Source: Candidatus Fraserbacteria bacterium (GTDB taxonomy: Bacteria; Bipolaricaulota; Bipolaricaulia; RBG-16-55-9; DRXL01). From it: a stretch of 64,000 nucleotides of DNA. Numbering within the stretch: the first letter of the stretch is position 1; every line of letters begins with the position of its first letter. Below, piece after piece: positions 1 to 64,000 of the stretch. Below the pieces are notes generated by a model. That model searched no databases and was not told the DNA's origin. It saw nothing but the letters and a program-made list of their open reading frames with translations. The DNA lies in NCBI GenBank assembly GCA_037440025.1, contig JBBIUX010000001.1:11700-75699 (forward strand), written 5' to 3'. The position numbers were made by a program, and so were the translations under genes.

Positions 1-188
1 TGGCTGAGTAAGAGAATCTTATCGGCTTCGTAGCCGGGCTCGCCCTCTTCGGCGTTCACAATCAGAGTCTTTGTCGGGCTAAAATACTTAAAGTACGTGG
101 GGAAGCCGGCGCCTCCGGCGCCGATCAGCCCCATCTCGCGAAAGAGTTTTATCGCGTCTTCCCGTGTCTGTACCGTTGTTGTCGCCAT
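1..188 (-). CDS. RnfC/PduS-like electron-transfer subunit, N-terminal 62 aa only (gene runs off window start)
   Basis: Hand translation from ATG at 186-188: MATTTVQTREDAIKLFREMGLIGAGGAGFPTYFKYFSPTKTLIVNAEEGEPGYEADKILL. GxGGAGFPT and NAEExEP motifs resemble RnfC/NuoF-type N-termini. AAAGGTGA SD-like sequence upstream. Confidence 0.5.
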   Translation of the reverse strand, partial: MATTTVQTREDAIKLFREMGLIGAGGAGFPTYFKYFSPTKTLIVNAEEGEPGYEADKILLLS

Positions 189-295
189 AGCGTAGAATCA
201 CCTTTCTGATCTGTCCCTGCGCTCTTTTCCTTCAGAGATGGGCTCGGGTGTGGGATCACCTCTAGCATAGAAGAAACTCATCGCGCTGGCAAAGT

Positions 296-823
296 TTAGC
301 GAGAAGCCTTTGCCAGCACCGCTCGTCCAGCGGCCAGGGCCGCGCTTTTGAGGGTCTCACCATCGGCTGGCTCTTCTCCCGCGGGCGCGCTCACGAAGAT
401 CGCGACAAAGAGCGCGCCATGTTGCCAGAACAACCCCACGCCGTCGGGTTCGGGAGCCAGCTCTGCCGTGCGCCCGTCTAGATTGAGAGATTCCGTCTGA
501 GCGCCTTGAAGCAAGAGATCGCGCGCCTCTGAGATCTTCGTCGGGTCTTTAAATTGAAAGATCGTGATGCCCAGACGCTCTATTCTCCCGCTCCAGGGTC
601 CGTTGGGCGCGGGCGTATAAAACGCATGTGAAGAGTACGCTTCACCGGGGAAGACCGGTTCGATGCGCGCCTCTTTGGTCACCAAGATAAAGCCCTCAAC
701 AGCATCGGGAATGAGCGTTTCGGGGGCTGGCCCGGCAGGCGGGCTTGAGCTCAAAAAGAAGACAACCCCGGCGACGACTGCCACACCAACGGCTAACAAC
801 ACCCACAAAATTGGATTGTTCAT
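296..823 (-). CDS. hypothetical membrane-anchored protein
   Basis: 175-aa ORF with N-terminal hydrophobic helix ILWVLLAVGVAVVAGVVFFL followed by a Pro-rich linker. No recognisable domain. Confidence 0.5.
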   Translation of the reverse strand: MNNPILWVLLAVGVAVVAGVVFFLSSSPPAGPAPETLIPDAVEGFILVTKEARIEPVFPGEAYSSHAFYTPAPNGPWSGRIERLGITIFQFKDPTKISEARDLLLQGAQTESLNLDGRTAELAPEPDGVGLFWQHGALFVAIFVSAPAGEEPADGETLKSAALAAGRAVLAKASR

Positions 824-900
824 AGTCCTCCTACGCCATCAAGATTCTCTGTATACTGATACAGCTTAAAGCAGACGAGCCAGCGACGTCAACTACAGAG

Positions 901-929
901 TTGCCAGACAGCTTAAATCCCTTTAGAAT
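901..929 (+). promoter_or_regulatory. sigma70-like promoter for the 941 transporter gene
   Basis: TTGCCA (901-906), 17-nt spacer, TAGAAT (924-929), 11 nt before the ATG at 941 (near-leaderless). Confidence 0.4.
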
Positions 930-940
930 ACAAACCGAAA

Positions 941-2248
941 ATGGATCGCTACATCGCGCTCTTCGTCTTTATTGCTGCTTATGCGCTTTTCGTGCTCCTG
1001 CCCAGATATCGCTCATGGACGGCTGCCGCCGGGGCGCTTATAGTAGTGCTGGCGGGGGTGGTCTCCCCAAGTTTGGTCTTGTGGGGTGAGGGGGGGAAAG
1101 AGCCTCTCATTAGCTGGAACGTGATGGGAATTTTCGTAGGTACTCTGATCTTAGCTGATCTCTTGATCTGGTCCCGCGTGCCCCATTACGTTGCCGAAAG
1201 ATTAGTGAATAGATCGCGTAGTGTCTGCTGGGCCATGGTGAAGGTCTGTGCGTTTTCAGGGTTTCTCTCGATCTTTGCCGAGAACGTTGCTGTCGTCTTG
1301 ATCGTCGCGCCGATAGCGTTTGCGCTCGCTGAAAAACTCAAGACGAGCCCAGTCCCGTTAATTATCGGGGTAACGATTTCTTCCAATCTTCAGGGAACAG
1401 CGACTCTCATCGGCGACCCGGCGAGCATGATCTTCGCTGAGTACGCGAACGTTTCTTTTAATGACTTCTTCTGGTACAAAGAGCAGGGGCTTGGCATCTT
1501 TTTCGCCATTCAATTGGGCTTTTTGACGTCACTGCCCGTGCTCTATTGGGCCTTTCGCAAGCTCAATCAGAAAGTCGGTCTGATTGCCGAAGAACGGGTC
1601 ATTAGTTGGGGACCTACGGCTTTTCTAGCGACGATGATCGGCGCATTGGCTATCGCTTCGTCGCTGCAAGCCCACGACCTAGTAGGGGCTATTTGTATGC
1701 TCTGGGGGCTTGGCGGTCTGGCCTGGTACGAGATGCTGAGCCGCAAGAACCGTGAGCGCTTCCCAGACACCCCCTGGCAGATTCTCAAGAGACTTGACTG
1801 GGACTCGGCACTCTTTCTGATGGGCGTCTTTGTCTTGGTGGGCACATTGGTCGAAAAAGACTGGATCACGCTCTTTGCCGACTGGTTAAAGTCCGTGCTT
1901 GGGGCGAATCTGCTCGTCTCGTACATTGCGATTATCTTATTGTCAATGCTCGTGTCGGCCTTTGTGGACAACATTCCCTATCTGATGGCGATGATCCCTG
2001 TCGCGATGCAGTTGGCTGCCCCTGGGGCAGGACAAGAAGCGTTGCTCTTTGGGCTCTTAATCGCTGCGAGCTTGGGGGGGAATATTACGCCCATCGGAGC
2101 GTCGGCCAATATTGTCGGTGCGGGGCAGTTGCGCCAGCGTGGGTATATTCTGGGCTTTCGGGAGTTTGGGATAATCGGGCTGCCGTTCACGCTCGCGGCG
2201 ACGATCCCCGCTGCGACCTTTCTCTATCTGCTCTGGGTGACCTTGTGA
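941..2248 (+). CDS. ArsB/NhaD-superfamily ion transporter (permease)
   Basis: 435-aa ORF, polytopic with about 10-12 hydrophobic segments. Overall resemblance to arsenite/citrate-type permeases; family call by eye only. Confidence 0.6.
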   Translation: MDRYIALFVFIAAYALFVLLPRYRSWTAAAGALIVVLAGVVSPSLVLWGEGGKEPLISWNVMGIFVGTLILADLLIWSRVPHYVAERLVNRSRSVCWAMVKVCAFSGFLSIFAENVAVVLIVAPIAFALAEKLKTSPVPLIIGVTISSNLQGTATLIGDPASMIFAEYANVSFNDFFWYKEQGLGIFFAIQLGFLTSLPVLYWAFRKLNQKVGLIAEERVISWGPTAFLATMIGALAIASSLQAHDLVGAICMLWGLGGLAWYEMLSRKNRERFPDTPWQILKRLDWDSALFLMGVFVLVGTLVEKDWITLFADWLKSVLGANLLVSYIAIILLSMLVSAFVDNIPYLMAMIPVAMQLAAPGAGQEALLFGLLIAASLGGNITPIGASANIVGAGQLRQRGYILGFREFGIIGLPFTLAATIPAATFLYLLWVTL

Positions 2249-2296
2249 AATAATCCCCAAGACTCTTCGCCCCAAATTGGGTAGAATAAATACGCT

Positions 2297-2950
2297 ATGA
2301 ACACCCCTTCACTGGGTCGTCGCCTCTGGCATCATATTTATTCTCGGATGCTGACGGGTGTGGTCTTCGTCGTGCCCGTCATACTGACTATTTGGGTCTT
2401 GCAGTTGCTCTATAATCTCTTGGACGGCCCGCTGCGCTCGCTGCTCAACACAATGCTCAAATACACCCTGGGGTGGGAGTTGCCCTCCGGGGTCGGGTTG
2501 GTGCTGACGCTGCTGGCTCTGTATGTGACGGGTGTGCTGGCAGCCAATATGTTAGGGCGCCGGTTTTTGGAGTTTTGGGAGTCAGTACTGCAGAAGATGC
2601 CCATCGTCAACAGCATCTACAATGCCGCGCGGCAGGTGGTGCGCACGCTTTCTCAGCCTCAAGAAAAAGCGTTTCAACGAGTAGTCTTGATCGAATTCCC
2701 TTCCAAGGGCCTGTGGACCGTAGCGTTTCAAGTGGGCACCATCCAGGCGAGTGACGGGCGGGAGTGGGTGCGGGTCTATGTGCCGACGACGCCGAATCCC
2801 ACGTCGGGGTTCTTGCAATTTCTCCCCAAGGAGAGCGTGCAGCCGACTGCGATCCCCGTGGACGAGGCCCTGAAGATGGTCGTCTCTGGGGGAATTCTCT
2901 CCCCAGAACGATTGGATATGGGCTTATCGAAGATAGATCAGAGCTCGTAG
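2297..2950 (+). CDS. DUF502-family membrane protein
   Basis: 217 aa. Two N-terminal TM helices followed by the GRRFLEFWE..MPIVNSIY..FPSKGLWTVAF pattern typical of DUF502. Confidence 0.55.
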   Translation: MNTPSLGRRLWHHIYSRMLTGVVFVVPVILTIWVLQLLYNLLDGPLRSLLNTMLKYTLGWELPSGVGLVLTLLALYVTGVLAANMLGRRFLEFWESVLQKMPIVNSIYNAARQVVRTLSQPQEKAFQRVVLIEFPSKGLWTVAFQVGTIQASDGREWVRVYVPTTPNPTSGFLQFLPKESVQPTAIPVDEALKMVVSGGILSPERLDMGLSKIDQSS

Positions 2951-3708
2951 CGTTCGATCAGCTTCTTCTCCTCCCCGGCGATCTCCGCACGAATCTCGAA
3001 GTATTCTGCCAGTCCGGAGTGCCTGAGCTTCTCTTTTAAGAGATTATCTATCTGAAAGATGCCCGCCGAGTTGGACATCTTTATTGCAATACAGACGGGG
3101 CGCTTTTCACCCTTGCGCAACTGCACGTCTTCAATGGCTAATGCCGAGACGGCGTGGATGGTCGCCGAGCCGGCCTTGAACGGGATGCGCGCGCGCCCCT
3201 CTTCCATGTCTAAAGCGTCGGCGATCTTGACGACCCCAGCTTCGACAGTGAGCGGCTCGACTTCCGTCTCGTGCGCGTAGATGGCGTGCAGCACTTCTGA
3301 CGTGATAATAGTCCGCTCACGCTCTGAATAGATATCTCTTAACAGATCGGGCAGTAAATCTGCTGCGAGAGCGACCGAAAAGGGCTCGTGATGCGTGCGA
3401 TGGACGATATGCCCGATATCGTGCAGGCACGCTGCGAGCACGACGATCACTTCGGCATCTTCTTTCGTGAGCTTGTGATCTTTTTCGACGCTGGGCTGTA
3501 CGCTGGCTTCGATGAGCATTCGCAGGATTTTCAGAGCGAGATTGGCAACGATTCTGATGTGCACTGGGCCATGATCGTTGACGCTGAGCCGGTCAATCGC
3601 GTTGATGTTCGAGCAGTACCAATAGGTGTTCAGCGTGATGTTCTCGTTGACGCGGGCGGCGACGGCCTCTAGCTTCTTGTTCTCTCGGACGGGGACGTTG
3701 AGCGTCAT
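2938..3708 (-). CDS. HD-domain phosphohydrolase
   Basis: 256 aa with HD motif LAACLHDIGHIVHR. Lies 3 nt upstream of the NMNAT gene on the same strand. Confidence 0.6.
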   Translation of the reverse strand: MTLNVPVRENKKLEAVAARVNENITLNTYWYCSNINAIDRLSVNDHGPVHIRIVANLALKILRMLIEASVQPSVEKDHKLTKEDAEVIVVLAACLHDIGHIVHRTHHEPFSVALAADLLPDLLRDIYSERERTIITSEVLHAIYAHETEVEPLTVEAGVVKIADALDMEEGRARIPFKAGSATIHAVSALAIEDVQLRKGEKRPVCIAIKMSNSAGIFQIDNLLKEKLRHSGLAEYFEIRAEIAGEEKKLIERYEL

Positions 3709-3711
3709 AGC

Positions 3712-4245
3712 TTAAGAGTGCTTATCGGTTTTCTGGATATGGCGCAGGCGCTCCACGCCTCCGATCTCCTCGATCACGCGGGCGACGATGGGCGGCACAT
3801 AGGCTTTCCAGTCTTCGCCGCGCACCATCAGCTCACGGATCTTCGTGCCGTCCCACTGGGCGCGCTCGACGTAGGGCAGTGGACGCACGGTGATCCCGCG
3901 TTCGGCAAAGAGCCGCTGCACTAAAGAGTTATTGGAGTAGACGATCTCAAACGGCGGGGTCAAGCTGCGAATGTGCGCCACATACAACGAGTTGCGCGCG
4001 ATGTCTTCGATGGGCAGCACATAGGTTGTGATGGGGGGCTTTAGGTCTTCTAATGCTTTGGTGATCATCATGATTCGCTCACCGGCGGTGAAGGGGTCTT
4101 TCAGCGTGTGGCTCTCCTGGGCCGAGCCGATAGCGATGATCAGCTCGTCTATCTCTTTTCTCTGAAAGATTTGTCGGATAACGGCGTGGTGGCCGTTATG
4201 ATAGGGTTGGAAGCGTCCCAAGAACAAGCCGCGTTTGGCTTTCAT
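3712..4245 (-). CDS. nadM: nicotinamide-nucleotide adenylyltransferase, archaeal type
   Basis: GRFQPYHNGH (HxGH nucleotidyltransferase motif), IGSAQESHTLKDPFTAGER, SLTPPFEIVYSNN. Near-colinear with my recollection of archaeal NMNAT. Start moved to MKAKRG (ATG 4243-4245), preceded by AGAGGAGAGG. Confidence 0.85.
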   Translation of the reverse strand: MKAKRGLFLGRFQPYHNGHHAVIRQIFQRKEIDELIIAIGSAQESHTLKDPFTAGERIMMITKALEDLKPPITTYVLPIEDIARNSLYVAHIRSLTPPFEIVYSNNSLVQRLFAERGITVRPLPYVERAQWDGTKIRELMVRGEDWKAYVPPIVARVIEEIGGVERLRHIQKTDKHS

Positions 4246-4613
4246 GAAGACCTCTCCTCTAGGCCCTCCCCCCGGCTGCGCCACCCCTCTCCCGTGTCAT
4301 TCTGCGCGTTAGCGAAGAATCTAGACCCTTCGCTTCGCTCAGGGTGACAGAGGGGCTGGGGGTGAGGGCCTTTCGCTAAGAACTGACTGACAGCTTGCGC
4401 AACTCTTTCGGCATTGGGGAGGCCCTCGTCGCCCATTTGAATGATAAGAATATCATCGGCGGTCACGCGGAAGACCCCGTCGTGGCCGGGCTTGAGCGCC
4501 ACAGCTTCCAGCTTGTCAGCGTGGGCGTTTAAGATCTTTTGTGCGGCTTCCAATGCTGGCTTCAGATACATACATTCGTCGCAGTATTCGATAGTCACCG
4601 TGGGCTTTCTCAT
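4242..4613 (-). CDS. Rdx (SelW/SelT-like) CxxC redox protein with repeat-encoded C-terminal tail
   Basis: VTIEYCDECMYLKP..GVFRV matches the Rdx fold pattern. The last ~40 aa (..CHPERSEGSRFF..GEGWRSRGEG) are a translation of the 4261-4370 palindromic element. Confidence 0.6.
   Translation of the reverse strand: MRKPTVTIEYCDECMYLKPALEAAQKILNAHADKLEAVALKPGHDGVFRVTADDILIIQMGDEGLPNAERVAQAVSQFLAKGPHPQPLCHPERSEGSRFFANAQNDTGEGWRSRGEGLEERSS
4261..4370. repeat. composite palindromic MITE-like element (GC-rich outer arms plus GTCATTCTG..CAGGGTGAC hairpin)
   Basis: Outer arms GGCCCTC..GAGGGCC, CCCCTCTCCCGT..ACAGAGGGG. Inner GTGTCATTCTGCGCGTTAGCGAAGAATC..CTTCGCTTCGCTCAGGGTGACA (4294-4349). Related copies at 38063, 53554 and 60622. 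Confidence 0.8.
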
Positions 4614-4696
4614 TGAGTTTATTGTACACGTGATGGACTGGCTCGTCCAGCGGGTGATTTGTCTGGTATGTTCAGTCTGGGTAGACTGTAAAAGCC

Positions 4697-4990
4697 ATGA
4701 GCACTAAAGAAGAGATTGTGCAAAAACTGAAAGCTCTCAAGCCGGAGCTGCAAGCCTGCTACAGAGTGCGCGAGATCGGGCTCTTTGGCTCCTTTGCACG
4801 TGAGGAGCATCACAAGACAAGCGACATTGATATTCTCGTGGATTTCACGGAAGATGCGAGCCTGTTTGATTTGGTGAGATTAGCGAACTTCCTTGAGGAG
4901 AAGTTGCAGCGCCGGGTAGATATTGTCACAAAGGATTCGCTCCGGGTTGAGCTGCGCGAATCTGTTCTAAGAGAGACCGTAACAATATGA
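4697..4990 (+). CDS. mntA: MNT-type nucleotidyltransferase antitoxin (MntA-like)
   Basis: 97 aa with GLFGSFAREEHHKTSDIDILVDF (GS-X10-DxD minimal nucleotidyltransferase motif). Confidence 0.8.
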   Translation: MSTKEEIVQKLKALKPELQACYRVREIGLFGSFAREEHHKTSDIDILVDFTEDASLFDLVRLANFLEEKLQRRVDIVTKDSLRVELRESVLRETVTI

Positions 4991-5046
4991 GGGACTATCG
5001 GCTCTATCTCAAAGATATTCTAGAAGCGGTAGAGAGCATTGAGTAA
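4987..5046 (+). pseudogene. HepT (DUF86) toxin remnant, 19 codons
   Basis: ATGA overlap with the mntA stop. Translation MRDYRLYLKDILEAVESIE* resembles a DUF86 N-terminus and then terminates. Confidence 0.55.
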
Positions 5047-5089
5047 GCTCACAATTACAGTTATAATTGCCCCATCGAGGTGATTTCTC

Positions 5090-5603
5090 ATGCTCAAATA
5101 CGGCGACCAAGCCCCAGACTTCCAGCTCAAAGGTGTAGACGGGGTGATCTATAAGCTTTCAGACTACAAAAGCAAAAAAGCCGTTGCGGTGGTCTTCAGC
5201 TGCAACCACTGCCCCTATGTGAAAGCCTACGAAGACCGCATGATCGCCCTGGCGAGAGAATATGAACCCAAGGGTGTGCAGTTTTTGGTGCTCAACCCCA
5301 ATGACCCAACGAAATACCCCGAAGACAGCTTCGACAATATGATCCAGCGGGCCACAGAGAAGGGCTATCCCTTCCCCTATCTGTATGACGAAACACAGCA
5401 GGTCGCCAAGGCCTACAGTGCCCAGCGTACCCCAGAAATCTTTCTCTTTGATTCAGCGATGAAACTGCGCTACCACGGCACGATTGATGATCACTACGAA
5501 GACCCAACCAAGGTGACCAAGCGTTATCTGAAAGACGCGCTCGAGGCCGTGCTCGCCGGCAAAGACCCTGGCCTCAAAGACACCCAGCCGGTGGGCTGTA
5601 CGA

Positions 5604-5617
<14 letters not shown>
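5090..5617 (+). CDS. thioredoxin-fold thiol-disulfide oxidoreductase (AhpC/TSA-TlpA-like)
   Basis: 175 aa. CNHCP redox motif in a [15 protein letters not shown] context. RBS-like GAGGTGA upstream. Confidence 0.7.
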
Positions 5618-6215
<598 letters not shown>

Positions 6216-6344
6216 AACGGCCTCCTTTCACACGGATATAGACTCTTTTTATCCTAACAGATTGCCAAGCCGGTGTCCAGCTACAGCAGCCCCCCCATCT
6301 CTCGCGCACTCGTCTTTCGAGGCGGGGGGGGTTCACTCGTCTGG

Positions 6345-6959
6345 TTACACGACAACACGGGCGTGGCGCTTGGCCCACGTAACGCCCTCTGCAAAGGCCA
6401 GATGGTTCAGCTCGAGCGTCTTGGGCGGGACAAGCTCAACGATCGCTTGTCGCCATTCTTCCTGAGGGAGGTCAAGAAATGTCGAGAGGGCGCCGAGCAA
6501 AACTGTGTTGGCGAGCGCGGGGTTGCCCAATCCTTGGGCGATTTCCAACCCCGGCACGATGAGCACCGTTCCAGCTCGACGATGCAGTGTCTCTTTTATT
6601 TTCGCATCTTCAGGATACGAAGCGAGCTTGAGAGACTCTACACTCGGCGCGATGCGTTGATCGTTGACCAACGCGAGGCCGTCTACTTTGAGATAGCTCA
6701 GATAGCGCAACGCCTCGAGCTTTTCAAAGGCGAGCAAGACATCGGCTTCGCCTTCGGGCACGGCAGGCGAGAAGACTTCGGAGCCGTAGCGCACCGTAGA
6801 AAACACAGAGCCGCCCCGCTGAGCCATGCCGTGCACTTCTGAAGTCGCTACGGACAGCCCCGCCAGCGTCGCCACCCGCGCGATGATCTGCCCGGCCAAA
6901 AGAGAGCCCTGCCCGCCCACGCCAGCGAGCACTATATTTTTGACATGTCGCTCGCTCAT
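6345..6959 (-). CDS. iorB: indolepyruvate:ferredoxin oxidoreductase beta subunit
   Basis: NIVLAGVGGQGSLLAG..HGMAQRGGSV pattern. 4-nt overlap with the upstream iorA-like gene. Confidence 0.8.
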   Translation of the reverse strand: MSERHVKNIVLAGVGGQGSLLAGQIIARVATLAGLSVATSEVHGMAQRGGSVFSTVRYGSEVFSPAVPEGEADVLLAFEKLEALRYLSYLKVDGLALVNDQRIAPSVESLKLASYPEDAKIKETLHRRAGTVLIVPGLEIAQGLGNPALANTVLLGALSTFLDLPQEEWRQAIVELVPPKTLELNHLAFAEGVTWAKRHARVVV

Positions 6960-9900
6960 CGTTTCGCGCCCTTTCGTTGCAGATACCCAGCTACGGCCCC
7001 AGCAACCCGACGCCCCGTCGAGATGCTCTGTGTAACAGTGCCGTACCCGAACGCGACATCTCCGCAGGCGAAAACCCCCGGCTGAGAGGAGACCCCGGCG
7101 AAGGTCACTCCGATCTTGTGGTTGAACCGTACTCCGCTCCCTCTCAGAAACTCTAGGTCCGCCCTCTCCCCGATGGCAAAGATGACCGTGTCTATCTCGA
7201 CGTGAAATTCGCTATTGGGGACCGGCACGGGCTGGCGCCGCCCGCTGGCATCGAGCGGCCCCGGCTGCATATGGACCAGATCGAGGCCACAGACTCGACC
7301 GTCCTGTGTCGCCAGTCGGATCGGCATAGCCTGGAACTCGAAGTGCACGTCTTCTAAAATAGCTTCGTCTATCTCTTCGCGGATCGCGGGCATCTCGTCG
7401 GCGGTGCGCCGGTAATAGACCGTCACGCTTGCTCCGAGGCGTCGCGCCGCGCGGGCGCAGTCAATGGCCGTGTTGCCCCCGCCGATGACTGCCACCCGGC
7501 GTCCCAATTTGATCTTGCGCCCTCGGTTGACACTTCGGAGAAAATCCAAGCCGTAGAGCAAGCCATCACGTGTCTCGCCGGTGGCTTCCAGGTGCAGTGC
7601 TTGCGGGGCCGAGTCGCCTACCGCAATGACCACGGCATCGTATTCTTTCTGTATCTCAGCGAAGCTGACATCGCGTCCCACGTGGACCCCACACTGGATC
7701 TCGGCGCCCATCATAGAGAGCCGATCAATCTCGCGATCTACGATCTCCTTGGGCAGCCGGAAAGCAGGGATGCCGTAGCGCATCATGCCTCCGGGTTTTT
7801 CGAACGATTCTAAGACCGTCACTTGAAAACCGCGTCGTCGGAGATAGAACGCAGCCGACAGCCCTGCAGGCCCAGAGCCAATAATCACGGCTCTTTCGGG
7901 GCGCTCTTCTGTTGGCTTGAATTCAGCTCCGCTGAAGTGCTCGATCCCGTAGTCTCCTAAGAATCTCTCGACGTCACGGACGGAGAGCTTGGCCGGGTGC
8001 CCCGGCGTGGGGAATTCTTTCACAAGCTCGGGATAGCGTTCAGCGTAGAGTTTCTCTTGTGGCCAGCCTAACGCATTGATTTCGTGATCGCACGGGTGTG
8101 GGCAGACCCGCCCGGCGACCGCCGGGAAGGGGTTCGTTCGCATCAGCACTTTGAATGCGTCAGCGTAGCGTTTTTGATGGACAAGCTCTAGCACTTGGGG
8201 GATGTCAATCCCAGCGTTACAGTCTGCGCAGGCTTGTTGACAGTGTGTGCACGCGACACAGAGCAATTTATTGATCTCGATGTGGCCGTCTTGGATTCCA
8301 ATAGCTGGACAGCCCAGCCCTGTGCAGGCATGACAGTCGGTGCACTTCTTGAAGTCTACGGAGACGATCTCGCCGAAGCGGCGCTTCTCTTTGAGCACGC
8401 AGGGCGCGTCGGCAACGATGACGGACGGCTCTTTGCGACGAAGCGCTTCGTCTATTGTGCGCCAGGCTACCAGAAGATCATACGGATCTACGCGACGGAC
8501 ATGCTTGATCCCTAAGCCCTTCACTAAGGGCTCGATCTCGATAGCTTTGGCTGGGTCGCCCTTGATGGTGTACCCGGTGCCGGGATGCTCTTGGTGGCCG
8601 GTCATGGCCGTCGTGTGGTTATCTAAGATCACTGTGACCGTCTGGCCGCCGTTGTAGAGAATATCTACCAAAGCTGGGATGCCGGAGTGATAGAACGTCG
8701 AGTCGCCGATGACGGCGACCAGTCTCTTTTTCTCTTCTTCAGAAAAGACCTTGGCCATGCCGTGGGCCATAGAGAGCGAAGCGCCCATGTTCATGCATGT
8801 GTCCATGGCGTCTAACGGTGCCAGCGCGCCCAGGGTATAGCAGCCGATGTCGCCCGAAACTATAGCTGCTAGCTGTTTGAGCACATAAAAAATCCCGCGA
8901 TGCATGCAGCCGGCACAGAGAATCGGGGGGCGCGGCGGCAGGAGGGGCAGCTCGACGGGAGGAGGGGTGACCCCGTCGCTGACGCGCTGCACCGCCTGCC
9001 GTAGCAGCCCTACTGACAGTTCGCCAAAACGCGGGAGATGGATCTCTTCAAGAGCGATCCCCAAGGCGCGGACTTGTTCGGTCAAGTACGGTTCGAGCTC
9101 CTCGATGACGACGATGCGATGCTTGCCCTGGGCGAAGTTTTTAATCAACTCTCTGGGCAGGGGGTGGGTCATGCCCAATTTGAGCATCGTTGAGTTTGGA
9201 AAGGCCTCGCGAGCGTAGAGAAAGGCTGCCCCAGCAGTGATAACCGCCAGGTCGTCTGAGCCCTCGAAAATCTGAGCCCAGCGTTCGGCCTCTTTTTTTA
9301 ATGCGGGGATACGTTCGGTCTCGATCCGTTGGTGACGGATGCGCCCGTGGGCCGGGAGAACTACGTTCTTTGGGACGTTTTTGCGATAAGGCCGACGGGG
9401 GATTTCCTGCCGGTCGCCCAACGTGACTTGGCTCTTGCCGTGCGAGACGCGAGTGGTTGTTCTCAGCAAGACGGGGGTATCGTACCGTTCGGAGATCTCA
9501 AAGGCTGCGGCCGTAAAGTCTTTGCACTCTTGCGTTGTGGCGGGTTCAAGCATGGCCACGCGCGCGGCCCGCGCTAACAATCTGTTATCTTGCTCGTTTT
9601 GTGATGAGTGCATCCCCGGATCGTCGGCTGAGACGACGACCAGCCCCGCGTTCACTCCCATATAAGCGACGGAGAAAAACGGATCAGCGGCGACGTTGAG
9701 CCCCACGTGTTTCATTGTCGCGATGGCTCGTCCGCCCGCCAGCGCTGCACCCACGGCAACCTCGAGGGCGACTTTTTCGTTGGTGGACCACTCGCAGTTC
9801 ACTTCGGGGTAGTGAGCGAGTGTCTCCAGGATCTCTGTGCTCGGTGTGCCGGGATAGCCGCAGCCGACGCGCACGCCCGCCTCCCACGCGCCGCGGGCAA

Positions 9901-9970
9901 TCGCTTCGTTGCCCGACAGCAAAACCGCGCATCGTTTCTCAGTTTTCGCGGCGAGCGCCTCGTTGGGCAT
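6956..9970 (-). CDS. iorA: IorA-like TPP subunit fused to a GltD-like NAD(P)H:FAD oxidoreductase domain
   Basis: 1004 aa. N-terminal ~620 aa is IorA-like (GNEAIARGAWEAGV, GYPGTPSTEI, GDSTFYHSG, Cys clusters CTDCHAC..CVACTHC). C-terminal ~380 aa is GltD-like (NPFPAVAGRVCPHPC, VIIGSGPAGLSAA, VAVIGGGNTAIDCA, FACGD). Confidence 0.8.
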   Translation of the reverse strand: MPNEALAAKTEKRCAVLLSGNEAIARGAWEAGVRVGCGYPGTPSTEILETLAHYPEVNCEWSTNEKVALEVAVGAALAGGRAIATMKHVGLNVAADPFFSVAYMGVNAGLVVVSADDPGMHSSQNEQDNRLLARAARVAMLEPATTQECKDFTAAAFEISERYDTPVLLRTTTRVSHGKSQVTLGDRQEIPRRPYRKNVPKNVVLPAHGRIRHQRIETERIPALKKEAERWAQIFEGSDDLAVITAGAAFLYAREAFPNSTMLKLGMTHPLPRELIKNFAQGKHRIVVIEELEPYLTEQVRALGIALEEIHLPRFGELSVGLLRQAVQRVSDGVTPPPVELPLLPPRPPILCAGCMHRGIFYVLKQLAAIVSGDIGCYTLGALAPLDAMDTCMNMGASLSMAHGMAKVFSEEEKKRLVAVIGDSTFYHSGIPALVDILYNGGQTVTVILDNHTTAMTGHQEHPGTGYTIKGDPAKAIEIEPLVKGLGIKHVRRVDPYDLLVAWRTIDEALRRKEPSVIVADAPCVLKEKRRFGEIVSVDFKKCTDCHACTGLGCPAIGIQDGHIEINKLLCVACTHCQQACADCNAGIDIPQVLELVHQKRYADAFKVLMRTNPFPAVAGRVCPHPCDHEINALGWPQEKLYAERYPELVKEFPTPGHPAKLSVRDVERFLGDYGIEHFSGAEFKPTEERPERAVIIGSGPAGLSAAFYLRRRGFQVTVLESFEKPGGMMRYGIPAFRLPKEIVDREIDRLSMMGAEIQCGVHVGRDVSFAEIQKEYDAVVIAVGDSAPQALHLEATGETRDGLLYGLDFLRSVNRGRKIKLGRRVAVIGGGNTAIDCARAARRLGASVTVYYRRTADEMPAIREEIDEAILEDVHFEFQAMPIRLATQDGRVCGLDLVHMQPGPLDASGRRQPVPVPNSEFHVEIDTVIFAIGERADLEFLRGSGVRFNHKIGVTFAGVSSQPGVFACGDVAFGYGTVTQSISTGRRVAGAVAGYLQRKGAKR

Positions 9971-9983
9971 GGCGTACCTCCTC

Positions 9984-10877
9984 CTAAAAAGATGCGGCGT
10001 TCTTTCGGAGCTGCTCCCACCGAGCGTTCACGACCGTTTGCATCGCCTGAATCTCCTCTTCTGTGAGATGGCTGAACCGCCCCTGGAGCTTGAGATACTC
10101 GTTCACGGGGGCTCCAGCTTGGATTTCTCGACCAGGTTCGTTTAACGTATAGCGCTCTCCCCCCTCAACTTCATAGAGTGGGAAGACCTTCGTTTGCACC
10201 GCCAAGCGAGCGAGCTTGATCGCTAACTCGGATGGCGCCTTCCAGCCCGGCGGGCAGGGCGCCAGCACGTGCAGAAACTTCGTGCCGTATATGCTTTTTG
10301 CTTTCTGCACCTTACGGATGAAGTCGTCCGGGTACGCAATCGTCGCTGTCGCTGCGTAGGGAACACGATGAGCAACCATAATGGCCATAATATCTTTCTT
10401 CGGTTCGGTCTTTGGGGTCTTTTCGGGCGTGGTCGTCGTCCAAGCCAAGAAAGGCGTTGCGCCACTGCGCTGAACCCCTGTGTTCATATAGGCTTCGTTG
10501 TCGTAACAGATATAGATAATATTCTCGTTGCGCTCAGCTGCTCCGGAGAGCGCCTGTAACCCAATATCGAAAGTTCCCCCGTCACCGGCCCATGCGAGCA
10601 CGGTCGTCTCGGTGTCGCCTTGGACGTCGAGCGCGGCACGCACCCCAGAAGCCGCGACAGCAGCCGTCTCAAAGGCCGCGTGCAGCATCGGGACTTTGAG
10701 CGACGTGTAGGGAAACGGTCCTGCGATGATCGTCCAGCAGCACGCCGGAATGACAATGACTGTATTTTCTCCCACGGCTTTGAGCGCATAGCGCATGGCT
10801 AACGCGCCGCCGCACCCTTGGCAGCCTAGATGGCCTGAGACCATCAATTCAGTAGACGGCAGAGTGAAATTCCTCAT
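9984..10877 (-). CDS. porB: pyruvate/2-oxoacid:ferredoxin oxidoreductase beta (TPP-binding) subunit
   Basis: CQGCGGALAMRY..GDGGTFDIGLQALSGAAERNENIIYICYDNEAYMNTG. Confidence 0.9.
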   Translation of the reverse strand: MRNFTLPSTELMVSGHLGCQGCGGALAMRYALKAVGENTVIVIPACCWTIIAGPFPYTSLKVPMLHAAFETAAVAASGVRAALDVQGDTETTVLAWAGDGGTFDIGLQALSGAAERNENIIYICYDNEAYMNTGVQRSGATPFLAWTTTTPEKTPKTEPKKDIMAIMVAHRVPYAATATIAYPDDFIRKVQKAKSIYGTKFLHVLAPCPPGWKAPSELAIKLARLAVQTKVFPLYEVEGGERYTLNEPGREIQAGAPVNEYLKLQGRFSHLTEEEIQAMQTVVNARWEQLRKNAASF

Positions 10878-12046
10878 CTTTTCACCCCGATCCAGATGAG
10901 ATCTTCGGGCTCATCGTGATTTTCTGTATAGTCAATGATTTCGCGAATGACCGCGGGGGTGATGTCTCGCCCTCCCAAGCCGGCGACAAACCCGAAGATC
11001 GAAGGACGCTGGTGTACGTTGTACAGAGCCGACTTGATCTCTTGGGCGAAAATTCCTCCCATCCCAAAACTGATATTTCTGTCTATGACAGCGACCTTGG
11101 CAACACCAGAGAGCGCCTGCCGCAGAAGTTCTTTGGGAAAGGGTCGAAAGAGTCGGACCTTCAGAAGCCCTATCTTGCGCCCCTCAGCCTGCAGCTCATC
11201 AATGACTTCGCGGGCGGTGCTTGTGACAGTACCAGAAGTGACTAAGATTAAATCAGCGTCGTCGGCGCGATAGGGCTCGATCAACCCGTAGCAACGTCCG
11301 AAAAATTTTTCGAACTCTTCGTCAGCTCGCGCGAATTCTTCCAAAGCGTCTTCCATCGCTTGGTGCATTTTGTAGCGCAGTTCCATATAGACATCAGGCG
11401 GCGCGAGAGCTCCAAAAGAGCGCGGGCTGTTCACATCGAGCTTGTAGAGCGGCTGATAGAGCGGCAAATACTGGTCTACCAACGCTTGATCGGGAATCTC
11501 TACTTGCTCGGCGGTGTGTGAGAGCACAAACGCGTCCAGCACCAGCATCGCGGGCATCAAGACTCTCTCGGCGACCTTGTACGCTTGAATGACTGTATCT
11601 AGGACTTCCTGGTTGCTCTCACAGTATAGTTGCATCCAGCCCGTGTCGCGCTGGGCTAAGCTGTCGTTTTGATCGGTCCAGACGGACCAGGGCGGACCCA
11701 TCGCTCTGTTAATATCGGCCAGGACGATGGGCAGTCTCGCTCCGGCGGCCCAGTGGAGCATCTCATGCATGAGGGCTAGGCCGTGAGCGCTCGTCGCTGT
11801 GAAGGTACGTGCGCCGGTGCTTGCCGCGCCGACCAGCGCAGCCATTGCCGAGTGCTCCGATTCGACTTTGATGAACTTGGCACGAAGTGCCCCGTTGGCA
11901 CACAGTTCGCTCAAGAGTTCGACGACTTGCGTCTGCGGCGTGATAGGGTAAGCAGAAATAACTTGCACACGCGAGAGCATCGCCCCATATGAGACGGCGT
12001 GGTTTCCCGTAACGACCTTTTTTGTGCCGGTCAGAACAGTCGTCAT
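10874..12046 (-). CDS. porA: pyruvate/2-oxoacid:ferredoxin oxidoreductase alpha subunit
   Basis: TGNHAVSYGA..ISAYPITPQT..ESEHSAMAA..TATSAHGLALM. 4-nt overlaps on both sides. Confidence 0.9.
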   Translation of the reverse strand: MTTVLTGTKKVVTGNHAVSYGAMLSRVQVISAYPITPQTQVVELLSELCANGALRAKFIKVESEHSAMAALVGAASTGARTFTATSAHGLALMHEMLHWAAGARLPIVLADINRAMGPPWSVWTDQNDSLAQRDTGWMQLYCESNQEVLDTVIQAYKVAERVLMPAMLVLDAFVLSHTAEQVEIPDQALVDQYLPLYQPLYKLDVNSPRSFGALAPPDVYMELRYKMHQAMEDALEEFARADEEFEKFFGRCYGLIEPYRADDADLILVTSGTVTSTAREVIDELQAEGRKIGLLKVRLFRPFPKELLRQALSGVAKVAVIDRNISFGMGGIFAQEIKSALYNVHQRPSIFGFVAGLGGRDITPAVIREIIDYTENHDEPEDLIWIGVKR

Positions 12047-13698
12047 AGCTCCTCCTCAGCGAGCGAGATCACGCTGCGCGGACACTCTTCGGCGCAGATT
12101 CCGCATCCTTTGCAGAAATCAAAGTCTATCTCATAGCCGCCGTTCACCCGCGCGATGGCCGCATCGGGGCAGAAGAGCCAGCAGTTATCACAATAATTAC
12201 AGACGCCGCAGGAGAAGCAGCGCCCGGCTTCGGCGCGTGCCAGCTCTGCCGAGATAGGCTGTTTGCTTTCAGAGAAGTTTGTGATGCGCTCAGAGGCAGG
12301 GAGGTGCTCTGTCGGCACTCTGGGCAGGTGCGCGAAATAACTGAAATTCACGCGCAGGGCCTCTTCGAGCTTCACGGCTTTGGGCTTGCGCTCGCCACGT
12401 AAGAAGCTTTGAATAGCGCGGGCGGCTTCCTTGCCCGCTCCAATCGCTTGCACCACGGTGCTTGGGCCGGTCTGCGCGTCGCCGCCTATAAAAATCCCCG
12501 TGCGCTCTAAGAGCTCTTGAGAACGATCAATGATAATGCCTTCGCTCGTCTCTAAGCTCTGGGACAGGAACGGGAGCTCAGGCTCCTCGCCCACGGCCTT
12601 CAGCACGGCGTCAGCTCTTAAAACAAATGCAGAGCCGGGGATCGGGACCGGTCGGCGGCGCCCGCTCTGGTCGGGCTCGCCCAACTGCATCCGAATGAAC
12701 TGGACTTCTAGCTGTCCGTTGAGACGTCGGATCACCTGCGGCGCCGCCAAGAATTCGAACTGGATTCCCTCATGCTCGGCCTCTTCGATCTCTTCGGAGA
12801 TCGCGGGCATCTCTCCTCGTGTGCGGCGATAGACAACCACGGGGCGAGCGCCCAGTCGCAACGCGGTGCGCGCCGCGTCCATGGCAGTATTGCCCCCGCC
12901 GATCACTAAGACTTTTGTGCCGATCTGTACGGACCTCCCGACGTTGATTGTCTTGAGAAATTCCAATCCCGTCAGAGCCAGCTCTTCGCCGGGGATGCCC
13001 AGTGGTCGGCTGCGATGCGCGCCGGTCGCGATGAAGACGGCATCGTGTTGCTCCCAGAGTTTTTCCAAATCCATGTCGCGTCCGATACGGGTATTGACAG
13101 TGAACTCTACTCCCCAGCGTGCGATCAGCTCGATCTCTCGATCCAGAATTTCACGCGGCAGACGGTATGGGGGAATGCCGACTCGCAACATGCCGCCCGG
13201 CTCGCTCTCAGCCTCGAAGACCGTCACGGAGTAGCCGTCTTTCGCCAAAAAATACGCGCATGTCAGCCCCGCTGGCCCTGAGCCGACGACGGCCACTCGT
13301 TCGGCCCGACGTGCTCGCGAGGGAATTTCGTCTTCGAGGTCGAAGCACTCGTCAGCGACGAAGCGCTCGATGGCCGCTACAGAAAGAGCCTCGTCGAAAT
13401 CTTTTCGGTTACAGGCGCTCTCGCAGGGATGGTAGCAGACCCGCCCGCAGACTCCGGGTAAGGGGCTTGTCTGACGGAAGAGCCGCCAGGCGTCTCTATA
13501 TCGGCCTTCAGCGACCAAGCTCATGATCCGGGGAATATCGTTTCCGGCAGGGCAAGCTCCTGTGCAAGGTGCGAGTTTTTCGCTATAGATCGGACGTAGA
13601 TAGCGCCAGCTCCCCGTTCGGTTGTGGCCCATGTCGGCGAGCGAGACGGCCATCGGCGGCATCTCTTGCTCGCTCGTGAAAACGATGGGGTGCTTCAT
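12043..13698 (-). CDS. GltD-like NAD(P)H:FAD oxidoreductase fused to PorD-like 2x[4Fe-4S] ferredoxin domain
   Basis: 551 aa. CTGACPAGNDIP..GVCGRVCYHPCESAC, VAVVGSGPAGLTCA, VLVIGGGNTAMDAA. C-terminal CFSCGVCNYCDNCWLFCP..CKGCGICAEECP. Clearly paralogous by eye to the C-terminal half of 6956-9970 (identity not computed). Confidence 0.8.
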   Translation of the reverse strand: MKHPIVFTSEQEMPPMAVSLADMGHNRTGSWRYLRPIYSEKLAPCTGACPAGNDIPRIMSLVAEGRYRDAWRLFRQTSPLPGVCGRVCYHPCESACNRKDFDEALSVAAIERFVADECFDLEDEIPSRARRAERVAVVGSGPAGLTCAYFLAKDGYSVTVFEAESEPGGMLRVGIPPYRLPREILDREIELIARWGVEFTVNTRIGRDMDLEKLWEQHDAVFIATGAHRSRPLGIPGEELALTGLEFLKTINVGRSVQIGTKVLVIGGGNTAMDAARTALRLGARPVVVYRRTRGEMPAISEEIEEAEHEGIQFEFLAAPQVIRRLNGQLEVQFIRMQLGEPDQSGRRRPVPIPGSAFVLRADAVLKAVGEEPELPFLSQSLETSEGIIIDRSQELLERTGIFIGGDAQTGPSTVVQAIGAGKEAARAIQSFLRGERKPKAVKLEEALRVNFSYFAHLPRVPTEHLPASERITNFSESKQPISAELARAEAGRCFSCGVCNYCDNCWLFCPDAAIARVNGGYEIDFDFCKGCGICAEECPRSVISLAEEEL

Positions 13699-14390
13699 GG
13701 CCCTCTCCTTTCATGGAAGACCTCTTTCCCTGCTCCTCTCTGAACCTCTCCCCCGGCCCCTCCCCTAAAGTGGGAGGGGAGCCCCTTCCCTTTAGTAGGG
13801 AAGGGGGTGGGGGTAGGTAGGGTGAGGGTGTTCGGTCTGGCGATGGTAACGCGCTCGTAGGCTTCACGAGCGGCGGCTTGATTTCTCTCTTGCTGGCGAG
13901 CTGGGATTCTTTCGGCAATAGACTCTACAATGGCCTCCACGCTCACAAAGCCGGTGACCCGGGCGAAGGCCCCTAAAATAGCTGTATTGACAATGGGATT
14001 GGTTCGTGTGCCCAATTCATGCGCGACGGCAATAGCCCCCGCAGGCACGGTGGCGACCCGAAATGTGTTAAAGGTCGCAAAACTCTCCGGGGTGCGGTCG
14101 CTGTTGATGAGAATCGAGCCCCCCGGCTTGAGCCCCACGGTGACGTCCACCGCAGAGAGCAACGTCGGGTCGAGGACAACGACGTGATCGGGTTCGTAAA
14201 TCTGGCAGCGGCGGCGGATCGGAGCGGTATCAAATCTTAAAAAAGCCATAACAGGGGCACCGCGACGCTCGACGCCGAAGGCCGGAAACGCCTGGACGAA
14301 CTTCCCTTCTTTGAAGAGGGCTGTCGCTAAGATTTCTGACGCCACGACTGCCCCTTGGCCGCCCCGTCCGTGAAATCTCACTTCGATCAT
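13695..14390 (-). CDS. porG: pyruvate/2-oxoacid:ferredoxin oxidoreductase gamma subunit with repeat-encoded tail
   Basis: MIEVRFHGRGGQGAVVASEIL..FPAFGVERRGAP. The last ~45 aa (..LPTPTPFPTKGKGLPSHFRGGAGGE..) translate the 13745-13832 repeat. ATGA overlap with the next gene. Confidence 0.85.
   Translation of the reverse strand: MIEVRFHGRGGQGAVVASEILATALFKEGKFVQAFPAFGVERRGAPVMAFLRFDTAPIRRRCQIYEPDHVVVLDPTLLSAVDVTVGLKPGGSILINSDRTPESFATFNTFRVATVPAGAIAVAHELGTRTNPIVNTAILGAFARVTGFVSVEAIVESIAERIPARQQERNQAAAREAYERVTIARPNTLTLPTPTPFPTKGKGLPSHFRGGAGGEVQRGAGKEVFHERRGP
13745..13832. repeat. GC-rich tandem-hairpin repeat
   Basis: Hairpins CCCCTCCC-N7-GGGAGGGG (13757-13779) and CCCCTTCCC-TTTAGTA-GGGAAGGGG (13782-13806), ending in a GGTGAGGG motif. 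Boundaries approximate. Confidence 0.7.
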
Positions 14391-14650
14391 TGGGAATCAA
14401 CTCCCGTCGGTTTCATCTTCATCCTAACGTTGATAGGGTTGAAAACTCAATGATCTGGGCCAGCTGAAAAACTGCTCTTCGTCATATGAGACCAAAGGAG
14501 AGAGCTTGGCATCGGGAGTGATTGCCTGATGCGTGGCAGCCTAGAATATGATCGGCGACATTGCTGATTGGAAAGAAGGAGACTAGACTGATGGGGAACG
14601 TTGGGGTGTACGGGACGTCGCGTCGCAACGTTCTCAGGAAGGAGACGTCT

Positions 14651-14956
14651 ATGGCAGGCTTTCGGCTGCGCGATGGAATTGGGATTGAGCTCTTTCTCCA
14701 ACGCCTTGTGGATGTGACTTTAGCAGAGATCGAACAACAGTACGGCCCTCCGATGCCAGAGTTCAAGTCCTGCATCGAGCGTGCCCTCAAGCGCGTGCTC
14801 CATTATGAGATGGAGGCCTCGCCGTTGTGCGGGCTCTCGACGACGTGCAGCCCTGCTGAGGGAATGCGCGCGCGCCCTTGGTCACATCAGGCAGCAGCGT
14901 GGGGGTTGGTTTCGAAACCCGATCCCGAGTTGGAGGAACTGGCGAAACGCTCTTAG
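14651..14956 (+). CDS. hypothetical protein
   Basis: ATG at 14651 preceded by AGGAAGGAGA. 101 aa with no recognisable domain. Start chosen inside the 14561 ORF. Confidence 0.3.
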   Translation: MAGFRLRDGIGIELFLQRLVDVTLAEIEQQYGPPMPEFKSCIERALKRVLHYEMEASPLCGLSTTCSPAEGMRARPWSHQAAAWGLVSKPDPELEELAKRS

Positions 14957-14957
14957 A

Positions 14958-15584
14958 TCAGTGCCCAAGCTCGATGCTGAAAGTGACGGTCGCTTGGTCA
15001 ATGATCTCGCCGGCTTGGTCGCGCAAAATCGCGACAAATTGTGTTGGTCCAGGTGGAAAGCGTTTGGGAGTGGCGGCAAAGCCGACGGGCAGCCGAAGCG
15101 TCTGTGCTCGTCCCAGCCGAATGGAGCGGGGGCCAAAGAGTTTTTCGGTCGTCCCATCGCCTTTGGCAACGTAAAGCTCACCGATGACCCGCCAGTCGCT
15201 CGTCTGAACATTGATGAGGGTAGCGACGAACTCGATCCGCCCTGAGAGCGGGACGCTTAGGGCGCTGACGGGGTCAAGCCGAACGGCGCGGCCGGGGACG
15301 ATGGGCGTGCTTTGGGACAAAGAGTTACCAGCGGCAGCGGGGTGTTCCGCAACAGATGGTCTTTCAGTGGCCGGGGGTCGAGCGGAGCTTGTCCTGAACC
15401 GTTGTGGATCAATGAAGTCATTGCCCAAAGCATCTTCTCTTGAGCTGTTCTGTAAGAACGGGGTGCTCTTACTTGGTATCAAGCCCCCTTCGTGAGGCAT
15501 CGGCCGAGAGACCGACCACCCCAAGCTCAAGGTCGTCGCTAAGAGCAGTACGCTCCAGCGTTGCGCCCGTTTCTTACCGTTCAT
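14958..15584 (-). CDS. hypothetical secreted protein
   Basis: 208 aa. Signal-peptide-like MNGKKRAQRWSVLLLATTLSLGWSVS. No domain recognised. Confidence 0.5.
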   Translation of the reverse strand: MNGKKRAQRWSVLLLATTLSLGWSVSRPMPHEGGLIPSKSTPFLQNSSREDALGNDFIDPQRFRTSSARPPATERPSVAEHPAAAGNSLSQSTPIVPGRAVRLDPVSALSVPLSGRIEFVATLINVQTSDWRVIGELYVAKGDGTTEKLFGPRSIRLGRAQTLRLPVGFAATPKRFPPGPTQFVAILRDQAGEIIDQATVTFSIELGH

Positions 15585-15684
15585 AGTGAGCTTATCTTAC
15601 TCTAGAAGGGCGTCTGGCCTGAAGAGAGAGAGCCCCATAGTGTGACGAAGTCCGGCACCCTTCTTTGGGACAGGGGGCCCAAAT

Positions 15685-15750
15685 CCCTCATCCTTACACC
15701 TTCACTCCTAGCCTCTCTCCCCTCTGAGGGAGAGGGGGAGGGGGTGAGGG
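15685..15750. repeat. GC-rich nested palindrome (CCCTCA..CTCTCCCCTC-TGA-GGGAGAGGGG..GGGTGAGGG)
   Basis: Read directly. Same arm motifs as 4261, 21203 and 60323. Confidence 0.7.
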
Positions 15751-15927
15751 TCAAAAAGAGCGACCCCCCGGCTTGCTTCAGCCAGGGGGCTGCTGATCGG
15801 AGGTTTCCGCCAATGTTTAGAAGATGTCTGAAGTATAAAAGTCTTTCAGAGAAAAAGAGAGGAGCCCTGTCTGCTCGGAGCGCATGAACCCAAGACCTCT
15901 TTGGAGGACAAGGGCGTGTAATGAGGA

Positions 15928-16554
15928 TTACGAAGCGCGCATTAGGAGTTCTGTGAAAAGTTTGCGCGCGCACTCGAGAGACTCTTCAATAGTGCCTGAA
16001 GTATCGAGCACGAAGTCGGCTTTGGCAGCAAGTAGCTCCGGGGGCGTTTGGGCTTCGACGCGGCGACGGGCTTCTTCAGACGAGAGGCCACTACGGGTTA
16101 TGAGTCTCTCAATTTGGGCCTCAGGGGAGGCGCGCACGAGCACGATATAATCGAAAAAATCGCGTTTCACGTACGGTGATTCAAGCAAGAGCGCCGCTTC
16201 AATGATTAATACTTTCGCGCTCTGAGCACGGTGAAGTTCGGCTTCTCTTTGCAATGCGTTGTGTACTGCCGGATGCACGATAGTATTTAAGAATTCGCGC
16301 GCCTGTGGGTCACGAAAGACCAACGCGCCCAATTTCTTCCGGTCAATCTCGCCGTCTGCTGTGAGAATTTTCTCGCCGAAGCGCGCCACGAGCTTTTTGT
16401 ATGTCTCTGTATTTTTTTTATACGTCTCCCAAGCAATCTTGTCCGCGTCAACGACGGCAACGCCGGGCAGCTTCGCTGCTTCTTGCGCGATGAGGCTCTT
16501 GCCTGTGGCGATGCCTCCCGCCAGGCCGACGATCAACATTTCTTTAGTTTTCAA
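15928..16554 (-). CDS. coaE: dephospho-CoA kinase
   Basis: GLAGGIATGKS P-loop at the N-terminus. 208 aa with typical CoaE layout. Confidence 0.85.
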   Translation of the reverse strand: MKTKEMLIVGLAGGIATGKSLIAQEAAKLPGVAVVDADKIAWETYKKNTETYKKLVARFGEKILTADGEIDRKKLGALVFRDPQAREFLNTIVHPAVHNALQREAELHRAQSAKVLIIEAALLLESPYVKRDFFDYIVLVRASPEAQIERLITRSGLSSEEARRRVEAQTPPELLAAKADFVLDTSGTIEESLECARKLFTELLMRAS

Positions 16555-17236
16555 AGCTCAAAAACTCGCGCCAGCGCTGATAAAGCTCGGCGGTCGCGCG
16601 CACGTCATCAAAACAGTATTGGGCGATCTCGCGGTACTTGCCCTCGTTGAAAAGCGCGTTCATCTGCGGCCCGGAGAACCGGCCTTTGGGGCTTGCTATT
16701 CCGAATGCTTTACAGTAAAAATCGAGATTGAACTTTCGGATCGCGCCATAAAACGTCAGTTGATCTAACAGATCGCAATGAATATCGGCGCTAAACCGAG
16801 GAGGCATCAGATTGCGACTGGGCTTGATGCCCAACAGGGCCGAGCGCAGCAATAAAAATGGGCAATCGAAGCCGCGACCGTTAAAGCTAATAAATTGTCT
16901 GTACGAGCGCACGTCCTCCCAAAATCTTTTCAGAATTTCTGTTTCGCTACCTGACTCATACTCGACACGGCCATCCTCCGAGCGCCACGACTCTTTCGTT
17001 GGGGCCTGATAGTAGACGCGGCCCTTCTGGCTTTCGATGTTGAGCATCCCGATGGCGACGACTTGGGCAGTGAACGGATAGAGATTGAGCTGAGCGATGA
17101 GTTCTTCGCGCTTGCGTTGTTGAAGTTCAGGCGTCTCTTCGCGCTCTGCCCATTTCAAAAGATATTGTTGCTGAGCTTCGTCAAAAGATTCTAACGGCAT
17201 TCCGACGGTCTCGATATCGAAGACGAGTTGGGCCAT
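16544..17236 (-). CDS. RNase H-fold 3'-5' exonuclease (PolB-exo-like, DEDD)
   Basis: MAQLVFDIETVG (ExoI), ..ISFNGRGFDCPFL (ExoII-like), ..CFDDVRAT (ExoIII-like). Confidence 0.6.
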   Translation of the reverse strand: MAQLVFDIETVGMPLESFDEAQQQYLLKWAEREETPELQQRKREELIAQLNLYPFTAQVVAIGMLNIESQKGRVYYQAPTKESWRSEDGRVEYESGSETEILKRFWEDVRSYRQFISFNGRGFDCPFLLLRSALLGIKPSRNLMPPRFSADIHCDLLDQLTFYGAIRKFNLDFYCKAFGIASPKGRFSGPQMNALFNEGKYREIAQYCFDDVRATAELYQRWREFLSFEN

Positions 17237-17243
17237 AGAGCTA

Positions 17244-18047
17244 TTATAATTCTTGGTGGGCTTGCTCGACCAGTCGCGCCCAGTCTATGGGCACACCGTG
17301 AGACGGCTCGTTGCGAATGTGCATAAAAAACTCGATATTCCCTGCCGGGCCTTTGATCGGAGAGAACGTCGCGTTCACGACCGAGAGCTTTAATTGATCT
17401 TGTGCGAAGCGCATGAGGTCTTCTAAGACATGCTGATGGGTGACAGAGTCTTTGACCACGCCGCCGCGCTGGACGTGCTCTCTGCCCGCTTCAAATTGGG
17501 GCTTGACCAGACAGATCAGATCGCCCTTGGGCGTGACGATCTCTTTGAGCGGGGGCAAGATCAATTTCAGCGAGATGAACGAGACATCGACAGTCGCGAT
17601 ATCGACGGGTTCGCCGATCTGGTCGGGTGTGAGATACCGAGCGTTGATCTCTTCTAAGACCGTAACTCTAGGGTCGGTGCGCAGCTTCCAATCTAATTGT
17701 CCCTTGCCCACGTCTACGGCGTAAACTTTTCTGGCCCCGTGTTGCAGAAGGCAGTCGGTGAAGCCACCGGTCGAAGCGCCGACATCGAGACAGACTTTGT
17801 CCGTGATGTCTAAATGAAATGCGCGAAGCGCTTTTTCTAATTTGAGGCCGCCCTGGCCGACGTAGCGCTGCTGCTCTTTGACTGCGATGGGGGCATCAAT
17901 GGGGACTTGGGCGCCGGGTTTGTCTATGATCTGTCCGGCGACGGAGACTTGCCCGGCGAGGATAGCGCGTTGGGCTTCAGTGCGTGATCTAACAAGGCCG
18001 CGCTCTACCAGCAAGAGATCAAGACGTAATTTCTTAAATAAGAGCAC
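17244..18047 (-). CDS. tlyA: TlyA-family rRNA 2'-O-methyltransferase
   Basis: N-terminal S4-like RLDLLLVERGLVRSRTEAQRAI. FtsJ-type SAM motif CLDVGASTGGFTDCLL. Confidence 0.85.
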   Translation of the reverse strand: MLLFKKLRLDLLLVERGLVRSRTEAQRAILAGQVSVAGQIIDKPGAQVPIDAPIAVKEQQRYVGQGGLKLEKALRAFHLDITDKVCLDVGASTGGFTDCLLQHGARKVYAVDVGKGQLDWKLRTDPRVTVLEEINARYLTPDQIGEPVDIATVDVSFISLKLILPPLKEIVTPKGDLICLVKPQFEAGREHVQRGGVVKDSVTHQHVLEDLMRFAQDQLKLSVVNATFSPIKGPAGNIEFFMHIRNEPSHGVPIDWARLVEQAHQEL

Positions 18048-19248
18048 TTGTTGTCTTCGTATACGCCTGCAACCCCTCTCGCAAAATTCTCATTGCTTTT
18101 TTCAGCGCATCTGTGTTGAGCACATACGCAATTCTCACTTCGTCGCGGCCCTTGCCCGGTGTGGCGTAGAACTCTGCTGCAGGCGCAAGCATCACCGTTT
18201 CGTTTTCGAGAGCAAAATCCGTCAGCAACCAGCGAGCAAAGTGCTCGGCGTCTTCGACGGGGAGTCTGGCGATCACATAAAACGCTCCTTGGGGCTTGGG
18301 ACAGAGCACGCCCGGCATCTTCTGGAGCTCTGAGTAAACCAAATCTCGGCGCCGCGCGAACTCCGCGATCATCTCGCGCACGAACTTCTGATAGTGTGAA
18401 GATCGTAAGAGATGGACAAGGCCGGCTTGCTCCAGCGTCGGCGGGGAGAGCCGCGCCTGCGCGAACTTCAATGCTGACTCCATCACCGAAGCGTTCTTGC
18501 TCGCGATCACGCCCACTCGTGCTCCACAGGCCGAAAATCGCTTGGAAATGCTATCTACTAAAATCGCGCGATCTTCTATCCCTGACAATTGTAAGATGCT
18601 GATCGCCTGGGCGCCGTCGTAGGTGAACTCACGGTAGACTTCGTCGGAGATCAGATAGAGGTTGTGGGCGCGCGCGATCTCTGCAAGCATTTCTAGCTCA
18701 GCGCGGGTGTAGACGACGCCGGTGGGGTTGCCAGGATTGCAGAAGAGTATGGCTTTCGTCTTAGGGGTGATCTTCGCTTCTATATACTTTCTGTCTGGGA
18801 GCCGGAAGCCATCTTCAGCGCGCGTCTCAATGGGCACGATCTGAATCCCTGTGATCTGGGCGTAGGAGTTATAGTTAGTGTAGAACGGCTCAGGGACTAA
18901 GATAGCATCGCCGACGTCGGTGGCGGCGAGCAAGGCGAACGTGATCGCTTCGCTGCCCCCGGTGGTGACGATCAGCTCATCACGGCTCAGGTGGATGTCG
19001 AACGTGCGATAGTACTCGGAGAGCGCGTCGAGCGTCTCATCCAGCCCCTGCGAGGGGCTGTAGGCTAAGACGCCTTGAGCAGCTTGACGAATGCCGTCAA
19101 AATACTCTTTCGGTGTTGGGATGTCGGGTTGGCCGATATTTACGTGATAGACTTTCTTTCCGGCGTGTTTGGCTTGATCGGCTAAGGGTTTGAGTTTGCG
19201 GATGGGCGAGGCCTGGACGATCCGCGCTCGCCAACTGATGGACGGCAT
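18034..19248 (-). CDS. class I/II PLP-dependent aminotransferase
   Basis: ASPIRKL..NIGQPD..NPGNPTG..SISKRFSACGARVG (PLP lysine). Start moved to ATG 19246-19248 behind AAAGGAGGAC; the longer ORF would overlap tRNA-Ser. Confidence 0.85.
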   Translation of the reverse strand: MPSISWRARIVQASPIRKLKPLADQAKHAGKKVYHVNIGQPDIPTPKEYFDGIRQAAQGVLAYSPSQGLDETLDALSEYYRTFDIHLSRDELIVTTGGSEAITFALLAATDVGDAILVPEPFYTNYNSYAQITGIQIVPIETRAEDGFRLPDRKYIEAKITPKTKAILFCNPGNPTGVVYTRAELEMLAEIARAHNLYLISDEVYREFTYDGAQAISILQLSGIEDRAILVDSISKRFSACGARVGVIASKNASVMESALKFAQARLSPPTLEQAGLVHLLRSSHYQKFVREMIAEFARRRDLVYSELQKMPGVLCPKPQGAFYVIARLPVEDAEHFARWLLTDFALENETVMLAPAAEFYATPGKGRDEVRIAYVLNTDALKKAMRILREGLQAYTKTTSALI

Positions 19249-19454
19249 GAGTCCTCCTTTTGAAGTCGGCTCGGGCCGGCCCGCTCCAGAAACAGCGCCC
19301 GCAGGGACCGTCTTACCGTTGCTCCCTTCCGGGCCTGGCGGGGTTCGTCGGCCTGCGCCGCCGCTCCACAGCGAGCCGACCCCAGCCAGACTTCGTCTGG
19401 ACTGTTCGCCGTGCCGCCAAAGGCGGCACGATGAACGGTGCAGGCGAAGCCTGC

Positions 19455-19544
19455 TGGCGGAGAGGGTGGGATTCGAACCCACGACCGACTTTCGCCGGTA
19501 CGTGCTCTCCAGGCACGCCCCTTAGTCCACTCGGACACCTCTCC
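19455..19544 (-). tRNA. tRNA-Ser (anticodon GGA), CCA encoded
   Basis: Minus strand GGAGAGGTGTCCGAGTGG..CGTGC-CTGGAGA-GCACG..long variable arm..GTGGGTTCGAATCCCAC-CCTCTCC-G-CCA. Folded by eye. Confidence 0.9.
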
Positions 19545-19613
19545 GGAGATTACAGTGTAGCCCATAGCGCGGCGCTTTGCAACGACTCTGGACTTTCCTA
19601 TACACTATGCCCG

Positions 19614-20438
19614 ATGAAACTCATCTGGCATCCGAAGTGTTTAGAGTACAGCGCCCCTGGACACCCAGAGAGCCCTGAACGCTTAAGCCGCGCCTACGCC
19701 TTCTTGAGCGATCCCCAACTCGGCTATGAGTTCGTCGAGGCTGAGCCGGCTACCGAAGAAGACCTCTTGCGCGTTCACTCAGCAAGACACATCGAAGATG
19801 TGAAGAAGCTCCGCTTCTACGATCCCGACTCCCCCAGATACCCCAATATTTTTGAGTACGCGCTGCTCTCCGCAGGAGCGGCGATCCAAGCGATGAAACT
19901 CAACGGCTTCTCGCTGATGCGCCCGCCGGGGCATCACGCGGCGAAGGAGCGCGTCGCCGGGTTCTGCTATTTCAATAATATTGCGATCGCCGTCAGAGCC
20001 TCAGCGAAAAAGACTCTCATTGTAGACATAGACGGCCACCACGGCGACGGCACCCAAGCTATTTTTCTCGGCGATCCCCAAGTGCTTTATATCTCGCTGC
20101 ACAGCTTTCCCAACTACCCCGGCACGGGTCTGCGCCCTGAGCAAAACTGCTATAATTATCCGTTGCCCTTCAATTGCGGAGACGAAGTCTATCTGAAGAC
20201 GCTGGACGGAGCTCTCGAATCTGTGAATACGCCGGGGATCGAGCAGGTGGCTGTTTCGGCGGGGTTTGACACGTACTATAAAGACCCGCTGGCGTCGCTG
20301 GGGGTAACGGGCTATAAAGAGATCGGGATGCGCCTGAGCAAGTTGGGCTTACCGGTCTTTGGGGTTCTGGAAGGCGGGTATCAGGTCGAAGACCTGGGAC
20401 GGAACATTCATGCGCTGTTGAGTGGGATGAAATCCTAG
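19614..20438 (+). CDS. histone deacetylase-family (AcuC/HDAC-like) deacetylase
   Basis: RPPGHHA, DIDGHHGDGTQ, ..GGY motifs. Start moved to MKLIWHP (ATG 19614) to clear the tRNA. Confidence 0.8.
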   Translation: MKLIWHPKCLEYSAPGHPESPERLSRAYAFLSDPQLGYEFVEAEPATEEDLLRVHSARHIEDVKKLRFYDPDSPRYPNIFEYALLSAGAAIQAMKLNGFSLMRPPGHHAAKERVAGFCYFNNIAIAVRASAKKTLIVDIDGHHGDGTQAIFLGDPQVLYISLHSFPNYPGTGLRPEQNCYNYPLPFNCGDEVYLKTLDGALESVNTPGIEQVAVSAGFDTYYKDPLASLGVTGYKEIGMRLSKLGLPVFGVLEGGYQVEDLGRNIHALLSGMKS

Positions 20439-21589
20439 AGCCTCAATGCCCCGTACTCATACTGACAGGGCGGCCCGCTCGCGATAGCAAAAATTTTCTC
20501 AGTTAAGTCCATCACGACCGAAATGACGCTCTGATAGCGCTCTTCGGGCGGGAAGTTCTCGTCGGGATGGCGACAGAGCGAGTACGGGAAATCGTCGTGA
20601 TCGCGCAAGATCTCGATAGCTCGCTCAAGAGAAAGCTGAGAGCTTGTGCGCAGCAGATGCTGGACGCGAGCGAGTCGCTGTTTGGTGCTAGGGCGTTTGG
20701 AGGGCTGCACTTCGCGCGTCAATCCGACGGCTTGCGGCTGGAGAAAGTGATTGGTGTGTGCGAGCCACCCATCGTGCGCAAAAAACTGACTAATTCCCGT
20801 GGGTGCAGTCTCTAGATTGATTACTCTGTCAGGCGTCTGGGCGATGATGAAATTTGCAGAAACGCCGCGCTCGCCCTCGGTGACGACGCGCACCGCCTGA
20901 TCAAACTCTGTGCAGCGCAAGATCTCCCAACACCGCACATGGAAGGGCTTCGCCAGCAGCGCCCAGTTGTCGTGCTCCGAGTTCAACCCGTTTATAGCTA
21001 ATCCCAAGCCCGCTGAGTTGAGCCCGATCTTGCCCCCCACGATCCCCGCTTCGGTGAAACAGAGAATATCGGGTACGCCCGGCTCGTGAATCTTCAGAAT
21101 GAGCCCGTGAACGTCGGGAATCCAATCCCAGTTCTCAGCTACAAGTAGGTGTCCGTTGGCGGTCTTTGGGGGCAGCACGGCAAAGCTGGTGCAGCCGTCG
21201 GGGGCCCTCACCCCCAACCCCTCTCCCGTGGATGACCCACGGGAGAGGGGTGGCGAAGCCGGGGTGAGGGCCTGTCGCGTCACTTCGCTATAAATCAACT
21301 CGTAGCGCGCATTGAGCGCCGCGATCTCTAAGAGCTCCGCTCCAGAGCCTTCGGCCACCCCACGCATGGCTTCAGCGTGCTGCGGCGCGAGCTTTTCGAT
21401 GACGCGCAAATAGAGCCCGGCGCGTCGCAGCACTTCGGCCTTGGGGAGTTTCGTTTCGCGCTCGAAACGGTGAAAATAAATTCTGAGATTGTGCGCGATC
21501 TCTGCTCGCGCGTGTCGGCCGTGCGCGAGCCCTTGCTCGTAAGAAGAGCCTTCAAGATGCAGCATGGGCAGAGTCGTCGCGGCGCGCAT
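20435..21589 (-). CDS. peptidase C45 / acyl-CoA:6-APA acyltransferase-like Ntn hydrolase
   Basis: LEGSSYEQGLAHG N-terminus, nucleophile context DGCTSFAV. Alternative start MLHLEG at 21565. Contains the in-frame repeat 21203-21272. Confidence 0.65.
   Translation of the reverse strand: MRAATTLPMLHLEGSSYEQGLAHGRHARAEIAHNLRIYFHRFERETKLPKAEVLRRAGLYLRVIEKLAPQHAEAMRGVAEGSGAELLEIAALNARYELIYSEVTRQALTPASPPLSRGSSTGEGLGVRAPDGCTSFAVLPPKTANGHLLVAENWDWIPDVHGLILKIHEPGVPDILCFTEAGIVGGKIGLNSAGLGLAINGLNSEHDNWALLAKPFHVRCWEILRCTEFDQAVRVVTEGERGVSANFIIAQTPDRVINLETAPTGISQFFAHDGWLAHTNHFLQPQAVGLTREVQPSKRPSTKQRLARVQHLLRTSSQLSLERAIEILRDHDDFPYSLCRHPDENFPPEERYQSVISVVMDLTEKIFAIASGPPCQYEYGALRL
21203..21272. repeat. GC-rich nested palindrome inside the C45 CDS
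   Basis: GGCCCTCACCCCCAACCCCTCTCCCGTG-GATGACC-CACGGGAGAGGGGTGGCGAAGCCGGGGTGAGGGCC, translated as ..PASPPLSRGSSTGEGLGVRAP.. Confidence 0.8.
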
Positions 21590-21590
21590 C

Positions 21591-21779
21591 TCAGAACTCT
21601 TTGGCAAACGTAATCCAATCAGCAACGTAGCGTTTGAAGAGATATTTGCTTCGATCAAATTTCTCGTCGTCATAGCGGATCTCTTCGGCGCTGTAGCGAT
21701 ATTCGGGGTAGATCGCGTTGCCGATCTCGGCGATCGCTGGGTAGTCGCTTGGCTGAAACTCGCGCAGTTGTAAACTCAT
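21591..21779 (-). pseudogene. GNAT acetyltransferase N-terminal fragment (62 aa)
   Basis: MSLQLREFQPSDYPAIAEIGNAIYPEY..AEEIRY resembles a GNAT N-terminus, but the ORF stops after 62 aa, abutting the C45 start. Confidence 0.4.
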
Positions 21780-21828
21780 AAGCGAATGCTGTCCCTAAAG
21801 ATTATGCCCCTGAGTTTACTGGAACGAC

Positions 21829-21849
21829 CTGATCTCTTCAAGAGATCAG
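21829..21849 (-). terminator. perfect 10-bp-stem hairpin overlapping the DUF499 stop codon
   Basis: CTGATCTCTT-C-AAGAGATCAG. No clear U-tract, so terminator function is uncertain. Confidence 0.35.
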
Positions 21850-24536
21850 TCTTCGAAGGTGTGAGAGACGCCGTAATCGCTGAGCAGCTTCTCCAGTTCT
21901 TGTTTGAGTGTCGGCGGAATTCCGTCGGTCTCGATGACGAGTTGTACTCGGCCGGAGAGCTGCTTGAGCTGTTCCGCAGCCTTGAGGATGGGATAGAGCA
22001 TCTGGGTGTGGGTTGAGATCGTCAGGCGCTTGGGCAGGGGCGAGCCCGCTTCAGTCTTTGGTGGCAACGACTGACTAGGCGTCGTTGGAGCTTCTCCCTC
22101 AGCTACGACTGTCCCAAGATGCTCTGGGCGGGCGATCCACTGAGCTGCTTTCTCCGGTCGGATGAGCCAACCTGTGTCAAGATCTATCAGCCCTGTGCTG
22201 AGCTCTTCGTTGAACGTCACGTTCTCCAAGGGATCGCTGTGGCTCTTGCGCGTAGCGTAGCCGAATGTTCCGGCCTTCACGCCCTGAGCGACGGCGCTTC
22301 TCAGAACACCCTCATCAGCAAGCAAGGGCAACCCGGGTGTGCTGAGAAACGCTTGGTAGGCGGCCTTCAGTGCGACTTCTCCCTGCTCTTTGCCCCAGAC
22401 GAACTCTTTGATAAAGTCCGGCGCGAGCGCCTCGACCAAAAGCCCTTGATCTTTCAGAGCCTGCCAAGCCCGATCTGCCAATATGGCAGCAGCACTCAAA
22501 CTCTCTCGTGAGGTCAAACGCACTTCTTTGAGGCCCTCGCGAGTTGGGCGCACCAGTACGTTGTAGGCGCGCCGGAGCGCTTCTTGTAGCTCCTTTTGTG
22601 ACTGCTTGAAGCGCGCGTGCACGTCTGTTTGGTCCTCGTCATCGAGAGAGCGAAACTGCGCCGACGCTTTGAAAGCTTCGAGGGCTTTTTGCTTGCGGGC
22701 TTTGCTGCGCGCTGTGGCCAGCTCGCTCTGGTCAGCCAGGAGAAAGACCAGCTCGTTCTTGTGCACACGATAGCCTGAGCCACACGACTGCACGAATGAC
22801 TCCAGTTGCTTCTTGCCCTCTTCACTGGCGCTCCCTTGGGAGTGGACAATAACGAGCGTGGGCTCCGGGCGGTCTTCGATGTCACGGCTTTCCTTGGGCC
22901 ATAAAGACACGCGAAAATTCGCGCGACCGGCGATTGCACTGAGCGTTTCGCCAATGGTCTCTTCGATCCGCTCGTCGGTGACGCCGGCTTCGTAGTCTTG
23001 TAAAACTTTATTGAGATTGGGCCGGGACTCGAAGCGATAGCGCTGGTCTTTATAGACAAGATACCAGAGTCGGTCGCGCAGGCGATTGAGGGCTTCGGTG
23101 GCCAGTGCTGGGTTGAGGCCGGGGCGCAGCAAAGCCATATTAAGCTCTTCGGGTGAGGCCCCTCTATCTTGGGCAGCCGCCGAGATGCTGTAGAGAAAGA
23201 TGCTGCCGGCCAAGCCGCGCGCCAACTTCTCTCTATAATAATCGCCTCTCAACTCTTCATCTATAGCGCGGCCCTTCTCCAGAACATCGCTGGTGACGAC
23301 GGTATCGAACTCGCTCCCTAACAGTTTGACCACCTCGGAGCGCGTCGTGCGGTCGGCAAGGTCCCCATGACAGAGTTGAATGAGATAGGCAGAGCCAGGA
23401 CGCTCATGCCACAGCCGTCGGATCACTAGCGCCAAGAGTCTTAAGGCCCCGCGCGTCCGCTGAAACTGCGGATGCGGCCCCCAGCGCTGATAGAGCAAGT
23501 CAATCAGCTCAGGATGAAACGGGTAGGCTTGTTCCATGCGATTGCGATAGGCCAGCGTTCGCACGTCATCAGGGAAGGAGCGCGCATGGTCGTCGTAGTA
23601 GCTACGAAAAGCATCGGAGACGGCGCGAATCTCTTTGTTGGAGGGCAGGGTGCGAAAGAGTCGCTTCTGCAAGACCCCGAAGACCTCATCTTGCGCTACT
23701 GGGGTCTCGACCTTCTCGACGCGCCCGAAGATCTTTTTACTATAGTCGAATAATCTTTGGGCTTCTTCGGGCGTGCCCCCTGCAATTTCTAGCACGGAGG
23801 CGGGCAGCGAGACGACCAACACACAATTGGAGAGCCCTGAGGCAGCCACACTCAGCTCATGTAGAAAAGCCTGAGTCTGCTCTGAAAGATCACCTGTGCC
23901 TACGGGTACACCCTTCGCTTTGACCAGATACTGCAAGACCTCGTCCATCAAGATGAGGGCGGGGGCTGAAGCCCGTAATAGTTTCGTCAGTAGCTCGCTG
24001 CCAGGCGCGGTGCGGGCTTCATCGGCCTCACGCACCAGCTCATAGAGGGCTTTGCCGCCCAGCTTATAAGCCAATTCGCCCCAGAGCGTGCGCAGCTCTA
24101 AGCCGTCCACTTTACGGCCCTGTGGGCTGAGGGCTACGCCATCGAGAACCGCCACGGCGATGGGCTTGGAAGGCAAGGGCAACTCTCTCTTGAGAACCTC
24201 GCTCAGCAGCCTAGGCTGCCGTGCGGCGTGGTAGAGCGCCACGAGCGTGTGGGTCTTGCCGCCGCCGAAGGGTGTCTGCAGCTGCAAAACGGGCGCGCCC
24301 TTGTCTTTCTCGCCCGAGAGCCGCCCCAGCACGCCCTCTAAAAGATTCTCCAAGCTCTTCGTCATGAAAGTTTTCTCAAAGAAGCGTTCGGGCTCGGTGT
24401 AGTCTGAAGAAGCTTCGCCCGTTTCGACTTGATGGAGACTCGCGGCGAAGAGCGCCAGATTTAATTCTCCTGAAAAGACGTCGGGATGGGGCTCGCAGAG
24501 CTCCCAGACTCTGGGAATAGATTTCTTCTTGCCCAT
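21846..24536 (-). CDS. DUF499 (COG1483) AAA-type ATPase, defence-operon component
   Basis: 896 aa. N-terminus ..PHPDVFSGELNLALFAASLHQV..DYTEPERFFEKTFMT, Walker A TPFGGGKTHTLVALYH, Walker B LILMDEVLQY. Confidence 0.8.
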   Translation of the reverse strand: MGKKKSIPRVWELCEPHPDVFSGELNLALFAASLHQVETGEASSDYTEPERFFEKTFMTKSLENLLEGVLGRLSGEKDKGAPVLQLQTPFGGGKTHTLVALYHAARQPRLLSEVLKRELPLPSKPIAVAVLDGVALSPQGRKVDGLELRTLWGELAYKLGGKALYELVREADEARTAPGSELLTKLLRASAPALILMDEVLQYLVKAKGVPVGTGDLSEQTQAFLHELSVAASGLSNCVLVVSLPASVLEIAGGTPEEAQRLFDYSKKIFGRVEKVETPVAQDEVFGVLQKRLFRTLPSNKEIRAVSDAFRSYYDDHARSFPDDVRTLAYRNRMEQAYPFHPELIDLLYQRWGPHPQFQRTRGALRLLALVIRRLWHERPGSAYLIQLCHGDLADRTTRSEVVKLLGSEFDTVVTSDVLEKGRAIDEELRGDYYREKLARGLAGSIFLYSISAAAQDRGASPEELNMALLRPGLNPALATEALNRLRDRLWYLVYKDQRYRFESRPNLNKVLQDYEAGVTDERIEETIGETLSAIAGRANFRVSLWPKESRDIEDRPEPTLVIVHSQGSASEEGKKQLESFVQSCGSGYRVHKNELVFLLADQSELATARSKARKQKALEAFKASAQFRSLDDEDQTDVHARFKQSQKELQEALRRAYNVLVRPTREGLKEVRLTSRESLSAAAILADRAWQALKDQGLLVEALAPDFIKEFVWGKEQGEVALKAAYQAFLSTPGLPLLADEGVLRSAVAQGVKAGTFGYATRKSHSDPLENVTFNEELSTGLIDLDTGWLIRPEKAAQWIARPEHLGTVVAEGEAPTTPSQSLPPKTEAGSPLPKRLTISTHTQMLYPILKAAEQLKQLSGRVQLVIETDGIPPTLKQELEKLLSDYGVSHTFED

Positions 24537-24548
24537 GGCATACTCCCT

Positions 24549-24821
24549 TCAGTAGACATCGCCTCGTGACGAAATTACCTCGACAGAGACAACCTTCTTC
24601 TCCTGATCCACCTTGTACACCACGCGGAGTTTGCCTACCCGATAGCGCAACCTGCCCTTGAGTCTGCCCCAAAGCCGCTTGATGCCGTGATGCTCAAAGT
24701 CGAAAGGATCATGTTCCAAGGCTGCAAAGCATTCGTCGAGTCTCTGAGCTGTGCTCTTATCCACACGCTGGTAATAGTTTGCAGCATTCTTCGATAGCTC
24801 GACGCGATACTTAGCGTGCAT
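24549..24821 (-). CDS. relE: RelE/ParE-family toxin
   Basis: MHAKYRVELSKNA..LKGRLRYRVGKLRVVYKVDQEKKVVSVEVISSRGDVY. Start moved to ATG 24819-24821, giving an 11-nt overlap with the antitoxin. Confidence 0.75.
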   Translation of the reverse strand: MHAKYRVELSKNAANYYQRVDKSTAQRLDECFAALEHDPFDFEHHGIKRLWGRLKGRLRYRVGKLRVVYKVDQEKKVVSVEVISSRGDVY

Positions 24822-25032
24822 TGCTGCGCTTGATCTTCCGCCATGGGATAGTCTCACCGCGCTCGACCTCGGCCTTGCCTTTTTCCCAAGCTTTCATAAA
24901 AGTTTCATCTTCGAGGAGTTCTAGCGTTGCGCCCCACTCCTCCAAGCGCTCCATCAACATCAACAGATCGCGCACCATTTCGTTCGGCAGTTCGTCAATG
25001 ATTGCTTTAGCCCGCTCTTTGACCGTCATCAC
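24811..25032 (-). CDS. antitoxin (Phd/YefM- or RelB-like) partner of RelE
   Basis: 73 aa, acidic, ..ATLELLEDETFMKAWEKGKAEVERGETIPW. GTG/ATG start overlaps the methylase TGA. Confidence 0.6.
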   Translation of the reverse strand: MMTVKERAKAIIDELPNEMVRDLLMLMERLEEWGATLELLEDETFMKAWEKGKAEVERGETIPWRKIKRSNAR

Positions 25033-27782
25033 CGATCACCTTTCTCTTCAAACAACCCCTTCTGCCCGCGCGGGGTTTCGCGCAGCGACTCTCTTCTGAG
25101 CAGCCCCTCGCGCGCGGGCATCAACTGCTCCAACAGCTTACGCTCTTCGTCGCCCTCAGGCAAGACACTCACTAAAGCCTGCGCTGCCCGCCAGAAACGC
25201 TCCGCCTCTAATAATCCCTCTTCTGCTAAGAACTTCTGCAAATTCTCCAGATCGCCCTTCTCCCAGAGCACCAGCGCTTTGTGCAACCCATTGATGAGTA
25301 GGGGCACAGCGTGCTGTGCCTCTACAGGACCTTCTTGTCTTTCAAAAGATTTCGGATCGCGGTCGAGAGCCGCCAGCACTCGCACTTTGTCTTTGAGTTT
25401 CTTCGCTAAGCCCACGTGAGCCAGCGCATCCAGCTCAACTCCCAGCACCTGCGAGAGTTTTCGGGCATCATCGTAGGGCACCTCGTTGGCGTCGTAGGCC
25501 CAGCGGAAGAGCACATAGAAGCGCGTGGGCGCGTCCACTTGGCCGACGCCCTCGGTCTTTAAGATCATCTCCAGCGCGAAGTCGGCCACAAGCCGGCGCA
25601 CTTCATCTAAGAGTTCGCTCACGGTGATCGTCTCTCCCGACGGGTGTAAGACTTTGTCGTAGCGTCCGAAGATTTCTACGGCGGGGCCGATGGCGGACAC
25701 AAAGAAATCAGCGCCACTGATGCCGACTTCCCAAAATTTTTTCAGTCGGTCGCGCACGCGGGCTTCCAGTTGGGGCTTCAACTCGTGATACCAAGCCGTG
25801 GTTGATTTCGTGGGGCGTTTTCGGCACGCGAGCAGAATCGTCGAGACGATAGAACCCTTGCCACGGGTGTGGGTGCTGGCCTCCATTTCTGTGTGCACAG
25901 GCCAAGAGGCAGTTGGATAGAGTCCGGCGTTCAAGAGGCTCTGAATGAGACTTTCCCAAGCTGCTGTTGATTTATGCGTGAACATGATGACGGCAAGTCC
26001 CTCGTCTTTGAGCACGCGATGGATCTCTTGAAATGACTGGGTGAGCAAGCGTTCGTAGTGGCGGTGGGAGATGCATTTTGCGCAAGCGCAGTTGGGGTTG
26101 TCGTCTTGGTGTCGTTTGGACTTGGCCGCCGTAGCCCATCTTGCCGGGTTGTGAACGATCTCTTCGTCCTTGGGCGTCAGCTGAGTCTGAAACGCATCGG
26201 GGTAGAGATGGCCGACGGAGCGTTTGAGCCAGACGTAGAAGAAGTCTGAGAGATCGGCGTAGGGCACGTTGTCGTAGTAGGGCGGGTCGATGACGACGGC
26301 GTGTAAGCTGGAGTCTATGAAATTGCTGAGCGAAGCTGCTGAGCCGACCATGGCATTAGAGCAACTTCGCGTGCTGATTGCCTCACGAGAAACTGCAGCT
26401 TTTATCCAGTCAATGGCTCCTTCAAAGCCACCTGTGGAGATGCTGAAAGGATCAATTTCGGTGTAATCCCAAATCATGTGAAGATGATGTCCAGAAAAGG
26501 TGTTTCTGATTAGCTCTCGGCTCGTATGCCAGCTGCAAAGAATTGAGTTGTAGTCACCCAACCGATCAACCGCTAACCCCAAATACGTCGCCACGGCCTT
26601 GGCGTAGTCGTCGTTGCAGCACTCTTTTTTGATTTCTTCATGGGCTTCTCTCACCAATCTCGCAAAGGTCGCCAGCGCCAAGGCTTGACGGGGGTTGAAG
26701 TATTTGCCCCACTCCGTAAGCCCATACGTGGGACGCTGTGAGGCTCCTTGACCAATCGTGCCGGGGCTTGGCTCATCGGGAACCAGCGATAACTCGTCCT
26801 TGTGATTAGCTTTCAGCTCTTCGAGCCTTCTCGCTGCCTTCTTGAACGCCTCTATGTGCTTCGAGTTTGCGACTGCATACTGACGCCCGCTGCCACGGCC
26901 CGTGGTCTTCACGACGGCTACTAATCTATGGCCCATGCGCTCTGCCTGCGCTTCGCTTCGCAAATAATCATCATCTGCCGTCCCACCGCAGAGCAAGCAA
27001 TGGGCCGTGGCCCTTCTGACGGTTCCCTGCGACGGCCAGTCTTCGTTCGCGCCCACGGTCACGACTTCAAAATCCACTCGCTTATCGTAGTGATTCACGA
27101 TGGGCTTGAGCGCGATGCGCTTGTTGGGTTTCTTGGCGAGCCAGAACTGGCGAAAGAGCGGAATCTCTGCGCCGCACGCGGGATTGGGACAGCGCACCGT
27201 GCGCGACCAGATATATGCGATGGGCGTTGCGCCATCAGGCTCTTTGGGGTAGAATTCCGCAAGCTCCGCTCGCGCCCGCTCCAGCACCCATTTGCCCCAG
27301 CGCTCCACGTCTTCATGTAGGGGCGAACGGCCGTTCGCCCCTACACCATATCTCTGCGGGTACTCCAAGGTCGCTTTCAGAATGAGATACGCCACAGGGT
27401 TGTATTCGACGGCATATGCCTCGCAGCCCAATCTCAAAGCTTCAAGGGGAATAGAGCCGCCGCCCGCGAATGAATCTAAGACTTTGGGCGGCCCGTCGGG
27501 ATAATGCTGTCGCAAGAGTTTGCGGGCTTCTTCGATGAGCGATGGGTGCGCATCCCAGTTGCACAGATTGATGAGAAAGCGCTTCAAGCGCTCGCGCTCC
27601 TCCTCAGATTCCGGGGAGGGGAGCAGTGCTCCGAGCACCGCAGCGCGGGCCACAACCAGAGGGCGTCTGGCCCACCAGACGTGCAGCGTTGAGATGTGCC
27701 CGTGACGAATGGCCTTCTCGCGCTTGGCCTCTTTACTCAGCTCAGCCAAGGGCAAGAGGTCTTCGATGAGATAACGCTTCAT
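25029..27782 (-). CDS. DUF1156 (COG1743) Zn-ribbon N6-adenine DNA methyltransferase
   Basis: 917 aa. HISTLHVWWARRP, VLDSFAGGGSIPLEA (SAM motif I), CPNPACGAEIPL..CLLCGG, VVIDPPYYDNVPY (motif IV). Confidence 0.85.
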   Translation of the reverse strand: MKRYLIEDLLPLAELSKEAKREKAIRHGHISTLHVWWARRPLVVARAAVLGALLPSPESEEERERLKRFLINLCNWDAHPSLIEEARKLLRQHYPDGPPKVLDSFAGGGSIPLEALRLGCEAYAVEYNPVAYLILKATLEYPQRYGVGANGRSPLHEDVERWGKWVLERARAELAEFYPKEPDGATPIAYIWSRTVRCPNPACGAEIPLFRQFWLAKKPNKRIALKPIVNHYDKRVDFEVVTVGANEDWPSQGTVRRATAHCLLCGGTADDDYLRSEAQAERMGHRLVAVVKTTGRGSGRQYAVANSKHIEAFKKAARRLEELKANHKDELSLVPDEPSPGTIGQGASQRPTYGLTEWGKYFNPRQALALATFARLVREAHEEIKKECCNDDYAKAVATYLGLAVDRLGDYNSILCSWHTSRELIRNTFSGHHLHMIWDYTEIDPFSISTGGFEGAIDWIKAAVSREAISTRSCSNAMVGSAASLSNFIDSSLHAVVIDPPYYDNVPYADLSDFFYVWLKRSVGHLYPDAFQTQLTPKDEEIVHNPARWATAAKSKRHQDDNPNCACAKCISHRHYERLLTQSFQEIHRVLKDEGLAVIMFTHKSTAAWESLIQSLLNAGLYPTASWPVHTEMEASTHTRGKGSIVSTILLACRKRPTKSTTAWYHELKPQLEARVRDRLKKFWEVGISGADFFVSAIGPAVEIFGRYDKVLHPSGETITVSELLDEVRRLVADFALEMILKTEGVGQVDAPTRFYVLFRWAYDANEVPYDDARKLSQVLGVELDALAHVGLAKKLKDKVRVLAALDRDPKSFERQEGPVEAQHAVPLLINGLHKALVLWEKGDLENLQKFLAEEGLLEAERFWRAAQALVSVLPEGDEERKLLEQLMPAREGLLRRESLRETPRGQKGLFEEKGDR
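27316..27343. repeat. perfect 28-bp palindrome inside the methylase CDS
   Basis: GTAGGGGCGAACGG|CCGTTCGCCCCTAC, translated VGANGRSPL. Sister palindrome at 47407-47434. Confidence 0.85.
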
Positions 27783-28093
27783 GGCAAATCCAGCGCGAAC
27801 TTGATCGCGTCGTTGACCGATTGGATTTTGGCTGTGTTGAGAAACGTGATTCGTCTTTGTAGCCAGACTTTACGCACCGTGATCAGATTGTCGAGATTGA
27901 CAGCGCAGCGGCGAGGTAGGCCATCTGAAGGCCCGAGCTCCACCTCGGCTCGAATGCCACGAATGTGCGTCGAAACCGGCGCCACCGTCACCCACTGGCG
28001 GATGCGATACGCTTCGTTACGGGAGACCAACACCACAGGCCGACGCCCAATAGGAGCAGGCAAGTCAGCCCACCAGACTTCGCCACGCCTCAC
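27779..28093 (-). CDS. mazF: MazF/PemK-family toxin
   Basis: (V)RRGEVWWADLPAPIGRRPVVLVSRNEAY..VAPVST. GTG 28091-28093 overlaps the antitoxin TGA (GTGA). Its own TGA overlaps the methylase ATG (ATGA). Confidence 0.8.
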   Translation of the reverse strand: MRRGEVWWADLPAPIGRRPVVLVSRNEAYRIRQWVTVAPVSTHIRGIRAEVELGPSDGLPRRCAVNLDNLITVRKVWLQRRITFLNTAKIQSVNDAIKFALDLP

Positions 28094-28356
28094 TTCTCCT
28101 CCCACTCGATTTCGGCCAAGAGTTGGCGGGCTATTTGATCGACCCCCGCCATCTCTTCTTCCGTCTCGGGATACTTCCGATAGCCTTCGATGTAGCGACG
28201 GACGTCTTCCGCTTCCCGCTGCGCCTTCAGCCAATGACGGATCGCATCGGCAATCACCGCGCTTCGGGACTTCTTGAGCTGCCGACGAAACTTCTCTACG
28301 GCCCGAAACTCTTCTTTGGGTAGGCTTACTGCAATCTTCACTGTATGAGCTGCCAT
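28090..28356 (-). CDS. ribbon-helix-helix (CopG/MazE-like) antitoxin
   Basis: 88 aa. VKIAVSLPKEEFRAVEKFRRQLKKSRSAVIADAIRHWL RHH signature. Confidence 0.75.
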   Translation of the reverse strand: MAAHTVKIAVSLPKEEFRAVEKFRRQLKKSRSAVIADAIRHWLKAQREAEDVRRYIEGYRKYPETEEEMAGVDQIARQLLAEIEWEEK

Positions 28357-28423
28357 GATTCACCTCACAGTATGAACAAATGCATACTCAGTATAACTCT
28401 GGCGGACGGGCACTGTCAAACGC

Positions 28424-31400
28424 TTAGTTTTCAGACTCCACAGCCTTCTTCCAGTCGGCAAAGACCACTTTCACCGTGCGTAGGATCTCTTCGGGCGCAG
28501 GGAGTTTTTCAGCCGGGTTCTGAATCCGCGTAAGCTGCGGGCTCGTCAACGCATTCTCGACGGCATAGACCCAATATTTGTCTCCCAATCTTTGGGCCAT
28601 CTGCCATTCGTGCAGCGTAAGTTGCAGCTCACCCGTCGTCTGAAAACCCTTCACTTCGATGTGGCGTGTCTCATCGGGCCCTTGCGAAAGAATATCATAG
28701 CCGCGGAATTCTAACGAGACGTCTTGTGGGGTTCGCCCTTGAGCACGCTCGTAGCTCATCGCGACCGCCATAGCCGTTCGCTCGATTCGTTTCTTGAGTT
28801 CTTCATCAGCAAGTGCAGCCGCGGCTTGCTCGGTGAAAGTTCCCTTAGGCACGACGAGCGCCACGGCGATCAGCTCCGGCTCTAAGCGCACTAAAGCCAT
28901 CTCGCGCTCCAGTGCCTTCAAGCGCTCTGTCTTCTCGCGTACCAGCGCTTTGAGATGCTTCTCTTCTTCTTCGATGACCAGTCGCATGTCCTCGCCCGCG
29001 TCCAAACGCTTCTGATAGTCAAGCAATTTGCGATTCGATTCTGCCATCAAGGTGTTGAATGATCTTTCGAGATAGTCGCGCTTGATGCGGGTATCGCGCT
29101 CGCGGCGCGCTTTAGCTTCTTCGAAGACGCGATCTGTATAACGAGCGACCTCGCTTCTGATGGCCTCTTGGGCTTGCGTTAAGCCCTCGATAAAGTGTTG
29201 CGGGATGGTGGCATCTGGTTCAGCTCCCTCGAATTCCCACAGTACGCGGGGATCTACGGCGCGCACCTCGGCGCTTGCTGAGTCATAGAAGAACGTCAGC
29301 AGTTGTTCGCGGGCCGTCTGGTTTTCCCCATCGAGCACCTGAGCGCAATAGAACCAGAGTGAACCCGACCGCCCTTTGGGATCGAGCAAGAGCGTGCGCA
29401 GGGGCTTCTCTTTGCCTTGTAGAAAGTGCTCACAGAGAGCCTCAAAGAGCGGATGCCCCGGCGCCAAAAGCTCCGGTAGCGTCTCAGCTTCTTTAATCAC
29501 TTTGCGCTCGAAGGCGACCCTCAGCCCGCGCACGAGAGAGTCGGGCAAGTGAAATTTTTTAGCGAACTCCCGCGGCACGGCGACCTTCCAGACGCCCTTG
29601 TCTTTCTTATCGGCCTGCATCGTCCCGCCGATTAGTCCCAGGGCTTCTCTGGTGAAGCGCTCGACGTCCCAGGGGACTAAACGCATCTCCAGCGAGCGCG
29701 TGTCCTCTTGTAAGATCGCCATGTGATCAATGTGATGGCTGGCCAGCGCGCTCTCTTCTAAAGCTCTTCTATATTGCTGAAAAGCCTGCTCAAGATCGCG
29801 CGTGAAAGTGACCTCGACTTCTTGCGGACTGTCCTTGAGCACGGCCTGCATCACTAACTGTTCGAGCTTTACGCCCTCTAAGAGCGTCCCCACGACATCG
29901 TAGACGCTGTCGCCCAACTGTTGGCGCATCTCGTTGAGCTTTTCCAAGAGCGTGTCCAGAACCTGCCCCTCGCGAGTTTGGTGGTAGAGCATGTTATAGA
30001 CAAAGCAATCGCGCTTCTGCCCGTAGCGATGGATGCGCCCCATGCGCTGTTCCAATCTATTGGGGTTCCACGGCAGATCGTAGTTGACCATCAGGCGACA
30101 GAATTGCAAATTTAAGCCTTCCCCAGCAGCCTCGGTAGCCACCATCACTTGGACGTCTGGGGCGCGAAAGCGGCGCTCTTGCTCGATGCGTTCTGAGAGC
30201 GTCATCTCGCCGTGAATTGTGGCCGTCTCATAGCCCCACTCGCGGAAGCGTTTGATCAGCCCGTAGAGCGTGTCTTTGAACTCCGTGAAGACGAGCAGCT
30301 TTTCATCAGAGTCGTTCTTCAGATGTCTTTCGACGAGTCCGCGCAGCTGCTCGGTCTTGGCTTCTTGACTGACTCTTGCGGCTTGCTGAGCAAGCTGGAT
30401 GAGCCGATCGAGGTGGCGGATCTCATCGCGCAGCTCTTCAGGGCTTTCGGCAGCGGTCAGCCCCTCGCGCTGCTCTTCAAAACGCTCACGCTCTTGAGCC
30501 GTATAGTCTTCGGGTTCTTCGTCTGGGGCGTCTGTGGGGAGTTCGTATTCGGTGTCGCGCACGGCTTCCCAGCGGTCCAAGAGCGTAAGCAGCTTCGCTC
30601 GGCGGCGCTTGAGCGATTCGCCAATGGCCGTCAGGCTCGAAGCTAAACGCCGTTGGAGCACGACCAAGGCCAAGCCGATGTTGCGGCTGCGACGGTCTTT
30701 CGCTGCGGCGACGCGCCCGTACCATTTCTTCACATAAGCTGTGACGGCTTCATAGAGCTTCGCTTCTTCGGAGGAGAGAGCCACCTTGAGGCTGCTGACC
30801 TCGCGTTTCTTGAAGAGCGGGTTACCCAAAAGATCTTTCGCTTGTTCTTTAGAGCGTCGCAGCACGAAGGGGAGCTGTCCTTGCGCTCGAGAGGTTTCTA
30901 ATAAATGCCATTCGTCGGCGAAGAGGTAGGGCGCCAGCAGCTCGATCAGCTTAAAATACGCGAAGTGATCGCCCTTGTGAGGGGTGGCCGTCAAGAGCAA
31001 CAGATGCGTGGTCGCCCGCGCGAGCGCCGCGCCCAGCTCGTAGCGCTGCGTGCGCTTTTCTTCTCGACCGTACTTGGCTGCCGAGAGCTCATGAGCTTCG
31101 TCGAAGATGACCAAGTCCCAGCGTCGGCGGCTGAGCAGTTGGGGGTAGGGCTCGCGCTTGGCGAAGTCTAATGAAGTGATCAATTGCGGGTTGCGTTCGA
31201 GAAAGTCATCCGAGCGGAGTTGCTCGGCAAGCCCGCGATCTATCTGGGTGAACTCTTCGCGGAACCAATCGCGCATCTCGCGGCACCATTGGTCTTGCAG
31301 ATGGGCGGGGACGACAAGTAAGACGCGCCGCACAACGCCGCGTACTTTCAGTTCTTTCATAAGCAGTCCGGCCATGATCGTCTTGCCCAAGCCGGGATCG

Positions 31401-31804
31401 TCTGTGAGAAGAAAGCGCACCTTGGGCAAGGGCAAGATATGCTTATAGACCGCGTCCACCTGATGGGGCAGGAGATCTACTTGGGTGACGCTGACAGCAT
31501 AGTGAGGGTCGAACGTATAAGCCAAGCGCATACGAAGCGCTTCCGCGTAGAGCAAGAAGGGCTTCTGAGGTAGCAGATTTCCTTGAGCGAACTGTTCTCT
31601 CAAAGAAGGGATAACCTTCACCCGCTGGGACAACTCTTCAGGGCTTAGGTAGAACGTTTCTGCGCGTTTGCTCTGCTGAAAGATGAGGCCGAGCCGGATC
31701 TTTTCCCCCACAGGTTCGCAGAGGAAGACTTGAGCAGTCTCCTCGAAGGGGGCTAGCCGAACCAGATCGCCGTGACGGAGTAAGGGCTTGGCTTGGGGTG
31801 TCAT
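28424..31804 (-). CDS. SNF2-family helicase with C-terminal DUF3883 nuclease-like domain
   Basis: 1126 aa. LLTDDPGLGKT, FDEAHEL, LLLTATPHKGD, QRMGRIHRYGQ. C-terminus GYDILSQG..RHIEVKG..LTLHEWQMAQRLGDKYWVYAV. Confidence 0.85.
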   Translation of the reverse strand: MTPQAKPLLRHGDLVRLAPFEETAQVFLCEPVGEKIRLGLIFQQSKRAETFYLSPEELSQRVKVIPSLREQFAQGNLLPQKPFLLYAEALRMRLAYTFDPHYAVSVTQVDLLPHQVDAVYKHILPLPKVRFLLTDDPGLGKTIMAGLLMKELKVRGVVRRVLLVVPAHLQDQWCREMRDWFREEFTQIDRGLAEQLRSDDFLERNPQLITSLDFAKREPYPQLLSRRRWDLVIFDEAHELSAAKYGREEKRTQRYELGAALARATTHLLLLTATPHKGDHFAYFKLIELLAPYLFADEWHLLETSRAQGQLPFVLRRSKEQAKDLLGNPLFKKREVSSLKVALSSEEAKLYEAVTAYVKKWYGRVAAAKDRRSRNIGLALVVLQRRLASSLTAIGESLKRRRAKLLTLLDRWEAVRDTEYELPTDAPDEEPEDYTAQERERFEEQREGLTAAESPEELRDEIRHLDRLIQLAQQAARVSQEAKTEQLRGLVERHLKNDSDEKLLVFTEFKDTLYGLIKRFREWGYETATIHGEMTLSERIEQERRFRAPDVQVMVATEAAGEGLNLQFCRLMVNYDLPWNPNRLEQRMGRIHRYGQKRDCFVYNMLYHQTREGQVLDTLLEKLNEMRQQLGDSVYDVVGTLLEGVKLEQLVMQAVLKDSPQEVEVTFTRDLEQAFQQYRRALEESALASHHIDHMAILQEDTRSLEMRLVPWDVERFTREALGLIGGTMQADKKDKGVWKVAVPREFAKKFHLPDSLVRGLRVAFERKVIKEAETLPELLAPGHPLFEALCEHFLQGKEKPLRTLLLDPKGRSGSLWFYCAQVLDGENQTAREQLLTFFYDSASAEVRAVDPRVLWEFEGAEPDATIPQHFIEGLTQAQEAIRSEVARYTDRVFEEAKARRERDTRIKRDYLERSFNTLMAESNRKLLDYQKRLDAGEDMRLVIEEEEKHLKALVREKTERLKALEREMALVRLEPELIAVALVVPKGTFTEQAAAALADEELKKRIERTAMAVAMSYERAQGRTPQDVSLEFRGYDILSQGPDETRHIEVKGFQTTGELQLTLHEWQMAQRLGDKYWVYAVENALTSPQLTRIQNPAEKLPAPEEILRTVKVVFADWKKAVESEN

Positions 31805-31853
31805 GATCCCTCAAGGCTTGGCACTCTGCGCTAGAAACTTTCAACTATCTTGC

Positions 31854-31930
31854 TGGTACGCCCGGGAGGACTTGAACCTCCGACCTCTGGCTCCGCAGGC
31901 CAGCGCTCTGATCCCCTGAGCTACGGGCGC
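31854..31930 (-). tRNA. tRNA-Arg (anticodon GCG), CCA encoded
   Basis: GCGCCCG-TA-GCTCAGGGGATCAGAGC-G-CTGGC-CTGCGGA-GCCAG-AGGTC-GGAGGTTCAAGTCCTCC-CGGGCGT-A-CCA. Closely resembles my recollection of E. coli tRNA-Arg. Confidence 0.9.
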
Positions 31931-31987
31931 GTGTGCACGGCTATTCTAACAGGCAAACAGAGGCTTGTCAACGGGCAAATCCCCCTC
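31865..31987. repeat. attL: 123-bp direct repeat (tRNA-Arg nt 1-66 plus 57 bp upstream)
   Basis: Identical by eye to 37879-38001. Confidence 0.9.
31943..31971 (-). promoter_or_regulatory. consensus sigma70 promoter of tRNA-Arg (lies inside the direct repeat)
   Basis: Minus strand TTGACA (31966-31971), 17 nt, TAGAAT (31943-31948), 12 nt before the mature 5' end. Identical copy at 37957-37985. Confidence 0.7.
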
Positions 31988-32065
31988 TACTCACCCTCGA
32001 CTCTCCAGAGGCCGTCTGAGCCATAAAAAGGGGGTAGGCCAGCGGTCTTTTTTCGGCCAACTTTT

Positions 32066-32995
32066 ATGGTCAGCGAGACAGTCAACCAGCGGACGTTCGG
32101 TCAGCTCTCGGCAGCGTTCGAGGGCTTTCAGTTGTATGCCAGAATCGAGGGACGGTCAGCGAAGACGTTGGAAGTCTATCGGGTGGCTTTCCAAGACGTG
32201 CTCAGTTTCCTTGGGGAGAGCATAGCCTTATCCGACGTGGCTGCAGGGGATATACGGCGCTGGATTGCCCATAAATTGGACGCTGGCTACTCCAAGACGA
32301 CTATCAATATCCGGCTGCGTGCTTTGCGCGCCTTTTTTAACTGGCTTGTCCGAGAAGGGTATATGACGGAGAGACCCTTAGCCAACGTCAAGCAACTGCG
32401 AACGCCAAGACAGTATCCTTACGTGCTCTCAGAGCAACAGGTCATGGCGCTGCTGAGGGTTATCAAGCGAGACTCTTGGACGGGCAAGCGCAACTGGGCA
32501 ATGGCGCTGACCATGCTCGACGCCATGCTCCGGCTCTCCGAGCTTATCCACCTAGAGCTTGCAGACGTGAACTTGCAAGCTCGCTCAATAAGAGTGCGTC
32601 ACGGCAAGGGGGATAAAGAGCGCGTGGTCTTTATGGGCCGCCGTCTCACAAGGGCCATGCACGACTGGCTTGCGGTGAGAGGCTATCACGTCGGGGAAGA
32701 TAGAGTCTTTGTCACCCGTCAAGGCACAAAGCTCGACAGCCGCAACGTGCAACGGATACTCGAACGGTATGCAGCCAAGGCGAAACTGACGGACGTGCGG
32801 GTCAGCCCGCACACATTGAGACACACCGGCGCGACGCTCTTTATCAGATACGGCGGCGACCCCTTTAGCCTGCAAAAGCTCTTAGGTCACAGCACTGTCA
32901 CCGTGACAGAGATTTATGTGCACATGGCGGGCACGGCTTTGAGGGAAGCGCACGCCAAGGCGAGCCCGGTGGATAGGCTGTTGGAGGGGAGCTAA
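32066..32995 (+). CDS. tyrosine recombinase/integrase (XerC/D-like)
   Basis: 309 aa. N-terminal SAM-like core-binding domain (LRALRAFFNWLVREGY). Catalytic ..MLRLSEL..GKGDKER..SPHTLRHTGAT..LLGHSTVTVTEIYVH. Confidence 0.9.
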   Translation: MVSETVNQRTFGQLSAAFEGFQLYARIEGRSAKTLEVYRVAFQDVLSFLGESIALSDVAAGDIRRWIAHKLDAGYSKTTINIRLRALRAFFNWLVREGYMTERPLANVKQLRTPRQYPYVLSEQQVMALLRVIKRDSWTGKRNWAMALTMLDAMLRLSELIHLELADVNLQARSIRVRHGKGDKERVVFMGRRLTRAMHDWLAVRGYHVGEDRVFVTRQGTKLDSRNVQRILERYAAKAKLTDVRVSPHTLRHTGATLFIRYGGDPFSLQKLLGHSTVTVTEIYVHMAGTALREAHAKASPVDRLLEGS

Positions 32996-33087
32996 AACGA
33001 GAGTTTACCATTGTCCCCGGCTTAAAGGTCAGTCTTCCTTCATTTTCAGTGTAATGACCTAATAGAGTTCTAAGTTGGAGTGATTTT

Positions 33088-33810
33088 GTGCGGATAGTAG
33101 CTATATCTTTAATAGGTATGTTTTGGGCTGGTCTGCTCATTAGCTGTACACCTCAGCAGCCCTCCAACCAGAGCCCTGTGGCTGCAATCGAAGCTTCTGT
33201 TACCAGCGGCGAGGCTCCACTCACGGTAGTTCTGAGCGGGGCACGCTCGTATGACCCGGATGGGACAATCACCCGATATGAATGGGATTTGGGCAACGGA
33301 GATAAGTCGAGCGGGGTTTCTGTCACGCACATTTATCAGCAATCGGCCACTTTCACAGTAGGCCTTAGCGTGACCGACGATAAAGGAGCTACAGCTTCAG
33401 CCACAATTTCAATCACAGTTGCGAAGGCTAGCTGTCCGCGTGATAGCACAAGCAATGGACAACTTCGACTTGCGGTACGGTCTATAAGCGTGGCGAGTGA
33501 ACTCGGGATTTGGCAGCCAAGTGAGGGCAACAGATTCTTAATTGTGGACGTGTCGATAGAATCTCTAGCGGACGACCAGCTAGCGAATGCGTTACTCTTC
33601 AAAATTGAAGAAGAAGACGGTACAGCGCACGATATCAGTATAGCAACTGCTTCTCTTCCTAAACCATTTGAGTCTGTCACATTAGACCGTGGACAAAAAA
33701 CTGGCGGACAGCTTGCTTTTGAAGTCGGCCTTTCGGTTCGCCAAGTGAAACTGCACTATAAACCTCTGCTGACCGGCCAGAAAATGAAGTTATGTCTTAG
33801 CGTGCCGTAA
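33088..33810 (+). CDS. lipoprotein with PKD domain and DUF4352-like Ig-fold domain
   Basis: Lipobox LLISC. PKD pattern PLTVVLSGARSYDPDGTITRYEWDLGNGD..VGLSVTDDKGA. C-terminus ..GNRFLIVDVSIESL.. Confidence 0.6.
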   Translation: MRIVAISLIGMFWAGLLISCTPQQPSNQSPVAAIEASVTSGEAPLTVVLSGARSYDPDGTITRYEWDLGNGDKSSGVSVTHIYQQSATFTVGLSVTDDKGATASATISITVAKASCPRDSTSNGQLRLAVRSISVASELGIWQPSEGNRFLIVDVSIESLADDQLANALLFKIEEEDGTAHDISIATASLPKPFESVTLDRGQKTGGQLAFEVGLSVRQVKLHYKPLLTGQKMKLCLSVP

Positions 33811-33921
33811 GGAGACTGTTGACTATCTCCCATGATTTGCGTCACTGTCAAATTCGTCTACCTGTGTATCGTGAACAATCCTTGAGTGAGCGGCCCCCAA
33901 ACATTCAGAATCCCTTGACCG

Positions 33922-34662
33922 TCAGGCAAACAATCCATTGGCCAGAGGCCCCAACTCTCTCTCGACCTCTTCCCTGGTCACTATGCCCTCTCTTACAGCC
34001 TGCACTATCTCCTTTCGCCAATCCGATACTGCAATGTTATCCGTTGATTGACCAGCAGCAAGCCGCGCAGTCTTTAATGCTTCGCTGAGCACTTCGCAGT
34101 AGCGCTTGGACGCCGACGCAATCTGACAAAGCACGGCGACACTATTCTTATCTTGAGCCCTCAACTCCTCCAATAGCTTGCCACACTCTCGCGCTCCCTC
34201 ACGCGCTATCTGCATAGCTTCCAAGGCGCCCTCTACGGAAAGTAGGTTTATTTCGGCTAACGCGTCACCGACGGTTTCAACGGTTTTTTGCTGTGCTCGC
34301 GCTGCAATAGCTCTTTGGTTCTGTTCTCGCAGCTCGTTCCACTTTTCGGCCTTAATTCTGTCTGCCAGCGTGCGAGAGCTGATGCCCCAGCGCTTCTCAA
34401 TGTCCCGACAGGTAGGGTAGACCCTGTTGCCAGCCTCGTCTTCCCAGCCCAGCGTGTAGGCAGCTTTTATCTCGTCCCAGGGTATCCTGCGAAAGCCCAT
34501 TTTCACCCTGTCAATCGCTACGCAAATCCACCCGTTACCCGCACACGGGGCACCGGCCCGACTGACGAACCAGCGCGACACTAGCCCATTCTGAGGTTGG
34601 GCATACCCGCTGCCATAACCCTTGCAAGCGTCACACACTTGCAAGCCCGATACGTTGGCCAA
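33922..34662 (-). CDS. hypothetical protein (HTH-like segment; weak resemblance to phage small-terminase/regulator proteins)
   Basis: 246 aa. CDACKGYG near the N-terminus, RDIEKRWGISSRTLADRIKAEKW HTH-like, coiled C-terminal half. True start may be internal (MGFRRIPW). Confidence 0.4.
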   Translation of the reverse strand: MANVSGLQVCDACKGYGSGYAQPQNGLVSRWFVSRAGAPCAGNGWICVAIDRVKMGFRRIPWDEIKAAYTLGWEDEAGNRVYPTCRDIEKRWGISSRTLADRIKAEKWNELREQNQRAIAARAQQKTVETVGDALAEINLLSVEGALEAMQIAREGARECGKLLEELRAQDKNSVAVLCQIASASKRYCEVLSEALKTARLAAGQSTDNIAVSDWRKEIVQAVREGIVTREEVERELGPLANGLFA

Positions 34663-34717
34663 TTCGGCGGGATTGGCGACCCTCCGACACCGTTGCAGCT
34701 ATCTTATCCCAGATTTG

Positions 34718-34770
34718 TTTCGATTACTAGCCAATTCCATTGCGATTACTCTCAGCCTATTTTGATTCAC
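34718..34770. repeat. three iteron-like direct repeats, 20-22 bp spacing
   Basis: TTTCGATTACT (34718), TTGCGATTACT (34740), TTTTGATTCAC (34760), between the prim-pol stop and the start of 33922-34662. Confidence 0.45.
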
Positions 34771-34842
34771 AAGCAAATCCCCTCTTCTTTCCCTTGTGGG
34801 ACAGTTGCATTTCAAAATCCGCTTTTGAAGCCCTTTTTTTCT

Positions 34843-35754
34843 TCAAGTGTCCCGCTTACTAGTTGAGAGAGACATTGAAGACGTTGACGTGGCTATTGAC
34901 GCAAGACGTGAGACTGTTGACTTTGAAACTCCAGCAAGTCGCGCAATTTCGCGCCGAGAGAGCTTTGAATTTGCGAGTGCGACGCGCAGAACTTTGGAGA
35001 TTTTGTCTTCCGCGTCGCGTCGTTTCGCAGCTTCTTTTCGCGCAATACACTCGAAAGTGTAGTGAAGCTGCTTTTCAGAAAGCGGCGGGCGGTTTTGTAA
35101 GTTCCAGCCGCGCAAGAGCCGCCAGACAACCGTCTCCCAGTCGGATTGGTTAAAAGCACCGAGTAGCTTGCCCGCCATTTGAGCGGCGCTGACGTTGCGG
35201 TAGCCTTCGGGAACGCCGCGAACAATATCAGCAACGGTATCAGCTTTAGGACGGGCGCGGTGTCGCTTCAGCATTTCAAACAGCCAAGCTGGGCAGGGCG
35301 CGGGTTCGGCTTCGGTCGGTGGAATCACCCACTCGTAGACCTTGCCGGACGGGTGTATTGACGGCGGGGCGACGACGTAGCCGCCTTCACCACGCACGTC
35401 GAGACCGTCAGCAAGACTGGTCACACTGCGAATTGTCGCGTTCTGAAGCGAGAAATAGTAATGCTGCCCTCTTGCTGTCTCACAGAACGGCGTGACGGGC
35501 ACGCCCTTACCAAGCCGTTTTAGTGCCTCTTGCGCGTCGCAGTCAAGCACAAGCAAGTTGCTGATTTTCCCGCAGACGACGGCTATGTTTGCGTCCGCTT
35601 CTCTCTCAAAAAGCGTGACGATTTCGTCTTCGGTTAGCTTGCGCCGTTGAAACTCTTTCCAGCTGCGCGCCGGGGCCTTCGAGCAACGCGGGAGTGGAAA
35701 GACGTTGCAATTTAGCGTCTTGTGCAGTTCCAGCGCGGCTTCTAAAGCACTCAC
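34843..35754 (-). CDS. bifunctional DNA primase/polymerase (prim-pol N-terminal domain) protein
   Basis: 303 aa. ..NVFPLPRCSKAP..W..NIAVVCGKISNLLVLDCD..YYF..GLDVRGEGGYVVAPPSIHPSG pattern. C-terminal HTH (REIARLAGVSKSTVSRL). Confidence 0.75.
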   Translation of the reverse strand: MSALEAALELHKTLNCNVFPLPRCSKAPARSWKEFQRRKLTEDEIVTLFEREADANIAVVCGKISNLLVLDCDAQEALKRLGKGVPVTPFCETARGQHYYFSLQNATIRSVTSLADGLDVRGEGGYVVAPPSIHPSGKVYEWVIPPTEAEPAPCPAWLFEMLKRHRARPKADTVADIVRGVPEGYRNVSAAQMAGKLLGAFNQSDWETVVWRLLRGWNLQNRPPLSEKQLHYTFECIARKEAAKRRDAEDKISKVLRVALANSKLSRREIARLAGVSKSTVSRLASIATSTSSMSLSTSKRDT

Positions 35755-36128
35755 GCTCCCACCCCCGAAAAGAGCGGAAGCTGCTTAGCTCTTGCCTTTA
35801 CGCACAGTACTCTTTTCGCTGGAGCATGTGGATTCGGGCGACGCTCATACACTGCAAGCAGGGCTTCGAGAATTGGCCCCTTGTGCTCCGGCTTGAAGTG
35901 ATAAAGCTTGCGCCCAACGTAGCCCTCTTGAGGTTCACTGATAAACGGCAGCCCGACGTCATTACGACAGAGTTTCACGTCTGGATAGCGGAAAACATTG
36001 GCGTTGCCCTCGGTGATTGAAATGTCAGCAAAACAAAGCGCGTTACCCGTGCGACAATCCCAACGCACAAGCCTTTCGATTTCAACGGAAAGATTGCCTT
36101 GTGCAGGTTTTTCTGATAAAATTTTCAT
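35751..36128 (-). CDS. hypothetical protein (4-nt overlap with prim-pol)
   Basis: 125-aa ORF, translationally coupled to the downstream prim-pol gene. No recognisable domain. Confidence 0.45.
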   Translation of the reverse strand: MKILSEKPAQGNLSVEIERLVRWDCRTGNALCFADISITEGNANVFRYPDVKLCRNDVGLPFISEPQEGYVGRKLYHFKPEHKGPILEALLAVYERRPNPHAPAKRVLCVKARAKQLPLFSGVGA

Positions 36129-36186
36129 GTGCAGCCCCTTTGCCCCGTTTAGCTCGCGGGGCTTTTACTTTTATTCACACCTCAGT

Positions 36187-36369
36187 CTATCTCTCTGTTG
36201 GAGCTTGCTCGTTGCCAATCGCTTTGACAATCACCATTCGCGCGAACGAACTGACAGATAGACCGCGCTGCTGCGCAGCACGCCGGACACGCTCTTTCAG
36301 GTCAGGGTGCAAACGTACCCAGATATCGAATTCCGCGAACCGCTTGAAGGCTTGCTTATTCGTTTGCAT
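36187..36369 (-). CDS. ribbon-helix-helix (Arc/CopG-like) DNA-binding protein
   Basis: 60 aa. FDIWVRLHPDLKERVRRAAQQRGLSVSSFARMVIVKAI. Confidence 0.6.
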   Translation of the reverse strand: MQTNKQAFKRFAEFDIWVRLHPDLKERVRRAAQQRGLSVSSFARMVIVKAIGNEQAPTER

Positions 36370-36411
36370 AGTGATACTATTTTATGACTCTTTTAAGCTT
36401 GGGTGAAGGGA

Positions 36412-36933
36412 ATGTCAGCAAATCGGGAAACGATTACCAGAAGAGCACTTTTGAGCCGGTTCAAGCAGGAAATAGCGCAAAGCAAGAACTGGGACATGGC
36501 CGATTGGTGGCTTGAAGTCCAACAAGAGATTCTCCAATTAGGTTTCAATCCCCACGACTGTGAACACTTCGTCTCTACTAAGGGCCGCCTGTACGTTATC
36601 GCGTACTGCTCGGACAAAGAAAAGCTCAACGCTTTGGAAGAACGACTCAATGCCGTGATATTACTGCCCCGCAAGGTAGCAGCGCGATACTTAGGAATCA
36701 GTGTATCAGCTTTGGACAAGGCGTTAGAACGTGGCCGACTCTCTGCTATTGTCGGTTGGAGTGGTAGCGCTACTGCGGGGGAGCTTTTCCGCGAACGCCT
36801 CACTCAACGAGACAAAGACTCCAAGAAACGATATAAAGGCAAGCTATTCTCCAAAGTGTATTTTTTCAAGAGCGCATTAGACAGGTACCGGAAGAAGCGC
36901 TGGCATAGCCTGCAAAAGCCACCCCCAGAGTGA
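36412..36933 (+). CDS. HTH protein, excisionase/MerR-like C-terminal domain
   Basis: ..LLPRKVAARYLGISVSALDKALERGRLSAIVGW..KVYFFKSALDRY. ATG 36412 behind GAAGGGA (the ORF track starts at GTG 36403). Divergent from the RHH gene. Confidence 0.5.
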   Translation: MSANRETITRRALLSRFKQEIAQSKNWDMADWWLEVQQEILQLGFNPHDCEHFVSTKGRLYVIAYCSDKEKLNALEERLNAVILLPRKVAARYLGISVSALDKALERGRLSAIVGWSGSATAGELFRERLTQRDKDSKKRYKGKLFSKVYFFKSALDRYRKKRWHSLQKPPPE

Positions 36934-37246
36934 AAAGCCGGTATACCAGCAAGCCAGTAAGCTGGAAAATTTACCGAAGCTTGCGAAGGCCTTGAAAGTT
37001 CTGCCGAGCGAGCTAGTCGAGCTGTTCCCCGAAGGCAAGCGCTGGTTTTGGGTGCTGGTCAAGGCGTCTGTGAGAGATAAGGAACTGAACGATGCCCTAA
37101 TGAAACTTCGTGGGCTTCTTGCCCTACAAGAGCCCTAGCCTTTTACCCTTTACGCTGGGCGCGGCGGTCGCTCCAGAGAGCATAAAGAGCAAAGGCTGTG
37201 CCTGCAAGCAGGACGCCTAAGAGTAGGACGACTCCGGGCCAAATAT

Positions 37247-37438
37247 TCATTGCTTCTCTCCTTCCTTTAAGATTAGCACGCCGATAAGGTAGAAGCCAAT
37301 CCAGATTCCGAGGCCGCTGGCTGTCCAGAGCCAGTCGAACTCCTTGGCTAAGAATTGTCCGAGCAAGAGCGCACCGACGGCCAAGTTGGCGACTTCGCGT
37401 AGTCCTTCAGCAAGATACTCCTTTTGGCGCTGGGTCAT
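37247..37438 (-). CDS. small two-TM membrane protein
   Basis: MTQRQKEYLAEGLREVANLAVGALLLGQFL..WIGFYLIGVLIL. ATG 37436-37438 preferred over TTG 37444. Confidence 0.4.
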   Translation of the reverse strand: MTQRQKEYLAEGLREVANLAVGALLLGQFLAKEFDWLWTASGLGIWIGFYLIGVLILKEGEKQ

Positions 37439-37878
37439 GCTCAATCACTCACAATCCTGAGCCGTCGCACGCGCCGCAAATCTTCAACACTCACGCCGAG
37501 CTTCTTTGCTAGTTGGCGGGCCTTCTCTTCGGCCAGCACGGGTTTGACGCCGATATAGGCGACGTATTCTTGCCGTTGCGCTCTAGCTTCTTTATCCCAG
37601 ACGTTGCGCTTGAGCACGTGGTATTTTGCGTTCCGTCCTGCTTTGGCGAGAAATAAACTTATAACGTTCTCAGTATAGCACCGGTAACGGATAAAATCAA
37701 GTCTCGAAAAGGTGACGAATTTCCCCGTCTTCCCCGGCCCCTTGATTTGACGCCAGCGGGGGGTGGGCTACAATTTTGCTTACTGTCAAAAACAGATAGG
37801 CCAGCGGTCTTTGGCATGTCAGGCAGAAGAGCTAAACGAGGGGAAAAACCTGTTGGCAAGAGGGTTATCGCGCTTGCT

Positions 37879-38001
37879 GGAGGACTTGAACCTCCGACCT
37901 CTGGCTCCGCAGGCCAGCGCTCTGATCCCCTGAGCTACGGGCGCGTGTGCACGGCTATTCTAACAGGCAAACAGAGGCTTGTCAACGGGCAAATCCCCCT
38001 C
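37879..38001. repeat. attR: 123-bp direct repeat containing a 3'-truncated pseudo-tRNA-Arg (37879-37944, minus) and its promoter copy (37957-37985)
   Basis: Identical to 31865-31987. Lacks the last 11 nt (3' acceptor strand, discriminator, CCA); the sequence continues as AGCAAGCGCG on the minus strand. Confidence 0.9.
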
Positions 38002-38062
38002 ATGAACGAAGAGCCTTTGTACCCACTTGAGCAAGTCAACCAACCTCCAGTAGTGCGCCTAA

Positions 38063-38163
38063 TACTAATTCTACTTCATCGTGTCACTTTGTCATTCTGA
38101 GCAAAGCGAAGAATCCAGACCATTCGCTTCCGCTCAGGGTGACACCATGAATCGAGATTAGTA
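38063..38163. repeat. ~100-bp MITE-like element with terminal inverted repeats (family with 60622-60721)
   Basis: TACTAATTCTACTTCATCGTGTCA..GTCATTCTGAGCAAAGCGAAGAATC..TTCGCTTCCGCTCAGGGTGACACCATGAATCGAGATTAGTA. Confidence 0.8.
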
Positions 38164-38242
38164 TAACTCGCTCACCTCCAGAGCTGAGCATAGCACACCC
38201 ACCCCCGGCGCGGGCAAATCCGAGTCCTGCGATCCGCGTGCT

Positions 38243-38887
38243 CTAGGGTGTGCTTCCCTTTGAAGTCTTCGGGCGATAGTCACGCCGATCCAGACACGCA
38301 TCGTAGGTAGCACGATCAATCTGCATCCAGTCCGTCTTCTCAATTCCCCTCTTGTTCCGAGTCGTGGGACTGAAGGGGAAAGCACTCGCCACCTTGATCC
38401 AGCGGCCTTGCTCTTTGGCAATCACCCGGACTTCCGCTGCCACTTCCGAGAGGTATTGGTCCTGGCTGAAGATCAGAGCCACGTCATACTCGTTGCGGTG
38501 AGCGAGACGAATGACATCTATCGCCATGCGCACGTCAATCCCCTTCTCTTCTCCAGCGAGAAACGTATGCTCAGTGCCATCGGGAAGCTTCACCCGTTGG
38601 TTGCGATACCGAAGCGTGCGAGAGAAGACGTGAACACCCTGCCAGCTCAGAAACCTCAATTTTGCAGCCCAAAACTGATTCCAGAAGGGGTCATCGCTTA
38701 TGTCAGGGATGCCAGTATAGAAGCGCACTTGCTTTAACTGCCAACCTTTGAAGTTGCACAGAGAGTTTGCTAAGCACATAGGGTCATAGTTGGGGTAGGT
38801 ATAACCAAAGGCTTCACGGGCGGCGTGAAAGAGATTCTGCCCGTCAAAGAAGGCTACTGTGCGTTTTGCAGTTGGTTCTGTAGGCAT
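38243..38887 (-). CDS. NYN-domain (LabA-like) protein
   Basis: VAFFDGQNLFHAA..EKGIDVRMAIDV..YDVALIFSQDQYL. Start moved to MPTEPT (ATG 38885-38887). Confidence 0.65.
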   Translation of the reverse strand: MPTEPTAKRTVAFFDGQNLFHAAREAFGYTYPNYDPMCLANSLCNFKGWQLKQVRFYTGIPDISDDPFWNQFWAAKLRFLSWQGVHVFSRTLRYRNQRVKLPDGTEHTFLAGEEKGIDVRMAIDVIRLAHRNEYDVALIFSQDQYLSEVAAEVRVIAKEQGRWIKVASAFPFSPTTRNKRGIEKTDWMQIDRATYDACLDRRDYRPKTSKGSTP

Positions 38888-39189
38888 AGCTCCCCGTAAA
38901 AGATAACTCCGCCCGGGCCTTGCGGCATGTCGAGCGGAGAGCAACTTCTGAGCATATTAAAGCACACCGAGGGCCTTTTGTCAAGATTCCAGCCCGCGAT
39001 TTAAGATCATTCAACAGATAGAAAAGAACGCGGCACTCACCTTCAATGGAGTTCGTCGCTCAGTTTCCGAGCTTACCCCCAAATCAAGGGGGTGGGAACC
39101 TGAGGCCCGGAACCTGCGTTTTAATTATATTCATCTCGCACCCAACTACATCGAGCCTCTGGCGGATGGTAAGCCGGCTTTGCCCTATC

Positions 39190-39264
39190 TGGTGGGTGGT
39201 AGAGGATTTGAACCTCTGACCTTCTGCACGTCAAGCAGACGCTCTTCCGCTGAGCTAACCACCC
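39190..39264 (-). tRNA. tRNA-Val (anticodon GAC), CCA encoded
   Basis: GGGTGGT-TA-GCTCAGCGGAAGAGC-G-TCTGC-TTGACGT-GCAGA-AGGTC-AGAGGTTCAAATCCTCT-ACCACCC-A-CCA. Confidence 0.9.
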
Positions 39265-39273
39265 CAATAAGTG

Positions 39274-39348
<75 letters not shown>

Positions 39349-39427
39349 ATCAGTGATGTATTGTAACGCTCCCCATCGGACTTGTCAAACCCTCGATGGG
39401 ATGATTCAAAGTTGCCAGTTGAGGCTC

Positions 39428-39570
39428 TGTAGAAAACCTCCCTTGGACCGGCGACTCAAGTCGCCGGCTCAGCAGGTGGAAGCGTGCTCAAGCACGCTCA
39501 CCAGCCCGCTTCAGCGGGCTTCCATCTCCTGAGCCGTCTGCTTGAGCATCCGGCTTCAAGGATTTCTACA
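39428..39570. repeat. multi-hairpin repeat element bounded by TGTAGAAA..TTTCTACA
   Basis: Hairpins CCGGCGACTCAAGTCGCCGG (39448-39467), AGCGTGCTCAAGCACGCT (39481-39498), AGCCCGCTTCAGCGGGCT (39503-39520). Shares GGGCTTCCATC and CTTGAGCATCCGG with 61778-61884. Confidence 0.7.
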
Positions 39571-39683
39571 AAGCCCCAGTTGAAAGTTACAAGTTCTGAA
39601 CTTGGAACCGCCCCGCGGCTTCGGTTAAACTAGAGTGCAGCTCATTTCAGAGAGCGTGAGACACGCTTGAAAAGGAGGACGAC

Positions 39684-41048
39684 ATGAAACGAGCCTCTCT
39701 GTTCGTTGTTCTGGTCGCATTGATGGTCGGCGGAGTTGGAGGGTCCCAGCAAAGTGCTGTTGGCCCGAATGTAACGATCTATAGCGACTTAGCGCTTATC
39801 GAGGAGCTGCGCGTGCTCACCGTCTCCCAGGGAGAGGGTGTCCATCTGGTCGAAGACCTGCCGGAGGCCATCTGGCCCAATTCGGTCGTCTTTCGCCCCA
39901 GCGAGCCTAGCGTCAGAATCCTCGAACAGGAGTTCTTACCCGCGCAGACCATAAGCAGCTCTGGATTGCTGGAAAGCTATATCGGCCGAGAAGTCGAAGT
40001 AACCGTCGCTCGCGGTTTGGTCCCCAAGACCTACCGCGGCACGCTCTTGAGCATCGAAGACGGCCTCGTCCTGCAAGAGAGTTTCGGGAAAGTTCAACTG
40101 ATCCGTGAGTACAGCGAGATCGCGCTTGCGAAACTCCCAGACTATCGCAAAGAACCGGCGCTTTCGTGGCGAGTGCAGAGCGATTCTGCTAGGGATATCC
40201 AAGGTCATTTGAGTTACCTGACGGGGGGGCTCGGTTGGTCGGCGTATTACACAACGATTCTCAACGAAGCCGAGAACCAGATGGCCTTGAGCAGTTGGGT
40301 AACGCTCTCCAATCACAGTGGGCGCGAGTACAAGGACGCGAGGTTGACGCTAATCGCTGGCGAGCTGCGCCGCGTGACGCCACCACCACCGGTGATTCCG
40401 TATGAAGCACGAGCAGAGCTGGCACCAGCTCCCGCGAAAGACATCGAGACACGCCCGACGTTTGAGTATCACGAATATAAACTGTCCCGCCCGGCGACGC
40501 TAAAAGACAAACAGACCCTTCAGCTCTCGTTCTTAAAATCTGACGCGATCACCGTATCGAAACACTATGTCTACGAAGCTACAGTCTCGCCTCAAGTTCG
40601 GATCGAGATCCGCTTCACTAACGACGAGGCCAGCGGCCTGGGCGTTGCACTGCCCGCAGGCACCGTTCGCCTGTATAAAGAAGCAGCAGACTCGCTACAG
40701 CTGATTGGCGAAGATACTTTAGCTCACACCCCCAAAAACGAGAAGATAACACTCGCGCCAGGGATGGCTTTTGATCTCAAAGCCGAGCGAGTTCTCAAAG
40801 ATAGACAAGTCATTGATCGGGATCAGTACGGGCGGGAAACCTATCGAGAGACGTATGAGATCTCCTTGCGCAACCAGAAGAGCACCGATGTTCTTATCGA
40901 AGTGAGAGAACGACTGCAGGGCACCTGGAAGATCGTCTCAGCTGAGCCTAACTATGAAAAGCTCGATGCGAATACCGTTTTGTTTCAAGCCCCGGTAAAA
41001 GCCGAGGGAGCAGCGATAGTCACTTACACCGTGGAGTGGAAGTATTGA
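39684..41048 (+). CDS. DUF4139-family secreted protein
   Basis: 454 aa. Signal peptide MKRASLFVVLVALMVGG. ..LSYLTGGLGWSAYYT.. pattern resembles DUF4139; call by eye. Confidence 0.5.
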   Translation: MKRASLFVVLVALMVGGVGGSQQSAVGPNVTIYSDLALIEELRVLTVSQGEGVHLVEDLPEAIWPNSVVFRPSEPSVRILEQEFLPAQTISSSGLLESYIGREVEVTVARGLVPKTYRGTLLSIEDGLVLQESFGKVQLIREYSEIALAKLPDYRKEPALSWRVQSDSARDIQGHLSYLTGGLGWSAYYTTILNEAENQMALSSWVTLSNHSGREYKDARLTLIAGELRRVTPPPPVIPYEARAELAPAPAKDIETRPTFEYHEYKLSRPATLKDKQTLQLSFLKSDAITVSKHYVYEATVSPQVRIEIRFTNDEASGLGVALPAGTVRLYKEAADSLQLIGEDTLAHTPKNEKITLAPGMAFDLKAERVLKDRQVIDRDQYGRETYRETYEISLRNQKSTDVLIEVRERLQGTWKIVSAEPNYEKLDANTVLFQAPVKAEGAAIVTYTVEWKY

Positions 41049-41052
41049 TGCT

Positions 41053-41331
41053 ATGGAAGAGCTTCTGACACAGCCCGATGACGAGTATCTGACGGATGCG
41101 ATACAGAACTACGCTCGGGCGATTGAAAAGGTGCTCGCGGAAGTGCCGGTGGTCAACGGCACAGTTGACCTAGAGACGATCTGGATGGAGCTGGCACTGC
41201 CGCGCGACTTGCTGATCGAAGTCTTTCAGACGATGCCCATTCGCCTGCCAGCGCATGTAGAAAGAGTGATCACGCGCGACGGTCGCGTGTTGGCGCAACA
41301 GAAACCAGCTGAACCGGGCACGGCTCTCTGA
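41053..41331 (+). CDS. hypothetical protein
   Basis: 92-aa ORF whose stop overlaps the start of the next gene (TGATGATG). Confidence 0.35.
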   Translation: MEELLTQPDDEYLTDAIQNYARAIEKVLAEVPVVNGTVDLETIWMELALPRDLLIEVFQTMPIRLPAHVERVITRDGRVLAQQKPAEPGTAL

Positions 41332-42806
41332 TGATGGACACGGTTTGCTTTGGGACTGACGGCTGGCGCGGCGTGATCGCCCGCGATTTTACGTTTGCCA
41401 ACGTGGGCCGCGTCGCCGGGGCCATCGCTGCGTATCTGAAAAGCCCGCAGCGACGCTCGTTAGAAGTCTACAAAAAATGGGGCGTGGCGTATCGCCCGCC
41501 GGAGCGCGGCGTCGTCATCGGCTACGACACGCGCTTTCTCTCCAAAGAGTTTGCTGTGCACATCGGGCGCGTGCTCCAAGACGCAGAGATTCCCGTCTGG
41601 ATCGCGCACGAGCCCGTCCCCACCCCGACGCTCTCCTACGCTGTCTCCCATCACCAAGCAGCCCTCGGCGTGATGGTCACAGCCAGCCACAACCCGCCCG
41701 AATACAATGGGGTTAAGATTAAGATAGAATACGCAAGCTCCGCCCCGCCCAGCGTCACCCAGCTCATCGAATCTCTCGTCCCTTCAGAGGCGCCGACGCC
41801 CAAGACCCCAGCGAGTGCGCTCAACTTTGCAGACTTCAAAAGCCCGTATCTTGCACGTATCCACCAGCTTATTGACACCGAGCTGCTGCGCCAGAGCGAT
41901 CTGTGCGTCCTGATTGACGCGATGTACGGGGCAGCGCGAGGGTACGTCGCGGAGATTCTCAAAGAGCTGGGTGTAGAGTTTCTCACGGTGCGTCACGGCG
42001 ATAACCCGCGCTTTGGCGGAAAGAACCCTGAACCCATCGAGAAAAATCTAGGCCCCCTGCGGGCGGTGATCGCCAGCGAGCGCCAGAGAAAATTCAAGAG
42101 TGCCAAGTGCTTGCTCGGGGTCATCACCGACGGCGACGGTGATCGTGTCGCGGCGATGGACGAACTCGGACAGGTGATAGATTCTCATCGCTGCTTCGCG
42201 CTCATGCTGAAGTACTTAGTAACAAAAGGCTGGCGCGGAAAGGTCGTCAAGTCGTTCACGCTCTCCGATATGATAGATACGCTCGCCGTCAAAAATAATT
42301 TAGAGCTGGACGAAGTCCCCGTCGGGTTCAAATATATTTGTGAAAAGATGGTGCGCGAAGACGTCTTAATTGGGGGCGAAGAATCGGGCGGGATCGCCAT
42401 AAAAAATCACATTCCCGAACGAGACGGGGTCTTAAATTCGCTCTTGCTCTGCGAGGTCGCCGCGCGGGCGAAAAAGCCCACAAGCGAGATCATCAACGAT
42501 CTGTTAGCTGAAGTTGGCCCGCACTGGTACGACCGGCGCGACCTGCGTCTAGAGAGCCGTTTAGAAGTCGTCGAGCACGTGAAGCGTCGGCCACCTCAGC
42601 AGATCGCTGGGCTCAAAGTTATCAAAACAGAGATGCTTGACGGAGTGAAGCTGCGATTTTCACACGGCTGGTTGCTGCTGCGAGCCAGCGGGACCGAGCC
42701 GCTCTTGAGGCTCTATTGCGAGCTGGACTCGTTGGAGAAAGTGCATGAAGTCTTAGACGAAGCGGAGCGCTTCGCGCGGGGCGATCTGAGCTTATGGGTG
42801 AAATAA
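41331..42806 (+). CDS. phosphoglucomutase/phosphomannomutase-family phosphohexomutase
   Basis: TASHNPPEYNGVKI (active-site Ser), ITDGDGDRVA (Mg site), GGEESGG (sugar-binding loop). Confidence 0.9.
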   Translation: MMDTVCFGTDGWRGVIARDFTFANVGRVAGAIAAYLKSPQRRSLEVYKKWGVAYRPPERGVVIGYDTRFLSKEFAVHIGRVLQDAEIPVWIAHEPVPTPTLSYAVSHHQAALGVMVTASHNPPEYNGVKIKIEYASSAPPSVTQLIESLVPSEAPTPKTPASALNFADFKSPYLARIHQLIDTELLRQSDLCVLIDAMYGAARGYVAEILKELGVEFLTVRHGDNPRFGGKNPEPIEKNLGPLRAVIASERQRKFKSAKCLLGVITDGDGDRVAAMDELGQVIDSHRCFALMLKYLVTKGWRGKVVKSFTLSDMIDTLAVKNNLELDEVPVGFKYICEKMVREDVLIGGEESGGIAIKNHIPERDGVLNSLLLCEVAARAKKPTSEIINDLLAEVGPHWYDRRDLRLESRLEVVEHVKRRPPQQIAGLKVIKTEMLDGVKLRFSHGWLLLRASGTEPLLRLYCELDSLEKVHEVLDEAERFARGDLSLWVK

Positions 42807-42818
42807 CCTATGCGGGTG

Positions 42819-42897
42819 GCGCGCCCATTCGACGCTCTTCTCCTTCGGCTGGCCGAACAGCTCTGGATGCAAATAGAAGCCTCGTTCTGGCTTCATC
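42819..42897. repeat. cassette-boundary repeat, copy A
   Basis: GCGCGCCCATTCGACGCTCTTCTCC..GGCTGGCCGAACA..GGCTTCATC. The minus strand reads MKPERGFYLHPELFGQPKEKSVEWARHP. Confidence 0.75.
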
Positions 42898-43009
42898 CCT
42901 TTTTCATCCCGGAGTGCCCCACGTCTACACCTATCTGCCGCACGCGGATCCGCCAACCGTGCAACAAGCGACGTTGGCCCTCCGGGATGTTTTCATCGAG
43001 GAGATACAT
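42893..43009 (-). pseudogene. DUF5615 (PIN-like) toxin, truncated to 38 aa
   Basis: MYLLDENIPEGQRRLLHGWRIRVRQIG.. then a stop where repeat copy A begins. TAATG overlap with the upstream DUF433 gene. Confidence 0.6.
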
Positions 43010-43260
43010 TAGCTGATTGTTTCTGCCGCGAATTCCGGCGCATGGACAGCCAAGGCCTCCCGCGCCAGGCGGACTGCTTCGGCGATGGCCTGCTTGGTCA
43101 GCGCCCCGTGCCATTCTTCTATAATAGCTTCCCAGGCCATACCGAAGGCTACTTGTTCAAGCACATCGGTGACCAGAACACGCGTGCCACGGAAAGTGGG
43201 CTGGCCATGGCAGATCGCGGGATCGACGACGATATATCGCCCTAAGGCTTTGGCGGCCAT
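43009..43260 (-). CDS. DUF433 antitoxin-like protein
   Basis: 83 aa. YIVVDPAICHGQPTFRGTRVLVTDVLE hallmark. Confidence 0.75.
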   Translation of the reverse strand: MAAKALGRYIVVDPAICHGQPTFRGTRVLVTDVLEQVAFGMAWEAIIEEWHGALTKQAIAEAVRLAREALAVHAPEFAAETIS

Positions 43261-43317
43261 ACAGGGTCACCCGGCACGATTGTACGCTCTTCCTGTCTCT
43301 CCGGCAAGCGTTTGATT

Positions 43318-43378
43318 ATCTCAGGGTTGCGCGCCCATTTCGACACTCTGGGTCTCCGGCTTCATCTCTTCGACCGGG
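43318..43378. repeat. cassette-boundary repeat, copy B (internally deleted)
   Basis: ATCTCAGGGTTGCGCGCCCATTTCGACACTCT..GGTCTCCGGCTTCATCTCTTCGACCGGG. Begins 4 nt after the HTH gene stop. Confidence 0.7.
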
Positions 43379-43381
43379 ATT

Positions 43382-43717
43382 CTATGAGCCGGCCCGAGCG
43401 ATGCGACGAGGGACCAAATCGATTCTGAGTTCCGCCTGCAACGCCCGCGCGATCTGTTCGAGCGTCTTCAGCTCTACGTTCCCGCCGTTCTCCACGCGCG
43501 AGATCACCGAAGGGCTCGTGTGCAACAGAGCGGCGAGCTGCGTTTGCGTCAATCCCAGCTTCACCCGCAACGCGGCGATGCGGACGCCTAACCGTACCAA
43601 CTCCAGCCCTTCTTCATAAGCCTGGCGAAATTCGGGATTAGCCAGCTGCTGCTTCTTGTACTCTTCGTACCGGGTCACTTGGCGCTCCGCAACCTTTTGA
43701 GCCTTCGACTGAGCCAT
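43382..43717 (-). CDS. XRE-family HTH antitoxin (HigA-like)
   Basis: 111 aa. LRVKLGLTQTQLAALLHTSPSVISRVENGG. Confidence 0.75.
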   Translation of the reverse strand: MAQSKAQKVAERQVTRYEEYKKQQLANPEFRQAYEEGLELVRLGVRIAALRVKLGLTQTQLAALLHTSPSVISRVENGGNVELKTLEQIARALQAELRIDLVPRRIARAGS

Positions 43718-43720
43718 GCT

Positions 43721-43819
43721 TCAACCTCCCTTCTTCTGCTGGTGCGGCAGCGAGTCGAGAAACTCCTCGACCGGACAGCGGCCTTCGTCATCCTCGTAGA
43801 AGGCAATCCGCCAAGACAC
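43721..43819 (-). pseudogene. HigB/Gp49-like toxin remnant (32 aa)
   Basis: Hand translation (V)SWRIAFYEDDEGRCPVEEFLDSLPHQQKKGG*. The N-terminus matches Gp49-type toxins and the body is missing. Its end supplies the GGGAGG RBS for the antitoxin. Confidence 0.5.
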
Positions 43820-43885
43820 AGCTTATATGATATAGCAGAAAAGATAGAAACGCCAGGTCTGCGCGAAGGCCCCGTCGCGATCCAC

Positions 43886-43975
43886 TCAACGGAGCCCCAA
43901 GACGATCTCGACGGGGATGCGGGGCTTGCCGTGGCAGATGTTCGGATCAACCTCGATGCGCTCGGCGATCTTCAT
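43886..43975 (-). pseudogene. DUF433 remnant (29 aa)
   Basis: Hand translation MKIAERIEVDPNICHGKPRIPVEIVLGLR*. Confidence 0.5.
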
Positions 43976-44117
43976 AGGGCACCACCGCCTGGGATTGTAG
44001 CAAGGGCGAGCGAGTCCGGCCACCCGCTTTCTGGCCTTGAGCCTTGGAATCACGGCAGGCTTGGCCTCCGTGCTCCTCTGTGCCTTCCGTGGTTCAAGAG
44101 AGGGTCACGCCGCCAGC

Positions 44118-44303
44118 TTAGGGCTTCGGTATGCCCAGGTCTTTACAAATCTTACTGACCAGCTTTTCACGAATCTCGCGATGTCGCGGCACTGATGAAA
44201 TTCTTCTATTGGCCGGGTTCCAATAGATAGTATGCCTGGGCCCCTCGCGCAGAAACTGACAGCCATGCTGTTCCAGGTGTCGGAGCAGATCGCGACGCTT
44301 CAT
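44118..44303 (-). CDS. hicA: HicA toxin
   Basis: 61 aa. MKRRDLLRHLEQHGCQFLREGPRHTIYWNP. Confidence 0.8.
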   Translation of the reverse strand: MKRRDLLRHLEQHGCQFLREGPRHTIYWNPANRRISSVPRHREIREKLVSKICKDLGIPKP

Positions 44304-44525
44304 TTACGTCGTGACTACCAGCTTTTCTTTAAGGACCGGCTTGTCAGCGATCTCGCGCTCGGCCAGCTCTCGATTGGCTGCCAGCACCAAAGCGACGGCT
44401 TCTTTCAGATTCGCGCGCGCTTCTTCGAGTGTTCGTCCTTGGGTGTTCGCGCCGGGCAACTCTTCTACGTAGGCAATCCACCAATCGTCGTCTTGTTCGA
44501 AGACGGCCGTGAAGCAGTTCTCCAT
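44304..44525 (-). CDS. hicB: HicB antitoxin (UPF0150-type)
   Basis: MENCFTAVFEQDDDWWIAYVEELPGANTQGRTLEEARANLKEAVALVL. Start moved to ATG 44523-44525. Directly abuts hicA. Confidence 0.75.
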   Translation of the reverse strand: MENCFTAVFEQDDDWWIAYVEELPGANTQGRTLEEARANLKEAVALVLAANRELAEREIADKPVLKEKLVVTT

Positions 44526-44651
44526 TGTCGAGATCACCCTTGGTTTCAGTTTAACTGTTGCAGTCCTATAGGGCAAGTTGATCAGGATCACGGAAAGCGC
44601 GGAAGTCGTTTTCCGTGTCTCCCGTGCTGCTCCGTGCATTCCGTGGTTCTA

Positions 44652-44790
44652 TTACTTTGGCATCCCCTGCAACTGCTTCATCATGTCTGGATTATGTGCC
44701 CCTTCGACGCTCTTCTCCTCCGGCTGGCCGAACAACTCCGGGTGCAGATAGAAGCCCCGCTCCTTCTCGGGCTTCATCTCTTTGACCGGG
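44652..44790. repeat. cassette-boundary repeat, copy C
   Basis: The minus strand reads ..LPVKEMKPEKERGFYLHPELFGQPEEKSVEGAHNPDMMKQLQGMPK* (part of ORF 44652-44849). Confidence 0.75.
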
Positions 44791-44830
44791 AGGCGCTGGG
44801 CGTTGGCGTAGGCGTCCTGGCGGATGCCCG

Positions 44831-45049
44831 TCAGCGCCGTCGCAAGCAAAAGCGATCCCGGCGATACTCCACGAGAAAGTGTTCCAAAACCCCGGCTCGC
44901 CCCAACACCACCGGCACGCGCTCCTCAGGCACGAAGATCACGGGCAGCTCAAAGGGATGCTTCAATAACTCAGCATGCACCGTTCGACCGCCCCCAAGCC
45001 AGCGGTAAACTCGGGGGTATAGGGAAAGCAGCGGGCACGGGCCATTCAC
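44831..45049 (-). CDS. hypothetical protein (possible C-terminal fragment of a retropepsin-like protein)
   Basis: 72 aa. GTGA overlap with the DUF5678 gene. ..PVIFVPEERVPVVLGRAGVLEHFLVEY resembles the C-terminal half of bacterial retropepsin-like proteins, but no DTG/DSG motif is present. Confidence 0.25.
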   Translation of the reverse strand: MNGPCPLLSLYPRVYRWLGGGRTVHAELLKHPFELPVIFVPEERVPVVLGRAGVLEHFLVEYRRDRFCLRRR

Positions 45050-45264
45050 AGCACCAGAGCGTCCTCCGTCGGCGGGAAGTACTTGAGCACCGGGTCACTG
45101 TCAGGGTATCTTCGCTTGGCTTGCGCGTAAGCCTCTTGAGCCGTAGCGCCATAGCCTGCTACTTCTCGGCCGACGAGGGCTACGAACCGGCCAGCATACT
45201 GCTGAGAGAGCTGCAAGCCCTGCTCCTGGAGAAACGCGAACTCTTCGATCTTTCGGAGCCCCAT
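45046..45264 (-). CDS. DUF5678-like small protein
   Basis: 72 aa. ..YAGRFVALVGREVAGYGATAQEAYAQAKRRYPDSDPVLKYFP. TATAAT about 10 nt upstream of the ATG (possibly leaderless). Confidence 0.5.
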   Translation of the reverse strand: MGLRKIEEFAFLQEQGLQLSQQYAGRFVALVGREVAGYGATAQEAYAQAKRRYPDSDPVLKYFPPTEDALVL

Positions 45265-45279
45265 AGCGCTCTGATTATA

Positions 45280-45456
45280 CTATTTCTTCGCCTCACCTGC
45301 CTTCCGCTCCTCCTCCCACTGCTTGCGCATCTCCTGCATCTGTCTCATCATCTCAGGGTTGCGCGCCCATTCGACGCTCTTCTCCTCCGGCTAGCCAAAG
45401 AGTTCCGGGTGCAAACAGTAGCCCCGCTCTTGCTCGGGCTTCATTTCTTCGACTGG
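45280..45456. repeat. cassette-boundary repeat, copy D (longest; in-frame TAG)
   Basis: The minus strand reads PVEEMKPEQERGYCLHPELFG*PEEKSVEWARNPEMMRQMQEMRKQWEEERKAGEAKK*. Confidence 0.75.
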
Positions 45457-45495
45457 CAGGCCCGATCTCCGAGGCGGCCATCAAAAGCCGAAGTC

Positions 45496-45723
45496 CTATG
45501 ACAGCAGGGCGACGAATCCCTCTACCGTCAGACCGGCTTTGCGGATCAGGCTGCGCACGAGGCCCCTGTCCAGCTCCTTGTGATTGGGCACAGAGAGCGA
45601 GTAAGGACTGCCCGACTGGCTAAGCACAAAGTGATTCCGCTGGCTCAGCCGGTCGAGGGTCCACCCAGCCTTGACGAACGCTCTCACCGCTTCTTCCCCG
45701 CTAACTCGTGGGAGACGAGGCAA
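45496..45723 (-). CDS. hicA: HicA-family (YcfA-like) toxin
   Basis: 75 aa. RVSGEEAVRAFVKAGWTLDRLSQRNHFVL..VPNHKELDRGLVRSLIRKAGLTVEGF. Confidence 0.75.
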   Translation of the reverse strand: MPRLPRVSGEEAVRAFVKAGWTLDRLSQRNHFVLSQSGSPYSLSVPNHKELDRGLVRSLIRKAGLTVEGFVALLS

Positions 45724-45954
45724 CTAGACGACCACCTCGACTTCGCGGGTCTCGACGGTCAACGGCATACCTTGCCGCTTGCGCACTTCCAGGCAGGCGA
45801 GGATTGCGTCCTTGATGTTCTCCAACGCTTCTTCCTGGGTGCGGCCTTGGGACATGCACCCAGGAATGGCCGGGCACTCGGCAATGATATAGCCGTCCTC
45901 GCCGGGCTCCAGGGTGACGAGGAGTTTCAAGACTTGGCGGCGCTGCTTAGCCAT
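45724..45954 (-). CDS. hicB: HicB antitoxin (UPF0150-type)
   Basis: 76 aa. GYIIAECPAIPGCMSQGRTQEEALENIKDAI. Confidence 0.75.
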   Translation of the reverse strand: MAKQRRQVLKLLVTLEPGEDGYIIAECPAIPGCMSQGRTQEEALENIKDAILACLEVRKRQGMPLTVETREVEVVV

Positions 45955-46293
45955 AACGATTCTTCCCCGATGAGATTATAGCCCGTGGGCTTCTCGTCGG
46001 CCACTCGTCAGGCTCCTGTTGACTCACCGGAGCCGGGCAGCTTTCAGCATCACTTCTGTGGCCGCGCCTCCATCGCCTGCTCCAGCGCCTGAAGCCGCTC
46101 CCATCCCGTGTGGGCTACACCCTCCGCATCCACTTTGAATTCCTCGAATTCCTCTGGCTGCTGGTCAACCAAAATCTGGGGGCAGCGTGAAGGGCTCCGC
46201 CCCGCGGGCCTTGAGGTCTTGGCGGATCCCCGAACAGTCACAGGACACCTCAAGACTTGGCGAGATCGCCAGCCTTGAGGTAGAATCAAAACC

Positions 46294-46503
46294 ATGAAGA
46301 AGTGGATCGTTTCAGACCCAGAGCATCTGGGGGGCGCTCTTAGGGTGCGCGGCACGCGGATCTCTATCGCCCTGCTGCTGGAGCTTCTATCCTGCGGTAT
46401 GACCATGGCTGAGATTGTGCAGGAATACCCCAGCCTCAGCGAGGAAGCTATCCGCGGGGCCTTAGAGGAGTTGGCTCACTCCGAGCTGCTGGCTGTCCCA
46501 TGA
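46294..46503 (+). CDS. DUF433 antitoxin-like protein
   Basis: 69 aa. IVSDPEHLGGALRVRGTRISIALLLELL. Promoter-like TTGGCG-18-TAGAAT at 46257-46286. Confidence 0.7.
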   Translation: MKKWIVSDPEHLGGALRVRGTRISIALLLELLSCGMTMAEIVQEYPSLSEEAIRGALEELAHSELLAVP

Positions 46504-46550
46504 AGATCCTGCTCGACGAGAACTTGCCCGAATGTGCGTCAGATGAGTAG
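46500..46550 (+). pseudogene. DUF5615 toxin remnant (16 aa)
   Basis: ATGA overlap with the DUF433 stop. MKILLDENLPECASDE* and then the convergent gene begins. Confidence 0.55.
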
Positions 46551-46576
46551 TCGCTCCAAGACGAAGCTGTTACGGG

Positions 46577-47368
46577 TCATCCTGCCGCAGCAGCCAGCCC
46601 AACCTCCCGCCCCCACACCCGCAGCCGCAGCGCCTCCGTTCGCGTCACCCCCTCAAGACTCTGCCCATTGCTCAGATAAATTTGCACGTGTAGCCCCTCA
46701 GAGCGCAACACCGTCAGCTGCCGCAGCTCGCTCTTGAGAAACTTCCGGACCTCCCCAGAGCGGAGCTGAACCGAAAACTCTTGCGTCAGCACTTCGCCGG
46801 AAAACACGCCGCCCGCTTGCGTCGCGATCAACTCGGCTCGTGTGCGCACCTGCTGAAAACTGAAGATCGCCCGGCTCAACAGACGCGCTTGCACGGTCAA
46901 CGGCAGTCTGTGATAGACCCCCCGCACCACAAAAGACTCTACCTGCTCCGGCTCGATCGAGAGCTCGAAGGGCTCTTGGACGAGCACGCGCATCGCCAAG
47001 GGCGAGACGAGCTGCCCAGCCCTAAGCTCAAACTCCCCATTGACAAAGAGCAGCACGCGCGGTTCTTCTCCGAAAGCGGGCAGATACCCCACGACCTCGC
47101 CCACGGGCGCCTCCCACCTCTGAGGGCCCCGGCCCGTCTCGATCTCAAACTGCAAACGCTCGCTCACGAGACAGCCCTGAAGAATCTGCCCGTCGGCCAG
47201 CACACCGTCCAAGCGGGCTAACTCGGAGAAGAAGCGCGTCTCGGGGGAAAGCTCTGCGCCGGGCTTTTCGGGCAGCGCCGGCCCCGGACAGCTCGGCAGT
47301 TGGCCAAAAGTGACTGCGCTCGGAAGCAGCGCCAGTGCAACGGCTAGAACGAAGATAATGGCTCTCAT
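46577..47368 (-). CDS. hypothetical secreted protein
   Basis: 263 aa. Signal peptide MRAIIFVLAVALALLPSAVTFG, GGAGG RBS. No domain recognised. Confidence 0.55.
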   Translation of the reverse strand: MRAIIFVLAVALALLPSAVTFGQLPSCPGPALPEKPGAELSPETRFFSELARLDGVLADGQILQGCLVSERLQFEIETGRGPQRWEAPVGEVVGYLPAFGEEPRVLLFVNGEFELRAGQLVSPLAMRVLVQEPFELSIEPEQVESFVVRGVYHRLPLTVQARLLSRAIFSFQQVRTRAELIATQAGGVFSGEVLTQEFSVQLRSGEVRKFLKSELRQLTVLRSEGLHVQIYLSNGQSLEGVTRTEALRLRVWGREVGLAAAAG

Positions 47369-47381
47369 GGTACCTCCTGGT

Positions 47382-47474
47382 GAGACCTAACCCCCGACCC
47401 CTTCCCGTAGGGGCACGGCATGCCGTGCCCCTACACCCCTCCCTCTTTAGGGGAGGGGCTAGGGGAGAGGTCTC
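47382..47474. repeat. GC-rich nested palindrome containing a perfect 28-bp palindrome
   Basis: Outer arms GAGACCT..AGGTCTC. Core GTAGGGGCACGGCA|TGCCGTGCCCCTAC (47407-47434). CCCCTCCCTCTTTAGGGGAGGGG hairpin. Confidence 0.8.
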
Positions 47475-47760
47475 AAAATACTTGCAACTGATACCATCCC
47501 GACCCCGAGGCCGCCACGACCTTCAGATAATAAATAGAGTCCGTCGCGGTGAGATCGCATCGGGGCAGCCATAGGCCGTCGAGCTGCGAATTTGATTGAG
47601 ATGACGGTCTAACAGATACAGATCGAAATCGTTCCCGAAGGTACAGAGCAAGGTCGCCGTGTAGCTGGTGCCGGAACTTGTACTCAGACGATAGAGATGA
47701 CTCTCGCCCTTGCTGATAAAGCGCGTGGGGGAGCTGGGCGCACTGAGAGACTCGTCTGTT

Positions 47761-47821
47761 TGTAGGGGCGTACGCACCTACAAACGGCAGATTGATCCGT
47801 CGGGGGAATTTCTACAAAGCC
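47761..47821. repeat. short palindromic repeat (TGTAGG..CCTACA plus GAATTTCTACAAAGCC)
   Basis: Shares TTTCTACAAAGCC with the right end of 39428-39570. Confidence 0.5.
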
Positions 47822-47826
47822 ACAGC

Positions 47827-50223
47827 CTATACCGTGACAGTTTGGTGCTTCAGTTCCTGCTCTTTCTCCGCGATCAACAGTCGCGTCTTAATGACCGTGT
47901 CGGGGTTGAGCGAGATGCTGTCAATCCCGCACTCGACTAAGAACTCTGCAAATTCCGGAAAATCCGAGGGCGCCTGCCCGCAAATCCCGATCTTGCGCCC
48001 CTTGCGACGCGCCACGTCAATGACGTGCCTGACTAAACGCTTCACAGCTTCGTTGCGCTCGTCGTAAATATGGGCAACTAATTCCGAGTCGCGATCCAAT
48101 CCCAATGCCAACTGGGTGAGATCGTTGCTCCCGATGGAAAAACCGTCAAAGATCTCGGCGAACTCTTCAGCTAAGAGCACATTGCTTGGGATCTCGCACA
48201 TCACGTAGACTTCGAGACCGTTCTCGCCCTGGCGCAGCCCAAACTCGGCCATCGTCTTGATGACTTTACGCCCTTCTTCGGGCGTCCGACAGAAGGGGAT
48301 CATCACTTTGATGTTTTTCAATCCCATCTCGTCGCGGGCTTTCTTGAGCGCTTGGCATTCTAGACCAAAGGCGTCTTTGTATTTGGGATCGTAATAGCGC
48401 GACGCCCCCCGCCAGCCGATCATCGGATTCGATTCCGACGGCTCGTAGAGCACGCCTCCGATGAGACTCGCATACTCGTTGCTCTTGAAGTCTGAGAGTC
48501 TCACAATGACGTCGTTGGGCCAGAAGGCCGCAGCGATCTGGGCGACCCCCGACGCGAGCCTGTCCACAAAGAACTGGGCTTTATCGCGATAGCCGACCGT
48601 TCTCTCGTCAATCTGTCTGACGATCTGGGCGATCTTCTCGTCGTGGGCCGCGCGAGCTTGAAGCTGCTCGTACTCCAAGAGCGCCTTGGGGTGAATGCCG
48701 ATGTGCGAACTAATAATAAACTCTTCGCGGGCCAGCCCGACGCCATCGTTGGGGATACGAGCTTGGGCAAAGGCCATCTCCGGGATGCCCACGTTCATCA
48801 TGATCTTTGTGCGTGTGCGGGGCAGCTGCGCCACATCAATGCGATCTACCCTGAACTTCAAGCGTCCAGCGAAGACGCGCCCTTCGCCCTGGGAGCAGTC
48901 TACCGTGATCTCTTGTCCGGTCTGAATCTTTTGTGTAGCGCCCTCAGCGCCGATGACGCAGGGGATGCCCAGCTCACGCGACACTATAGCGGCGTGACAT
49001 GTGCGGCCCCCGCGCTCGGTCACGATCGCTGAAGCGATCTTCATAATGGGCTCCCAATCGGGGTCAGTCATCTCAGTCACTAAGACCTCACCGGCGCGGA
49101 AACGCCCGATCTCTGAGACGTCACGGATGACGTGCGCTGGACCTTGTCCGATCTTGCTCCCCACAGGCTCACCACGCACTATGAGCTTCCCAGTCTCCTC
49201 AAGCACGCAGTTTTCTAATGTGCTTGCACTGTTAGCTCCATGCACGGTCTCCGGCCGCGCCTGCACAACGAAGAGTCTTTGAGTGACTCCGTCCTTGGCC
49301 CACTCGATGTCCATGGGACGCCCATAGTGCGCTTCGATCTGCATGGCCCAGCGCGCCAATTGCAAGACTTCGTCGTCACTGATGGAAAAACGCTGCTGCT
49401 CCTCAGAGCTGACGATCTCTTCGCGCAGGGCGCCGTTGGCGCAGACGAGCTTCTTCTGCTTGCTGCCCAGACGCTTCTCAATCAGTGCTTTGTAATTCTT
49501 TCTCAGTCCCGGCTTGAAGACGTAGAACTGATCGGGGTTGACCCGCCCCTGCACCACCAGTTCGCCGAAGCCGTAGGATGACGTCACATAGACGACGTTC
49601 TCAGCCCCTGACTCGGGGTCAATCGTAAAGAGCACGCCGGACGCTGCCAAATCCGAGCGAACGAGCTGTTGGACGACGACAGCGATATCGACGTCGCCGT
49701 TGGTGAAGCCGCGGTCGCGGCGATACGAAATCGCCCGGTCAGTGAAGAGGCTGGCGAAGCAGCGCCGCACTCGGTTCAGCAGCATCTCCTCGCCTTTGAT
49801 ATTCAAAAAAGTGTCGTGCTGGCCCGCGAACGAATGCTCTGCGGAGTCTTCGATAGTCGCCGACGAGCGCACGGCGACATCGGGGCTGCCGGTCTTTTGG
49901 ACAAGCTGGCGATATGCTTGGCGAATCTCGCCTTCAAGATCAGACGGCAGCGGCGCCTCGACAATCAAACGCCGGATTTTTTGTCCTTGGTCCGCGAGCA
50001 TCTGAACATCGCTCGTGTCCACCTCGGTGATAAGGGCGCGAATCTGCGTGTCAAGTCCTGTGCGACTCATAAAAGAACGATAGGCTTCGGCCGTGATCAC
50101 AAAACCGTCGGGAACTGGAATCCCCCGTAGAGTCTGGCGCATCTCCCCCAGTGATGCCCCTTTCCCTCCAACCAAGCCGACATCGGCTTGGCCCACCTCA
50201 TCCAACCATGCGATGCTTTTCAC
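47827..50223 (-). CDS. ppsA: phosphoenolpyruvate synthase (pyruvate, water dikinase)
   Basis: 798 aa. GGKGASLGEM, TERGGRTCHAAIVSRELGIPCVIG (phospho-His), C-terminal PEP-utilising domain GFSIGSNDLTQL. Confidence 0.95.
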   Translation of the reverse strand: MKSIAWLDEVGQADVGLVGGKGASLGEMRQTLRGIPVPDGFVITAEAYRSFMSRTGLDTQIRALITEVDTSDVQMLADQGQKIRRLIVEAPLPSDLEGEIRQAYRQLVQKTGSPDVAVRSSATIEDSAEHSFAGQHDTFLNIKGEEMLLNRVRRCFASLFTDRAISYRRDRGFTNGDVDIAVVVQQLVRSDLAASGVLFTIDPESGAENVVYVTSSYGFGELVVQGRVNPDQFYVFKPGLRKNYKALIEKRLGSKQKKLVCANGALREEIVSSEEQQRFSISDDEVLQLARWAMQIEAHYGRPMDIEWAKDGVTQRLFVVQARPETVHGANSASTLENCVLEETGKLIVRGEPVGSKIGQGPAHVIRDVSEIGRFRAGEVLVTEMTDPDWEPIMKIASAIVTERGGRTCHAAIVSRELGIPCVIGAEGATQKIQTGQEITVDCSQGEGRVFAGRLKFRVDRIDVAQLPRTRTKIMMNVGIPEMAFAQARIPNDGVGLAREEFIISSHIGIHPKALLEYEQLQARAAHDEKIAQIVRQIDERTVGYRDKAQFFVDRLASGVAQIAAAFWPNDVIVRLSDFKSNEYASLIGGVLYEPSESNPMIGWRGASRYYDPKYKDAFGLECQALKKARDEMGLKNIKVMIPFCRTPEEGRKVIKTMAEFGLRQGENGLEVYVMCEIPSNVLLAEEFAEIFDGFSIGSNDLTQLALGLDRDSELVAHIYDERNEAVKRLVRHVIDVARRKGRKIGICGQAPSDFPEFAEFLVECGIDSISLNPDTVIKTRLLIAEKEQELKHQTVTV

Positions 50224-50279
50224 GCTGACTGCCTCCTTCTTATGAGCATCCCGTACTCATAACTGAGTCAACTATTATT

Positions 50280-50309
50280 ACTATAAAATATTCACAAAGT
50301 GAATGTCAA
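50280..50309 (-). promoter_or_regulatory. ppsA promoter with embedded palindromic operator
   Basis: Minus strand CTTGACA-TTCACTTTGTGAATATTT-TATAGT. -35 at 50304-50309, -10 at 50280-50285, 18-nt spacer. Palindrome ATTCACAAAGTGAAT at 50290-50304. Confidence 0.5.
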
Positions 50310-50395
50310 GCGTCGAAAACGCTCTTTCGATCTGGGCTTTCCAACGCAAGCTCCTGAGGCATAAACTCGATAAGGGGTGTGCTCTACTCAGATGC

Positions 50396-50425
50396 TTGAC
50401 AAAGTGAATATTTGTGGGCTAAACT
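50396..50425 (+). promoter_or_regulatory. promoter of the HTH-GalU-like regulator with related operator box
   Basis: TTGACA (50396-50401), 18 nt, TAAACT (50420-50425). GTGAATATTT at 50404-50413 matches the box in the ppsA promoter. Confidence 0.5.
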
Positions 50426-50446
50426 TAATGACCGTGTGGAGGTGCT

Positions 50447-51595
50447 ATGGCCGTAAGAGATTCAAAGAAGTTGGCACGTCTTCTGCAAGAGCACCGTAAA
50501 CGGATCGGGCTGACCAAAGCCCAGCTTTCCCAACGTGCGGGGGTCTCGGCCAGCTTTCTGACATATTTAGAACAAGAGCGTCGCCACCCTTCTCCCTCTC
50601 TGTTAACGCGGCTGATGCAGGCACTCGACCTGACAGCCCGTGAGAAGAAAGAACTACTCAGTGCTGCCGGCTATCAACCCATAGAAGAGATGACGCCGCG
50701 CCTCCGGGACATCACAGAACTGCTGGCCGACCTGCCCCGGGCGGAGCGCGATGAGCTGACCGAAGAGTTTTCCAGACTGATCGGGCGGTGGAGGGAATTG
50801 CGCCACAAGCGCGTGCGCCGCGCCGTCATCCCCATAGCCGGCTGGCAACCACGCTTGCTCTCTCCAGAGCAATTGGGCAAGATGCTCCGTCCCGCCCTCG
50901 AAGAGACAGCTCTCGCTGGGCTTACCGAAGTCGTGCTCGTGCTCGCACCGGGCAAGACTGCACCCCTCTTAAAGCTTCCCCGCCAGCTCAAGGTGCGCAC
51001 GGTTGTCCAAGAGCCGCAGTTGGGTCTGGGTCATGCGATCTTGATCACTCGCGGCGTGATCGGCGACGAGCCCTTCGCCGTGATCTTGCCCGACGATATT
51101 CTCTTGGGCGAAGGCCGCCGCTGCCTGCGACAGATGGTGGAACTCTATAGAAAATATTACTGCAGTGTGCTCGCAGTCACCGGCATCGAAGGGGCAGCCG
51201 ATTTCAAAAACTATGGCATTGCTCAGCTCGACCAGCCCCTGCAAGAGAACGTTCATCTTATAGAAGAGCTTCAAGAGAAGCCAACTGACGGCAGCCGAAC
51301 GGGCCTAACTATCGTCGGCCGCTATGTGCTGACGCCTCAGATTTTTGAGGCGCTCCAGGCCACACCGCCGGACAAGAACAACGAACTGCAGTTGACCGAC
51401 GCGTTAAATATACTCTTGCGCCGCCAACGGATCTGTGCCTTGATCTATGAAGAGAAACTCTTCCGGGTGACCCCCATTAAAATGCTCTTAGAGCAATTGA
51501 TTGACGCGCTCGACGAGTCGCGCCCCGAACGGCTCGAACGAGCTATGCAGATCACACGGAAAGCGTTGCAAGCGTTGACCGCCCTGCGGTCTTGA
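50447..51595 (+). CDS. XRE-type HTH fused to a GalU-like (UTP-glucose-1-P uridylyltransferase fold) domain with degenerate catalytic loop
   Basis: N-terminus IGLTKAQLSQRAGVSASFLTYLEQERR. C-terminal domain colinear with GalU (GLGHAILITRGVIGDEPFAVILPDDIL, IVGRYVLTPQIF..ELQLTDAL), but the G-x-G-T-R-x-L-P-x-T-K loop reads AGWQPRLLSPEQ. Confidence 0.7.
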   Translation: MAVRDSKKLARLLQEHRKRIGLTKAQLSQRAGVSASFLTYLEQERRHPSPSLLTRLMQALDLTAREKKELLSAAGYQPIEEMTPRLRDITELLADLPRAERDELTEEFSRLIGRWRELRHKRVRRAVIPIAGWQPRLLSPEQLGKMLRPALEETALAGLTEVVLVLAPGKTAPLLKLPRQLKVRTVVQEPQLGLGHAILITRGVIGDEPFAVILPDDILLGEGRRCLRQMVELYRKYYCSVLAVTGIEGAADFKNYGIAQLDQPLQENVHLIEELQEKPTDGSRTGLTIVGRYVLTPQIFEALQATPPDKNNELQLTDALNILLRRQRICALIYEEKLFRVTPIKMLLEQLIDALDESRPERLERAMQITRKALQALTALRS

Positions 51596-51660
51596 GTCTC
51601 TTGCATCCTGTGCTCGAACTCGATAGACTTTGGCCCCACTCACATCGAACGACAGAGCAC

Positions 51661-52458
51661 ATGATTTATATTGCGCTCTTTCAGAAGAGCTTTCAGCGAA
51701 TGATGACGTACCGCGCGGCGACCATTGCGGGCATTGCGACGAATTTCTTTTTCGGCTTGCTGCGGGCGTATCTCTTCATTGCTGTCTTTGAAGCCAGCGG
51801 GCAGGCTCAGATCGGCGGCTACACGCTGCGCGATGCGATCACCTACACAGCGCTCACCCAAGCTATTGGCACACCTATTGCTATTCTGAGCTGGTGGTGG
51901 GAGGTCATGCGCGCGATCCGCTCAGGTGAGATTGTCTCCGATCTGACCAAGCCCTTTCACTACTTCGGTTTTTGGCTGGCGCGCGACGTGGGACGGGCAA
52001 CCTTTCACTTCATCTTTCGCGGGCTTCCGATCTTTCTGTTCTTCCCCTTCTTCTTTGAGCTGACATTGCCCAGTTCAGTGACACAGTGGGGGCTCTTTTT
52101 TCTGAGCGTGGTGCTGGCCGTCTTCATCAGTTTCTGTTGGCGCTTTCTCGTTAATCTCTCGGCCTTTTGGTTCTTAGATGCCATGGGCATCGGGCGGTTC
52201 GCCTGGCTTGTCATGACGTTCCTTTCGGGGTTTATCGTTCCCGTGGCGTTTTTCCCTGAATGGCTTAAATTCGCGGTTGCTCTGACGCCTCTGCCGGCGA
52301 TGATCAACACGCCCATCGAAGTCTATCTAGGGATCGCCCAAGGCGCAGGGCTATGGATGGCATTGGGGAGTCAGCTCGCCTGGGCTATCGGAATGGCACT
52401 ACTCTGTGCGTGGGTCTACCGTCGCGGAGTGCAGAAGCTTATCATTCAAGGAGGCTGA
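51661..52458 (+). CDS. ABC-2-type transporter permease
   Basis: About 6 TM segments. Start moved to MIYIALFQ (ATG 51661). Same-strand cluster with a second permease and an ATPase. Confidence 0.6.
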   Translation: MIYIALFQKSFQRMMTYRAATIAGIATNFFFGLLRAYLFIAVFEASGQAQIGGYTLRDAITYTALTQAIGTPIAILSWWWEVMRAIRSGEIVSDLTKPFHYFGFWLARDVGRATFHFIFRGLPIFLFFPFFFELTLPSSVTQWGLFFLSVVLAVFISFCWRFLVNLSAFWFLDAMGIGRFAWLVMTFLSGFIVPVAFFPEWLKFAVALTPLPAMINTPIEVYLGIAQGAGLWMALGSQLAWAIGMALLCAWVYRRGVQKLIIQGG

Positions 52459-52459
52459 G

Positions 52460-53254
52460 GTGCTCTCGCTCTACTTTGTCTTGATCGGTGCGCGGCTGCG
52501 CTCGCAAATGCAATATAAATTTTCGTTCATCGCCGATTTTCTGGCGACGTTCATCGGGATGGGCTTGGAGTTTGCCGGGGTTTTAGTATTATTTACACAC
52601 ATGCCGGCGCTGGGCGGCTGGACGCTCCCCGAAGTCGCCTTGCTCTACGGGACGGCAGAGCTTTCTTTCGCGCTGGCCAATATGACTGCGGAGGGATTTG
52701 ACGGTTTCGCGGGGGTCATACGCTTGGGAGAGTTTGATCGGCTTCTGTTGCGTCCGCGCAGCGTCTTCTTTCAGGTGCTCGCGTCGGAGTTTGCTTTGCG
52801 GCGCTTGGGGCGTGTGGCGCAGGCCGTGCTCGTGCTCAGCGCAGGGCTATGGCTCCTGCGAGCAGAGTGGGGTTTAGAGAGATGGCTCTTTCTCGGTTGG
52901 ACAGTGCTTGGCGGGACGGTCTTCTTTATTGGGCTTTTTGTGATCGGTGCGACGTTTTCGTTCTGGACGGTCGAAGGCTTAGAGGCTGTCAATATCTTCA
53001 CGCACGGCGGGGTGACGATGGCCAGCTACCCGCTCAATATCTTCGCTGAATGGCTGCGCAATTTCTTCGTCTTTGTGCTGCCCTTGGCGTTCGTCAACTT
53101 CTACCCTATGCTCTTTCTATTAGAGAAACCTGATCCGTTCGGGCTGCCGGGTTTTATGCCCTTTCTGGCGTTCCCGTTGTGTTCGTTAGTACTCTTGGTG
53201 GGAGTGTATTTTTGGCGTGTGGGCGTGCGGCATTATCAGAGTACGGGACACTAA
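52460..53254 (+). CDS. ABC-2-type transporter permease (second subunit)
   Basis: GTG 52460 behind AAGGAGG, 1 nt after the previous stop. Polytopic. Confidence 0.6.
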   Translation: MLSLYFVLIGARLRSQMQYKFSFIADFLATFIGMGLEFAGVLVLFTHMPALGGWTLPEVALLYGTAELSFALANMTAEGFDGFAGVIRLGEFDRLLLRPRSVFFQVLASEFALRRLGRVAQAVLVLSAGLWLLRAEWGLERWLFLGWTVLGGTVFFIGLFVIGATFSFWTVEGLEAVNIFTHGGVTMASYPLNIFAEWLRNFFVFVLPLAFVNFYPMLFLLEKPDPFGLPGFMPFLAFPLCSLVLLVGVYFWRVGVRHYQSTGH

Positions 53255-53264
53255 GGAGTGAATC

Positions 53265-53657
53265 ATGAAGCAGTACTATGTCTACATAATGACAAATAGA
53301 TCTAGAACACTCTATACGGGAGTGACCAATAATCTGGAGCGACGCGTGTACGAGCACAAGCAGAAGTTGATACCTGGCTTTACGAAAAAATACAATATCA
53401 CGCGATTGGTCTACTACGAGGTTTCCGATGACATTCGTGAAGCTATCAAACGAGAGAAGCAAATTAAAGGTTGGCTGCGAATCAAAAAAGTGGCTCTAAT
53501 AGAGTCTGTCAACCCTCACTGGAAGGACTTAGCAGAAAAATGGTGGCCTGTTTGTCATCCTGAGCGCAGCGAAGGATCTCAACAACAAGGGGATTCTTCG
53601 CTAACGCTCAGAATGACATGGAAGAAGGAGCTTTATGGCCCTAATAGAAGTCCGTGA
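53265..53657 (+). CDS. GIY-YIG nuclease-family protein with repeat-encoded tail
   Basis: YYVYIMTNRSRTLYTGVTNNLERRVYEH..IKREKQIKGW. After ..DLAEKWW the ORF reads through the 53554-53617 repeat (VCHPERSEGS..) and overlaps the ATPase start. Confidence 0.75.
   Translation: MKQYYVYIMTNRSRTLYTGVTNNLERRVYEHKQKLIPGFTKKYNITRLVYYEVSDDIREAIKREKQIKGWLRIKKVALIESVNPHWKDLAEKWWPVCHPERSEGSQQQGDSSLTLRMTWKKELYGPNRSP
53554..53617. repeat. GTCATCCTGAGCG..CGCTCAGAATGAC hairpin repeat (core of the MITE family)
   Basis: GTCATCCTGAGCGCAGCGAAGGATC-N14-GATTCTTCGCTAACGCTCAGAATGAC. Confidence 0.8.
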
Positions 53658-54627
53658 ACTGAGCAAGCACTTTTTTATAGCCAAACACCGGCACGGCGTG
53701 CTGGGCGCGCTCAGAAATCTCCTCTCGCGCGAACGGCTTGTTGTCAAAGCTGTAGATAGTGTCTCGTTCGCCATCGAGCGCGGCGAGCTCGTTGGGTATC
53801 TTGGCCCCAACGGCGCCGGTAAGTCTACTACTATAAAGATGCTCACGGGGATTCTGGTGCCGACCGCAGGCTCACTGACTGTCAATGGACTGGTGCCGTG
53901 GAGAAAACGCGTCGAATACACCCGGCGCATCGGCGTCGTCTTCGGGCAGCGCACCAATCTCTGGTGGGACCTGCCCGTCATCGAAAGTCTTGATCTGCTC
54001 AAGCATATCTACAACATCCCCCGCGACCGCTATGACCGAAATCTCAAGATGTTCACGGAGCTCCTCGACTTGGAAGAGTTTTTAAATACGCCGGTGCGCA
54101 ATCTCAGTCTAGGGCAGCGCATGAGGGCCGATCTCGCAGCAGCCCTCCTGCACGATCCGGAAGTGGTCTTTCTCGATGAGCCGACGATTGGGTTGGATGT
54201 CGTCGCCAAAGAGCGCATTCGTGCTTTTATTCGGGAGATGAACGCCCAGCGCGGCGTCACAGTCATTCTGACGACGCACGACTTAGGTGACGTCGAAAAG
54301 CTCTGCAAAAGGGTCTTGATGATTGATCACGGGCAATTGCTCTTTGATGGTCTCTTGAGCGAGTTGCAAGAACGCTTTGGCGGTGAGCGTGAGCTGGTTG
54401 TTGATTTCGCTGAAGATTATTCAGATATTTCTATTGACGGCGCGACGGTCATCGTCCGCGAAGGGAACCACGTCACCTATCGCTTCCCGCGCGGGCAGCT
54501 GAGCGCCTCTGAGTTAATCAGAAGGCTGGCATCGCGCTATCGCATCGCAGACCTGACGGTGCGTGAGCCGGAAATTGAGGACACCGTGCGAAGAATTTAC
54601 GAAGAGCGCCTGCTCAGCCTGCGCTAG
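53635..54627 (+). CDS. ABC transporter ATP-binding protein
   Basis: GPNGAGKST (Walker A), LSLGQRMR (signature), VVFLDEPT (Walker B), TTHD (H-loop). Confidence 0.9.
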   Translation: MALIEVRELSKHFFIAKHRHGVLGALRNLLSRERLVVKAVDSVSFAIERGELVGYLGPNGAGKSTTIKMLTGILVPTAGSLTVNGLVPWRKRVEYTRRIGVVFGQRTNLWWDLPVIESLDLLKHIYNIPRDRYDRNLKMFTELLDLEEFLNTPVRNLSLGQRMRADLAAALLHDPEVVFLDEPTIGLDVVAKERIRAFIREMNAQRGVTVILTTHDLGDVEKLCKRVLMIDHGQLLFDGLLSELQERFGGERELVVDFAEDYSDISIDGATVIVREGNHVTYRFPRGQLSASELIRRLASRYRIADLTVREPEIEDTVRRIYEERLLSLR

Positions 54628-56788
54628 CTCTCGGTTTCGTCTGTGCCAGGCGCAGCGCGTTCCCCGTGACTGCCAGCGAAGCCCCCATGTCTCCCGCCAA
54701 CACCGCCAGCACCAGCGTCACATAGCCGGGAAAGACCCCGGCTCCTAAACTGAACTTCGTGAGCACAGAGAACCAGATATTCTGTTGAATGACGCAGCGC
54801 GCCCGACGGCTCAACTCGACAAGATACGGCAACTTGCTGAGATCATCGGCCATCAGTGCGACATTTGCCGTCTCCAGAGCCGTATCCGTACCTGCCGCGC
54901 CCATGGCGATGCCCACAGTCGCCGTTGCCAGCGCCGGCGCGTCATTCACCCCATCGCCGATCATCGCGACTTTACCGTGCTTTTTTAAGAGTCTTTCTAC
55001 GGCAGCGGCTTTGCCCTCTGGCAGCACCCCGGCCTGATAATCGGCGATGCCTACCTGGCGCGCGACGGCCCGCGCCGTGCCCTCGTTATCCCCAGTAAGC
55101 ATCACGACTTTCAGACCAAACTCGTTCAGTCTTGCGATGGCCTCTGAAGCCTGAGGCCGGATCTGGTCGGCCACAGCAATTATCCCGAACGCTTGCTGCT
55201 CCGTTCCCACGAGAACGACTGTCTTCGCCTGGGATTGGAGCTGGGCCAGTTGGGGCAATTCTCCAGCCTGTGCGAATAGTTCCGGCTTACCCACCAGATA
55301 GACCTGCGATCCGATCTGAGCTTTCAAGCCTTGCCCCGTGAGCGACTGCACCCCTTGAGCTTCCAGCAGGGATTTTCTGGCGGCCGTCTGCTCGTAGTGT
55401 CGCACAATCGCTTGGGCAATGGGGTGCTGGCTCTTGCTCTCCAGAGAGGCCGCGATCTGCAAGAGCTCTTCAGCCGTGTGTCCAGGGAATGCGATCACGT
55501 CCGTGACGGCCAGTTGCCCGGTGGTGAGCGTGCCCGTCTTGTCAAAAACGATAGCCTTGACCTGCCCAAGCTCTTCGAGATAGACGCCGCCCTTGATGAG
55601 CACGCCGTGGTGTGCCGCGCTGGTGATCGCCGAGACGATGGAGACCGGGGTGGAGATCACCAGGGCGCACGGGCACGCGATCACCAAGAGCACCAGCGCT
55701 CGAGCGAACCACTCCGAAAACGGCGCACCCCACAGCACGGGTGGCCCCAGCGCCACCCCAACGGCCACGGCGACGACACCCGGCGTATAGTATCGGGCGA
55801 AGCGATCAACGAAACGCTCCGAGGGGGCTCTCTGCGCTTCAGCCTCCTCGACGAGATGAATGATCTTAGCTAGAGTCGTGTCCCGTGCTCGCTTGGTGAC
55901 TTTGATCTCTAAGTATCCCTCTTGGCTGATCGTCCCGGCGAAGACGCTATCGCCGACTCGCTTTTCTACGGGCACGGACTCCCCCGTGATGGGCGCTTGA
56001 TTGACCGTCGAATGTCCGACGGTCACCTCGCCATCAAGAGCGATGCGCTCCCCCGGGTTGACGGTAATCACTTCGCCGACCCGAATCTGTTCAATGGGCA
56101 GCACTACTTCTCGACCGTCGCGGCGAGTGCGCGCTTCATTCGGGACCAACTTCATCAGTTCGCGCAACGAACGCCGCGCTCGCTCTACGGAGTACCCTTC
56201 CAAAAGCTCCGCTAAGGCGAAGAGAAAGGCCAGGCTCGCCCCTTCAATGTACTCCCCAAGGAGCATGGCTCCCACCACAGCGATGCTCATCAAGAAGCTG
56301 ATATTCAATTGTCGCGCGAGCAACGCCTGCCAGCCCTGCCGCGCAAACTGCGCGCCGCCTACTCCAGCCGCCGTAAGATAGCACAGCACTGCCAGCGAGA
56401 GAGATCTCCCCTCCACTGTCAGCAAGGCCCTATCAAGACGGATCAATTCTAGCACTAGTCCCGCTCCAATGAGCACGCCGGAGATCACCGTAAGCACCGC
56501 CCGACGGCTTCGCCAAAGCGACGGAGGGGCCACCTGCAAGGTGTGGCCTTGGTGCACCGTGTAGCCGATGCGCTCGACGTGCTGGACCAGCTCGTCACGC
56601 CCCAGCTTCTGGGCGTCGTAGCGCACGCGCAGTTTCCCCGCAGCAAAGTTTACTTGCGCCTGCGAGACCCCATTGAGACGTCCAACGGACTCCTGCAGGT
56701 CATCAGCGCAACTGGCACAATGTAAGTTGCTGACACTCAACTCTTCGGTTTGCTCGTCCATGGGCACCGCTCCCTGAAATGAGTCCAT
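54614..56788 (-). CDS. heavy-metal P1B-type ATPase (Zn/Cd/Pb-like signature)
   Basis: HMA domain CASCADDL, TM CPCALVISTP, DKTGTLT, SQHPIAQAI, GDGVNDAPAL, C-terminal TM DMGASLAVTGNALRL. Confidence 0.9.
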   Translation of the reverse strand: MDSFQGAVPMDEQTEELSVSNLHCASCADDLQESVGRLNGVSQAQVNFAAGKLRVRYDAQKLGRDELVQHVERIGYTVHQGHTLQVAPPSLWRSRRAVLTVISGVLIGAGLVLELIRLDRALLTVEGRSLSLAVLCYLTAAGVGGAQFARQGWQALLARQLNISFLMSIAVVGAMLLGEYIEGASLAFLFALAELLEGYSVERARRSLRELMKLVPNEARTRRDGREVVLPIEQIRVGEVITVNPGERIALDGEVTVGHSTVNQAPITGESVPVEKRVGDSVFAGTISQEGYLEIKVTKRARDTTLAKIIHLVEEAEAQRAPSERFVDRFARYYTPGVVAVAVGVALGPPVLWGAPFSEWFARALVLLVIACPCALVISTPVSIVSAITSAAHHGVLIKGGVYLEELGQVKAIVFDKTGTLTTGQLAVTDVIAFPGHTAEELLQIAASLESKSQHPIAQAIVRHYEQTAARKSLLEAQGVQSLTGQGLKAQIGSQVYLVGKPELFAQAGELPQLAQLQSQAKTVVLVGTEQQAFGIIAVADQIRPQASEAIARLNEFGLKVVMLTGDNEGTARAVARQVGIADYQAGVLPEGKAAAVERLLKKHGKVAMIGDGVNDAPALATATVGIAMGAAGTDTALETANVALMADDLSKLPYLVELSRRARCVIQQNIWFSVLTKFSLGAGVFPGYVTLVLAVLAGDMGASLAVTGNALRLAQTKPRASAG

Positions 56789-56789
56789 A

Positions 56790-58394
56790 TTAAGGGGTTC
56801 GGGCTGTTACTTCAAAAAAAGCTCTGAAATCGTCAAGGCGATCACGGAGCCGCACCTGCACTGCAATCTGCCAGCGACCTGCCAAGCTCAGATAGGAGCC
56901 GACTGCCCCGAAGTCGCCTGTGCTGTTCTCCGGAGCGACAGTAGACAGCATACCCAGTTCTTGGCCCTCTGCGTAGATAAACTTCAGCGTCACACGCTGC
57001 ACGGCAGAGATGGGCTGCCCTTGCGCATCTCTGAGCTGCACTGTGAAGCGCGCCGGTCCAACGCGCAGCGAACTGATCGTCAGGACGACTCGAATTCCTC
57101 CCGTCTCGTGCGCTAAGACCGTCGGCAGCTCAGCCCCTTGCGCTGCCGTTGGCCGATGCGCGGGCGGCGAGAGCGTCAGCGCCCCGGCGGCTCCCAACAC
57201 AAGCACTATCGTGAAAAACTCTCCCCAGACCCGGCGGCGCAACGGGGTGAAACCCGTCTGCCCGTAGTCACCCCGGAAGTCGCGACGCACCTGGCGAAAG
57301 TTGAGCGCCGCCATCGCTAGAATTGCCACCAGCATGGCTATCTTGAGCACTAAGAACCGCCCATAGTTCGAGCTCCAGAGTGCTGCGAGCGAGCCGACGT
57401 GCTTGAACGAGAGATAGATACCGCTTCCGATGATGACCATCACACTGAGCAGCGCCCACTGGGAAAAACGCGGCAGCACCACACCCCAGGGGATACCCTC
57501 TCGGCTCCTCCACGCCAAAAGTCCCAACGAGAGCAAGCCCCCCGCCCAGATCGCAACAGCCACCAGATGCAGTCCATCAAAGACCAAGGCCAGCGGGTCC
57601 CGCAGAGCCGCACTATGGCTGCTCTGCACGCCGGAGATCAACGCTCCCACTCCAATCACCAGCCCCACCCTTGCCCAGAGCCTCTTGCGATGCCAGAGCA
57701 TTGTCGGTCCCACCATCGCGAGCAACCCTATTTTCACCGACCAGAGCAGACCGACTTGGGTGCCAAAAAGAACTCTTGCGCTCAGCTCGCCGACACTTTG
57801 GGCATACAGCAAAAGCTCGCTGCAAGACGTCAGGATCGCTAGCCCCCAGGTGCCCAACAGAACACGGGTGAACGGTTGTTCTGCGAGGATGAACCGTGTA
57901 AAGATGAGCATCCCCACCAGCGTTACCAGCGACAGATAGTGCAGCCAGCGCGAGAGCACTCTGACGGGATCGAGCGCCGTTCCAGTTCCGGTGACTGGCT
58001 CCGTGGGAGCGTGGGAACTGTGTTCGGCATGCGCTCCAACCCCAAACGGATAGACGCCCTTGGTGATATGGCCGTCTATCGCCGAAAGCACCTTCCAGGC
58101 GATAGTATAGACGCCGTCGGGAAGCTCTTCTAGAGAGAGCACGACGCGCCGGTCGTCCTCTTCGAGCGTGAAAGCCAAGTCTTTCAGGAGCTGACCGTGC
58201 GCGTCGTAGAGCGTGAACGAACTGAATTTCGGCTCGATCTCCTCACTGAAGAGAAAAACGACTTTTTCTGGGCTGAGAGAGAGCGCAGCTGCTGCTGGCG
58301 GGTCGGCTTGTATCAGATACGCATGAGCCCAGAGAGCCGTACTAGAGCTAGCTATCCCGAGCACGAGCACGAGTCCGCCAGCGAGCAGCCGCAT
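56790..58394 (-). CDS. CopC-CopD fusion copper-resistance membrane protein (YcnJ-like)
   Basis: Signal peptide, then AHAYLIQADPP..VVFLFSEEIE (CopC fold), about 8 TM segments (CopD), and a C-terminal extracytoplasmic domain. Confidence 0.75.
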   Translation of the reverse strand: MRLLAGGLVLVLGIASSSTALWAHAYLIQADPPAAAALSLSPEKVVFLFSEEIEPKFSSFTLYDAHGQLLKDLAFTLEEDDRRVVLSLEELPDGVYTIAWKVLSAIDGHITKGVYPFGVGAHAEHSSHAPTEPVTGTGTALDPVRVLSRWLHYLSLVTLVGMLIFTRFILAEQPFTRVLLGTWGLAILTSCSELLLYAQSVGELSARVLFGTQVGLLWSVKIGLLAMVGPTMLWHRKRLWARVGLVIGVGALISGVQSSHSAALRDPLALVFDGLHLVAVAIWAGGLLSLGLLAWRSREGIPWGVVLPRFSQWALLSVMVIIGSGIYLSFKHVGSLAALWSSNYGRFLVLKIAMLVAILAMAALNFRQVRRDFRGDYGQTGFTPLRRRVWGEFFTIVLVLGAAGALTLSPPAHRPTAAQGAELPTVLAHETGGIRVVLTISSLRVGPARFTVQLRDAQGQPISAVQRVTLKFIYAEGQELGMLSTVAPENSTGDFGAVGSYLSLAGRWQIAVQVRLRDRLDDFRAFFEVTARTP

Positions 58395-58402
58395 AAGTCT
58401 TT

Positions 58403-58813
58403 CTATTTGACAGCGAAGCTGTAGCTTCCCTCAGCAAAGCCATCATCTGGCACAGAGACAGCGACCCATCTGATGTAATAGACCCCTGGTCCGAGCTTGG
58501 GGAGCTTGGCCACCATCATGTCTCGTCCTGGTGCACTCAGATCAACTCTCCCCAAGGCGACAACCGTGGAGCTGTCTTCCTTCACGACCCAGAAGAAGCT
58601 GAGATTGGGGTCAAGCCCCGTTTCGTTGGCGGCGAGCAGAAAGGCAAGGCGCGCTTCCGGCGGGGACGTCGTCAGCAGATCGCCGGGCTTGGGGTTTGTT
58701 GGGTCTACGACCTTGAGCCTCGGGTGTGCCAACACAATACTGCCAACCCACACAGCTGCTCCAGCAGCCACGAGCAGCCCCAAAAGCTTCAGCATTCTTT
58801 TCCAGTGCAGCAT
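58403..58813 (-). CDS. CopC-domain periplasmic/extracytoplasmic protein
   Basis: TM anchor then AHPRLKVVDP..GDLL..PPEARLAF..GVYYIRWVAVSVPDDGF. Confidence 0.6.
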   Translation of the reverse strand: MLHWKRMLKLLGLLVAAGAAVWVGSIVLAHPRLKVVDPTNPKPGDLLTTSPPEARLAFLLAANETGLDPNLSFFWVVKEDSSTVVALGRVDLSAPGRDMMVAKLPKLGPGVYYIRWVAVSVPDDGFAEGSYSFAVK

Positions 58814-58819
58814 CGCGTA

Positions 58820-59233
58820 TCACTCCCTAACGGAAAAGGTGACAACGCCCTCGGTAAACCCGGCGTCTTCCTCTGCCACGGCGATCCAACGAATCTGATA
58901 GATACCTGGCTTGAGGTCTTTGATAGTGACTGTAAGTATGCCATTTTCACCATCTTTGCTGACAGAGGGATCGCCTTGATCAGCGACGACAGCACCTTCG
59001 ACCTTGATGACGTACACCGTACTGCGTTTCTCGTTGAGATGCTCGCTGAACTTCAGCCACACTTGCGCGGGGACTTCAGCGGCTGCCAGGACCTGACCGT
59101 TCTTGATGTTGGAACCCACCAACTTGACATGGCCAAAGACCAACAGATTGCCCGTCACCAGGCCGACCAGCGTTCCAATGCCTACAATCGCTCCGACTAC
59201 GACAGCCAGCTTTGCCATATATGAAAGCTTCAT
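58820..59233 (-). CDS. CopC-domain protein (second copy)
   Basis: Start ATG 59231-59233 behind GAAGGAGG. ..GHVKLVGSN..PAQVWLKFSE..GIYQIRWIAVAEEDAGF. Confidence 0.6.
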   Translation of the reverse strand: MKLSYMAKLAVVVGAIVGIGTLVGLVTGNLLVFGHVKLVGSNIKNGQVLAAAEVPAQVWLKFSEHLNEKRSTVYVIKVEGAVVADQGDPSVSKDGENGILTVTIKDLKPGIYQIRWIAVAEEDAGFTEGVVTFSVRE

Positions 59234-59316
59234 TGCGAAAAACCTCCTTCGTGAATGAGAATGCAAGGGGGCACATCGCCCCTACGTAAGGGAGCAAAAT
59301 AGCGACTAATCGCTAG

Positions 59317-59694
59317 TCACTCTATGGAGAAGATGGGTGGTTTGGGAAAGATTTTTAAGAGAGTCCTTTCGTAGAAGAAATCGCCAACAGTGGTCAATCT
59401 CTCTCCGGACAGAACGCCAAGGAGCGTTATGGAGCTGGGATCATCACAGAAGCAATCGAAACCGGGCACCACGCGCAGCATGACCGCCGGCGTCCCCTGA
59501 AGGCTGCACTCTTCGTGACTGTGAGGACCAGATGTGGGACCGGAAGCCCCTAGAGAAACGTTATGATAGCGGTGGTGATGCTGAGCCGTCGGCAGAACCC
59601 AATGCTCCGCGCAGGTCAGCGCCAGCGAGGCCACCTGGAGGCCGGAGACGACAGCTAGAATGATGAACGATCGCACCCATAAGCCTCGACGCAT
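59317..59694 (-). CDS. membrane-anchored His/Cys-rich hypothetical protein
   Basis: MRRGLWVRSFIILAVVSGLQV.. then QHHHRYH, HSHEEC, CFCDD. Last gene of the metal cluster. Confidence 0.4.
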   Translation of the reverse strand: MRRGLWVRSFIILAVVSGLQVASLALTCAEHWVLPTAQHHHRYHNVSLGASGPTSGPHSHEECSLQGTPAVMLRVVPGFDCFCDDPSSITLLGVLSGERLTTVGDFFYERTLLKIFPKPPIFSIE

Positions 59695-59789
59695 CACACA
59701 GTCCTCCTGGACGGCTCGTATTATAGCGATCAGCTGGCAATACGTCAACGTTGCACGCGCTTAGCTTCACTTGGTATGGTAGAAGCCCT

Positions 59790-60608
59790 ATGGATACCCT
59801 GCGCGTCGGTACTCGAAATGTAGCCCCACAGCCCCGGGCGCTCCGCGAGATGCAGTCCGTCATTTTCGACAAAGAATGGCTACGCGGAGCCAACGTAGAT
59901 CAATCTCTCTATTTTATGTACCGTGACTGCGTTCTCCCAGAAGACCAAGAGATCGCGCGTCAATTGGAAATCCGCTACGATATCACGGTCTTACCGCCCA
60001 TGCACTTAGGGCAGGAATACAATAAGACCAAGGGGCACTATCACTCAGAGCGAGTGCCCGGTCTCTGTTATCCAGAGCTCTATCAAGTCTTAGAAGGCCA
60101 AGCCCATGTATTGCTGCAAAAACGCTCCGGCACGCTGATCAGCGATGTGATCGTCGTCATTGCCCAAGAAGGAGATCTCGTGCTCGTGCCCGCAAATTAC
60201 GGACACATCACGATCAATCCAAGTGAAAGAACTCTGAAGATGGCCAACTGGGTCTCGACGCGCGTGCAGAGCTTCTACGAGCCCTTCGAAGAAAAGGGCG
60301 GCGGCGCATACTTTGAAATTGAGCCCTCACCCGTAGTGACCTACGGGAGAGGGGCCGGGGCGAAGCGTTTTGATGCAGCATCTTTTTCAGAAAGCGGTCG
60401 CATCAAAACGCTTCGGGGTGAGGGCCTTTTCATTCCCAATCCCAACTATGGCCCTCTCCCGCCCCTGCGCGGTCTCCCAGCTCCAGAGTACACGCAGTTG
60501 GGCCTGCGCTGTGGACAGCCTATCTATGAGCTCATCAAGACCCCCAAGCTCCTGCGATTTTTAAGCTACCCCGAAGAGTTTGGCGATATCTTAAAGAACG
60601 TATACTGA
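59790..60608 (+). CDS. pgiA: cupin-type (archaeal-type) glucose-6-phosphate isomerase with in-frame repeat insertion
   Basis: Cupin motifs TKGHYHSERVPGLCYPELYQVLEG and GDLVLVPANYGHITINP (G-x5-P-x4-H-x3-N). Start taken as MDTLRV (ATG 59790). Confidence 0.65.
   Translation: MDTLRVGTRNVAPQPRALREMQSVIFDKEWLRGANVDQSLYFMYRDCVLPEDQEIARQLEIRYDITVLPPMHLGQEYNKTKGHYHSERVPGLCYPELYQVLEGQAHVLLQKRSGTLISDVIVVIAQEGDLVLVPANYGHITINPSERTLKMANWVSTRVQSFYEPFEEKGGGAYFEIEPSPVVTYGRGAGAKRFDAASFSESGRIKTLRGEGLFIPNPNYGPLPPLRGLPAPEYTQLGLRCGQPIYELIKTPKLLRFLSYPEEFGDILKNVY
60323..60425. repeat. ~103-bp nested palindrome inside the pgiA-like CDS
   Basis: GCCCTCACCC..GGGAGAGGGG..CGAAGCGTTTTGATGC-N21-GCATCAAAACGCTTCG-GGGTGAGGGC. 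Translated ..PSPVVTYGRGAGAKRFDAASFSESGRIKTLRGEG.. Confidence 0.8.
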
Positions 60609-60621
60609 TGAGTGATTATTA

Positions 60622-60721
60622 TACTAATTCTACTGCATCGTGTCATTCTGAGCGCAGCGAAGAATCTTTCCAGAGAGACCTTTCGCTTCGCTCAAGGTGA
60701 CACAATGAACTGGAATTAGTA
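60622..60721. repeat. ~100-bp MITE-like element with terminal inverted repeats
   Basis: TACTAATTCTACTGCATCGTGTCATTCTGAGCGCAGCGAAGAATC..TTCGCTTCGCTCAAGGTGACACAATGAACTGGAATTAGTA. Sister of 38063-38163. Confidence 0.8.
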
Positions 60722-60748
60722 TTAGTAGCTAGTGAACGGCATGAATCA

Positions 60749-61729
60749 CTAGCCACGGTCGCGCTCCAGCTTGTGCTGCTCGCGTCGCCTGGGCAGAAAG
60801 ATCGCCAACACCAAGCCCAACACAGCCCCGCCACCTGTGCCCCACAAGACCATACTCAAGCGATCTGGCCCGACCGGCCCCTGAGGCAGTTGGGCAGGCG
60901 TCACGATCTCCAGCGGCTCCCATTGGCTCTCCAACAGACGATGCGCCTCCAGTTGCGCACGCGACAATGACTCGACCTTTTCTTCGACAGCGAGTACATG
61001 CCCATACTCGCTCTCGAAAGCACGAATCCCACGGGCTCCAAAGAGATCGAGCTCGCGTTCAACCCCCTCCAGCCGCCGCAGCAGGGCTTCTAACTGGTTG
61101 CGATAGTACCAGCTCTCCAGCGTCGCTCCCTGCTCGCTGACCCGCATCTGTACCAGACGCGGCTTGAGAAAATCTTGAATCTCTTTCTGAATGTGTTCTC
61201 GCTGCGCCTGTAAGAGGGTCCGTCTCTCCTCCAGACGGCCTTCTAGAGTCTCGATCAGTTGTTTACGATAGCCCTCTAGCGCCGCTTGCAGATCGCTCAG
61301 CCGTCGGCTTTCCGCTTCAATAGTTGTGCGCAGATCACTCTTGAGCTTTTCTGCGGCTTGCTCCAAATATGCCGCGAGCGCATCACGCACAGCCCTCTGC
61401 TCAAAGCCGCCGCGCAGCTTGAGCGTGAGCAATCCGTCAGTCTCGTTGATCTCCAGGTGCTCGTACAGCCACGAGACAATCGGCCACGTCCCCTCAGGTT
61501 CGTCAGCGATCCGGATCTTTTTAGCGACTTGGACGGTCAATTCTGGGCTACGCAAAAAACCCGATCCCCAGCCCAAATCCAGCGAAAACTCCCGTGGAAG
61601 TGGCGGGGCTTTCAGCCGTATCAGGGCACTCGTTTCAAACTCCAACGGCTGGCGCAGCGCGTAGATCGCTGAGCCAATCAGTGCTGCCAGTACAGCTAGA
61701 ACAAATATCCAGCGTTTTTCTGAAGACAC
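60749..61729 (-). CDS. Wzz/GumC-like polysaccharide chain-length-determinant-type protein
   Basis: GTG 61727-61729 behind GAGGAG. N-terminal TM (WIFVLAVLAALIGSAIY), long coiled-coil, C-terminal TM (GGGAVLGLVLAIFL). The upstream part of the ORF track entry is repeat-derived. Confidence 0.55.
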   Translation of the reverse strand: MSSEKRWIFVLAVLAALIGSAIYALRQPLEFETSALIRLKAPPLPREFSLDLGWGSGFLRSPELTVQVAKKIRIADEPEGTWPIVSWLYEHLEINETDGLLTLKLRGGFEQRAVRDALAAYLEQAAEKLKSDLRTTIEAESRRLSDLQAALEGYRKQLIETLEGRLEERRTLLQAQREHIQKEIQDFLKPRLVQMRVSEQGATLESWYYRNQLEALLRRLEGVERELDLFGARGIRAFESEYGHVLAVEEKVESLSRAQLEAHRLLESQWEPLEIVTPAQLPQGPVGPDRLSMVLWGTGGGAVLGLVLAIFLPRRREQHKLERDRG

Positions 61730-61777
61730 GTTCTCATCTCCTCGCACTTTGCTCTCCGGCGAATCAATTTGCCGTTT

Positions 61778-61884
61778 GTAGGGGCAGACCTCCGTGTCTG
61801 CCCAGGGCGAACACGGGGGTTCGCCCCTACAAGAGCCCGACTCATCGGGCTTCCATCCGCTCAGACGGATGCTTGAGCATCCGG
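61778..61884. repeat. multi-hairpin repeat cluster
   Basis: GTAGGGGC[AGAC-CTCCGT-GTCTGCC][GGCGAAC-ACGGGGG-TTCGCC]CCTAC, then AGCCCGACTCATCGGGCT, CATCCGCTCAGACGGATG, CGGATGCTTGAGCATCCG. Confidence 0.75.
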
Positions 61885-61927
61885 CCACAGCTCACACAGA
61901 GACAATAACACAACTGAGCGAGCTTCG

Positions 61928-63058
61928 TCAAAGACGCTCGAGCAAAATTTTCACCATACGCTCAGCCGCGTGCCCATCTCCGAACGGGTTGACAGCTCGC
62001 GCCATTTTTTCGTAAGCGTCCTGATCTTCAAGGAGCCGTTGGGTCTCTCCAAAGATTCTCTCAGAGTCCGTGCCGACGAGCTGGGCTGTGCCCGCCTCGA
62101 TGGCTTCGGGGCGCTCGGTAACTTTTCTCATCACCAAGACGGGCACCCCCAGGGCTGGCGCTTCTTCTTGGATGCCGCCGGAGTCCGTCAAAATCAAAAA
62201 CGCCCGGCCCATCAGCCAGACGAATCTTTCATAGTCCAACGGCTCAATCAAGAAAATACGCTCTTGGTTTTTGAGAATCTTTTGCACCGGCGCACGCACG
62301 TTGGGGTTCAAGTGCACGGGATAGATCAAGATAACGTCGGGATTTTTCTGAGCGATCTCTTTGAGCCCCAGACAAATGCTTTCAAACTCCGGCCCAAAAC
62401 TCTCGCGCCGATGGCCGGTGACGAGCACCAGTTTTTTTTCAGATCGCTCGATCTGCGAAAATATCTCTTTGGGTACAGGAAATCTTTCTCGGAAATCCAA
62501 GTCTTTCACGCGCGCCCACATCTGCTGGAGCGCATCAATGACGGTGTTGCCTGTAACAAAAATATTTTCGCTCAAGATGCCCTCGCGGAGCAGATTCTGT
62601 TTGGCCCGCTCCGTGGGAGCAAAGTGCAGATCAGCGAGCTGATCGGCAAGCAAACGATTGATCTCTTCAGGGAATGGACTATATTTGTCATGTGTCCGCA
62701 AGCCCGCTTCGACGCGGGCGACTTGTATTTGAGCATAATACGCAGCAAGGCTTGCCATCAAAGCCGTCGTGGTGTCCCCTTGGGTGATGACGACGTCGGG
62801 CTTCTCTTTTCGAACGACGGGTTCTAAGCTGACGAGCACATCAGCGGTGACTCGGTAGAGACTTTGATTGGGGCGCATCAGATTTAAGTCATAGTCAGGC
62901 CGAATCTCAAAGATTTCTAAGACTTGGTCGAGCATTTCGCGGTGCTGGGCCGTGACGCAGACACGCGATTCGATCTGGGGGAACCTGTGAAGCTCTGTGA
63001 GCACAGGCGCGAGCTTGATCGCTTCCGGGCGCGTGCCAAAGACCGTCAGGGTTTTCAT
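61928..63058 (-). CDS. wecB: UDP-N-acetylglucosamine 2-epimerase (non-hydrolysing)
   Basis: [57 protein letters not shown]. Confidence 0.9.
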
Positions 63059-63145
63059 AAAGCTGGGAGTATGCTAAAGCTTGGGGGCTCATTTTGTCAA
63101 GGATGCCCCCTTGCGATTACAATGCCTCGGAAAGGGGGCGCTCAC

Positions 63146-63622
63146 ATGCGCGCAGTTTTGGTAATCGCACTGCTCAGCTTGGTCACGATAGCAAGCTACA
63201 GTTCTGTGGGAGAAGCTCGCCTGATCGGACTTGGTGGAGGCGCGTTGATTGACGTGACCGGGGCCTTGGGATTAAGCCTTCCCATTGTCCCGATGGCGCG
63301 ATTGTCAGTGGGGCTTTTCGTTTTGGGGGCCGATCTTGATCTGTGGTTTTTGCCCAGTTCGATCCAGTTTGTTCCAGCGTTGGCCGCCAGACTGCAAGCG
63401 TCACTATTTACTGTCATCGAGTTTTACGCGACCATCGCGCCGGTGAGCTTTCAGTTCTCTCCTGTGACTCAGATGATACCCCGGACGACGATCCGCTGGG
63501 GGGCCAATCTAGGATTTGGGCTGGTCTCGATCTTCAGCGAGCTAACGCTGTTGGCGCAGTGGGGCGTACCCATTGTCTGGCAAGGGCCGGGCTTGGGGTT
63601 GGGCGTGCAGGTGGGGTTTTAA
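63146..63622 (+). CDS. hypothetical secreted Gly/Leu-rich protein
   Basis: ATG 63146 behind GGAAAGGGGG. Signal peptide MRAVLVIALLSLVTIASYS. Alternating hydrophobic pattern, ends ..GLGVQVGF. Confidence 0.45.
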   Translation: MRAVLVIALLSLVTIASYSSVGEARLIGLGGGALIDVTGALGLSLPIVPMARLSVGLFVLGADLDLWFLPSSIQFVPALAARLQASLFTVIEFYATIAPVSFQFSPVTQMIPRTTIRWGANLGFGLVSIFSELTLLAQWGVPIVWQGPGLGLGVQVGF

Positions 63623-64000
63623 AAATTGAAGATCACAATCGCCACAGCACACAGCGCCGCCATGATTCCGTACAAGATCAGAACTGTCATGCGCTCGCTC
63701 AGCCCCAACGCTAAAATCTTGTGATGCACATGCCCACGATCAGCTTGGAGGATCGATCTCTTCTGTCTGAGACGACGCAGGATCGCCCAAGCTGTGTCAA
63801 AGATCGGCACGCCTAATAAGAGCATCGAGACGAGAAGCGGTACACCGTCAGCTCTTGCAGTATCAGCACTCTGCGTCGCTTGCACGGAGAGAACCGCGAG
63901 CCAGTAGCCGACATAGTGCGTCCCACCATCTCCCAGAAAGGCTGTCGCCGGTGCCCAGTTGAAGATCAAAAAGCCCAGCAAAACCCCGACAAAGCCCACC
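63619..64000 (-). CDS. MraY/WecA-family (GT4) polyprenyl-phosphate sugar-phosphate transferase, C-terminal part (gene runs off window end)
   Basis: ..FLGDGGTHYVGYWLAVLSV..VPIFDTAWAILRRL..RSILQADRGHVHHKIL. Confidence 0.75.
   Translation of the reverse strand, partial: VGFVGVLLGFLIFNWAPATAFLGDGGTHYVGYWLAVLSVQATQSADTARADGVPLLVSMLLLGVPIFDTAWAILRRLRQKRSILQADRGHVHHKILALGLSERMTVLILYGIMAALCAVAIVIFNF

Follow-up and report, generated by a model that had tools for sequence, protein, structure and literature searches.

Organization of the locus

The window analysed here, a stretch of 64,000 nucleotides from Candidatus Fraserbacteria bacterium, contains three very large ORFs on the minus strand, encoding proteins of 1126, 917 and 896 aa (Table 1). 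The operon is arranged in the following order: tRNA-Arg; hmaA; an RHH antitoxin and mazF; hmaB; a candidate antitoxin and a relE/parE-like toxin; and hmaC. An original prediction for this DNA described a methylation-linked, defence-type system at 21829-31853, an interval that brackets exactly the hmaA, hmaB and hmaC genes. The three large same-strand ORFs reported there are real, and each quoted motif was found at mapped residues.

The tRNA-Arg is on the same strand as hmaA, with 49 nt between it and the downstream hmaA start codon. Upstream of both, a putative promoter lies within a 123-nt repeat. The second putative promoter, in the spacer that follows hmaA, is a possible source of transcripts for mazEF and for hmaB further downstream.

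Table 1. Features of the hma locus, in window coordinates.
Feature	Position	Strand	Remarks
Sigma-70-like promoter TTGACA-17-TAGAAT	31943..31971	-	putative; 11/12 with TG extension, consensus match only
tRNA-Arg(GCG), intact	31854..31930	-	ARAGORN; Rfam tRNA 68.2 bits
hmaA, RapA-like Swi2/Snf2 helicase with C-terminal PD-(D/E)XK (NOV_C/DUF3883) nuclease	28424..31804	-	1126 aa
hmaA N-terminal five-stranded beta-barrel, residues 14-65	31610..31765	-	AF2 model
hmaA Snf2 motor, residues 110-640	29885..31477	-	Walker A GLGKT 138-142, DEAH 235-238, motif VI QRMGRIHR 586-593
hmaA NOV_C nuclease domain, residues 1007-1094	28523..28786	-	Pfam 1.1e-19; D1037, E1050, K1052, E1066
Sigma-70-like promoter TTGACA-18-TATACT, hmaA-mazE spacer	28390..28419	-	putative; 11/12, consensus match only
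RHH (CopG-type) antitoxin, MazE position	28090..28356	-	88 aa; Pfam RHH_1 3.2e-06
MazF/PemK toxin	27779..28093	-	104 aa; Pfam PemK_toxin 6.5e-15 (profile 1-107/109); PHROG MazF-like 2.2e-11
hmaB, DUF1156 amino-methyltransferase (predicted)	25029..27782	-	917 aa
Antitoxin candidate	24811..25032	-	73 aa; GTG start overlapping hmaB stop
RelE/ParE-superfamily toxin	24549..24821	-	90 aa from ATG; Pfam ParE_toxin 2.3e-08; PHROG RelE-like toxin 8e-16
hmaC, DUF499 BrxC-like AAA+/STAND ATPase	21846..24536	-	896 aa

Assignment to the Hma family

The PADLOC models of the Hma system match the three window proteins near full length: HmaA by PDLC00659 (E 1.9e-183, residues 81-1080 against profile positions 75-1128 of 1176); HmaB by PDLC00661 (5e-135) and PDLC00660 (2.8e-133; residues 3-807); and HmaC by PDLC00662 (1.8e-147, residues 12-811). 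Homologues number more than 4,500 for HmaA and more than 3,600 for HmaC, and the same architecture is found across thousands of them. Because the PADLOC E values lie between 1e-135 and 1e-183 and the homologues run to thousands, the triad match is far beyond chance. Reciprocal profile searches did not place the three proteins in other families. Under the PADLOC definition of Hma, the three genes share a strand, occur once each and may have up to about three embedded genes per junction (10.1101/2024.01.29.577857). In the window, hmaA, hmaB and hmaC each occur once on a single strand, with two embedded genes per junction.

We identify this locus as an intact Hma system, also known as the Type-1 DUF499-centred BREX-related system, and estimate a probability of roughly 80% for this reading together with the mechanism proposed below. 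PADLOC named and catalogued Hma (Payne 2021, PMC8565338), and experiments have been done on its helicase-nuclease (PMC11232893). Rakesh & Krishnan (2026, PMC12839542) compared the triad in detail and placed it anew, as a DUF499-centred "Type-1 BREX-related" system. The original prediction knew of no mechanistic description, and as the triad was already named and catalogued, the novelty it implied does not hold. Its defence-type assignment survives, and its domain calls are borne out by the Pfam profile searches described below.

The core proteins

[quoted passage not shown] Pfam detects SNF2-rel_dom (2.2e-16), Helicase_C (3.9e-27) and NOV_C, which is DUF3883. The motor carries DDPGLGKT (135-142), DEAH (235-238), LLLTATP (269-275) and QRMGRIHRYGQ (586-596), with no variation among 57 homologues in its Walker A, DEAH or motif VI residues. 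The AF2 model (pLDDT 85.8) finds its top Foldseek matches in RapA (E 4.7e-34, with an alignment of ~1090 columns). At the N-terminus, the modelled barrel is built of strands E14-17, E23-32, E35-42, E48-53 and E62-65 (pLDDT ~86-91), suggesting a Tudor/SH3-like fold.

The nuclease domain contains GYDILS (1035-1040), IEVKG (1049-1053) and YWVYAV (1077-1082), and in the model falls within an alpha/beta domain at residues 977-1115. D1037, E1050, K1052 and E1066 are likewise invariant in the 57 homologues. Judged by motif pattern and order rather than by alignment to the Halomonas sequence, they appear to correspond to Halomonas HmaA D1084, E1104, K1106 and E1121, which are needed for nicking and defence (PMC11232893). 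The claim that the locus encodes no classical restriction nuclease is misleading, because NOV_C/DUF3883 has the PD-(D/E)XK fold of classical restriction enzymes, and nickase activity has been demonstrated in a homologue (PMC11232893).

HmaB matches DUF1156 (Pfam 1.1e-22) and carries the hallmark motif of that family, HISTLHVWWARRP, at residues 29-41. The N6_N4_Mtase match (1.1e-05) scores 25.9 bits, slightly below the 26.7-bit cut-off. Motif I (FAGGG, 105-109) lies within DSFAGGGSIP (103-112) and motif IV (DPPY, 499-502) within DPPYYD (499-504); a motif scan did not find the m5C motifs PCQ and ENV. Between motifs I and IV, a Cys4 ribbon at 198-265 is formed by C198, C203, C262 and C265, which are invariant.

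HmaC matches DUF499 (Pfam 8.3e-41) and contains FGGGKTHTL (90-98; Walker A GGGKT, 91-95) and LILMDEV (194-200; Walker B LILMDE, 194-199). The top Foldseek matches of its AF2 model (pLDDT 88.9) are Acinetobacter BREX BrxC structures (9zll/9zn5/9zdx, E 1e-7 to 1e-6). When an RRM/ferredoxin-like domain was sought in the last 65 residues, the model there was confident and gave two helices and zero DSSP strands.

All core ORFs are full length as compared to their homologues, with each catalytic motif intact. The window copy looks functional by this conservation of catalytic residues. The idea that it is a decaying remnant, retained only because two toxin-antitoxin cassettes hinder its loss, would fit the close relatives L005 and L007, which are degraded yet retain the antitoxin/RelE-like pair, and is, given the full-length window ORFs and their intact motifs, the least probable of the readings considered here.

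Embedded cassettes and related loci

Each hma junction holds one type II toxin-antitoxin cassette, and the pairs noted in the original prediction are recovered by the Pfam and PHROG matches in Table 1. In the first junction, the stop of the RHH antitoxin overlaps the GTG start of MazF at 28093, and the mazF stop overlaps the hmaB ATG. In the second, the RelE/ParE-like toxin would be 102 aa if started at the upstream GTG 24857, and hmaC begins 12 nt past its end. The 73-aa protein that precedes this toxin had no family match in profile searches. Its position suggests an antitoxin, and both L005 (97% identity) and L007 (83%) keep it beside the toxin.

These cassettes are accessory, because the closest relative (L006, 81% HmaA identity) carries none and has a compact hmaA-hmaB-hmaC triad. 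The triad occurs with other inserts in L001, L004 and L009-L012, and an MNT-HEPN pair occupies the hmaB-hmaC junction of L001 and L002, the place taken in the window by the RelE-like pair. Embedding of genes has been published for ~63-66% of Hma loci; one survey gives 62.7%, with 96.7% of these co-oriented (10.1101/2024.01.29.577857). Published Hma cargo consists of Septu, PARIS, Ppl, GmrSD-like or ABC-ATPase cassettes, whereas this locus carries RHH-MazF and antitoxin-RelE/ParE-like pairs; neither MazF nor ParE is named in the main texts that were searched.

Two relatives are degraded: hmaB and hmaC are fragmented in L005, and L007 encodes an HmaA::HmaB deletion chimera in which a single deletion took out the nuclease domain and the methylase jointly. 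This joint loss fits a restriction-modification-like dependency, as a single anecdote.

Comparison with known defence systems

The locus shares with Hma the same three proteins in the same order and strand, foreign genes between the hma genes, and a NOV_C D..ExK..E set that appears to match the Halomonas catalytic residues; it differs in abutting a tRNA-Arg. With Type-1 BREX-related systems, it has in common the DUF499 ATPase, the DUF1156 N6-methyltransferase with a single Zn ribbon in its insert, and the Swi2/Snf2 helicase with a C-terminal PD-(D/E)XK nuclease predicted to be active; the modelled N-terminal barrel of HmaA may correspond to the Tudor-like barrel of their helicases. Neither has HKD, DUF3780, PglZ or iSTAND. 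An N-terminal HEPN is found on the ATPase in 1370 of 2446 taxa (PMC12839542), and the window HmaC, from which this domain is absent, is of the canonical form. HmaC of L004 is N-terminally extended (1103 aa), and the extension gave no significant HEPN match.

Type-3 BREX (BrxC, PglXI, BrxHII, PglZ, BrxA, BrxF) has a homologous ATPase, methylase and RapA-like helicase: HmaA matches the PADLOC BrxHII model at 3e-123, HmaB matches PglXI at 3.7e-10, and HmaC resembles the BrxC structures. The window locus differs in lacking PglZ, BrxA and BrxB/F, in the restriction-type nuclease on the helicase, which is predicted to be active, and in the DUF1156 N-terminus of the methylase. Type-3 BREX-related systems and BREX were rejected, as no PglZ or BrxB match was present among the operon proteins or flanking ORFs. 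The earlier statement that the locus does not fit BREX is correct as to membership alone.

Class 1 DISARM (DrmA, DrmB, DrmC, DrmD, DrmMI) also has a methylase, and HmaA resembles its SNF2 helicase DrmD (PADLOC 3.2e-129). It was rejected: the NCBIfam DrmD score is 360.6 against a cut-off of 610, and DrmA, DrmB (DUF1998) and DrmC (PLD) are absent. Type-2 BREX-related systems were rejected because Pfam finds no PLD domain on the helicase and the operon has no DUF3780 gene. NCBIfam phospholipD_antiphage scores 156.8 against a cut-off of 1100, and DUF1156_antiphage and DUF499_antiphage fall far under theirs. Type I/III restriction-modification systems follow a shared logic, in which a methylase is paired with a PD-(D/E)XK nuclease joined to an ATP-driven translocase; the locus has no HsdS, HsdM, HsdR, Mod or Res and has an extra BrxC-like ATPase. 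As originally noted, no PglZ, DrmA/B, PLD or HsdR/S genes were found in the operon and flanking ORFs.

Mechanistic implications

If the system distinguishes self from non-self by methylation, the reaction likely involves: adenine methylation in a host motif by HmaB, acting as an alpha-type amino-methyltransferase (DPPY, Zn-ribbon target-recognition insert); sensing of invading or unmodified DNA by the BrxC-like ATPase HmaC, which carries winged-helix and C-terminal variable domains and would then license HmaA; and tracking along the DNA by HmaA, a RapA-like translocase that would nick or cut. We infer m6A marking by HmaB, as we do the whole of the role given to HmaC. The effector role originally proposed for the helicase-nuclease agrees with restriction of T4 by the Halomonas homologue (PMC11232893), the one case in which Hma anti-phage activity has been shown.

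A less probable, though quite possible, explanation is that HmaA is a stand-alone, Abi-like effector that senses and nicks a phage-specific DNA structure or replication intermediate independently of methylation, with HmaB and HmaC as dispensable modulators or serving another function. Halomonas meridiana HmaA alone protects E. coli from T4 by ~100-fold, acting via Snf2 motif VI and the PD-(D/E)XK nickase in NOV_C/DUF3883; it is non-toxic in the absence of HmaB; in the one published test of HmaB marking, T4 passaged on an HmaB-overexpressing host is unchanged in sensitivity; and hmaB is missing from 14.7% of hmaA loci and hmaC from 19.3% (Liu 2024, PMC11232893). Against this stand the tight and wide co-conservation of the three genes (1,638 and 1,485 PADLOC systems, and every complete locus fetched here), the translational coupling of the window genes, and the loss together of nuclease and methylase in L007. 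Furthermore, the DNA of T4 is glucosyl-hydroxymethylated, making this phage a poor test of adenine-methylation dependence.

BREX-like action, in which methylation marks self and an HmaC/HmaA complex blocks phage replication without DNA degradation, would leave the nuclease an auxiliary role. The argued homology of all three Hma proteins to type-3 BREX (PMC12839542), the BrxHII and PglXI matches, and BrxC as the best structural match of HmaC are consistent with this proposal. It is improbable given that PglZ, BrxA, BrxB and BrxL are absent and that the nuclease residues are invariant in homologues and required for Halomonas defence.

It is more doubtful still that HmaB is an RNA (tRNA/rRNA) methyltransferase in a system that is non-epigenetic at the DNA level. 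This would accommodate the weak Pfam matches to Cons_hypoth95, an RsmD-like family, and the sub-threshold N6_N4_Mtase score. DPPY with FxGxG, the large Zn-ribbon insert at the target-recognition position and the C-terminal HTH-like domains typify DNA amino-methyltransferases, however, and HmaB matches PADLOC type II methyltransferase models at 1e-66 to 1e-70 and is homologous to the BREX methylase PglXI.

The embedded MazF and RelE-like modules would be independent passengers co-transcribed with their host system, serving either for addiction or to add a second, abortive line of defence. The locus that carries them is an ordinary new member of the Hma family, not a new kind of defence.

Identity of the operon

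The three large genes picked out in the original prediction as a helicase-methylase-ATPase defence operon constitute a system that is already named, catalogued and partly tested, as is evident from PADLOC matches and from three publications (Payne et al. 2021; Liu 2024; Rakesh and Krishnan 2026). The best PADLOC-DB matches run near full length for the helicase-nuclease HmaA (1.9e-183), the DUF1156 methylase HmaB (5e-135 and 2.8e-133) and the DUF499 ATPase HmaC (1.8e-147). Hma (Helicase, Methylase, ATPase) was proposed as a three-gene candidate system with 1,638 occurrences in 26 phyla (PMC8565338). It has since been renamed 'DUF499-centred BREX-Related (BR) systems', with all three proteins homologous to BrxC, PglXI and BrxHII of type-3 BREX (PMC12839542).

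The descriptive part of the prediction holds in full: coordinates and sizes of the three same-strand reading frames, every quoted motif in the translated proteins, and the domain calls, with which Pfam agrees for all three. HmaA contains SNF2-rel_dom, ResIII, Helicase_C and a C-terminal NOV_C (DUF3883) domain; HmaB contains DUF1156 and N6_N4_Mtase, the latter near threshold; and HmaC contains DUF499. Its interpretation was broadly right on function and wrong in implying novelty; it also fell short on the relationship to BREX and on the fact that the nuclease is of restriction type.

Three BR types have been distinguished by the following features: a REase at the helicase C-terminus (Type-1); an HKD nuclease at the helicase N-terminus, with a DUF3780 gene (Type-2); and PglZ with iSTAND (Type-3) (PMC12839542). 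The window copy fits Type-1, as it has NOV_C and lacks PLD. No DUF3780, PglZ or BrxB-like gene was found in the operon or its flanks, and NCBIfam equivalogs of the PLD-helicase version matched far below their cut-offs. DISARM, BREX type 3, Type-2 BR, Type-3 BR and type I restriction-modification were each rejected, their defining genes being absent or their scores falling under curated cut-offs. With Walker A at residues 90-98 and a PADLOC match that begins at residue 12, HmaC represents the canonical form without an N-terminal HEPN domain.

Gene arrangement

The two hma junctions together contain four small genes (table). Spacing is tight throughout: the MazF stop overlaps the hmaB ATG, the hmaB stop overlaps the GTG of the 73-aa gene, and the hmaC ATG lies 12 nt past the end of the RelE/ParE-like toxin. 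This close packing of hma and embedded genes resembles a single operon. The only two real spacers each hold a sigma-70-like site on the correct strand, matching the consensus at 11/12 positions. As consensus matches only, these lie upstream of the tRNA-Arg that precedes hmaA and, at 28390-28419, within the 67-nt spacer before the ribbon-helix-helix (RHH) gene. No family match was obtained for the 73-aa protein. A mechanically called 194-aa reading frame (27779..28363) was rejected as an over-extension of the MazF gene; its PemK match begins at residue 92, and there is a GTG codon at 28093.

Features of the window and of related Hma loci (window coordinates unless a locus is named)
Feature	Location	Strand	Remarks
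hmaC	21846..24536	-	896 aa
RelE/ParE-superfamily toxin	24549..24821		hmaB-hmaC junction; Pfam ParE_toxin 2.3e-08; PHROG 'RelE-like toxin' 8e-16
73-aa protein	24811..25032		hmaB-hmaC junction
hmaB	25029..27782	-	917 aa
MazF/PemK toxin	27779..28093		104 aa; hmaA-hmaB junction
RHH protein	28090..28356		88 aa; hmaA-hmaB junction
hmaA	28424..31804	-	1126 aa
Perfect direct repeat, 123 nt	31865-31987 and 37879-38001		brackets 6,014-bp integrated element (31988-37878)
XerC/D-like tyrosine integrase	32066..32995	+	in element
PKD/DUF4352 protein	33088..33810	+	in element
Prim-Pol	34843..35754	-	in element
NYN-domain protein	38243..38944	-	just past element; PADLOC HEC-09 ('Hma-embedded candidate' model) 2.3e-12
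MNT-HEPN toxin-antitoxin pair	L001, 9222-9985		hmaB-hmaC junction
MNT-HEPN toxin-antitoxin pair	L002, 3670-4184		hmaB-hmaC junction; HEPN degenerate
NACHT ATPase	L004		hmaA-hmaB junction
N-terminally extended HmaC	L004, 9530-12841		1103 aa
Schlafen/AlbA_2 and HATPase_c_4	L009, L010		cargo
AbiEii gene and 75-aa unannotated upstream gene	L011		cargo
PIN pair	L008		cargo

Proposed mechanism and its alternatives

In the most likely account of the window system, which agrees with the 2026 comparative model, three activities would be involved: methylation of adenines at a host motif by HmaB; recognition of invading or unmodified DNA by HmaC, a BrxC-like ATPase, which would license HmaA; and translocation of HmaA on DNA, with nicking or cutting.

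Phage restriction by the helicase-nuclease through motor and nickase activity has been shown in a homologue, Halomonas HmaA. The Halomonas meridiana gene by itself protected E. coli against T4, and not against T5, T7 or EEP; motif VI R610A ended protection; NOV_C proved to be a PD-(D/E)XK nuclease needing D1084/E1104/K1106/E1121; and this domain in isolation nicks supercoiled plasmid in the presence of Mn2+ (PMC11232893). In the window protein, the nuclease residues D1037, E1050, K1052 and E1066 are invariant among 57 homologues (40-81% identity), as are Walker A G138, G140, K141 and T142, the D235/E236/H238 residues, and motif VI Q586, R587, G589, R590 and R593. The predicted structure (pLDDT 85.8, pTM 0.77) has its best PDB matches in E. 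coli RapA (~1090 columns, E 4.7e-34), which is also found by sequence. More than 4,550 HmaA-like proteins share the same Pfam architecture at E<=1e-20.

Action of HmaA on its own, independent of methylation, is a possible alternative. Two results speak against simple restriction-modification: HmaA by itself is active and non-toxic in E. coli, and T4 pre-exposed to overexpressed HmaB is unprotected, its sensitivity being unchanged (PMC11232893). T4 DNA is hypermodified, however, and is hence a poor substrate for a test of methylation protection by HmaB pre-exposure. In a degraded relative, L007 (JGI 3300010938, Ga0137716_10003279; 10001-13021), HmaA residues 1-968 are joined in frame to HmaB residues 796-917 by a single 3.6-kb deletion corresponding to window 28902..25301. 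This took out the nuclease domain and the catalytic part of the methylase at once, leaving the antitoxin/RelE-like pair and hmaC intact. Such joint loss fits the dependency proposed for the three proteins, in one case.

The predicted HmaC structure (pLDDT 88.9, pTM 0.70) has its best PDB matches in Acinetobacter BREX BrxC (9zll, 9zn5 and 9zdx; E 1e-7 to 1e-6). This modelled match supports the HmaC-BrxC relationship independently. HmaC-like proteins number more than 3,600. A BREX-like block that acts without degradation is nonetheless unlikely for a locus whose HmaA carries an invariant nuclease site.

In HmaB, FAGGG (105) and DPPY (499) lie on either side of an insert that bears an invariant Cys4 ribbon. 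Alpha-class amino-methyltransferases have this arrangement of motif I, then TRD, then motif IV. As HmaB has this FAGGG/DPPY order and a motif scan found no m5C motifs in it, the 'm5C' methylase label of Payne 2021 is inapplicable and was rejected. That HmaB instead methylates RNA is very unlikely. PDB sequence searches returned no solved relative for HmaB or HmaC, and no record matched the exact sequence of HmaB.

Embedded toxin-antitoxin genes

Junction contents were compared across 12 loci and with published statistics. The closest complete relative, L006 (HmaA 81%, HmaB 75% and HmaC 76% identity), is a compact hmaA-hmaB-hmaC locus with gaps of 43 nt and 2 nt and no inserts. Other loci carry other cargo (table); the N-terminal extension of L004 HmaC gave no significant HEPN match. 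Embedded genes have been reported in 62.7% of 1,485 Hma systems, 96.7% of these co-oriented (10.1101/2024.01.29.577857), and a separate estimate is 66.5% (PMC11232893). The window inserts are an instance of this published embedding. Taken with the insert-free relative and the differing cargo elsewhere, this makes the toxin-antitoxin (TA) cassettes accessory and variable, without core status. The main texts of the embedding literature searched make no mention of MazF or ParE, which are therefore at most a new cargo type. None of the four TA proteins matched a PADLOC model, so they are not catalogued HEC/PDC candidates.

Two degraded relatives, L007 and L005 (Candidatus Fraserbacteria MAG JBBIPG010000066.1, 1-1900), also carry the antitoxin/RelE-like pair at the hmaB-hmaC junction. 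The latter is a decayed locus that retains a C-terminal hmaB remnant, scattered hmaC fragments and the embedded pair (antitoxin 97% and toxin 83% identity to the window), apparently a case of TA genes outlasting their host system. For the window, whose triad is intact, a decaying locus held in place by its TA modules is hardly credible.

It is doubtful that the TA cassettes are wired into the operon as regulators or backup abortive effectors rather than being passengers. A strong promoter-like site comes with the mazEF cassette and lies directly upstream of hmaB, so TA autoregulation could control how much methylase and ATPase is made. The RelE-like pair lies between hmaB and hmaC in translational coupling; in at least L001 and L002 this slot is taken by an RNase-type toxin module, the MNT-HEPN pair. 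Many Type-1 BR systems are reported to have a HEPN RNase fused to HmaC at that slot (PMC12839542). If the cassettes were wired in, interchangeable toxin families could occupy the hmaB-hmaC slot, which would then serve as a conserved 'RNase backup' position.

Genomic context

The operon is flanked by housekeeping genes, among them PFOR-type oxidoreductases, CoaE, TlyA-like FtsJ, an aminotransferase, HDAC, AAT, phosphoglucomutase, PPDK and copper-resistance genes. No surrounding defence island was found in these flanks, and its absence is also reported for Hma in general (10.1101/2024.01.29.577857). GC content is much the same in the operon and its flanks (0.569-0.581 and 0.576-0.581, respectively).

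The hmaA gene is preceded, at a distance of 49 nt, by an intact tRNA-Arg(GCG), an adjacency that the 11 other fetched loci lack. No direct repeat of the 3' end of this tRNA was found downstream of hmaC as an island boundary, and the Rfam matches between 20 and 40 kb of the window were all tRNAs. Within the 123-nt repeat bracketing the integrated element are the promoter-like site of the tRNA and the initial 66 nt of tRNA-Arg; the repeat is unusual in comprising this 5' portion and not the 3' end. In the distal tRNA copy (37869..37944) the acceptor stem is broken, and the score is 45.7 bits, as compared to 68.2 for the intact gene. Before insertion of the element, the NYN gene would have been directly upstream of tRNA-Arg and hmaA, which would make it a possible accessory gene beside, not inside, the Hma operon. 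A tRNA-Val(GAC)/tRNA-Cys(GCA) pair (39190-39348, - strand) lies just past it.

Two annotation matters concern the opposite flank. A tRNA-Ser(GGA) (19455-19544, - strand) runs into the 5' end of the aminotransferase reading frame as annotated (18034..19482), which suggests that the true start is further downstream. A 62-aa reading frame (21591-21779, - strand) begins 67 nt past the hmaC stop and by eye resembles a GNAT acetyltransferase N-terminus; Pfam and NCBIfam gave no family match. It overlaps the start of a 412-aa reading frame (20435-21673, - strand) whose AAT (acyl-CoA:6-APA acyltransferase) domain begins at residue 173, and the pair may represent one fusion gene that is frameshifted or has a wrongly called start.

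Implications

As a discovery the locus carries limited weight: the system has been named, is covered by PADLOC HMMs, and has been treated experimentally in one paper and comparatively in another of 2026. The locus is a clean, intact example of Hma from an apparently uncultivated lineage, and its TA-filled junctions give the embedding phenomenon two further cargo types. The biology of the Hma family is only in part solved, and the window locus, the insert-free L006 and the natural deletion chimera L007 could be aids for experiments on the mutual dependence of its three proteins.

Follow-up and report, generated by a model that had tools for sequence, protein, structure and literature searches.

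A window of 64,000 nucleotides (the whole stretch of DNA analyzed here) from a Candidatus Fraserbacteria bacterium carries two type II toxin-antitoxin (TA) pairs within a defense operon. We consider it fairly probable that this is an intact Hma operon located at a tRNA-Arg gene, in which each gene junction is a hot spot that carries a self-preserved TA passenger cassette. Judged from related loci, the pairs appear to outlast the defense genes and not to protect them.

The host operon and its borders

All genes of the operon lie on the minus strand in the order hmaA, a 67-nt gap, the gene for an RHH antitoxin, mazF, hmaB, the gene for a 73-aa antitoxin, the gene for a RelE/ParE-fold toxin, and hmaC. 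Every coordinate and overlap in the preliminary description of this operon was reproduced by a minus-strand reading and an ORF table. The first gene, hmaA (28424–31804), was identified by PADLOC (HmaA, E = 1.9e-183) and by domain profiles as encoding an SNF2 helicase with a C-terminal NOV_C PD-(D/E)XK nuclease domain (SNF2-rel_dom, Helicase_C, and NOV_C, the latter with E = 1.1e-19 over profile positions 1–91/91); its TAA stop codon (28426–28424) is followed by the 67-nt gap. Based on profile matches, hmaB (25029–27782) encodes a DUF1156 N6-adenine DNA methyltransferase (DUF1156, E = 1.1e-22; PADLOC HmaB, E = 5e-135) with a DPPY motif in its translation, and hmaC (21846–24536), starting with ATG at 24536, encodes a DUF499 AAA+ ATPase (DUF499, E = 8.3e-41; PADLOC HmaC, E = 1.8e-147). 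By these matches, the host operon is an Hma system in PADLOC terms, alias a Type-1 DUF499-centered BREX-related system. The genes for helicase, methylase and ATPase follow each other on a single strand, and the same order was found wherever all three are co-stranded among 80 genome loci. According to the available text of a study of the Halomonas system, anti-phage activity has been demonstrated for HmaA of Halomonas only (PMC11232893).

The island adjoins a tRNA-Arg gene (31854–31930, minus strand) that ends 49 nt before hmaA begins. In L146 and L148, a 100% identical tRNA gene lies beside the TA remnant locus. A promoter scan revealed a sole promoter-like site 5′ of hmaA, the putative σ70-type promoter of the tRNA-Arg gene (31943–31971, minus strand; TTGACA-17-TAGAAT, TG-extended, 11/12 consensus match). 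At the other border, a hairpin with a 9-bp stem and a 3-nt loop (CTGATCTCT-TGA-AGAGATCAG; 21829–21849, minus strand; z = –2.18) stretches across the hmaC stop codon and likely represents the transcript end. This hairpin is still present in L146, where hmaC itself is deleted.

Both junctions contain complete toxin-antitoxin pairs

The cassette at the hmaA/hmaB junction is, according to its profile matches, a type II TA cassette of the MazEF type with a predicted toxin and a predicted neutralizing antitoxin. The 88-aa RHH (MazE-type) antitoxin (28090–28356, minus strand; RHH_1, E = 3.2e-6) is preceded by a Shine-Dalgarno sequence (GAGGTG) spaced 5 nt from its ATG, and its conserved C-terminal tail, EWEE(K/P), is acidic. 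A GTGA overlap (28093/28090) joins its gene to mazF (27779–28093, minus strand), which in turn is joined to hmaB by an ATGA overlap (27782/27779). The 104-aa MazF/PemK endoribonuclease toxin (PemK_toxin PF02452, E = 6.5e-15) is nearly full length, with residues 2–99 covering positions 1–107/109 of the profile, and aligns with the PDB structures of M. tuberculosis MazF3, MazF6, MazF4 and MazF9 over nearly the entire length. It contains R18-P19 and S41-T42, which we take to be the catalytic positions by analogy to R29 and T52 of E. coli MazF. This subfamily is very common outside Hma systems (2,179 homologs). The closest known arrangement is that of the M. tuberculosis MazEF systems with RHH antitoxins (MazF3/6/9, MazE6), which share the ∼104-aa PemK-fold toxin as well as an upstream RHH antitoxin whose C-terminal tail is acidic and whose gene overlaps that of the toxin. 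However, sequence identity is low, and the present cassette is coupled to a downstream defense gene.

The second pair occupies the hmaB/hmaC junction. Its antitoxin gene (24811–25032, minus strand; 73 aa, or 72 aa from the second start) was assigned by position and family profile, and the hmaB TGA (25031–25029) lies within a GTGATGA sequence that contains both candidate antitoxin starts (25032 and 25029). The protein matches no Pfam or NCBIfam entry, and profile searches for RHH, Phd or HTH found no recognizable DNA-binding domain. A profile of its family (26 members) matches the C-terminal toxin-binding part of RelB (9g12_C, residues 46–85) with E = 0.0024, which, together with gene position, weakly suggests a relBE-type antitoxin. 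Seven of the 26 members show a DUF2281-type N-terminus, and the N-terminus of the present protein is DUF2281-like and helical. This is a rare family, represented only 27 times among 1.84 billion proteins. Overlapping the antitoxin gene by 11 nt, the following gene encodes a 90-aa RelE/ParE-fold toxin (24549–24821, minus strand; ParE_toxin PF05016, E = 2.3e-8), again nearly full length (residues 7–86 on profile positions 1–86/89). Its best solved relative is aRelE of P. horikoshii (1wmi, E = 8.9e-5), with which residues 4–90 align end to end; a RelE as the nearest structure and the retained C-terminal R86...Y90 suggest that the toxin is an RNase. Unlike aRelB and RelB/Phd-type antitoxins, the antitoxin shows a DUF2281-like N-terminus instead of RHH or Phd/YefM. 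In contrast to typical RelBE/ParDE autoregulation, no DNA-binding domain was detected in this pair, and the promoter scan found no promoter-like site upstream of it. The antitoxin-toxin pairing is conserved in five related loci (L083, L144, L145, L146 and L147), and the layout of the 12-nt spacer before hmaC (AGGGAGTATGCC, 24537–24548, minus strand), which contains the hmaC Shine-Dalgarno sequence, is the same in L083 and L081.

Occupied junctions are a common property of Hma systems

The presence of different TA families in both junctions had initially been regarded as non-random, but a published property of Hma systems accounts for it. Embedded genes were reported for 62.7% of 1,485 Hma systems (Payne et al., bioRxiv 10.1101/2024.01.29.577857) and, in the Halomonas Hma study, for about 66.5% (PMC11232893), as far as the available text of both sources goes. 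In our own survey, the hmaA/hmaB junction was occupied in 45/77 and the hmaB/hmaC junction in 44/73 loci (58–60%), and both in 22/62 (35%), with no association between the two. Since embedding is this frequent, double occupancy is expected and not special. The surveyed inserts include MNT-HepT, DUF433-PIN-like, HicB, UPF0175/PIN, AAA_21, GmrSD and Schlafen. Comparison of orthologous operons, as proposed earlier, showed that filling is sporadic even in the closest relatives: both junctions are empty in L082, L081 combines an empty hmaA/hmaB junction with another cassette, and L083 shares the relBE-type pair.

The genes described in the accessible parts of these reports are likewise found between hmaA and hmaB or hmaB and hmaC on the same strand, vary among close relatives, and belong to defense or toxin families, such as Septu, PARIS, Ppl, ABC-ATPase pairs, GmrSD-like, HEPN, NYN and a large RelE-domain protein. 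Those parts do not mention junctions filled by a classical MazEF pair at one and a small RelBE-type pair at the other, nor a promoter scar or a decay series of the kind described below.

The TA pairs outlast the defense genes

Several relatives have lost hma genes and kept the TA pairs, some of them at the same tRNA-Arg locus. In L146 and L147, the antitoxin-toxin pair remains, as do the tRNA-Arg gene, the last 25 nt of hmaB and some 50 nt from the 5′ end of hmaC. L152 and L153 still have RHH-MazF, along with pieces of hmaA and 37 nt of hmaB. Other partial hma losses with persisting TA pairs are seen in L144, L145 and L126. Several of these comparisons rely on short metagenome contigs, possibly chimeric or error-bearing; L126, for example, is 1.5 kb long, and its MazF is just 59% identical, with flanking hmaB remnants 90–100% identical. 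This decay series, as read from the contigs, is new, and it contradicts the proposal that the pairs are addiction modules stabilizing the island, because all seven loci have kept TA pairs despite deleted or shredded hma genes.

Compared with relatives, Hma-less loci included, all four TA genes show dN/dS values of 0.04–0.21 (RHH antitoxin, 0.10–0.16; MazF, 0.13–0.21; 73-aa antitoxin, 0.04–0.13), indicating purifying selection. For RHH-MazF (0.10–0.21), this indirectly supports the predicted toxicity and neutralization. From these values, and in line with the near-full-length profile matches, the description of both toxins as intact holds. The contrast drawn with decayed toxins at 42.9–46.6 kb was correct only in part, since two HicA toxins in that region match full length. 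We propose that the pairs are maintained by selection on themselves: deletions removing a TA pair would release a stable RNase, whereas deletions ending at TA borders would be tolerated, so that the pairs could outlive the hma genes without protecting them. This resistance to deletion is relative and not absolute, because each pair is also missing from some relatives.

The pairs could also have been recruited by Hma as two RNase toxins serving as fail-safe abortive-infection arms and selected because of Hma, which we regard as rather unlikely. The toxins would then stand in for the HEPN RNase that over half of Type-1 systems carry as an N-terminal fusion to DUF499. BREX and DUF499-centered BREX-related systems harbor auxiliary RNase effectors (HEPN, TA-like HEPN-MNT, PIN, Schlafen) inside or fused to their core loci (PMC12839542). 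The relE-type toxin gene, 12 nt upstream of hmaC, occupies the very position of the HEPN fusion at the DUF499 N-terminus in these relatives (L077; PMC12839542), and profile searches found no such N-terminal HEPN domain, common in relatives, in the present HmaC. Unlike those fused domains, the RNases here are stand-alone toxins with their own antitoxins, and the words MazF and ParE are absent from the main text of that study. Recruitment is further favored by the available text of bioRxiv 10.1101/2024.01.29.577857, in which 7/9 tested Hma-embedded candidates, a RelE-domain protein family included, defended against phage, and 96.7% of embedded genes shared the orientation of the host system. Nevertheless, both pairs stay complete and subject to purifying selection where hma genes are lost, so their maintenance appears independent of Hma; the nearest Hma operons manage with empty junctions or another cassette, and MazF proteins of this subfamily abound outside Hma.

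In the reading that we favor, self-preserved passengers may still contribute to defense. If a phage shut off host transcription, MazF and RelE would be released and translation halted, since antitoxin supply would depend on the transcript running from mazE to hmaC. A back-up abortive-infection role through such presumed toxicity and anti-phage effect is possible.

RHH-MazF carries its own predicted promoter

The 67-nt gap in front of the RHH gene, previously read as a plain gap, contains a predicted promoter (TTGACA-18-TATACT, 28390–28419, minus strand; 11/12 consensus match) and an inverted repeat (GTATGCA-TTTG-TTCATAC, 28370–28387) between the –10 box and the Shine-Dalgarno sequence. Promoter, repeat and Shine-Dalgarno sequence are all conserved upstream of RHH in Hma and non-Hma settings alike, the promoter in the window, L126, L152, L148, L150 and L154. 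The repeat occurs once in the window (chance expectation, 0.07), and its arms match in 6–7/7 positions in five TA-bearing loci, in 5/7 in L154 and in 4/7 in TA-less L081. As RNA, it forms no stable hairpin (z = 0.45). Consensus and conservation thus point to a promoter in use, and the repeat is a candidate RHH operator through which the cassette may be repressed.

The TA-less hmaA/hmaB junctions of L081 and L082 retain the cassette promoter before hmaB, in gaps of 84 nt and about 43–52 nt, respectively, compared with a median gap of 1 nt at empty junctions elsewhere. We infer that this promoter is the scar of a lost cassette, which also implies the order of events; it might instead be ancestral to hmaB. 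The cassette-linked promoter and operator-like repeat, and their scar in TA-less relatives, are new.

Together, these features suggest that the mazEF-type cassette brings a σ70 promoter and an operator-like palindrome but no terminator and runs by ATGA into hmaB, while the relBE-type cassette, promoterless, would be locked between hmaB stop and hmaC start. The main transcript would most likely start at P(mazE) and extend through mazE-mazF-hmaB-antitoxin-relE-hmaC to the hairpin, with a probable contribution of read-through from tRNA-Arg/hmaA. Both TA pairs are therefore probably co-transcribed with hmaB and hmaC. The earlier view that they are carried on the defense transcript is supported by their in-line arrangement, the start/stop overlaps and the coding strand between internal promoter and hairpin, where the only terminator-like site lies within the hmaC coding sequence; RHH-MazF, however, is not merely carried. 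Of the internal promoters and terminators that might have isolated the pairs, a promoter was found before RHH-MazF, and no terminators were found between TA and hma genes.

The mazEF cassette could also act mainly as an autoregulated promoter module setting hmaB-hmaC levels, comparable to the dedicated repressors that control other defense islands. Promoter and palindrome directly upstream, the coupling of mazF to hmaB, and the promoter retained in L081 and L082 despite loss of the TA reading frames agree with this, as does the position of the same cassette before an acetyltransferase gene (L148/L150/L154) or an FAD oxidase gene (L155/L156). There is also a precedent, since in S. aureus and Listeria mazEF lies upstream of the sigB operon and is co-transcribed with it. 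For Listeria, the available text of PMC5308263 places mazEF "directly upstream" of this operon. As here, mazEF lies before functionally unrelated genes, which in those bacteria form a stress σ-factor operon and not a defense system. We nevertheless regard a mainly regulatory role as improbable: it leaves the second, promoterless pair unexplained, regulation needs no toxin, and palindrome-based regulation would be dispensable in L081 and L082, where the repeat has degenerated or been deleted. Least credible is that the pairs landed by chance in permissive gaps without effect on host or Hma, as sporadic filling among close relatives and junctions that take hundreds of unrelated cassettes might suggest, given the low dN/dS of all four genes across contexts, the preserved start/stop coupling and the survival of the pairs as adjoining 2.7–3.4-kb genes decay.

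In L148, L150 and L154, RHH-MazF lies directly upstream of the acetyltransferase gene with no hma remnant beside it, and for this reason an older chromosomal home of the cassette is conceivable.

The operon and its embedded genes

The three large genes match DUF1156, DUF499 and SNF2 plus NOV_C in profile searches and, in PADLOC, the models HmaA (1.9e-183), HmaB (5e-135) and HmaC (1.8e-147). The operon is an Hma system, a type renamed Type-1 DUF499-centred BREX-related system in a 2026 paper (PMC12839542). Judging from the names of the nearest homologs, the source is probably a Bipolaricaulota (Acetothermia) bacterium. The ORF table and the minus-strand sequence exactly reproduced the gene map of the preliminary description. 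On this strand, hmaA (SNF2 helicase with NOV_C nuclease; 31804-28424) is followed by a 67-nt gap and the RHH ORF (28356-28090), which runs through a GTGA overlap into mazF (28093-27779) and from there through an ATGA overlap into hmaB (DUF1156 methylase; 27782-25029). The hmaB TGA lies within GTGATGA, which contains both candidate starts of a 73-aa ORF (25032-24811). This ORF shares 11 nt with a RelE/ParE-fold ORF (24821-24549), and a 12-nt spacer, AGGGAGTATGCC, leads to hmaC (DUF499; 24536-21846), which ends at a hairpin. Thus, the hmaA-hmaB (A/B) and the hmaB-hmaC (B/C) junctions each carry a pair of small genes.

The RHH ORF product matches RHH_1 (E = 3.2e-6) and the mazF product PemK_toxin (E = 6.5e-15). 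MazF aligns nearly end to end with MazF3, MazF6, MazF4 and MazF9 of M. tuberculosis, and its subfamily is both very large (2,179 matches) and well conserved. The RHH partner shows weak likeness to MazE6 and CopG; its acidic tail, with EWEE(K/P) at the end, is conserved. The second toxin matches ParE_toxin (E = 2.3e-8); its best solved relative is aRelE of P. horikoshii (1wmi, E = 8.9e-5, residues 4-90), and it keeps the C-terminal Arg...Tyr. A word-based search with this toxin returned only five proteins. None of the four small proteins matches a PADLOC model, and in NCBIfam only the second toxin gave a match, a weak one of the YoeB type.

As a single sequence, the 73-aa ORF has no match in Pfam, NCBIfam or PDB; it was resolved only by a family profile. 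The family is rare, with 27 representatives in 1.84 billion proteins in an exhaustive HMMER search, and its profile matches the C-terminal toxin-binding segment of RelB (9g12_C residues 46-85, E = 0.0024). A DUF2281-type N-terminus is found in 7 of 26 members, and single members bear a Phd/YefM or RHH N-terminal domain instead. Based on the RelB match and this survey of N-termini, the protein is a predicted antitoxin with a RelB-like neutralising tail and without a recognisable DNA-binding domain. All four small genes show dN/dS values of 0.04-0.21 against their relatives, which indicates purifying selection.

Expression signals

The 67-nt gap is more than a plain spacer, since it contains a promoter match, TTGACA-18-TATACT at 28419-28390 (11/12 matches; termed P(mazE)), and, just downstream, the palindrome GTATGCA-TTTG-TTCATAC at 28387-28370, which is unique in the window (0.07 expected by chance). 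An RNA leader hairpin was rejected because the palindrome folds no better than shuffled sequences (z = 0.45); given this lack of a notable hairpin, a candidate DNA operator is the better reading.

The second 11/12 match (31971-31943) is the promoter of a tRNA-Arg gene whose 3′ end lies 49 nt ahead of the hmaA start. Because it is the only promoter-like site upstream of hmaA (31804-31971), tRNA-Arg and hmaA are likely co-transcribed. On the coding strand between 28390 and 21846, the sole terminator-like site falls within the hmaC coding sequence, and a 9-bp hairpin (21849-21829, z = -2.18) spans the hmaC stop codon. From these positions we infer a likely unit P(mazE)-mazE-mazF-hmaB-antitoxin-relE-hmaC; read-through into it from tRNA-Arg/hmaA is possible. 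Overall, the scans returned chance-level numbers (promoter-like sites: 4 found, 3.9 expected; terminator-like sites: 17 found, 12.3 expected), and we used from them only the two 11/12 sites with backing from conservation. Concerning transposon-like signatures, no direct repeats flank the cassettes and only short, chance-level families were found.

Occupancy of the junctions in other Hma loci

The preliminary description regarded the occupancy of both junctions as non-random. We surveyed 80 genome and 60 metagenome loci with HmaB homologs, in which the order hmaA-hmaB-hmaC is kept, and counted a junction as occupied if the gap was at least 150 nt. By this measure, 45 of 77 loci have an insert at A/B and 44 of 73 at B/C, the latter count being slightly inflated by five B/C gaps without a separate ORF. 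Double occupancy was seen in 22 of 62 loci, and the state of one junction is not associated with that of the other (Fisher p = 0.31). Double occupancy is therefore nothing special, and gene embedding in Hma is already known: about 66.5% of Hma systems are reported to carry embedded genes (PMC11232893), and back-up RNase effectors have been described in BREX-related loci (PMC12839542).

In sequence clustering, most inserts came out as singletons. Families seen at the junctions include AAA_21/AAA_15 ATPases, Schlafen/HATPase_c_4, GmrSD, DUF1016/YhcG, NYN, RES, AIPR and TIR proteins and, as TA inserts, MNT with HepT/HEPN, DUF433 with DUF5615/PIN-like, UPF0175/PIN and HicB. Besides the RHH-MazF cassette, no PemK toxin was seen at the surveyed junctions, and tblastn found none of the four small proteins in the 80 genome loci. 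At least one of the five ORF-less B/C gaps is an in-frame HEPN extension of hmaC (locus L077, 5929-6415): 162 N-terminal amino acids with an RNRWAH motif (HEPN-type Rx4H), at the same position as the relE-type gene of the window.

The closest relatives

Comparison of orthologous operons did not find TA pairs to be a constant feature of these junctions. In locus L082 (HmaA/B/C 81/75/76% identical to those of the window) both junctions are empty. In L081 (85/78/79%) the A/B junction is empty and the B/C junction holds another, ATGA-coupled cassette of 83 and 127 aa. L083 (HmaB 77%, HmaC 87%) carries the same antitoxin-toxin pair as the window at B/C (83% and 80% identity), its A/B junction being off the contig, and RHH-MazF follows the hmaA 3′ end in L126, L152 and L153. 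As these states differ, occupancy is sporadic within a clade of 75-90% identity.

Neither protein of the L081 cassette belongs to a Pfam family; the 127-aa protein has a DTG motif. The L081 operon (3548-15386) is located between a transketolase-like E1-beta gene and an E2 gene of a 2-oxoacid dehydrogenase cluster. In L115 (4030-5423), an HmaB N-terminus 89% identical to that of the window is preceded by unrelated DNA with a small DNA methylase-like ORF on the opposite strand; neither hmaA nor RHH-MazF is present there.

A predicted promoter that travels with the RHH-MazF cassette

A strict search for promoter plus operator matched only L152 and L153 because the spacing varies, and the upstream regions were aligned instead. 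This alignment revealed TTGACx-spacer-TATAyT, the palindrome GTATGAA-nnnn-TTCATAC and GTGAGGTGA upstream of RHH. These elements are conserved in the Hma contexts of the window, L126 and L152 as well as in the non-Hma contexts of L148, L150 and L154, where an acetyltransferase gene follows the cassette; they are weaker in L155, where a FAD oxidase gene follows. Since the elements are conserved in Hma and non-Hma contexts alike, the predicted promoter travels with the RHH-MazF cassette.

Traces of it are also found in TA-free A/B junctions. Empty A/B junctions elsewhere are tight (median gap 1 nt). The L081 gap measures 84 nt and is 71% identical to that of the window, rising to 79% between the -10 box and the Shine-Dalgarno stretch. 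Its palindrome is degenerate, with arm matches of 4/7 compared with 5/7 in L154 and 6-7/7 in five TA-bearing loci; L082 retains the promoter, and its palindrome is deleted. The simplest reading of these sequences is that the cassette was already present in the ancestor of the clade, its reading frames later disappearing from L081 and L082 and its promoter staying in place ahead of hmaB. Alternatively, the promoter could be ancestral to hmaB and could later have been exploited and carried away by the cassette.

Decay of hma genes around the pairs

Several relatives have lost hma genes in part or entirely. In L146 and L147, a tRNA-Arg gene identical to that of the window (100%) is separated by 50 nt from a remnant of the hmaB 3′ end (about 25 nt). 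Next come the antitoxin-toxin pair, which is intact, and a remnant of the hmaC 5′ end (about 50 nt) in which 6 nt are deleted and TGG has become TGA; the hairpin and an acetyltransferase gene complete the series. At the level of sequence, the hmaB and hmaC remnants prove that the pair was retained while deletion removed the hma genes around it. In L144, an hmaB C-terminal remnant precedes the antitoxin-toxin pair (96% and 86% identity), and hmaC is shredded. In L145 (4776-7796), one deletion removed the nuclease domain and the methylase, leaving an in-frame HmaA(75-968)::HmaB(796-916) fusion still coupled to the antitoxin-toxin pair and hmaC. L152 and L153 keep two hmaA fragments, RHH-MazF and a 37-nt hmaB 5′ remnant; stacked behind RHH-MazF in the same junction is a further TA-like pair of DUF4258 (E = 4.5e-5) and DUF2283 (E = 1.5e-13; L152 1217-1633). 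L126 carries an internally deleted hmaB between both pairs. The MazF of L126, a short contig (399-722), is only 59% identical to that of the window, next to hmaB remnants of 90-100% identity, a mismatch that could reflect recombination, decay or an assembly chimera.

L150 shares the flanks of the window, with the integrase and the tRNA-Arg gene matching on one side (window 32988-31854, 85%) and the downstream genes on the other (window 21733-18073), and L148 shares tRNA-Arg and the downstream genes. Judged by these flanks, both are the same chromosomal locus as the window, and between the flanks they hold only P-RHH-MazF. For L148, L150 and L154, Hma may instead have inserted around a resident TA pair. 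The same explanation was rejected for the second pair because of the hmaB 3′ and hmaC 5′ remnants of L146/L147, and it was also rejected for L152. The acetyltransferase gene itself is cut to about 61 codons in the window (21593-21778, minus strand), compared with 319-359 aa in L146, L148, L150 and L154.

The TA pairs thus persist under purifying selection where hma genes decay. Contrary to one option of the preliminary description, they do not stabilise the island: they outlast the decaying hma genes in L146/L147, L152/L153, L144, L145 and L126. Loss of either pair also occurred in some relatives.

Possible roles of the embedded pairs

We propose that two type II TA cassettes ride as passengers in known Hma embedding sites. 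The first would supply an internal, probably autoregulated promoter, and the second would depend wholly on upstream transcription and translational coupling. The best explanation for the persistence of the pairs is selection for the pairs as such, which may act through addiction-type resistance to deletion or through a function of their own. Because antitoxin supply appears tied to the operon transcript, a transcription shut-off would release two RNases, and an abortive-infection back-up role is plausible.

The location of the relE-type gene, at the place where many relatives carry a DUF499-fused HEPN RNase, fits this back-up role, but the independence of the pairs from Hma speaks against a dedicated partnership. 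We consider it rather unlikely that mazEF was domesticated as a control module for the modification/ATPase half of the system, its autoregulated promoter now driving hmaB-hmaC and being kept for that purpose even after TA loss (L081, L082), and that it forms with the promoter-less relBE-type pair a dead-man switch freeing two RNases as soon as phage infection stops or destroys the transcript. If this were true, the orphan pairs and clusters of TA genes in these genomes, such as the cluster at 42.9-46.6 kb, would represent relics of defence operons that have decayed.

Three features did not turn up in the literature consulted on Hma/BREX embedding: a predicted promoter borne by the cassette, with the scar left in relatives that lack the TA genes; a RelBE-type pair apparently without a promoter, the N-terminus of its antitoxin being DUF2281-like; and, at an orthologous tRNA-Arg locus, the series of decay stages seen by comparison. 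[quoted passage not shown] Caution is therefore advisable before any embedded gene is taken for a partner of its host system. The locus also provides a testable case for whether chromosomal TA pairs persist through addiction and whether transcription-coupled pairs serve as abortive-infection back-ups.

Neighbouring features

A 123-nt perfect direct repeat (31865-31987 and 37879-38001) comprises the promoter of tRNA-Arg together with the initial ∼66 nt of the gene, giving two full tRNA-Arg genes (31854-31930 and 37869-37944). They bracket a segment of ∼6 kb with a tyrosine-integrase-like ORF (32066-32995, plus strand), an arrangement suggesting that an integrative element inserted into tRNA-Arg immediately ahead of the Hma operon. 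Further away, the small TA-type genes at 42893-46503 comprise three DUF433 (one truncated), two HicA, two HicB, an XRE-type HTH and a DUF5678 gene. The toxins in this region had been described as decayed, which holds only in part: both HicA match their profile over its full length.

Follow-up and report, generated by a model that had tools for sequence, protein, structure and literature searches.

A 6.0-kb plasmid-like integrative element carrying the 5' part and predicted promoter of a tRNA-Arg gene, and the Xer-like integrase clade that shares its geometry

The window analyzed here is a 64,000-nt stretch of a Candidatus Fraserbacteria genome, and its segment 31865-38001 is a plasmid-like integrative element of 6.0 kb. 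The element is bounded by direct repeats that overlap a tRNA-Arg(GCG) gene, and the locus is arranged as follows.

31854-31930, minus strand: intact tRNA-Arg(GCG), 77 nt, the reconstituted gene on the attL side (ARAGORN; Rfam, 68.2 bits; arm coordinates)
31865-31987, no strand: integrase-proximal 123-bp block, tRNA nt 66-1 plus 57 bp upstream (repeat search; base-by-base comparison)
31887-31903, minus strand: tRNA anticodon stem-loop CTGGC-CTGCGGA-GCCAG, the proposed core, with the 7-nt loop (31892-31898) as proposed overlap region
31943-31971, minus strand: predicted sigma70-type tRNA promoter TTGACA-17-TAGAAT, inside the repeat (11/12 match)
32035-32050, minus strand: P-arm motif AAAGACCGCTGGCCTA, 15 bp upstream of the integrase ATG, mimicking tRNA nt 22-34 (AGAGCGCTGGCCT); candidate accessory half-site
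32066-32995, plus strand: Xer-like tyrosine integrase, 309 aa, SAM-like core-binding and catalytic domains (Pfam PF00589, 3e-34; PF02899)
33088-33810, plus strand: cargo, predicted lipoprotein with PKD and DUF4352 domains (Pfam)
33922-34662, minus strand: 246-aa ORF, no family match (ORF call; Pfam, PHROG)
34843-35754, minus strand: replicase with Prim-Pol, PriCT-1 and C-terminal HTH (Pfam PF09250, 1e-31; PHROG primase/polymerase)
35751-36128, minus strand: 125-aa ORF overlapping the start of the Prim-Pol gene (ORF call)
36187-36369, minus strand: ribbon-helix-helix (CopG/Arc-like) regulator, 60 aa (Pfam, PHROG)
36403-36933, plus strand: 176-aa ORF, no family match (ORF call; Pfam)
37247-37617, minus strand: two small ORFs of 65 aa and 58 aa, the latter at 37441-37617 (ORF call)
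37797-37812, minus strand: P'-arm motif, the identical 16-mer AAAGACCGCTGGCCTA in the same orientation as the P-arm copy, 67 bp inside the distal repeat
37879-38001, no strand: distal 123-bp block (attR), pseudo-tRNA nt 66-1 (37879-37944; Rfam, 45.7 bits) plus the same promoter (37957-37985)

The two repeat copies, offset by 6014 bp, are 123 nt each and 100% identical, and base-by-base comparison shows that identity breaks off abruptly at both edges. A perfect repeat of this length in 64 kb is far beyond chance. Each copy comprises nt 1-66 of the tRNA (nt 66 being the last T-stem base in raw tRNA numbering) and 57 bp upstream. The weaker of the two tRNA matches returned by ARAGORN and Rfam, at 37869/37871-37944, has a broken acceptor. 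Outside the proximal repeat, the 11 nt at 31854-31864 read CGGGCGT plus ACCA; the distal counterpart, AGCAAGC plus GCGA, is unable to pair with the 5' acceptor strand GCGCCCG and provides no working 3' acceptor strand. The first-pass annotation had described perfect repeats reaching from 57 bp upstream of the tRNA to the T-stem/acceptor boundary, an intact tRNA at the integrase-proximal end and a distal copy without the 11-nt 3' acceptor/CCA segment, and each of these descriptions was borne out. The chromosomal share of the intact tRNA-Arg is approximately nt 67-77 plus anything 3' of the crossover, and no more.

The integrase ORF starts 135 bp from the 5' end of the tRNA, with its ATG 78 bp from the repeat. 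Its catalytic set is complete (R156, K181, H249, R252, H275, Y284), so that a full R-K-H-R-H-Y recombinase lies at one end of the element, as in other elements that target tRNA genes through tyrosine integrases. The nearest solved structures are those of XerA and XerD. The SAM-like core-binding domain begins at about residue 20 of the 309 aa, and the protein has no N-terminal arm-binding domain. This, together with arm motifs that resemble a core half-site, sets it apart from heterobivalent integrases of the lambda type. An assignment to the SSV/pTN3 “suicidal” type was likewise rejected, the ORF being intact in the integrated state with the repeat upstream of its ATG. Housekeeping XerC/D/A are encoded by conserved chromosomal genes and act at dif, with no bounding att repeats. 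A role in dimer resolution was discarded for the present gene, which is part of a 6-kb insert with tRNA repeats at its ends. Close homologs travel with variable cargo, a phage included.

The element unit of 6,014 bp encodes, besides the integrase, the Prim-Pol replicase and small regulators. Homologs of the replicase occur in elements L088, L094, L180 and L181, and PKD proteins are also present in the sibling elements L094, L095 and L097. The 58-aa ORF is kept in five sibling elements, and its product may act as a directionality factor or regulator. Searched against PHROG, the element yields no structural or packaging matches, and a prophage identity was rejected on these grounds, though such genes are present in the related L099.

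The reversed geometry recurs at 14 further loci with related integrases (49-92% identical) and seven further tRNA species, or eight when a phage attP is counted. At these loci the tRNA lies on the opposite strand, its 5' end facing the integrase, 120-240 bp from the ATG. They are listed by target, with the extent of the distal partial tRNA copy in brackets.

tRNA-Arg(GCG): L082, L085 (nt 1-65), L086, L180
tRNA-Arg(CCG): L084, L087 (nt 1 to ~63), L093 (up to the T-stem edge)
tRNA-Arg(CCT): L094 (nt -3 to 65; 68 nt, perfect)
tRNA-Ser(TGA): L088 (nt -1 to 49), L095
tRNA-Gly(GCC): L177
tRNA-Lys(TTT): L181
tRNA-Gly(CCC): L002
tRNA-Thr(TGT): L097

An empty site is available for L085, which occupies the same tRNA as the window element: in L087 and L093 the sequences that flank it join directly through an uninterrupted tRNA-Arg(GCG), overlapping by the 65-nt block. 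A free attP is found in L099, a tailed-phage contig (terminase, portal, protease) whose integrase is 66% identical to that of the window. Upstream of this integrase lie a P motif, a promoter, a truncated tRNA-Arg(TCT) spanning nt 1 to ~46 without the T arm, and a P' motif. Sister integrases in the usual orientation are also present, in L179 (52% identical; identity block beginning at the anticodon stem) and L096 (49% identical). The reading of the repeats as the ends of an element, as opposed to an ordinary duplication, is upheld by the same divergent integrase position at 14 loci, the different tRNAs, the sibling's empty site and the phage attP. The unoccupied tRNA-Arg that the first-pass annotation proposed to look for in related genomes exists for L085, and apparently also, at the level of unitigs, for the window's own lineage (runs X7 and X8, below).

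Which part of the working tRNA does the element provide? Topology forces an element origin for the 5' part, the chromosome keeping the 3' end alone. In the sibling L087 an allele marker at nt 21 bears on this directly: attL carries C, as does the sibling element L084, and attR carries G, as does the related host L093. The marker shows that in L087 the working tRNA owes its 5' part to the element. The window itself offers no such marker because its repeats are identical. Its 57-bp upstream part holds the TTGACA-17-TAGAAT promoter with a TG-extended -10 (0.1 expected in shuffles), and element-side promoters of the TTGACA-N17-TAnnnT type are present at nearly all related loci. Topology and the sibling's allele marker thus support the view that the element restores the tRNA by supplying its 5' part, and a predicted near-consensus sigma70 promoter would come with it, as had been suggested initially.

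The 57-bp upstream identity is a peculiarity of the window's host-element pair; in the relatives, identity stops at tRNA nt 1. In the hot-spring metagenome runs X7 and X8, one unitig contains tRNA nt 29-1, the 57-bp block and a further 7 nt (0 differences), then passes into unrelated DNA and does not branch toward the P arm. The intact tRNA 3' end lies on another unitig of the same depth; what links these apparently empty-site unitigs is their depth and identity rather than one unbroken contig. The chromosomal site in the window's host lineage thus seems to carry the same promoter block itself, and the identity would measure 123 bp instead of ~65 bp because that block was already there.

Searched for across the 64 kb with as many as 3 mismatches allowed, the 16-mer AAAGACCGCTGGCCTA matches at the P and P' copies alone. 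Both attP arms mimic the 5' half of the anticodon arm, that is, one half-site. In 10 of the family's 13 loci, the 5-nt block of the arm motif agrees with the 5' strand of the cognate anticodon stem at 4-5 of its 5 positions, and it co-varies with the cognate tRNA (CTGGC, GCGGT, ACAGT, TCGGC). The mimicry fails in the remaining three (L099, L002 and L097), and an unanchored 12-mer scan did not tell cognate from non-cognate tRNAs. The arm motifs are candidate accessory half-sites for integrase binding.

We consider it quite probable that the element inserted site-specifically into tRNA-Arg(GCG) in reversed orientation and left a chimeric working tRNA. The attP would bring tRNA nt 1-66 preceded by the sigma70 promoter. 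After integration, the working tRNA would be a chimera with promoter and 5' part from the element and 3' end from the chromosome, and the displaced chromosomal 5' part would stay at the far end, joined to element DNA unable to form an acceptor stem. Strand exchange would take place in the 7-nt anticodon loop, with integrase monomers binding the two halves of the anticodon arm. Because this integrase lacks an arm-binding domain, the role that arm-type sites play in lambda-like systems would fall to the additional half-site copies, one per attP arm (32035-32050 and 37797-37812). Directionality may be set by the conserved 58-aa protein.

The position of the crossover deserves separate consideration. 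With the same element and geometry, strands could instead be exchanged in the T loop, using a core GGAGG-ACTTGAA-CCTCC (31865-31881) right where the identity block ends. The T arm forms a perfect palindrome (5-7-5), and five independent Arg-targeting elements lose identity no more than 1-2 nt from the boundary between T stem and acceptor, a pattern compatible with crossover in either loop. T-loop sublocations are also documented for other subfamilies of integrases (Williams 2002, cited through PMC8371274). However, the block of L088 (58% identical) ends at nt 49 and the tRNA-like part of the L099 attP at ~nt 46, both without a T arm, the block of the usual-orientation sister L179 starts at the anticodon stem, and the arm motifs resemble the anticodon stem rather than the T stem. 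The anticodon arm is also the sole tRNA part common to all identity blocks of the family, in both orientations. The anticodon loop thus appears a likelier place for the crossover than the T-stem edge; the T loop is an unlikely site, and the repeat edge that had been noted there is probably not the point of exchange.

Other explanations concern the element itself. In the source run (Logan unitigs, k=31) both repeat copies merge into one 123-nt unitig, which has depth 56 and adjoins four unitigs of depth 30-42. Such unitigs cannot span 123 bp, and the integrated order is therefore the one that the original assembler chose in passing through the repeat. These depths fit equally a free circular replicon (attP) and an empty attB chromosome threaded together through the repeat, and the element does have its own replicase. 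We regard this as very unlikely: the deposited contig (~171 kb) runs unbroken through both copies, siblings with 65-nt repeats, shorter than a read, were assembled as integrated in several independent metagenomes, and the depth of the element (~25-37) is close to, and not above, that of its flanks (29.5-42.5), giving no sign of a replicating free form in the source run unitigs. An artefact of this kind would leave the att geometry and mechanism unchanged. RecA-dependent (Campbell-type) insertion or segmental duplication, with the integrase gene a bystander, could draw on 123 bp of perfect identity, which suffices for homologous recombination and of which a tyrosine-recombinase core has no need for the upstream 57 bp. 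It is nevertheless most improbable given fourteen related integrase genes in the same position relative to different tRNAs, repeats in the relatives that span nt 1 to nt 49-66 and in many cases stop exactly at the tRNA 5' end, a conserved attP arm architecture, and the family's empty site and free attP. Finally, the element could be a fixed, immobile relic whose tRNA depends permanently on an element-type promoter. The k=31 unitigs of the source run, which do not span the repeat, give no junction evidence of excision for this copy, and the promoter block at the apparently unoccupied site in relatives indicates that such a sequence can persist without an element. Decay would be expected first in the repeats, the integrase ORF and the arm motifs; since the repeats match perfectly, the ORF is uninterrupted with every catalytic residue in place and the two arm motifs are identical 16-mers, we hold a relic to be rather improbable.

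Beyond reversed insertion at this one tRNA, it can be proposed tentatively, and with more doubt than confidence, that a bacterial Xer-like clade flipped the orientation of its tRNA use with the palindromic anticodon arm as core, and that its intasome relies on half-site copies in both attP arms, co-evolving with the target tRNA, instead of an arm-binding domain. The promoter that such an element has to carry could stay behind and permanently rewire host tRNA transcription, and the window's host lineage would be a case. The element joins a known, rare kind, and a whole clade of related integrases has the reversed geometry in common. Finders of tRNA-targeting islands and textbook models presume that the element carries the tRNA 3' end, so that elements of this clade would be missed or mis-bounded. 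The set of ~15 loci, 9 tRNA species, one free attP and usual-orientation sister integrases at ~50% identity constitutes a natural experiment on the evolution of target orientation and target choice in simple tyrosine recombinases. It also bears on whether mobile elements are able to capture the promoters on which essential host tRNA genes depend, and documents mobile elements of the little-studied Bipolaricaulota/Acetothermia. Small integrases without an arm-binding domain and with tRNA-defined sites are possible tools if active.

The integron integrase IntI1 at attI1 uses accessory direct-repeat sites that are bound by the same protein as the core. The system here is alike in lacking an arm-binding domain and having extra core-type half-sites beside the core; the likeness is an analogy, arm-motif binding here being putative. 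The reversed 5'-half geometry had been called uncommon, and the published descriptions agree that it is rare in bacteria but show that it is not new (PMC6563490; PMC8371274, citing Zhao and Williams 2002, Williams 2002 and Cossu 2017). The bacterial element of Zhao and Williams (2002), as represented in PMC6563490 and PMC1635311, likewise has its att on the 5' side of a tRNA gene and supplies the upstream part. Judged by the title and citations of that paper, the present case differs in involving a clade of many Xer-like integrases that use several tRNAs as targets in Bipolaricaulota/Acetothermia-type genomes. In the pTN3-like (SSV-type) integrases of Thermococcales and TKV4-like proviruses, attB is also the tRNA 5' half and the promoter is element-borne (Cossu 2017; Krupovic and Bamford 2008; both as reviewed in PMC8371274). 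In that review's account, the integrase ORF of those elements contains attP and is therefore split when they integrate, and the integrase promoter drives the tRNA, whereas here attP is found upstream of the integrase gene, which stays intact at 309 aa, and the tRNA is preceded by a divergent predicted sigma70 promoter of its own; those systems are archaeal and the window element is bacterial. CalSub-E1 of Ca. Caldiarchaeum subterraneum, as outlined in PMC6563490, shares primpol and PriCT-1 replication proteins with our element. The Caldarchaeum-MAG integrase (P0078, at L096) uses tRNA-Ala in the usual orientation. Also close are the usual anticodon-loop-type tRNA integrases (Williams 2002; Campbell 2003; both as cited in PMC8371274), which share a tyrosine recombinase, an anticodon stem-loop core of inverted stems and a 7-nt loop, and a gene-restoring block. 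The sister L179 follows this type exactly. The usual block runs from the core to the tRNA 3' end, whereas here it runs from the core to the 5' end, and the promoter must therefore be carried with it.

A repeat search of the window returned a perfect 123-bp direct repeat at 31865-31987 and 37879-38001 (spacing 6014 bp), which in the direction of the tRNA runs from 57 bp upstream of nt 1 to raw nt 66, where the T stem ends. A tRNA-Arg(GCG) gene lies on the minus strand at 31854-31930, and a second, weaker call covers 37869/71-37944. The proximal repeat copy is followed by CGGGCGT-ACCA, a proper acceptor strand, and the distal copy by AGCAAGC-GCGA, which is unable to pair with GCGCCCG; the intact gene is therefore the copy adjoining the integrase. 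The first-pass annotation, in which perfect repeats span nt 1-66 plus 57 bp upstream and end at the T stem, was right in every detail when repeats and bases were compared, and its placement of the intact tRNA beside the integrase, with a distal copy lacking the 3' acceptor segment, is borne out by acceptor pairing and by the Rfam scores (68.2 vs 45.7 bits). The CGN-family arginine tRNA carries anticodon GCG in the window and in L082, L085, L087, L093 and L180 (L-numbers denote loci or contigs encoding related integrases), and all related genomes seen agree; in bacteria this tRNA usually has ACG, deaminated to ICG.

The DNA between the repeats encodes a recombinase, a putative replication protein and a few further products.

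Genes of the window element
32066-32995, plus strand, 309-aa tyrosine recombinase (PF00589, 3e-34; SAM-like N-domain)
33088-33810, plus strand, predicted PKD/DUF4352 lipoprotein (family match)
34843-35754, minus strand, Prim-Pol, PriCT-1 and HTH protein (family match)
36187-36369, minus strand, ribbon-helix-helix protein (family match)
Between the repeats, both strands, several ORFs without a family (ORF calls and family searches)

The recombinase has a complete catalytic set (R156, K181, H249, R252, H275, Y284) and no room for an arm-binding domain; among solved structures XerA and XerD are closest. Genes for virions or packaging were not found in the element, which by gene content is a predicted small plasmid-like integrative element, not a prophage. 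A 58-aa protein (37441-37617) is conserved in five elements, and the cargo varies across the family (Prim-Pol or D5-type primases, resolvases, PKD proteins). Integrase homologues bear names from Candidatus Acetothermia/Bipolaricaulota MAGs, and the run behind the window assembly, SRR11582161 by its Logan record, is a subsurface metagenome. One sibling element contains a possible replication origin: at L093 12047-12508, AAATCGGCCAAATGGCCGTTTT recurs in five iteron-like copies at spacings of 117-146 bp.

Recombination within the 123 bp allows the orders before integration to be deduced. The chromosome would have read left flank, tRNA 3' end, block, right flank, and the element P' arm (far side), block, P arm (integrase side), integrase gene. 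After integration only the 3' end of the functional tRNA would be chromosomal, and all that lies 5' of the crossover, with the upstream DNA, would be element-derived. The 57 bp upstream contain TTGACA-17 nt-TAGAAT with a TG extension, matching the consensus at 11/12 positions (0.1 such sites expected in shuffles), and the -10 hexamer of this predicted promoter ends 12 nt ahead of tRNA nt 1. The first-pass annotation had proposed that the element restores the tRNA by supplying its 5' part and its promoter. The former is supported by the topology and by the related loci described below (14 with the same geometry, the L087 allele marker and the L099 attP), the latter at sequence level by the promoter match. 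The window element is very probably a site-specific integrative element of reversed orientation, one that carries the tRNA 5' part. The k=31 unitigs of the source run collapse the repeat into one 123-nt node of depth 56, with flanks at 42.5 and 29.5 and the element at 25-37; because of this single node the integrated order depends on the original assembly, and unitig depth in this run did not tell the integrated from the free state.

Is this geometry peculiar to the window? Loci encoding integrases 49-92% identical to the window integrase were fetched, and a scan of genome contigs with the integrase alignment gave mostly generic Xer recombinases, L002 being the sole useful match. At 14 fetched loci the tRNA gene lies on the strand opposite the integrase gene, its 5' end 120-240 bp from the integrase start. 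As read from these loci, the reversed geometry is shared across the family rather than being a local accident. Wherever the contig reaches the far end of the element, a partial tRNA copy is present; no distal repeat was found in the available contig DNA of L082, L084, L086, L095 and L096.

tRNA targets of the reversed-orientation loci
Arg(GCG): L082, L085, L086, L180
Arg(CCG): L084, L087, L093
Arg(CCT): L094
Ser(TGA): L088, L095
Gly(GCC): L177
Lys(TTT): L181
Gly(CCC): L002
Thr(TGT): L097

Identity blocks and element lengths
L085: tRNA nt 1-65, element 7.5 kb
L087: tRNA nt 1 to about 63, element 6.5 kb
L093: to the T-stem edge, element 6.0 kb
L094: tRNA nt -3 to 65 (68 nt perfect), element 10.9 kb
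L088: tRNA nt -1 to 49, element 10.9 kb

Mobility in the family is indicated by some of these relatives and by a phage. An unoccupied tRNA-Arg in related genomes, a check proposed in the first-pass annotation, was found for the sibling element of L085, whose two flanks run together in L087 and L093 across an uninterrupted tRNA-Arg(GCG); L085 1-296 matches L087 7814-8109 and L085 7715-8422 matches L087 8045-8715, the overlap being the 65-nt block. In L087 itself, nt 21 is C in the proximal functional tRNA, as in the sibling element L084, and G in the distal fragment, the base that the related host L093 has in its tRNA. The working gene thus has an element-derived 5' part, with a crossover 3' of nt 21. 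L099 (1-18544) is a tailed-phage contig with terminase, portal, protease, ParB-methyltransferase and sigma factor genes, and its integrase (66% identical, same clade) is flanked by phage genes on either side. The DNA upstream of this integrase holds, in order, a P-arm motif, a TTGCCA-17-TACACT promoter, a tRNA-Arg(TCT) truncated to nt 1 to about 46 with the T arm deleted (Rfam 26 bits) and a P'-arm motif; this is the putative free attP that the model predicts. Segmental duplication was rejected as origin of the repeat, given the same geometry at 14 related loci, the conserved attP arms, the empty site and the free attP; chance was rejected because a perfect repeat of 123 bp in 64 kb lies far outside what it would give.

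A separate case is L002 (5570-5649 and 10581-10674), a 5-kb element whose integrase (50% identical) is truncated at the N terminus and whose proximal tRNA is Gly(CCC). The distal tRNA is complete and has anticodon TCC, and after it the anticodon arm is repeated in tandem as a 15-nt stretch carrying CCC. The arrangement suggests that integration took place in a Gly(TCC) gene and changed the working copy's anticodon; the 15-nt duplication is unexplained by conservative recombination.

Identity reaches only 0-3 nt past tRNA nt 1 into the upstream DNA in all relatives, whose element-side promoter is unlike the host-side upstream DNA; the window is the exception. The GGATTTG..TTGACA region is common to sibling P arms and the window block and absent from sibling hosts. 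On account of the sibling P arms the distal copy was at first regarded as a relic of an earlier element, a view no longer preferred once the block was found at an apparently unoccupied site in the hot-spring metagenomes X7 and X8; a search of the window flanks for integrase remnants or other element genes of a tandem relic found none. In X7, X8 and also X6 a single unitig (depth about 450-580) reads through tRNA nt 29-1, the 57-bp block and another 7 nt up to 38008 without a difference, then enters unrelated DNA (CGGCCATCGTGTGG...). No unitig leads off into a P arm, and an equal-depth unitig has an intact tRNA 3' part with a different 3' flank. The site looks like an unoccupied attB already containing the promoter block, so the 123 bp would be a real attP/attB identity in the window host lineage. 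Possibly the chromosome inherited the block from an old element, or possibly the element copied its host's. Window DNA from 38008 onward lies in another context in these runs, which indicates a rearrangement beside the site.

Ahead of the window right flank (from 38008), hot-spring relatives in runs X7, X8 and X9 have ...CCGCTGAGCTATGCTTTTGTGCAGGCTA, in appearance the 5' region of a further, minus-strand tRNA-like gene; the rearrangement would then have joined two tRNA-upstream regions in the window. REP-like palindromic repeats (..TTCGCCGGCCAAnGGCCGGCGAAG..) lie directly upstream of several tRNA genes (L087 8111-8180, 9578-9647 and 16347-16416; window 19385-19452) in these genomes, and at unoccupied tRNA-Arg(GCG) sites they make up the native upstream DNA.

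Where strands are exchanged can be judged from the block ends and the attP arms. The T-stem edge is conserved as block end among Arg-targeting elements, as would fit exchange in the T loop, but the blocks of L088 and the L099 attP lack the T arm and end at nt 46-49. Two sister integrases have the usual orientation, in which the element carries the tRNA 3' part: L179 (52% identical, tRNA-Leu) and L096 (49% identical, tRNA-Ala). The L179 unit (9830-11489; 1.56 kb, in a Bipolaricaulota MAG) holds only the integrase and a 136-aa ORF, bounded by 72-nt repeats that begin at the tRNA-Leu(GAG) anticodon stem and extend beyond the tRNA 3' end. The anticodon arm is the sole tRNA part common to all blocks, that of L179 included, and a T-loop crossover is accordingly judged unlikely.

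The arms themselves point to the anticodon. Both window attP arms hold an identical 16-mer, AAAGACCGCTGGCCTA, on the same strand (32035-32050 and 37797-37812), with no third match in 64 kb at 3 mismatches allowed. It copies tRNA nt 22-34 (AGAGCGCTGGCCT), i.e., the D-stem 3' strand, the anticodon-stem 5' strand and the first two loop bases. Across loci the motifs were aligned by fixed position beside the integrase gene (A-rich, GA[C/G]C, N, 5 nt, CT, C-rich), and the 5-nt block, which varies with target, equals the cognate anticodon-stem strand at 4-5/5 positions in 10/13 loci; the correspondence fails in L099, L002 and L097.

Anchored 5-nt stem blocks
Arg-GCG and Arg-CCG: CTGGC
Arg-CCT: GCGGT
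Ser (L095): ACAGT
Ser (L088): ACGGT
Gly-GCC: TCGGC

An unanchored best-12-mer comparison of P arms with all tRNAs failed to distinguish cognate pairs from non-cognate ones (background 9-10/12), so the co-variation argument rests on the position-anchored block. The anticodon stem-loop would form the core and its 7-nt loop the overlap region, with one candidate accessory half-site per attP arm; we lean towards this arrangement on the arm and block comparisons. In a rough NJ tree (built without support values) most reversed-orientation integrases form one clade, with two usual-orientation ones as sister and two further reversed ones outside, so both orientations occur among integrases about 50% identical. 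A palindromic core would make a change of orientation between related integrases plausible. In the P arms of L180 and L181 the half-site occurs as an inverted pair, e.g., AACCGCTGGCCT-15 nt-AGGCCAGCGGTT, resembling a full core-like site just upstream of the integrase gene that could be an operator.

On its other side the tRNA adjoins about 10 kb (21783-31853) absent from syntenic L087 and L093, in which the conserved left flank stops right at the tRNA-Arg(GCG) 3' end. This DNA encodes an Hma defence system (PADLOC E-values 1e-133 to 1e-183).

Genes of the Hma island
21846-24536, HmaC (PADLOC)
24549-24857, ParE toxin gene
25029-27782, HmaB (PADLOC)
27779-28363, PemK/MazF toxin gene
28424-31804, HmaA (PADLOC)

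Searches found no integrase in the island and no tRNA 3' fragment at its left border. With the element on the other side, accessory DNA adjoins the tRNA at both ends. At 38060-38163 lies a 104-bp palindromic MITE-like insert with TA..TA at its borders (DNA fold z = -6.2). Contigs of runs X2 and X10 that match otherwise lack it, and its core has a second copy at 60642-60666.

The geometry is already known and rare, and the novelty of the window element is modest. In their account of such elements, Krupovic et al. cite Zhao and Williams (2002) and archaeal cases for the reversed geometry and add the primpol element CalSub-E1, which sits at tRNA-Ser (PMC6563490); the Zhao and Williams precedent is taken here from citing papers (PMC6563490, PMC8371274). 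In the relevant part of Badel et al. (2021), bacterial recombinant tRNA genes retain the original promoter with very few exceptions, and such a situation is "seldomly" encountered in bacteria (PMC8371274), in keeping with the first-pass description of the geometry as uncommon. The family-level picture merits specialist attention for its many bacterial loci, free attP, usual-orientation sisters and target-tracking arm motifs. The window element works like these known cases but is not of the SSV/pTN3 type, because its attP lies outside an intact integrase gene; nor is its integrase lambda-type, because it has no arm-binding domain.
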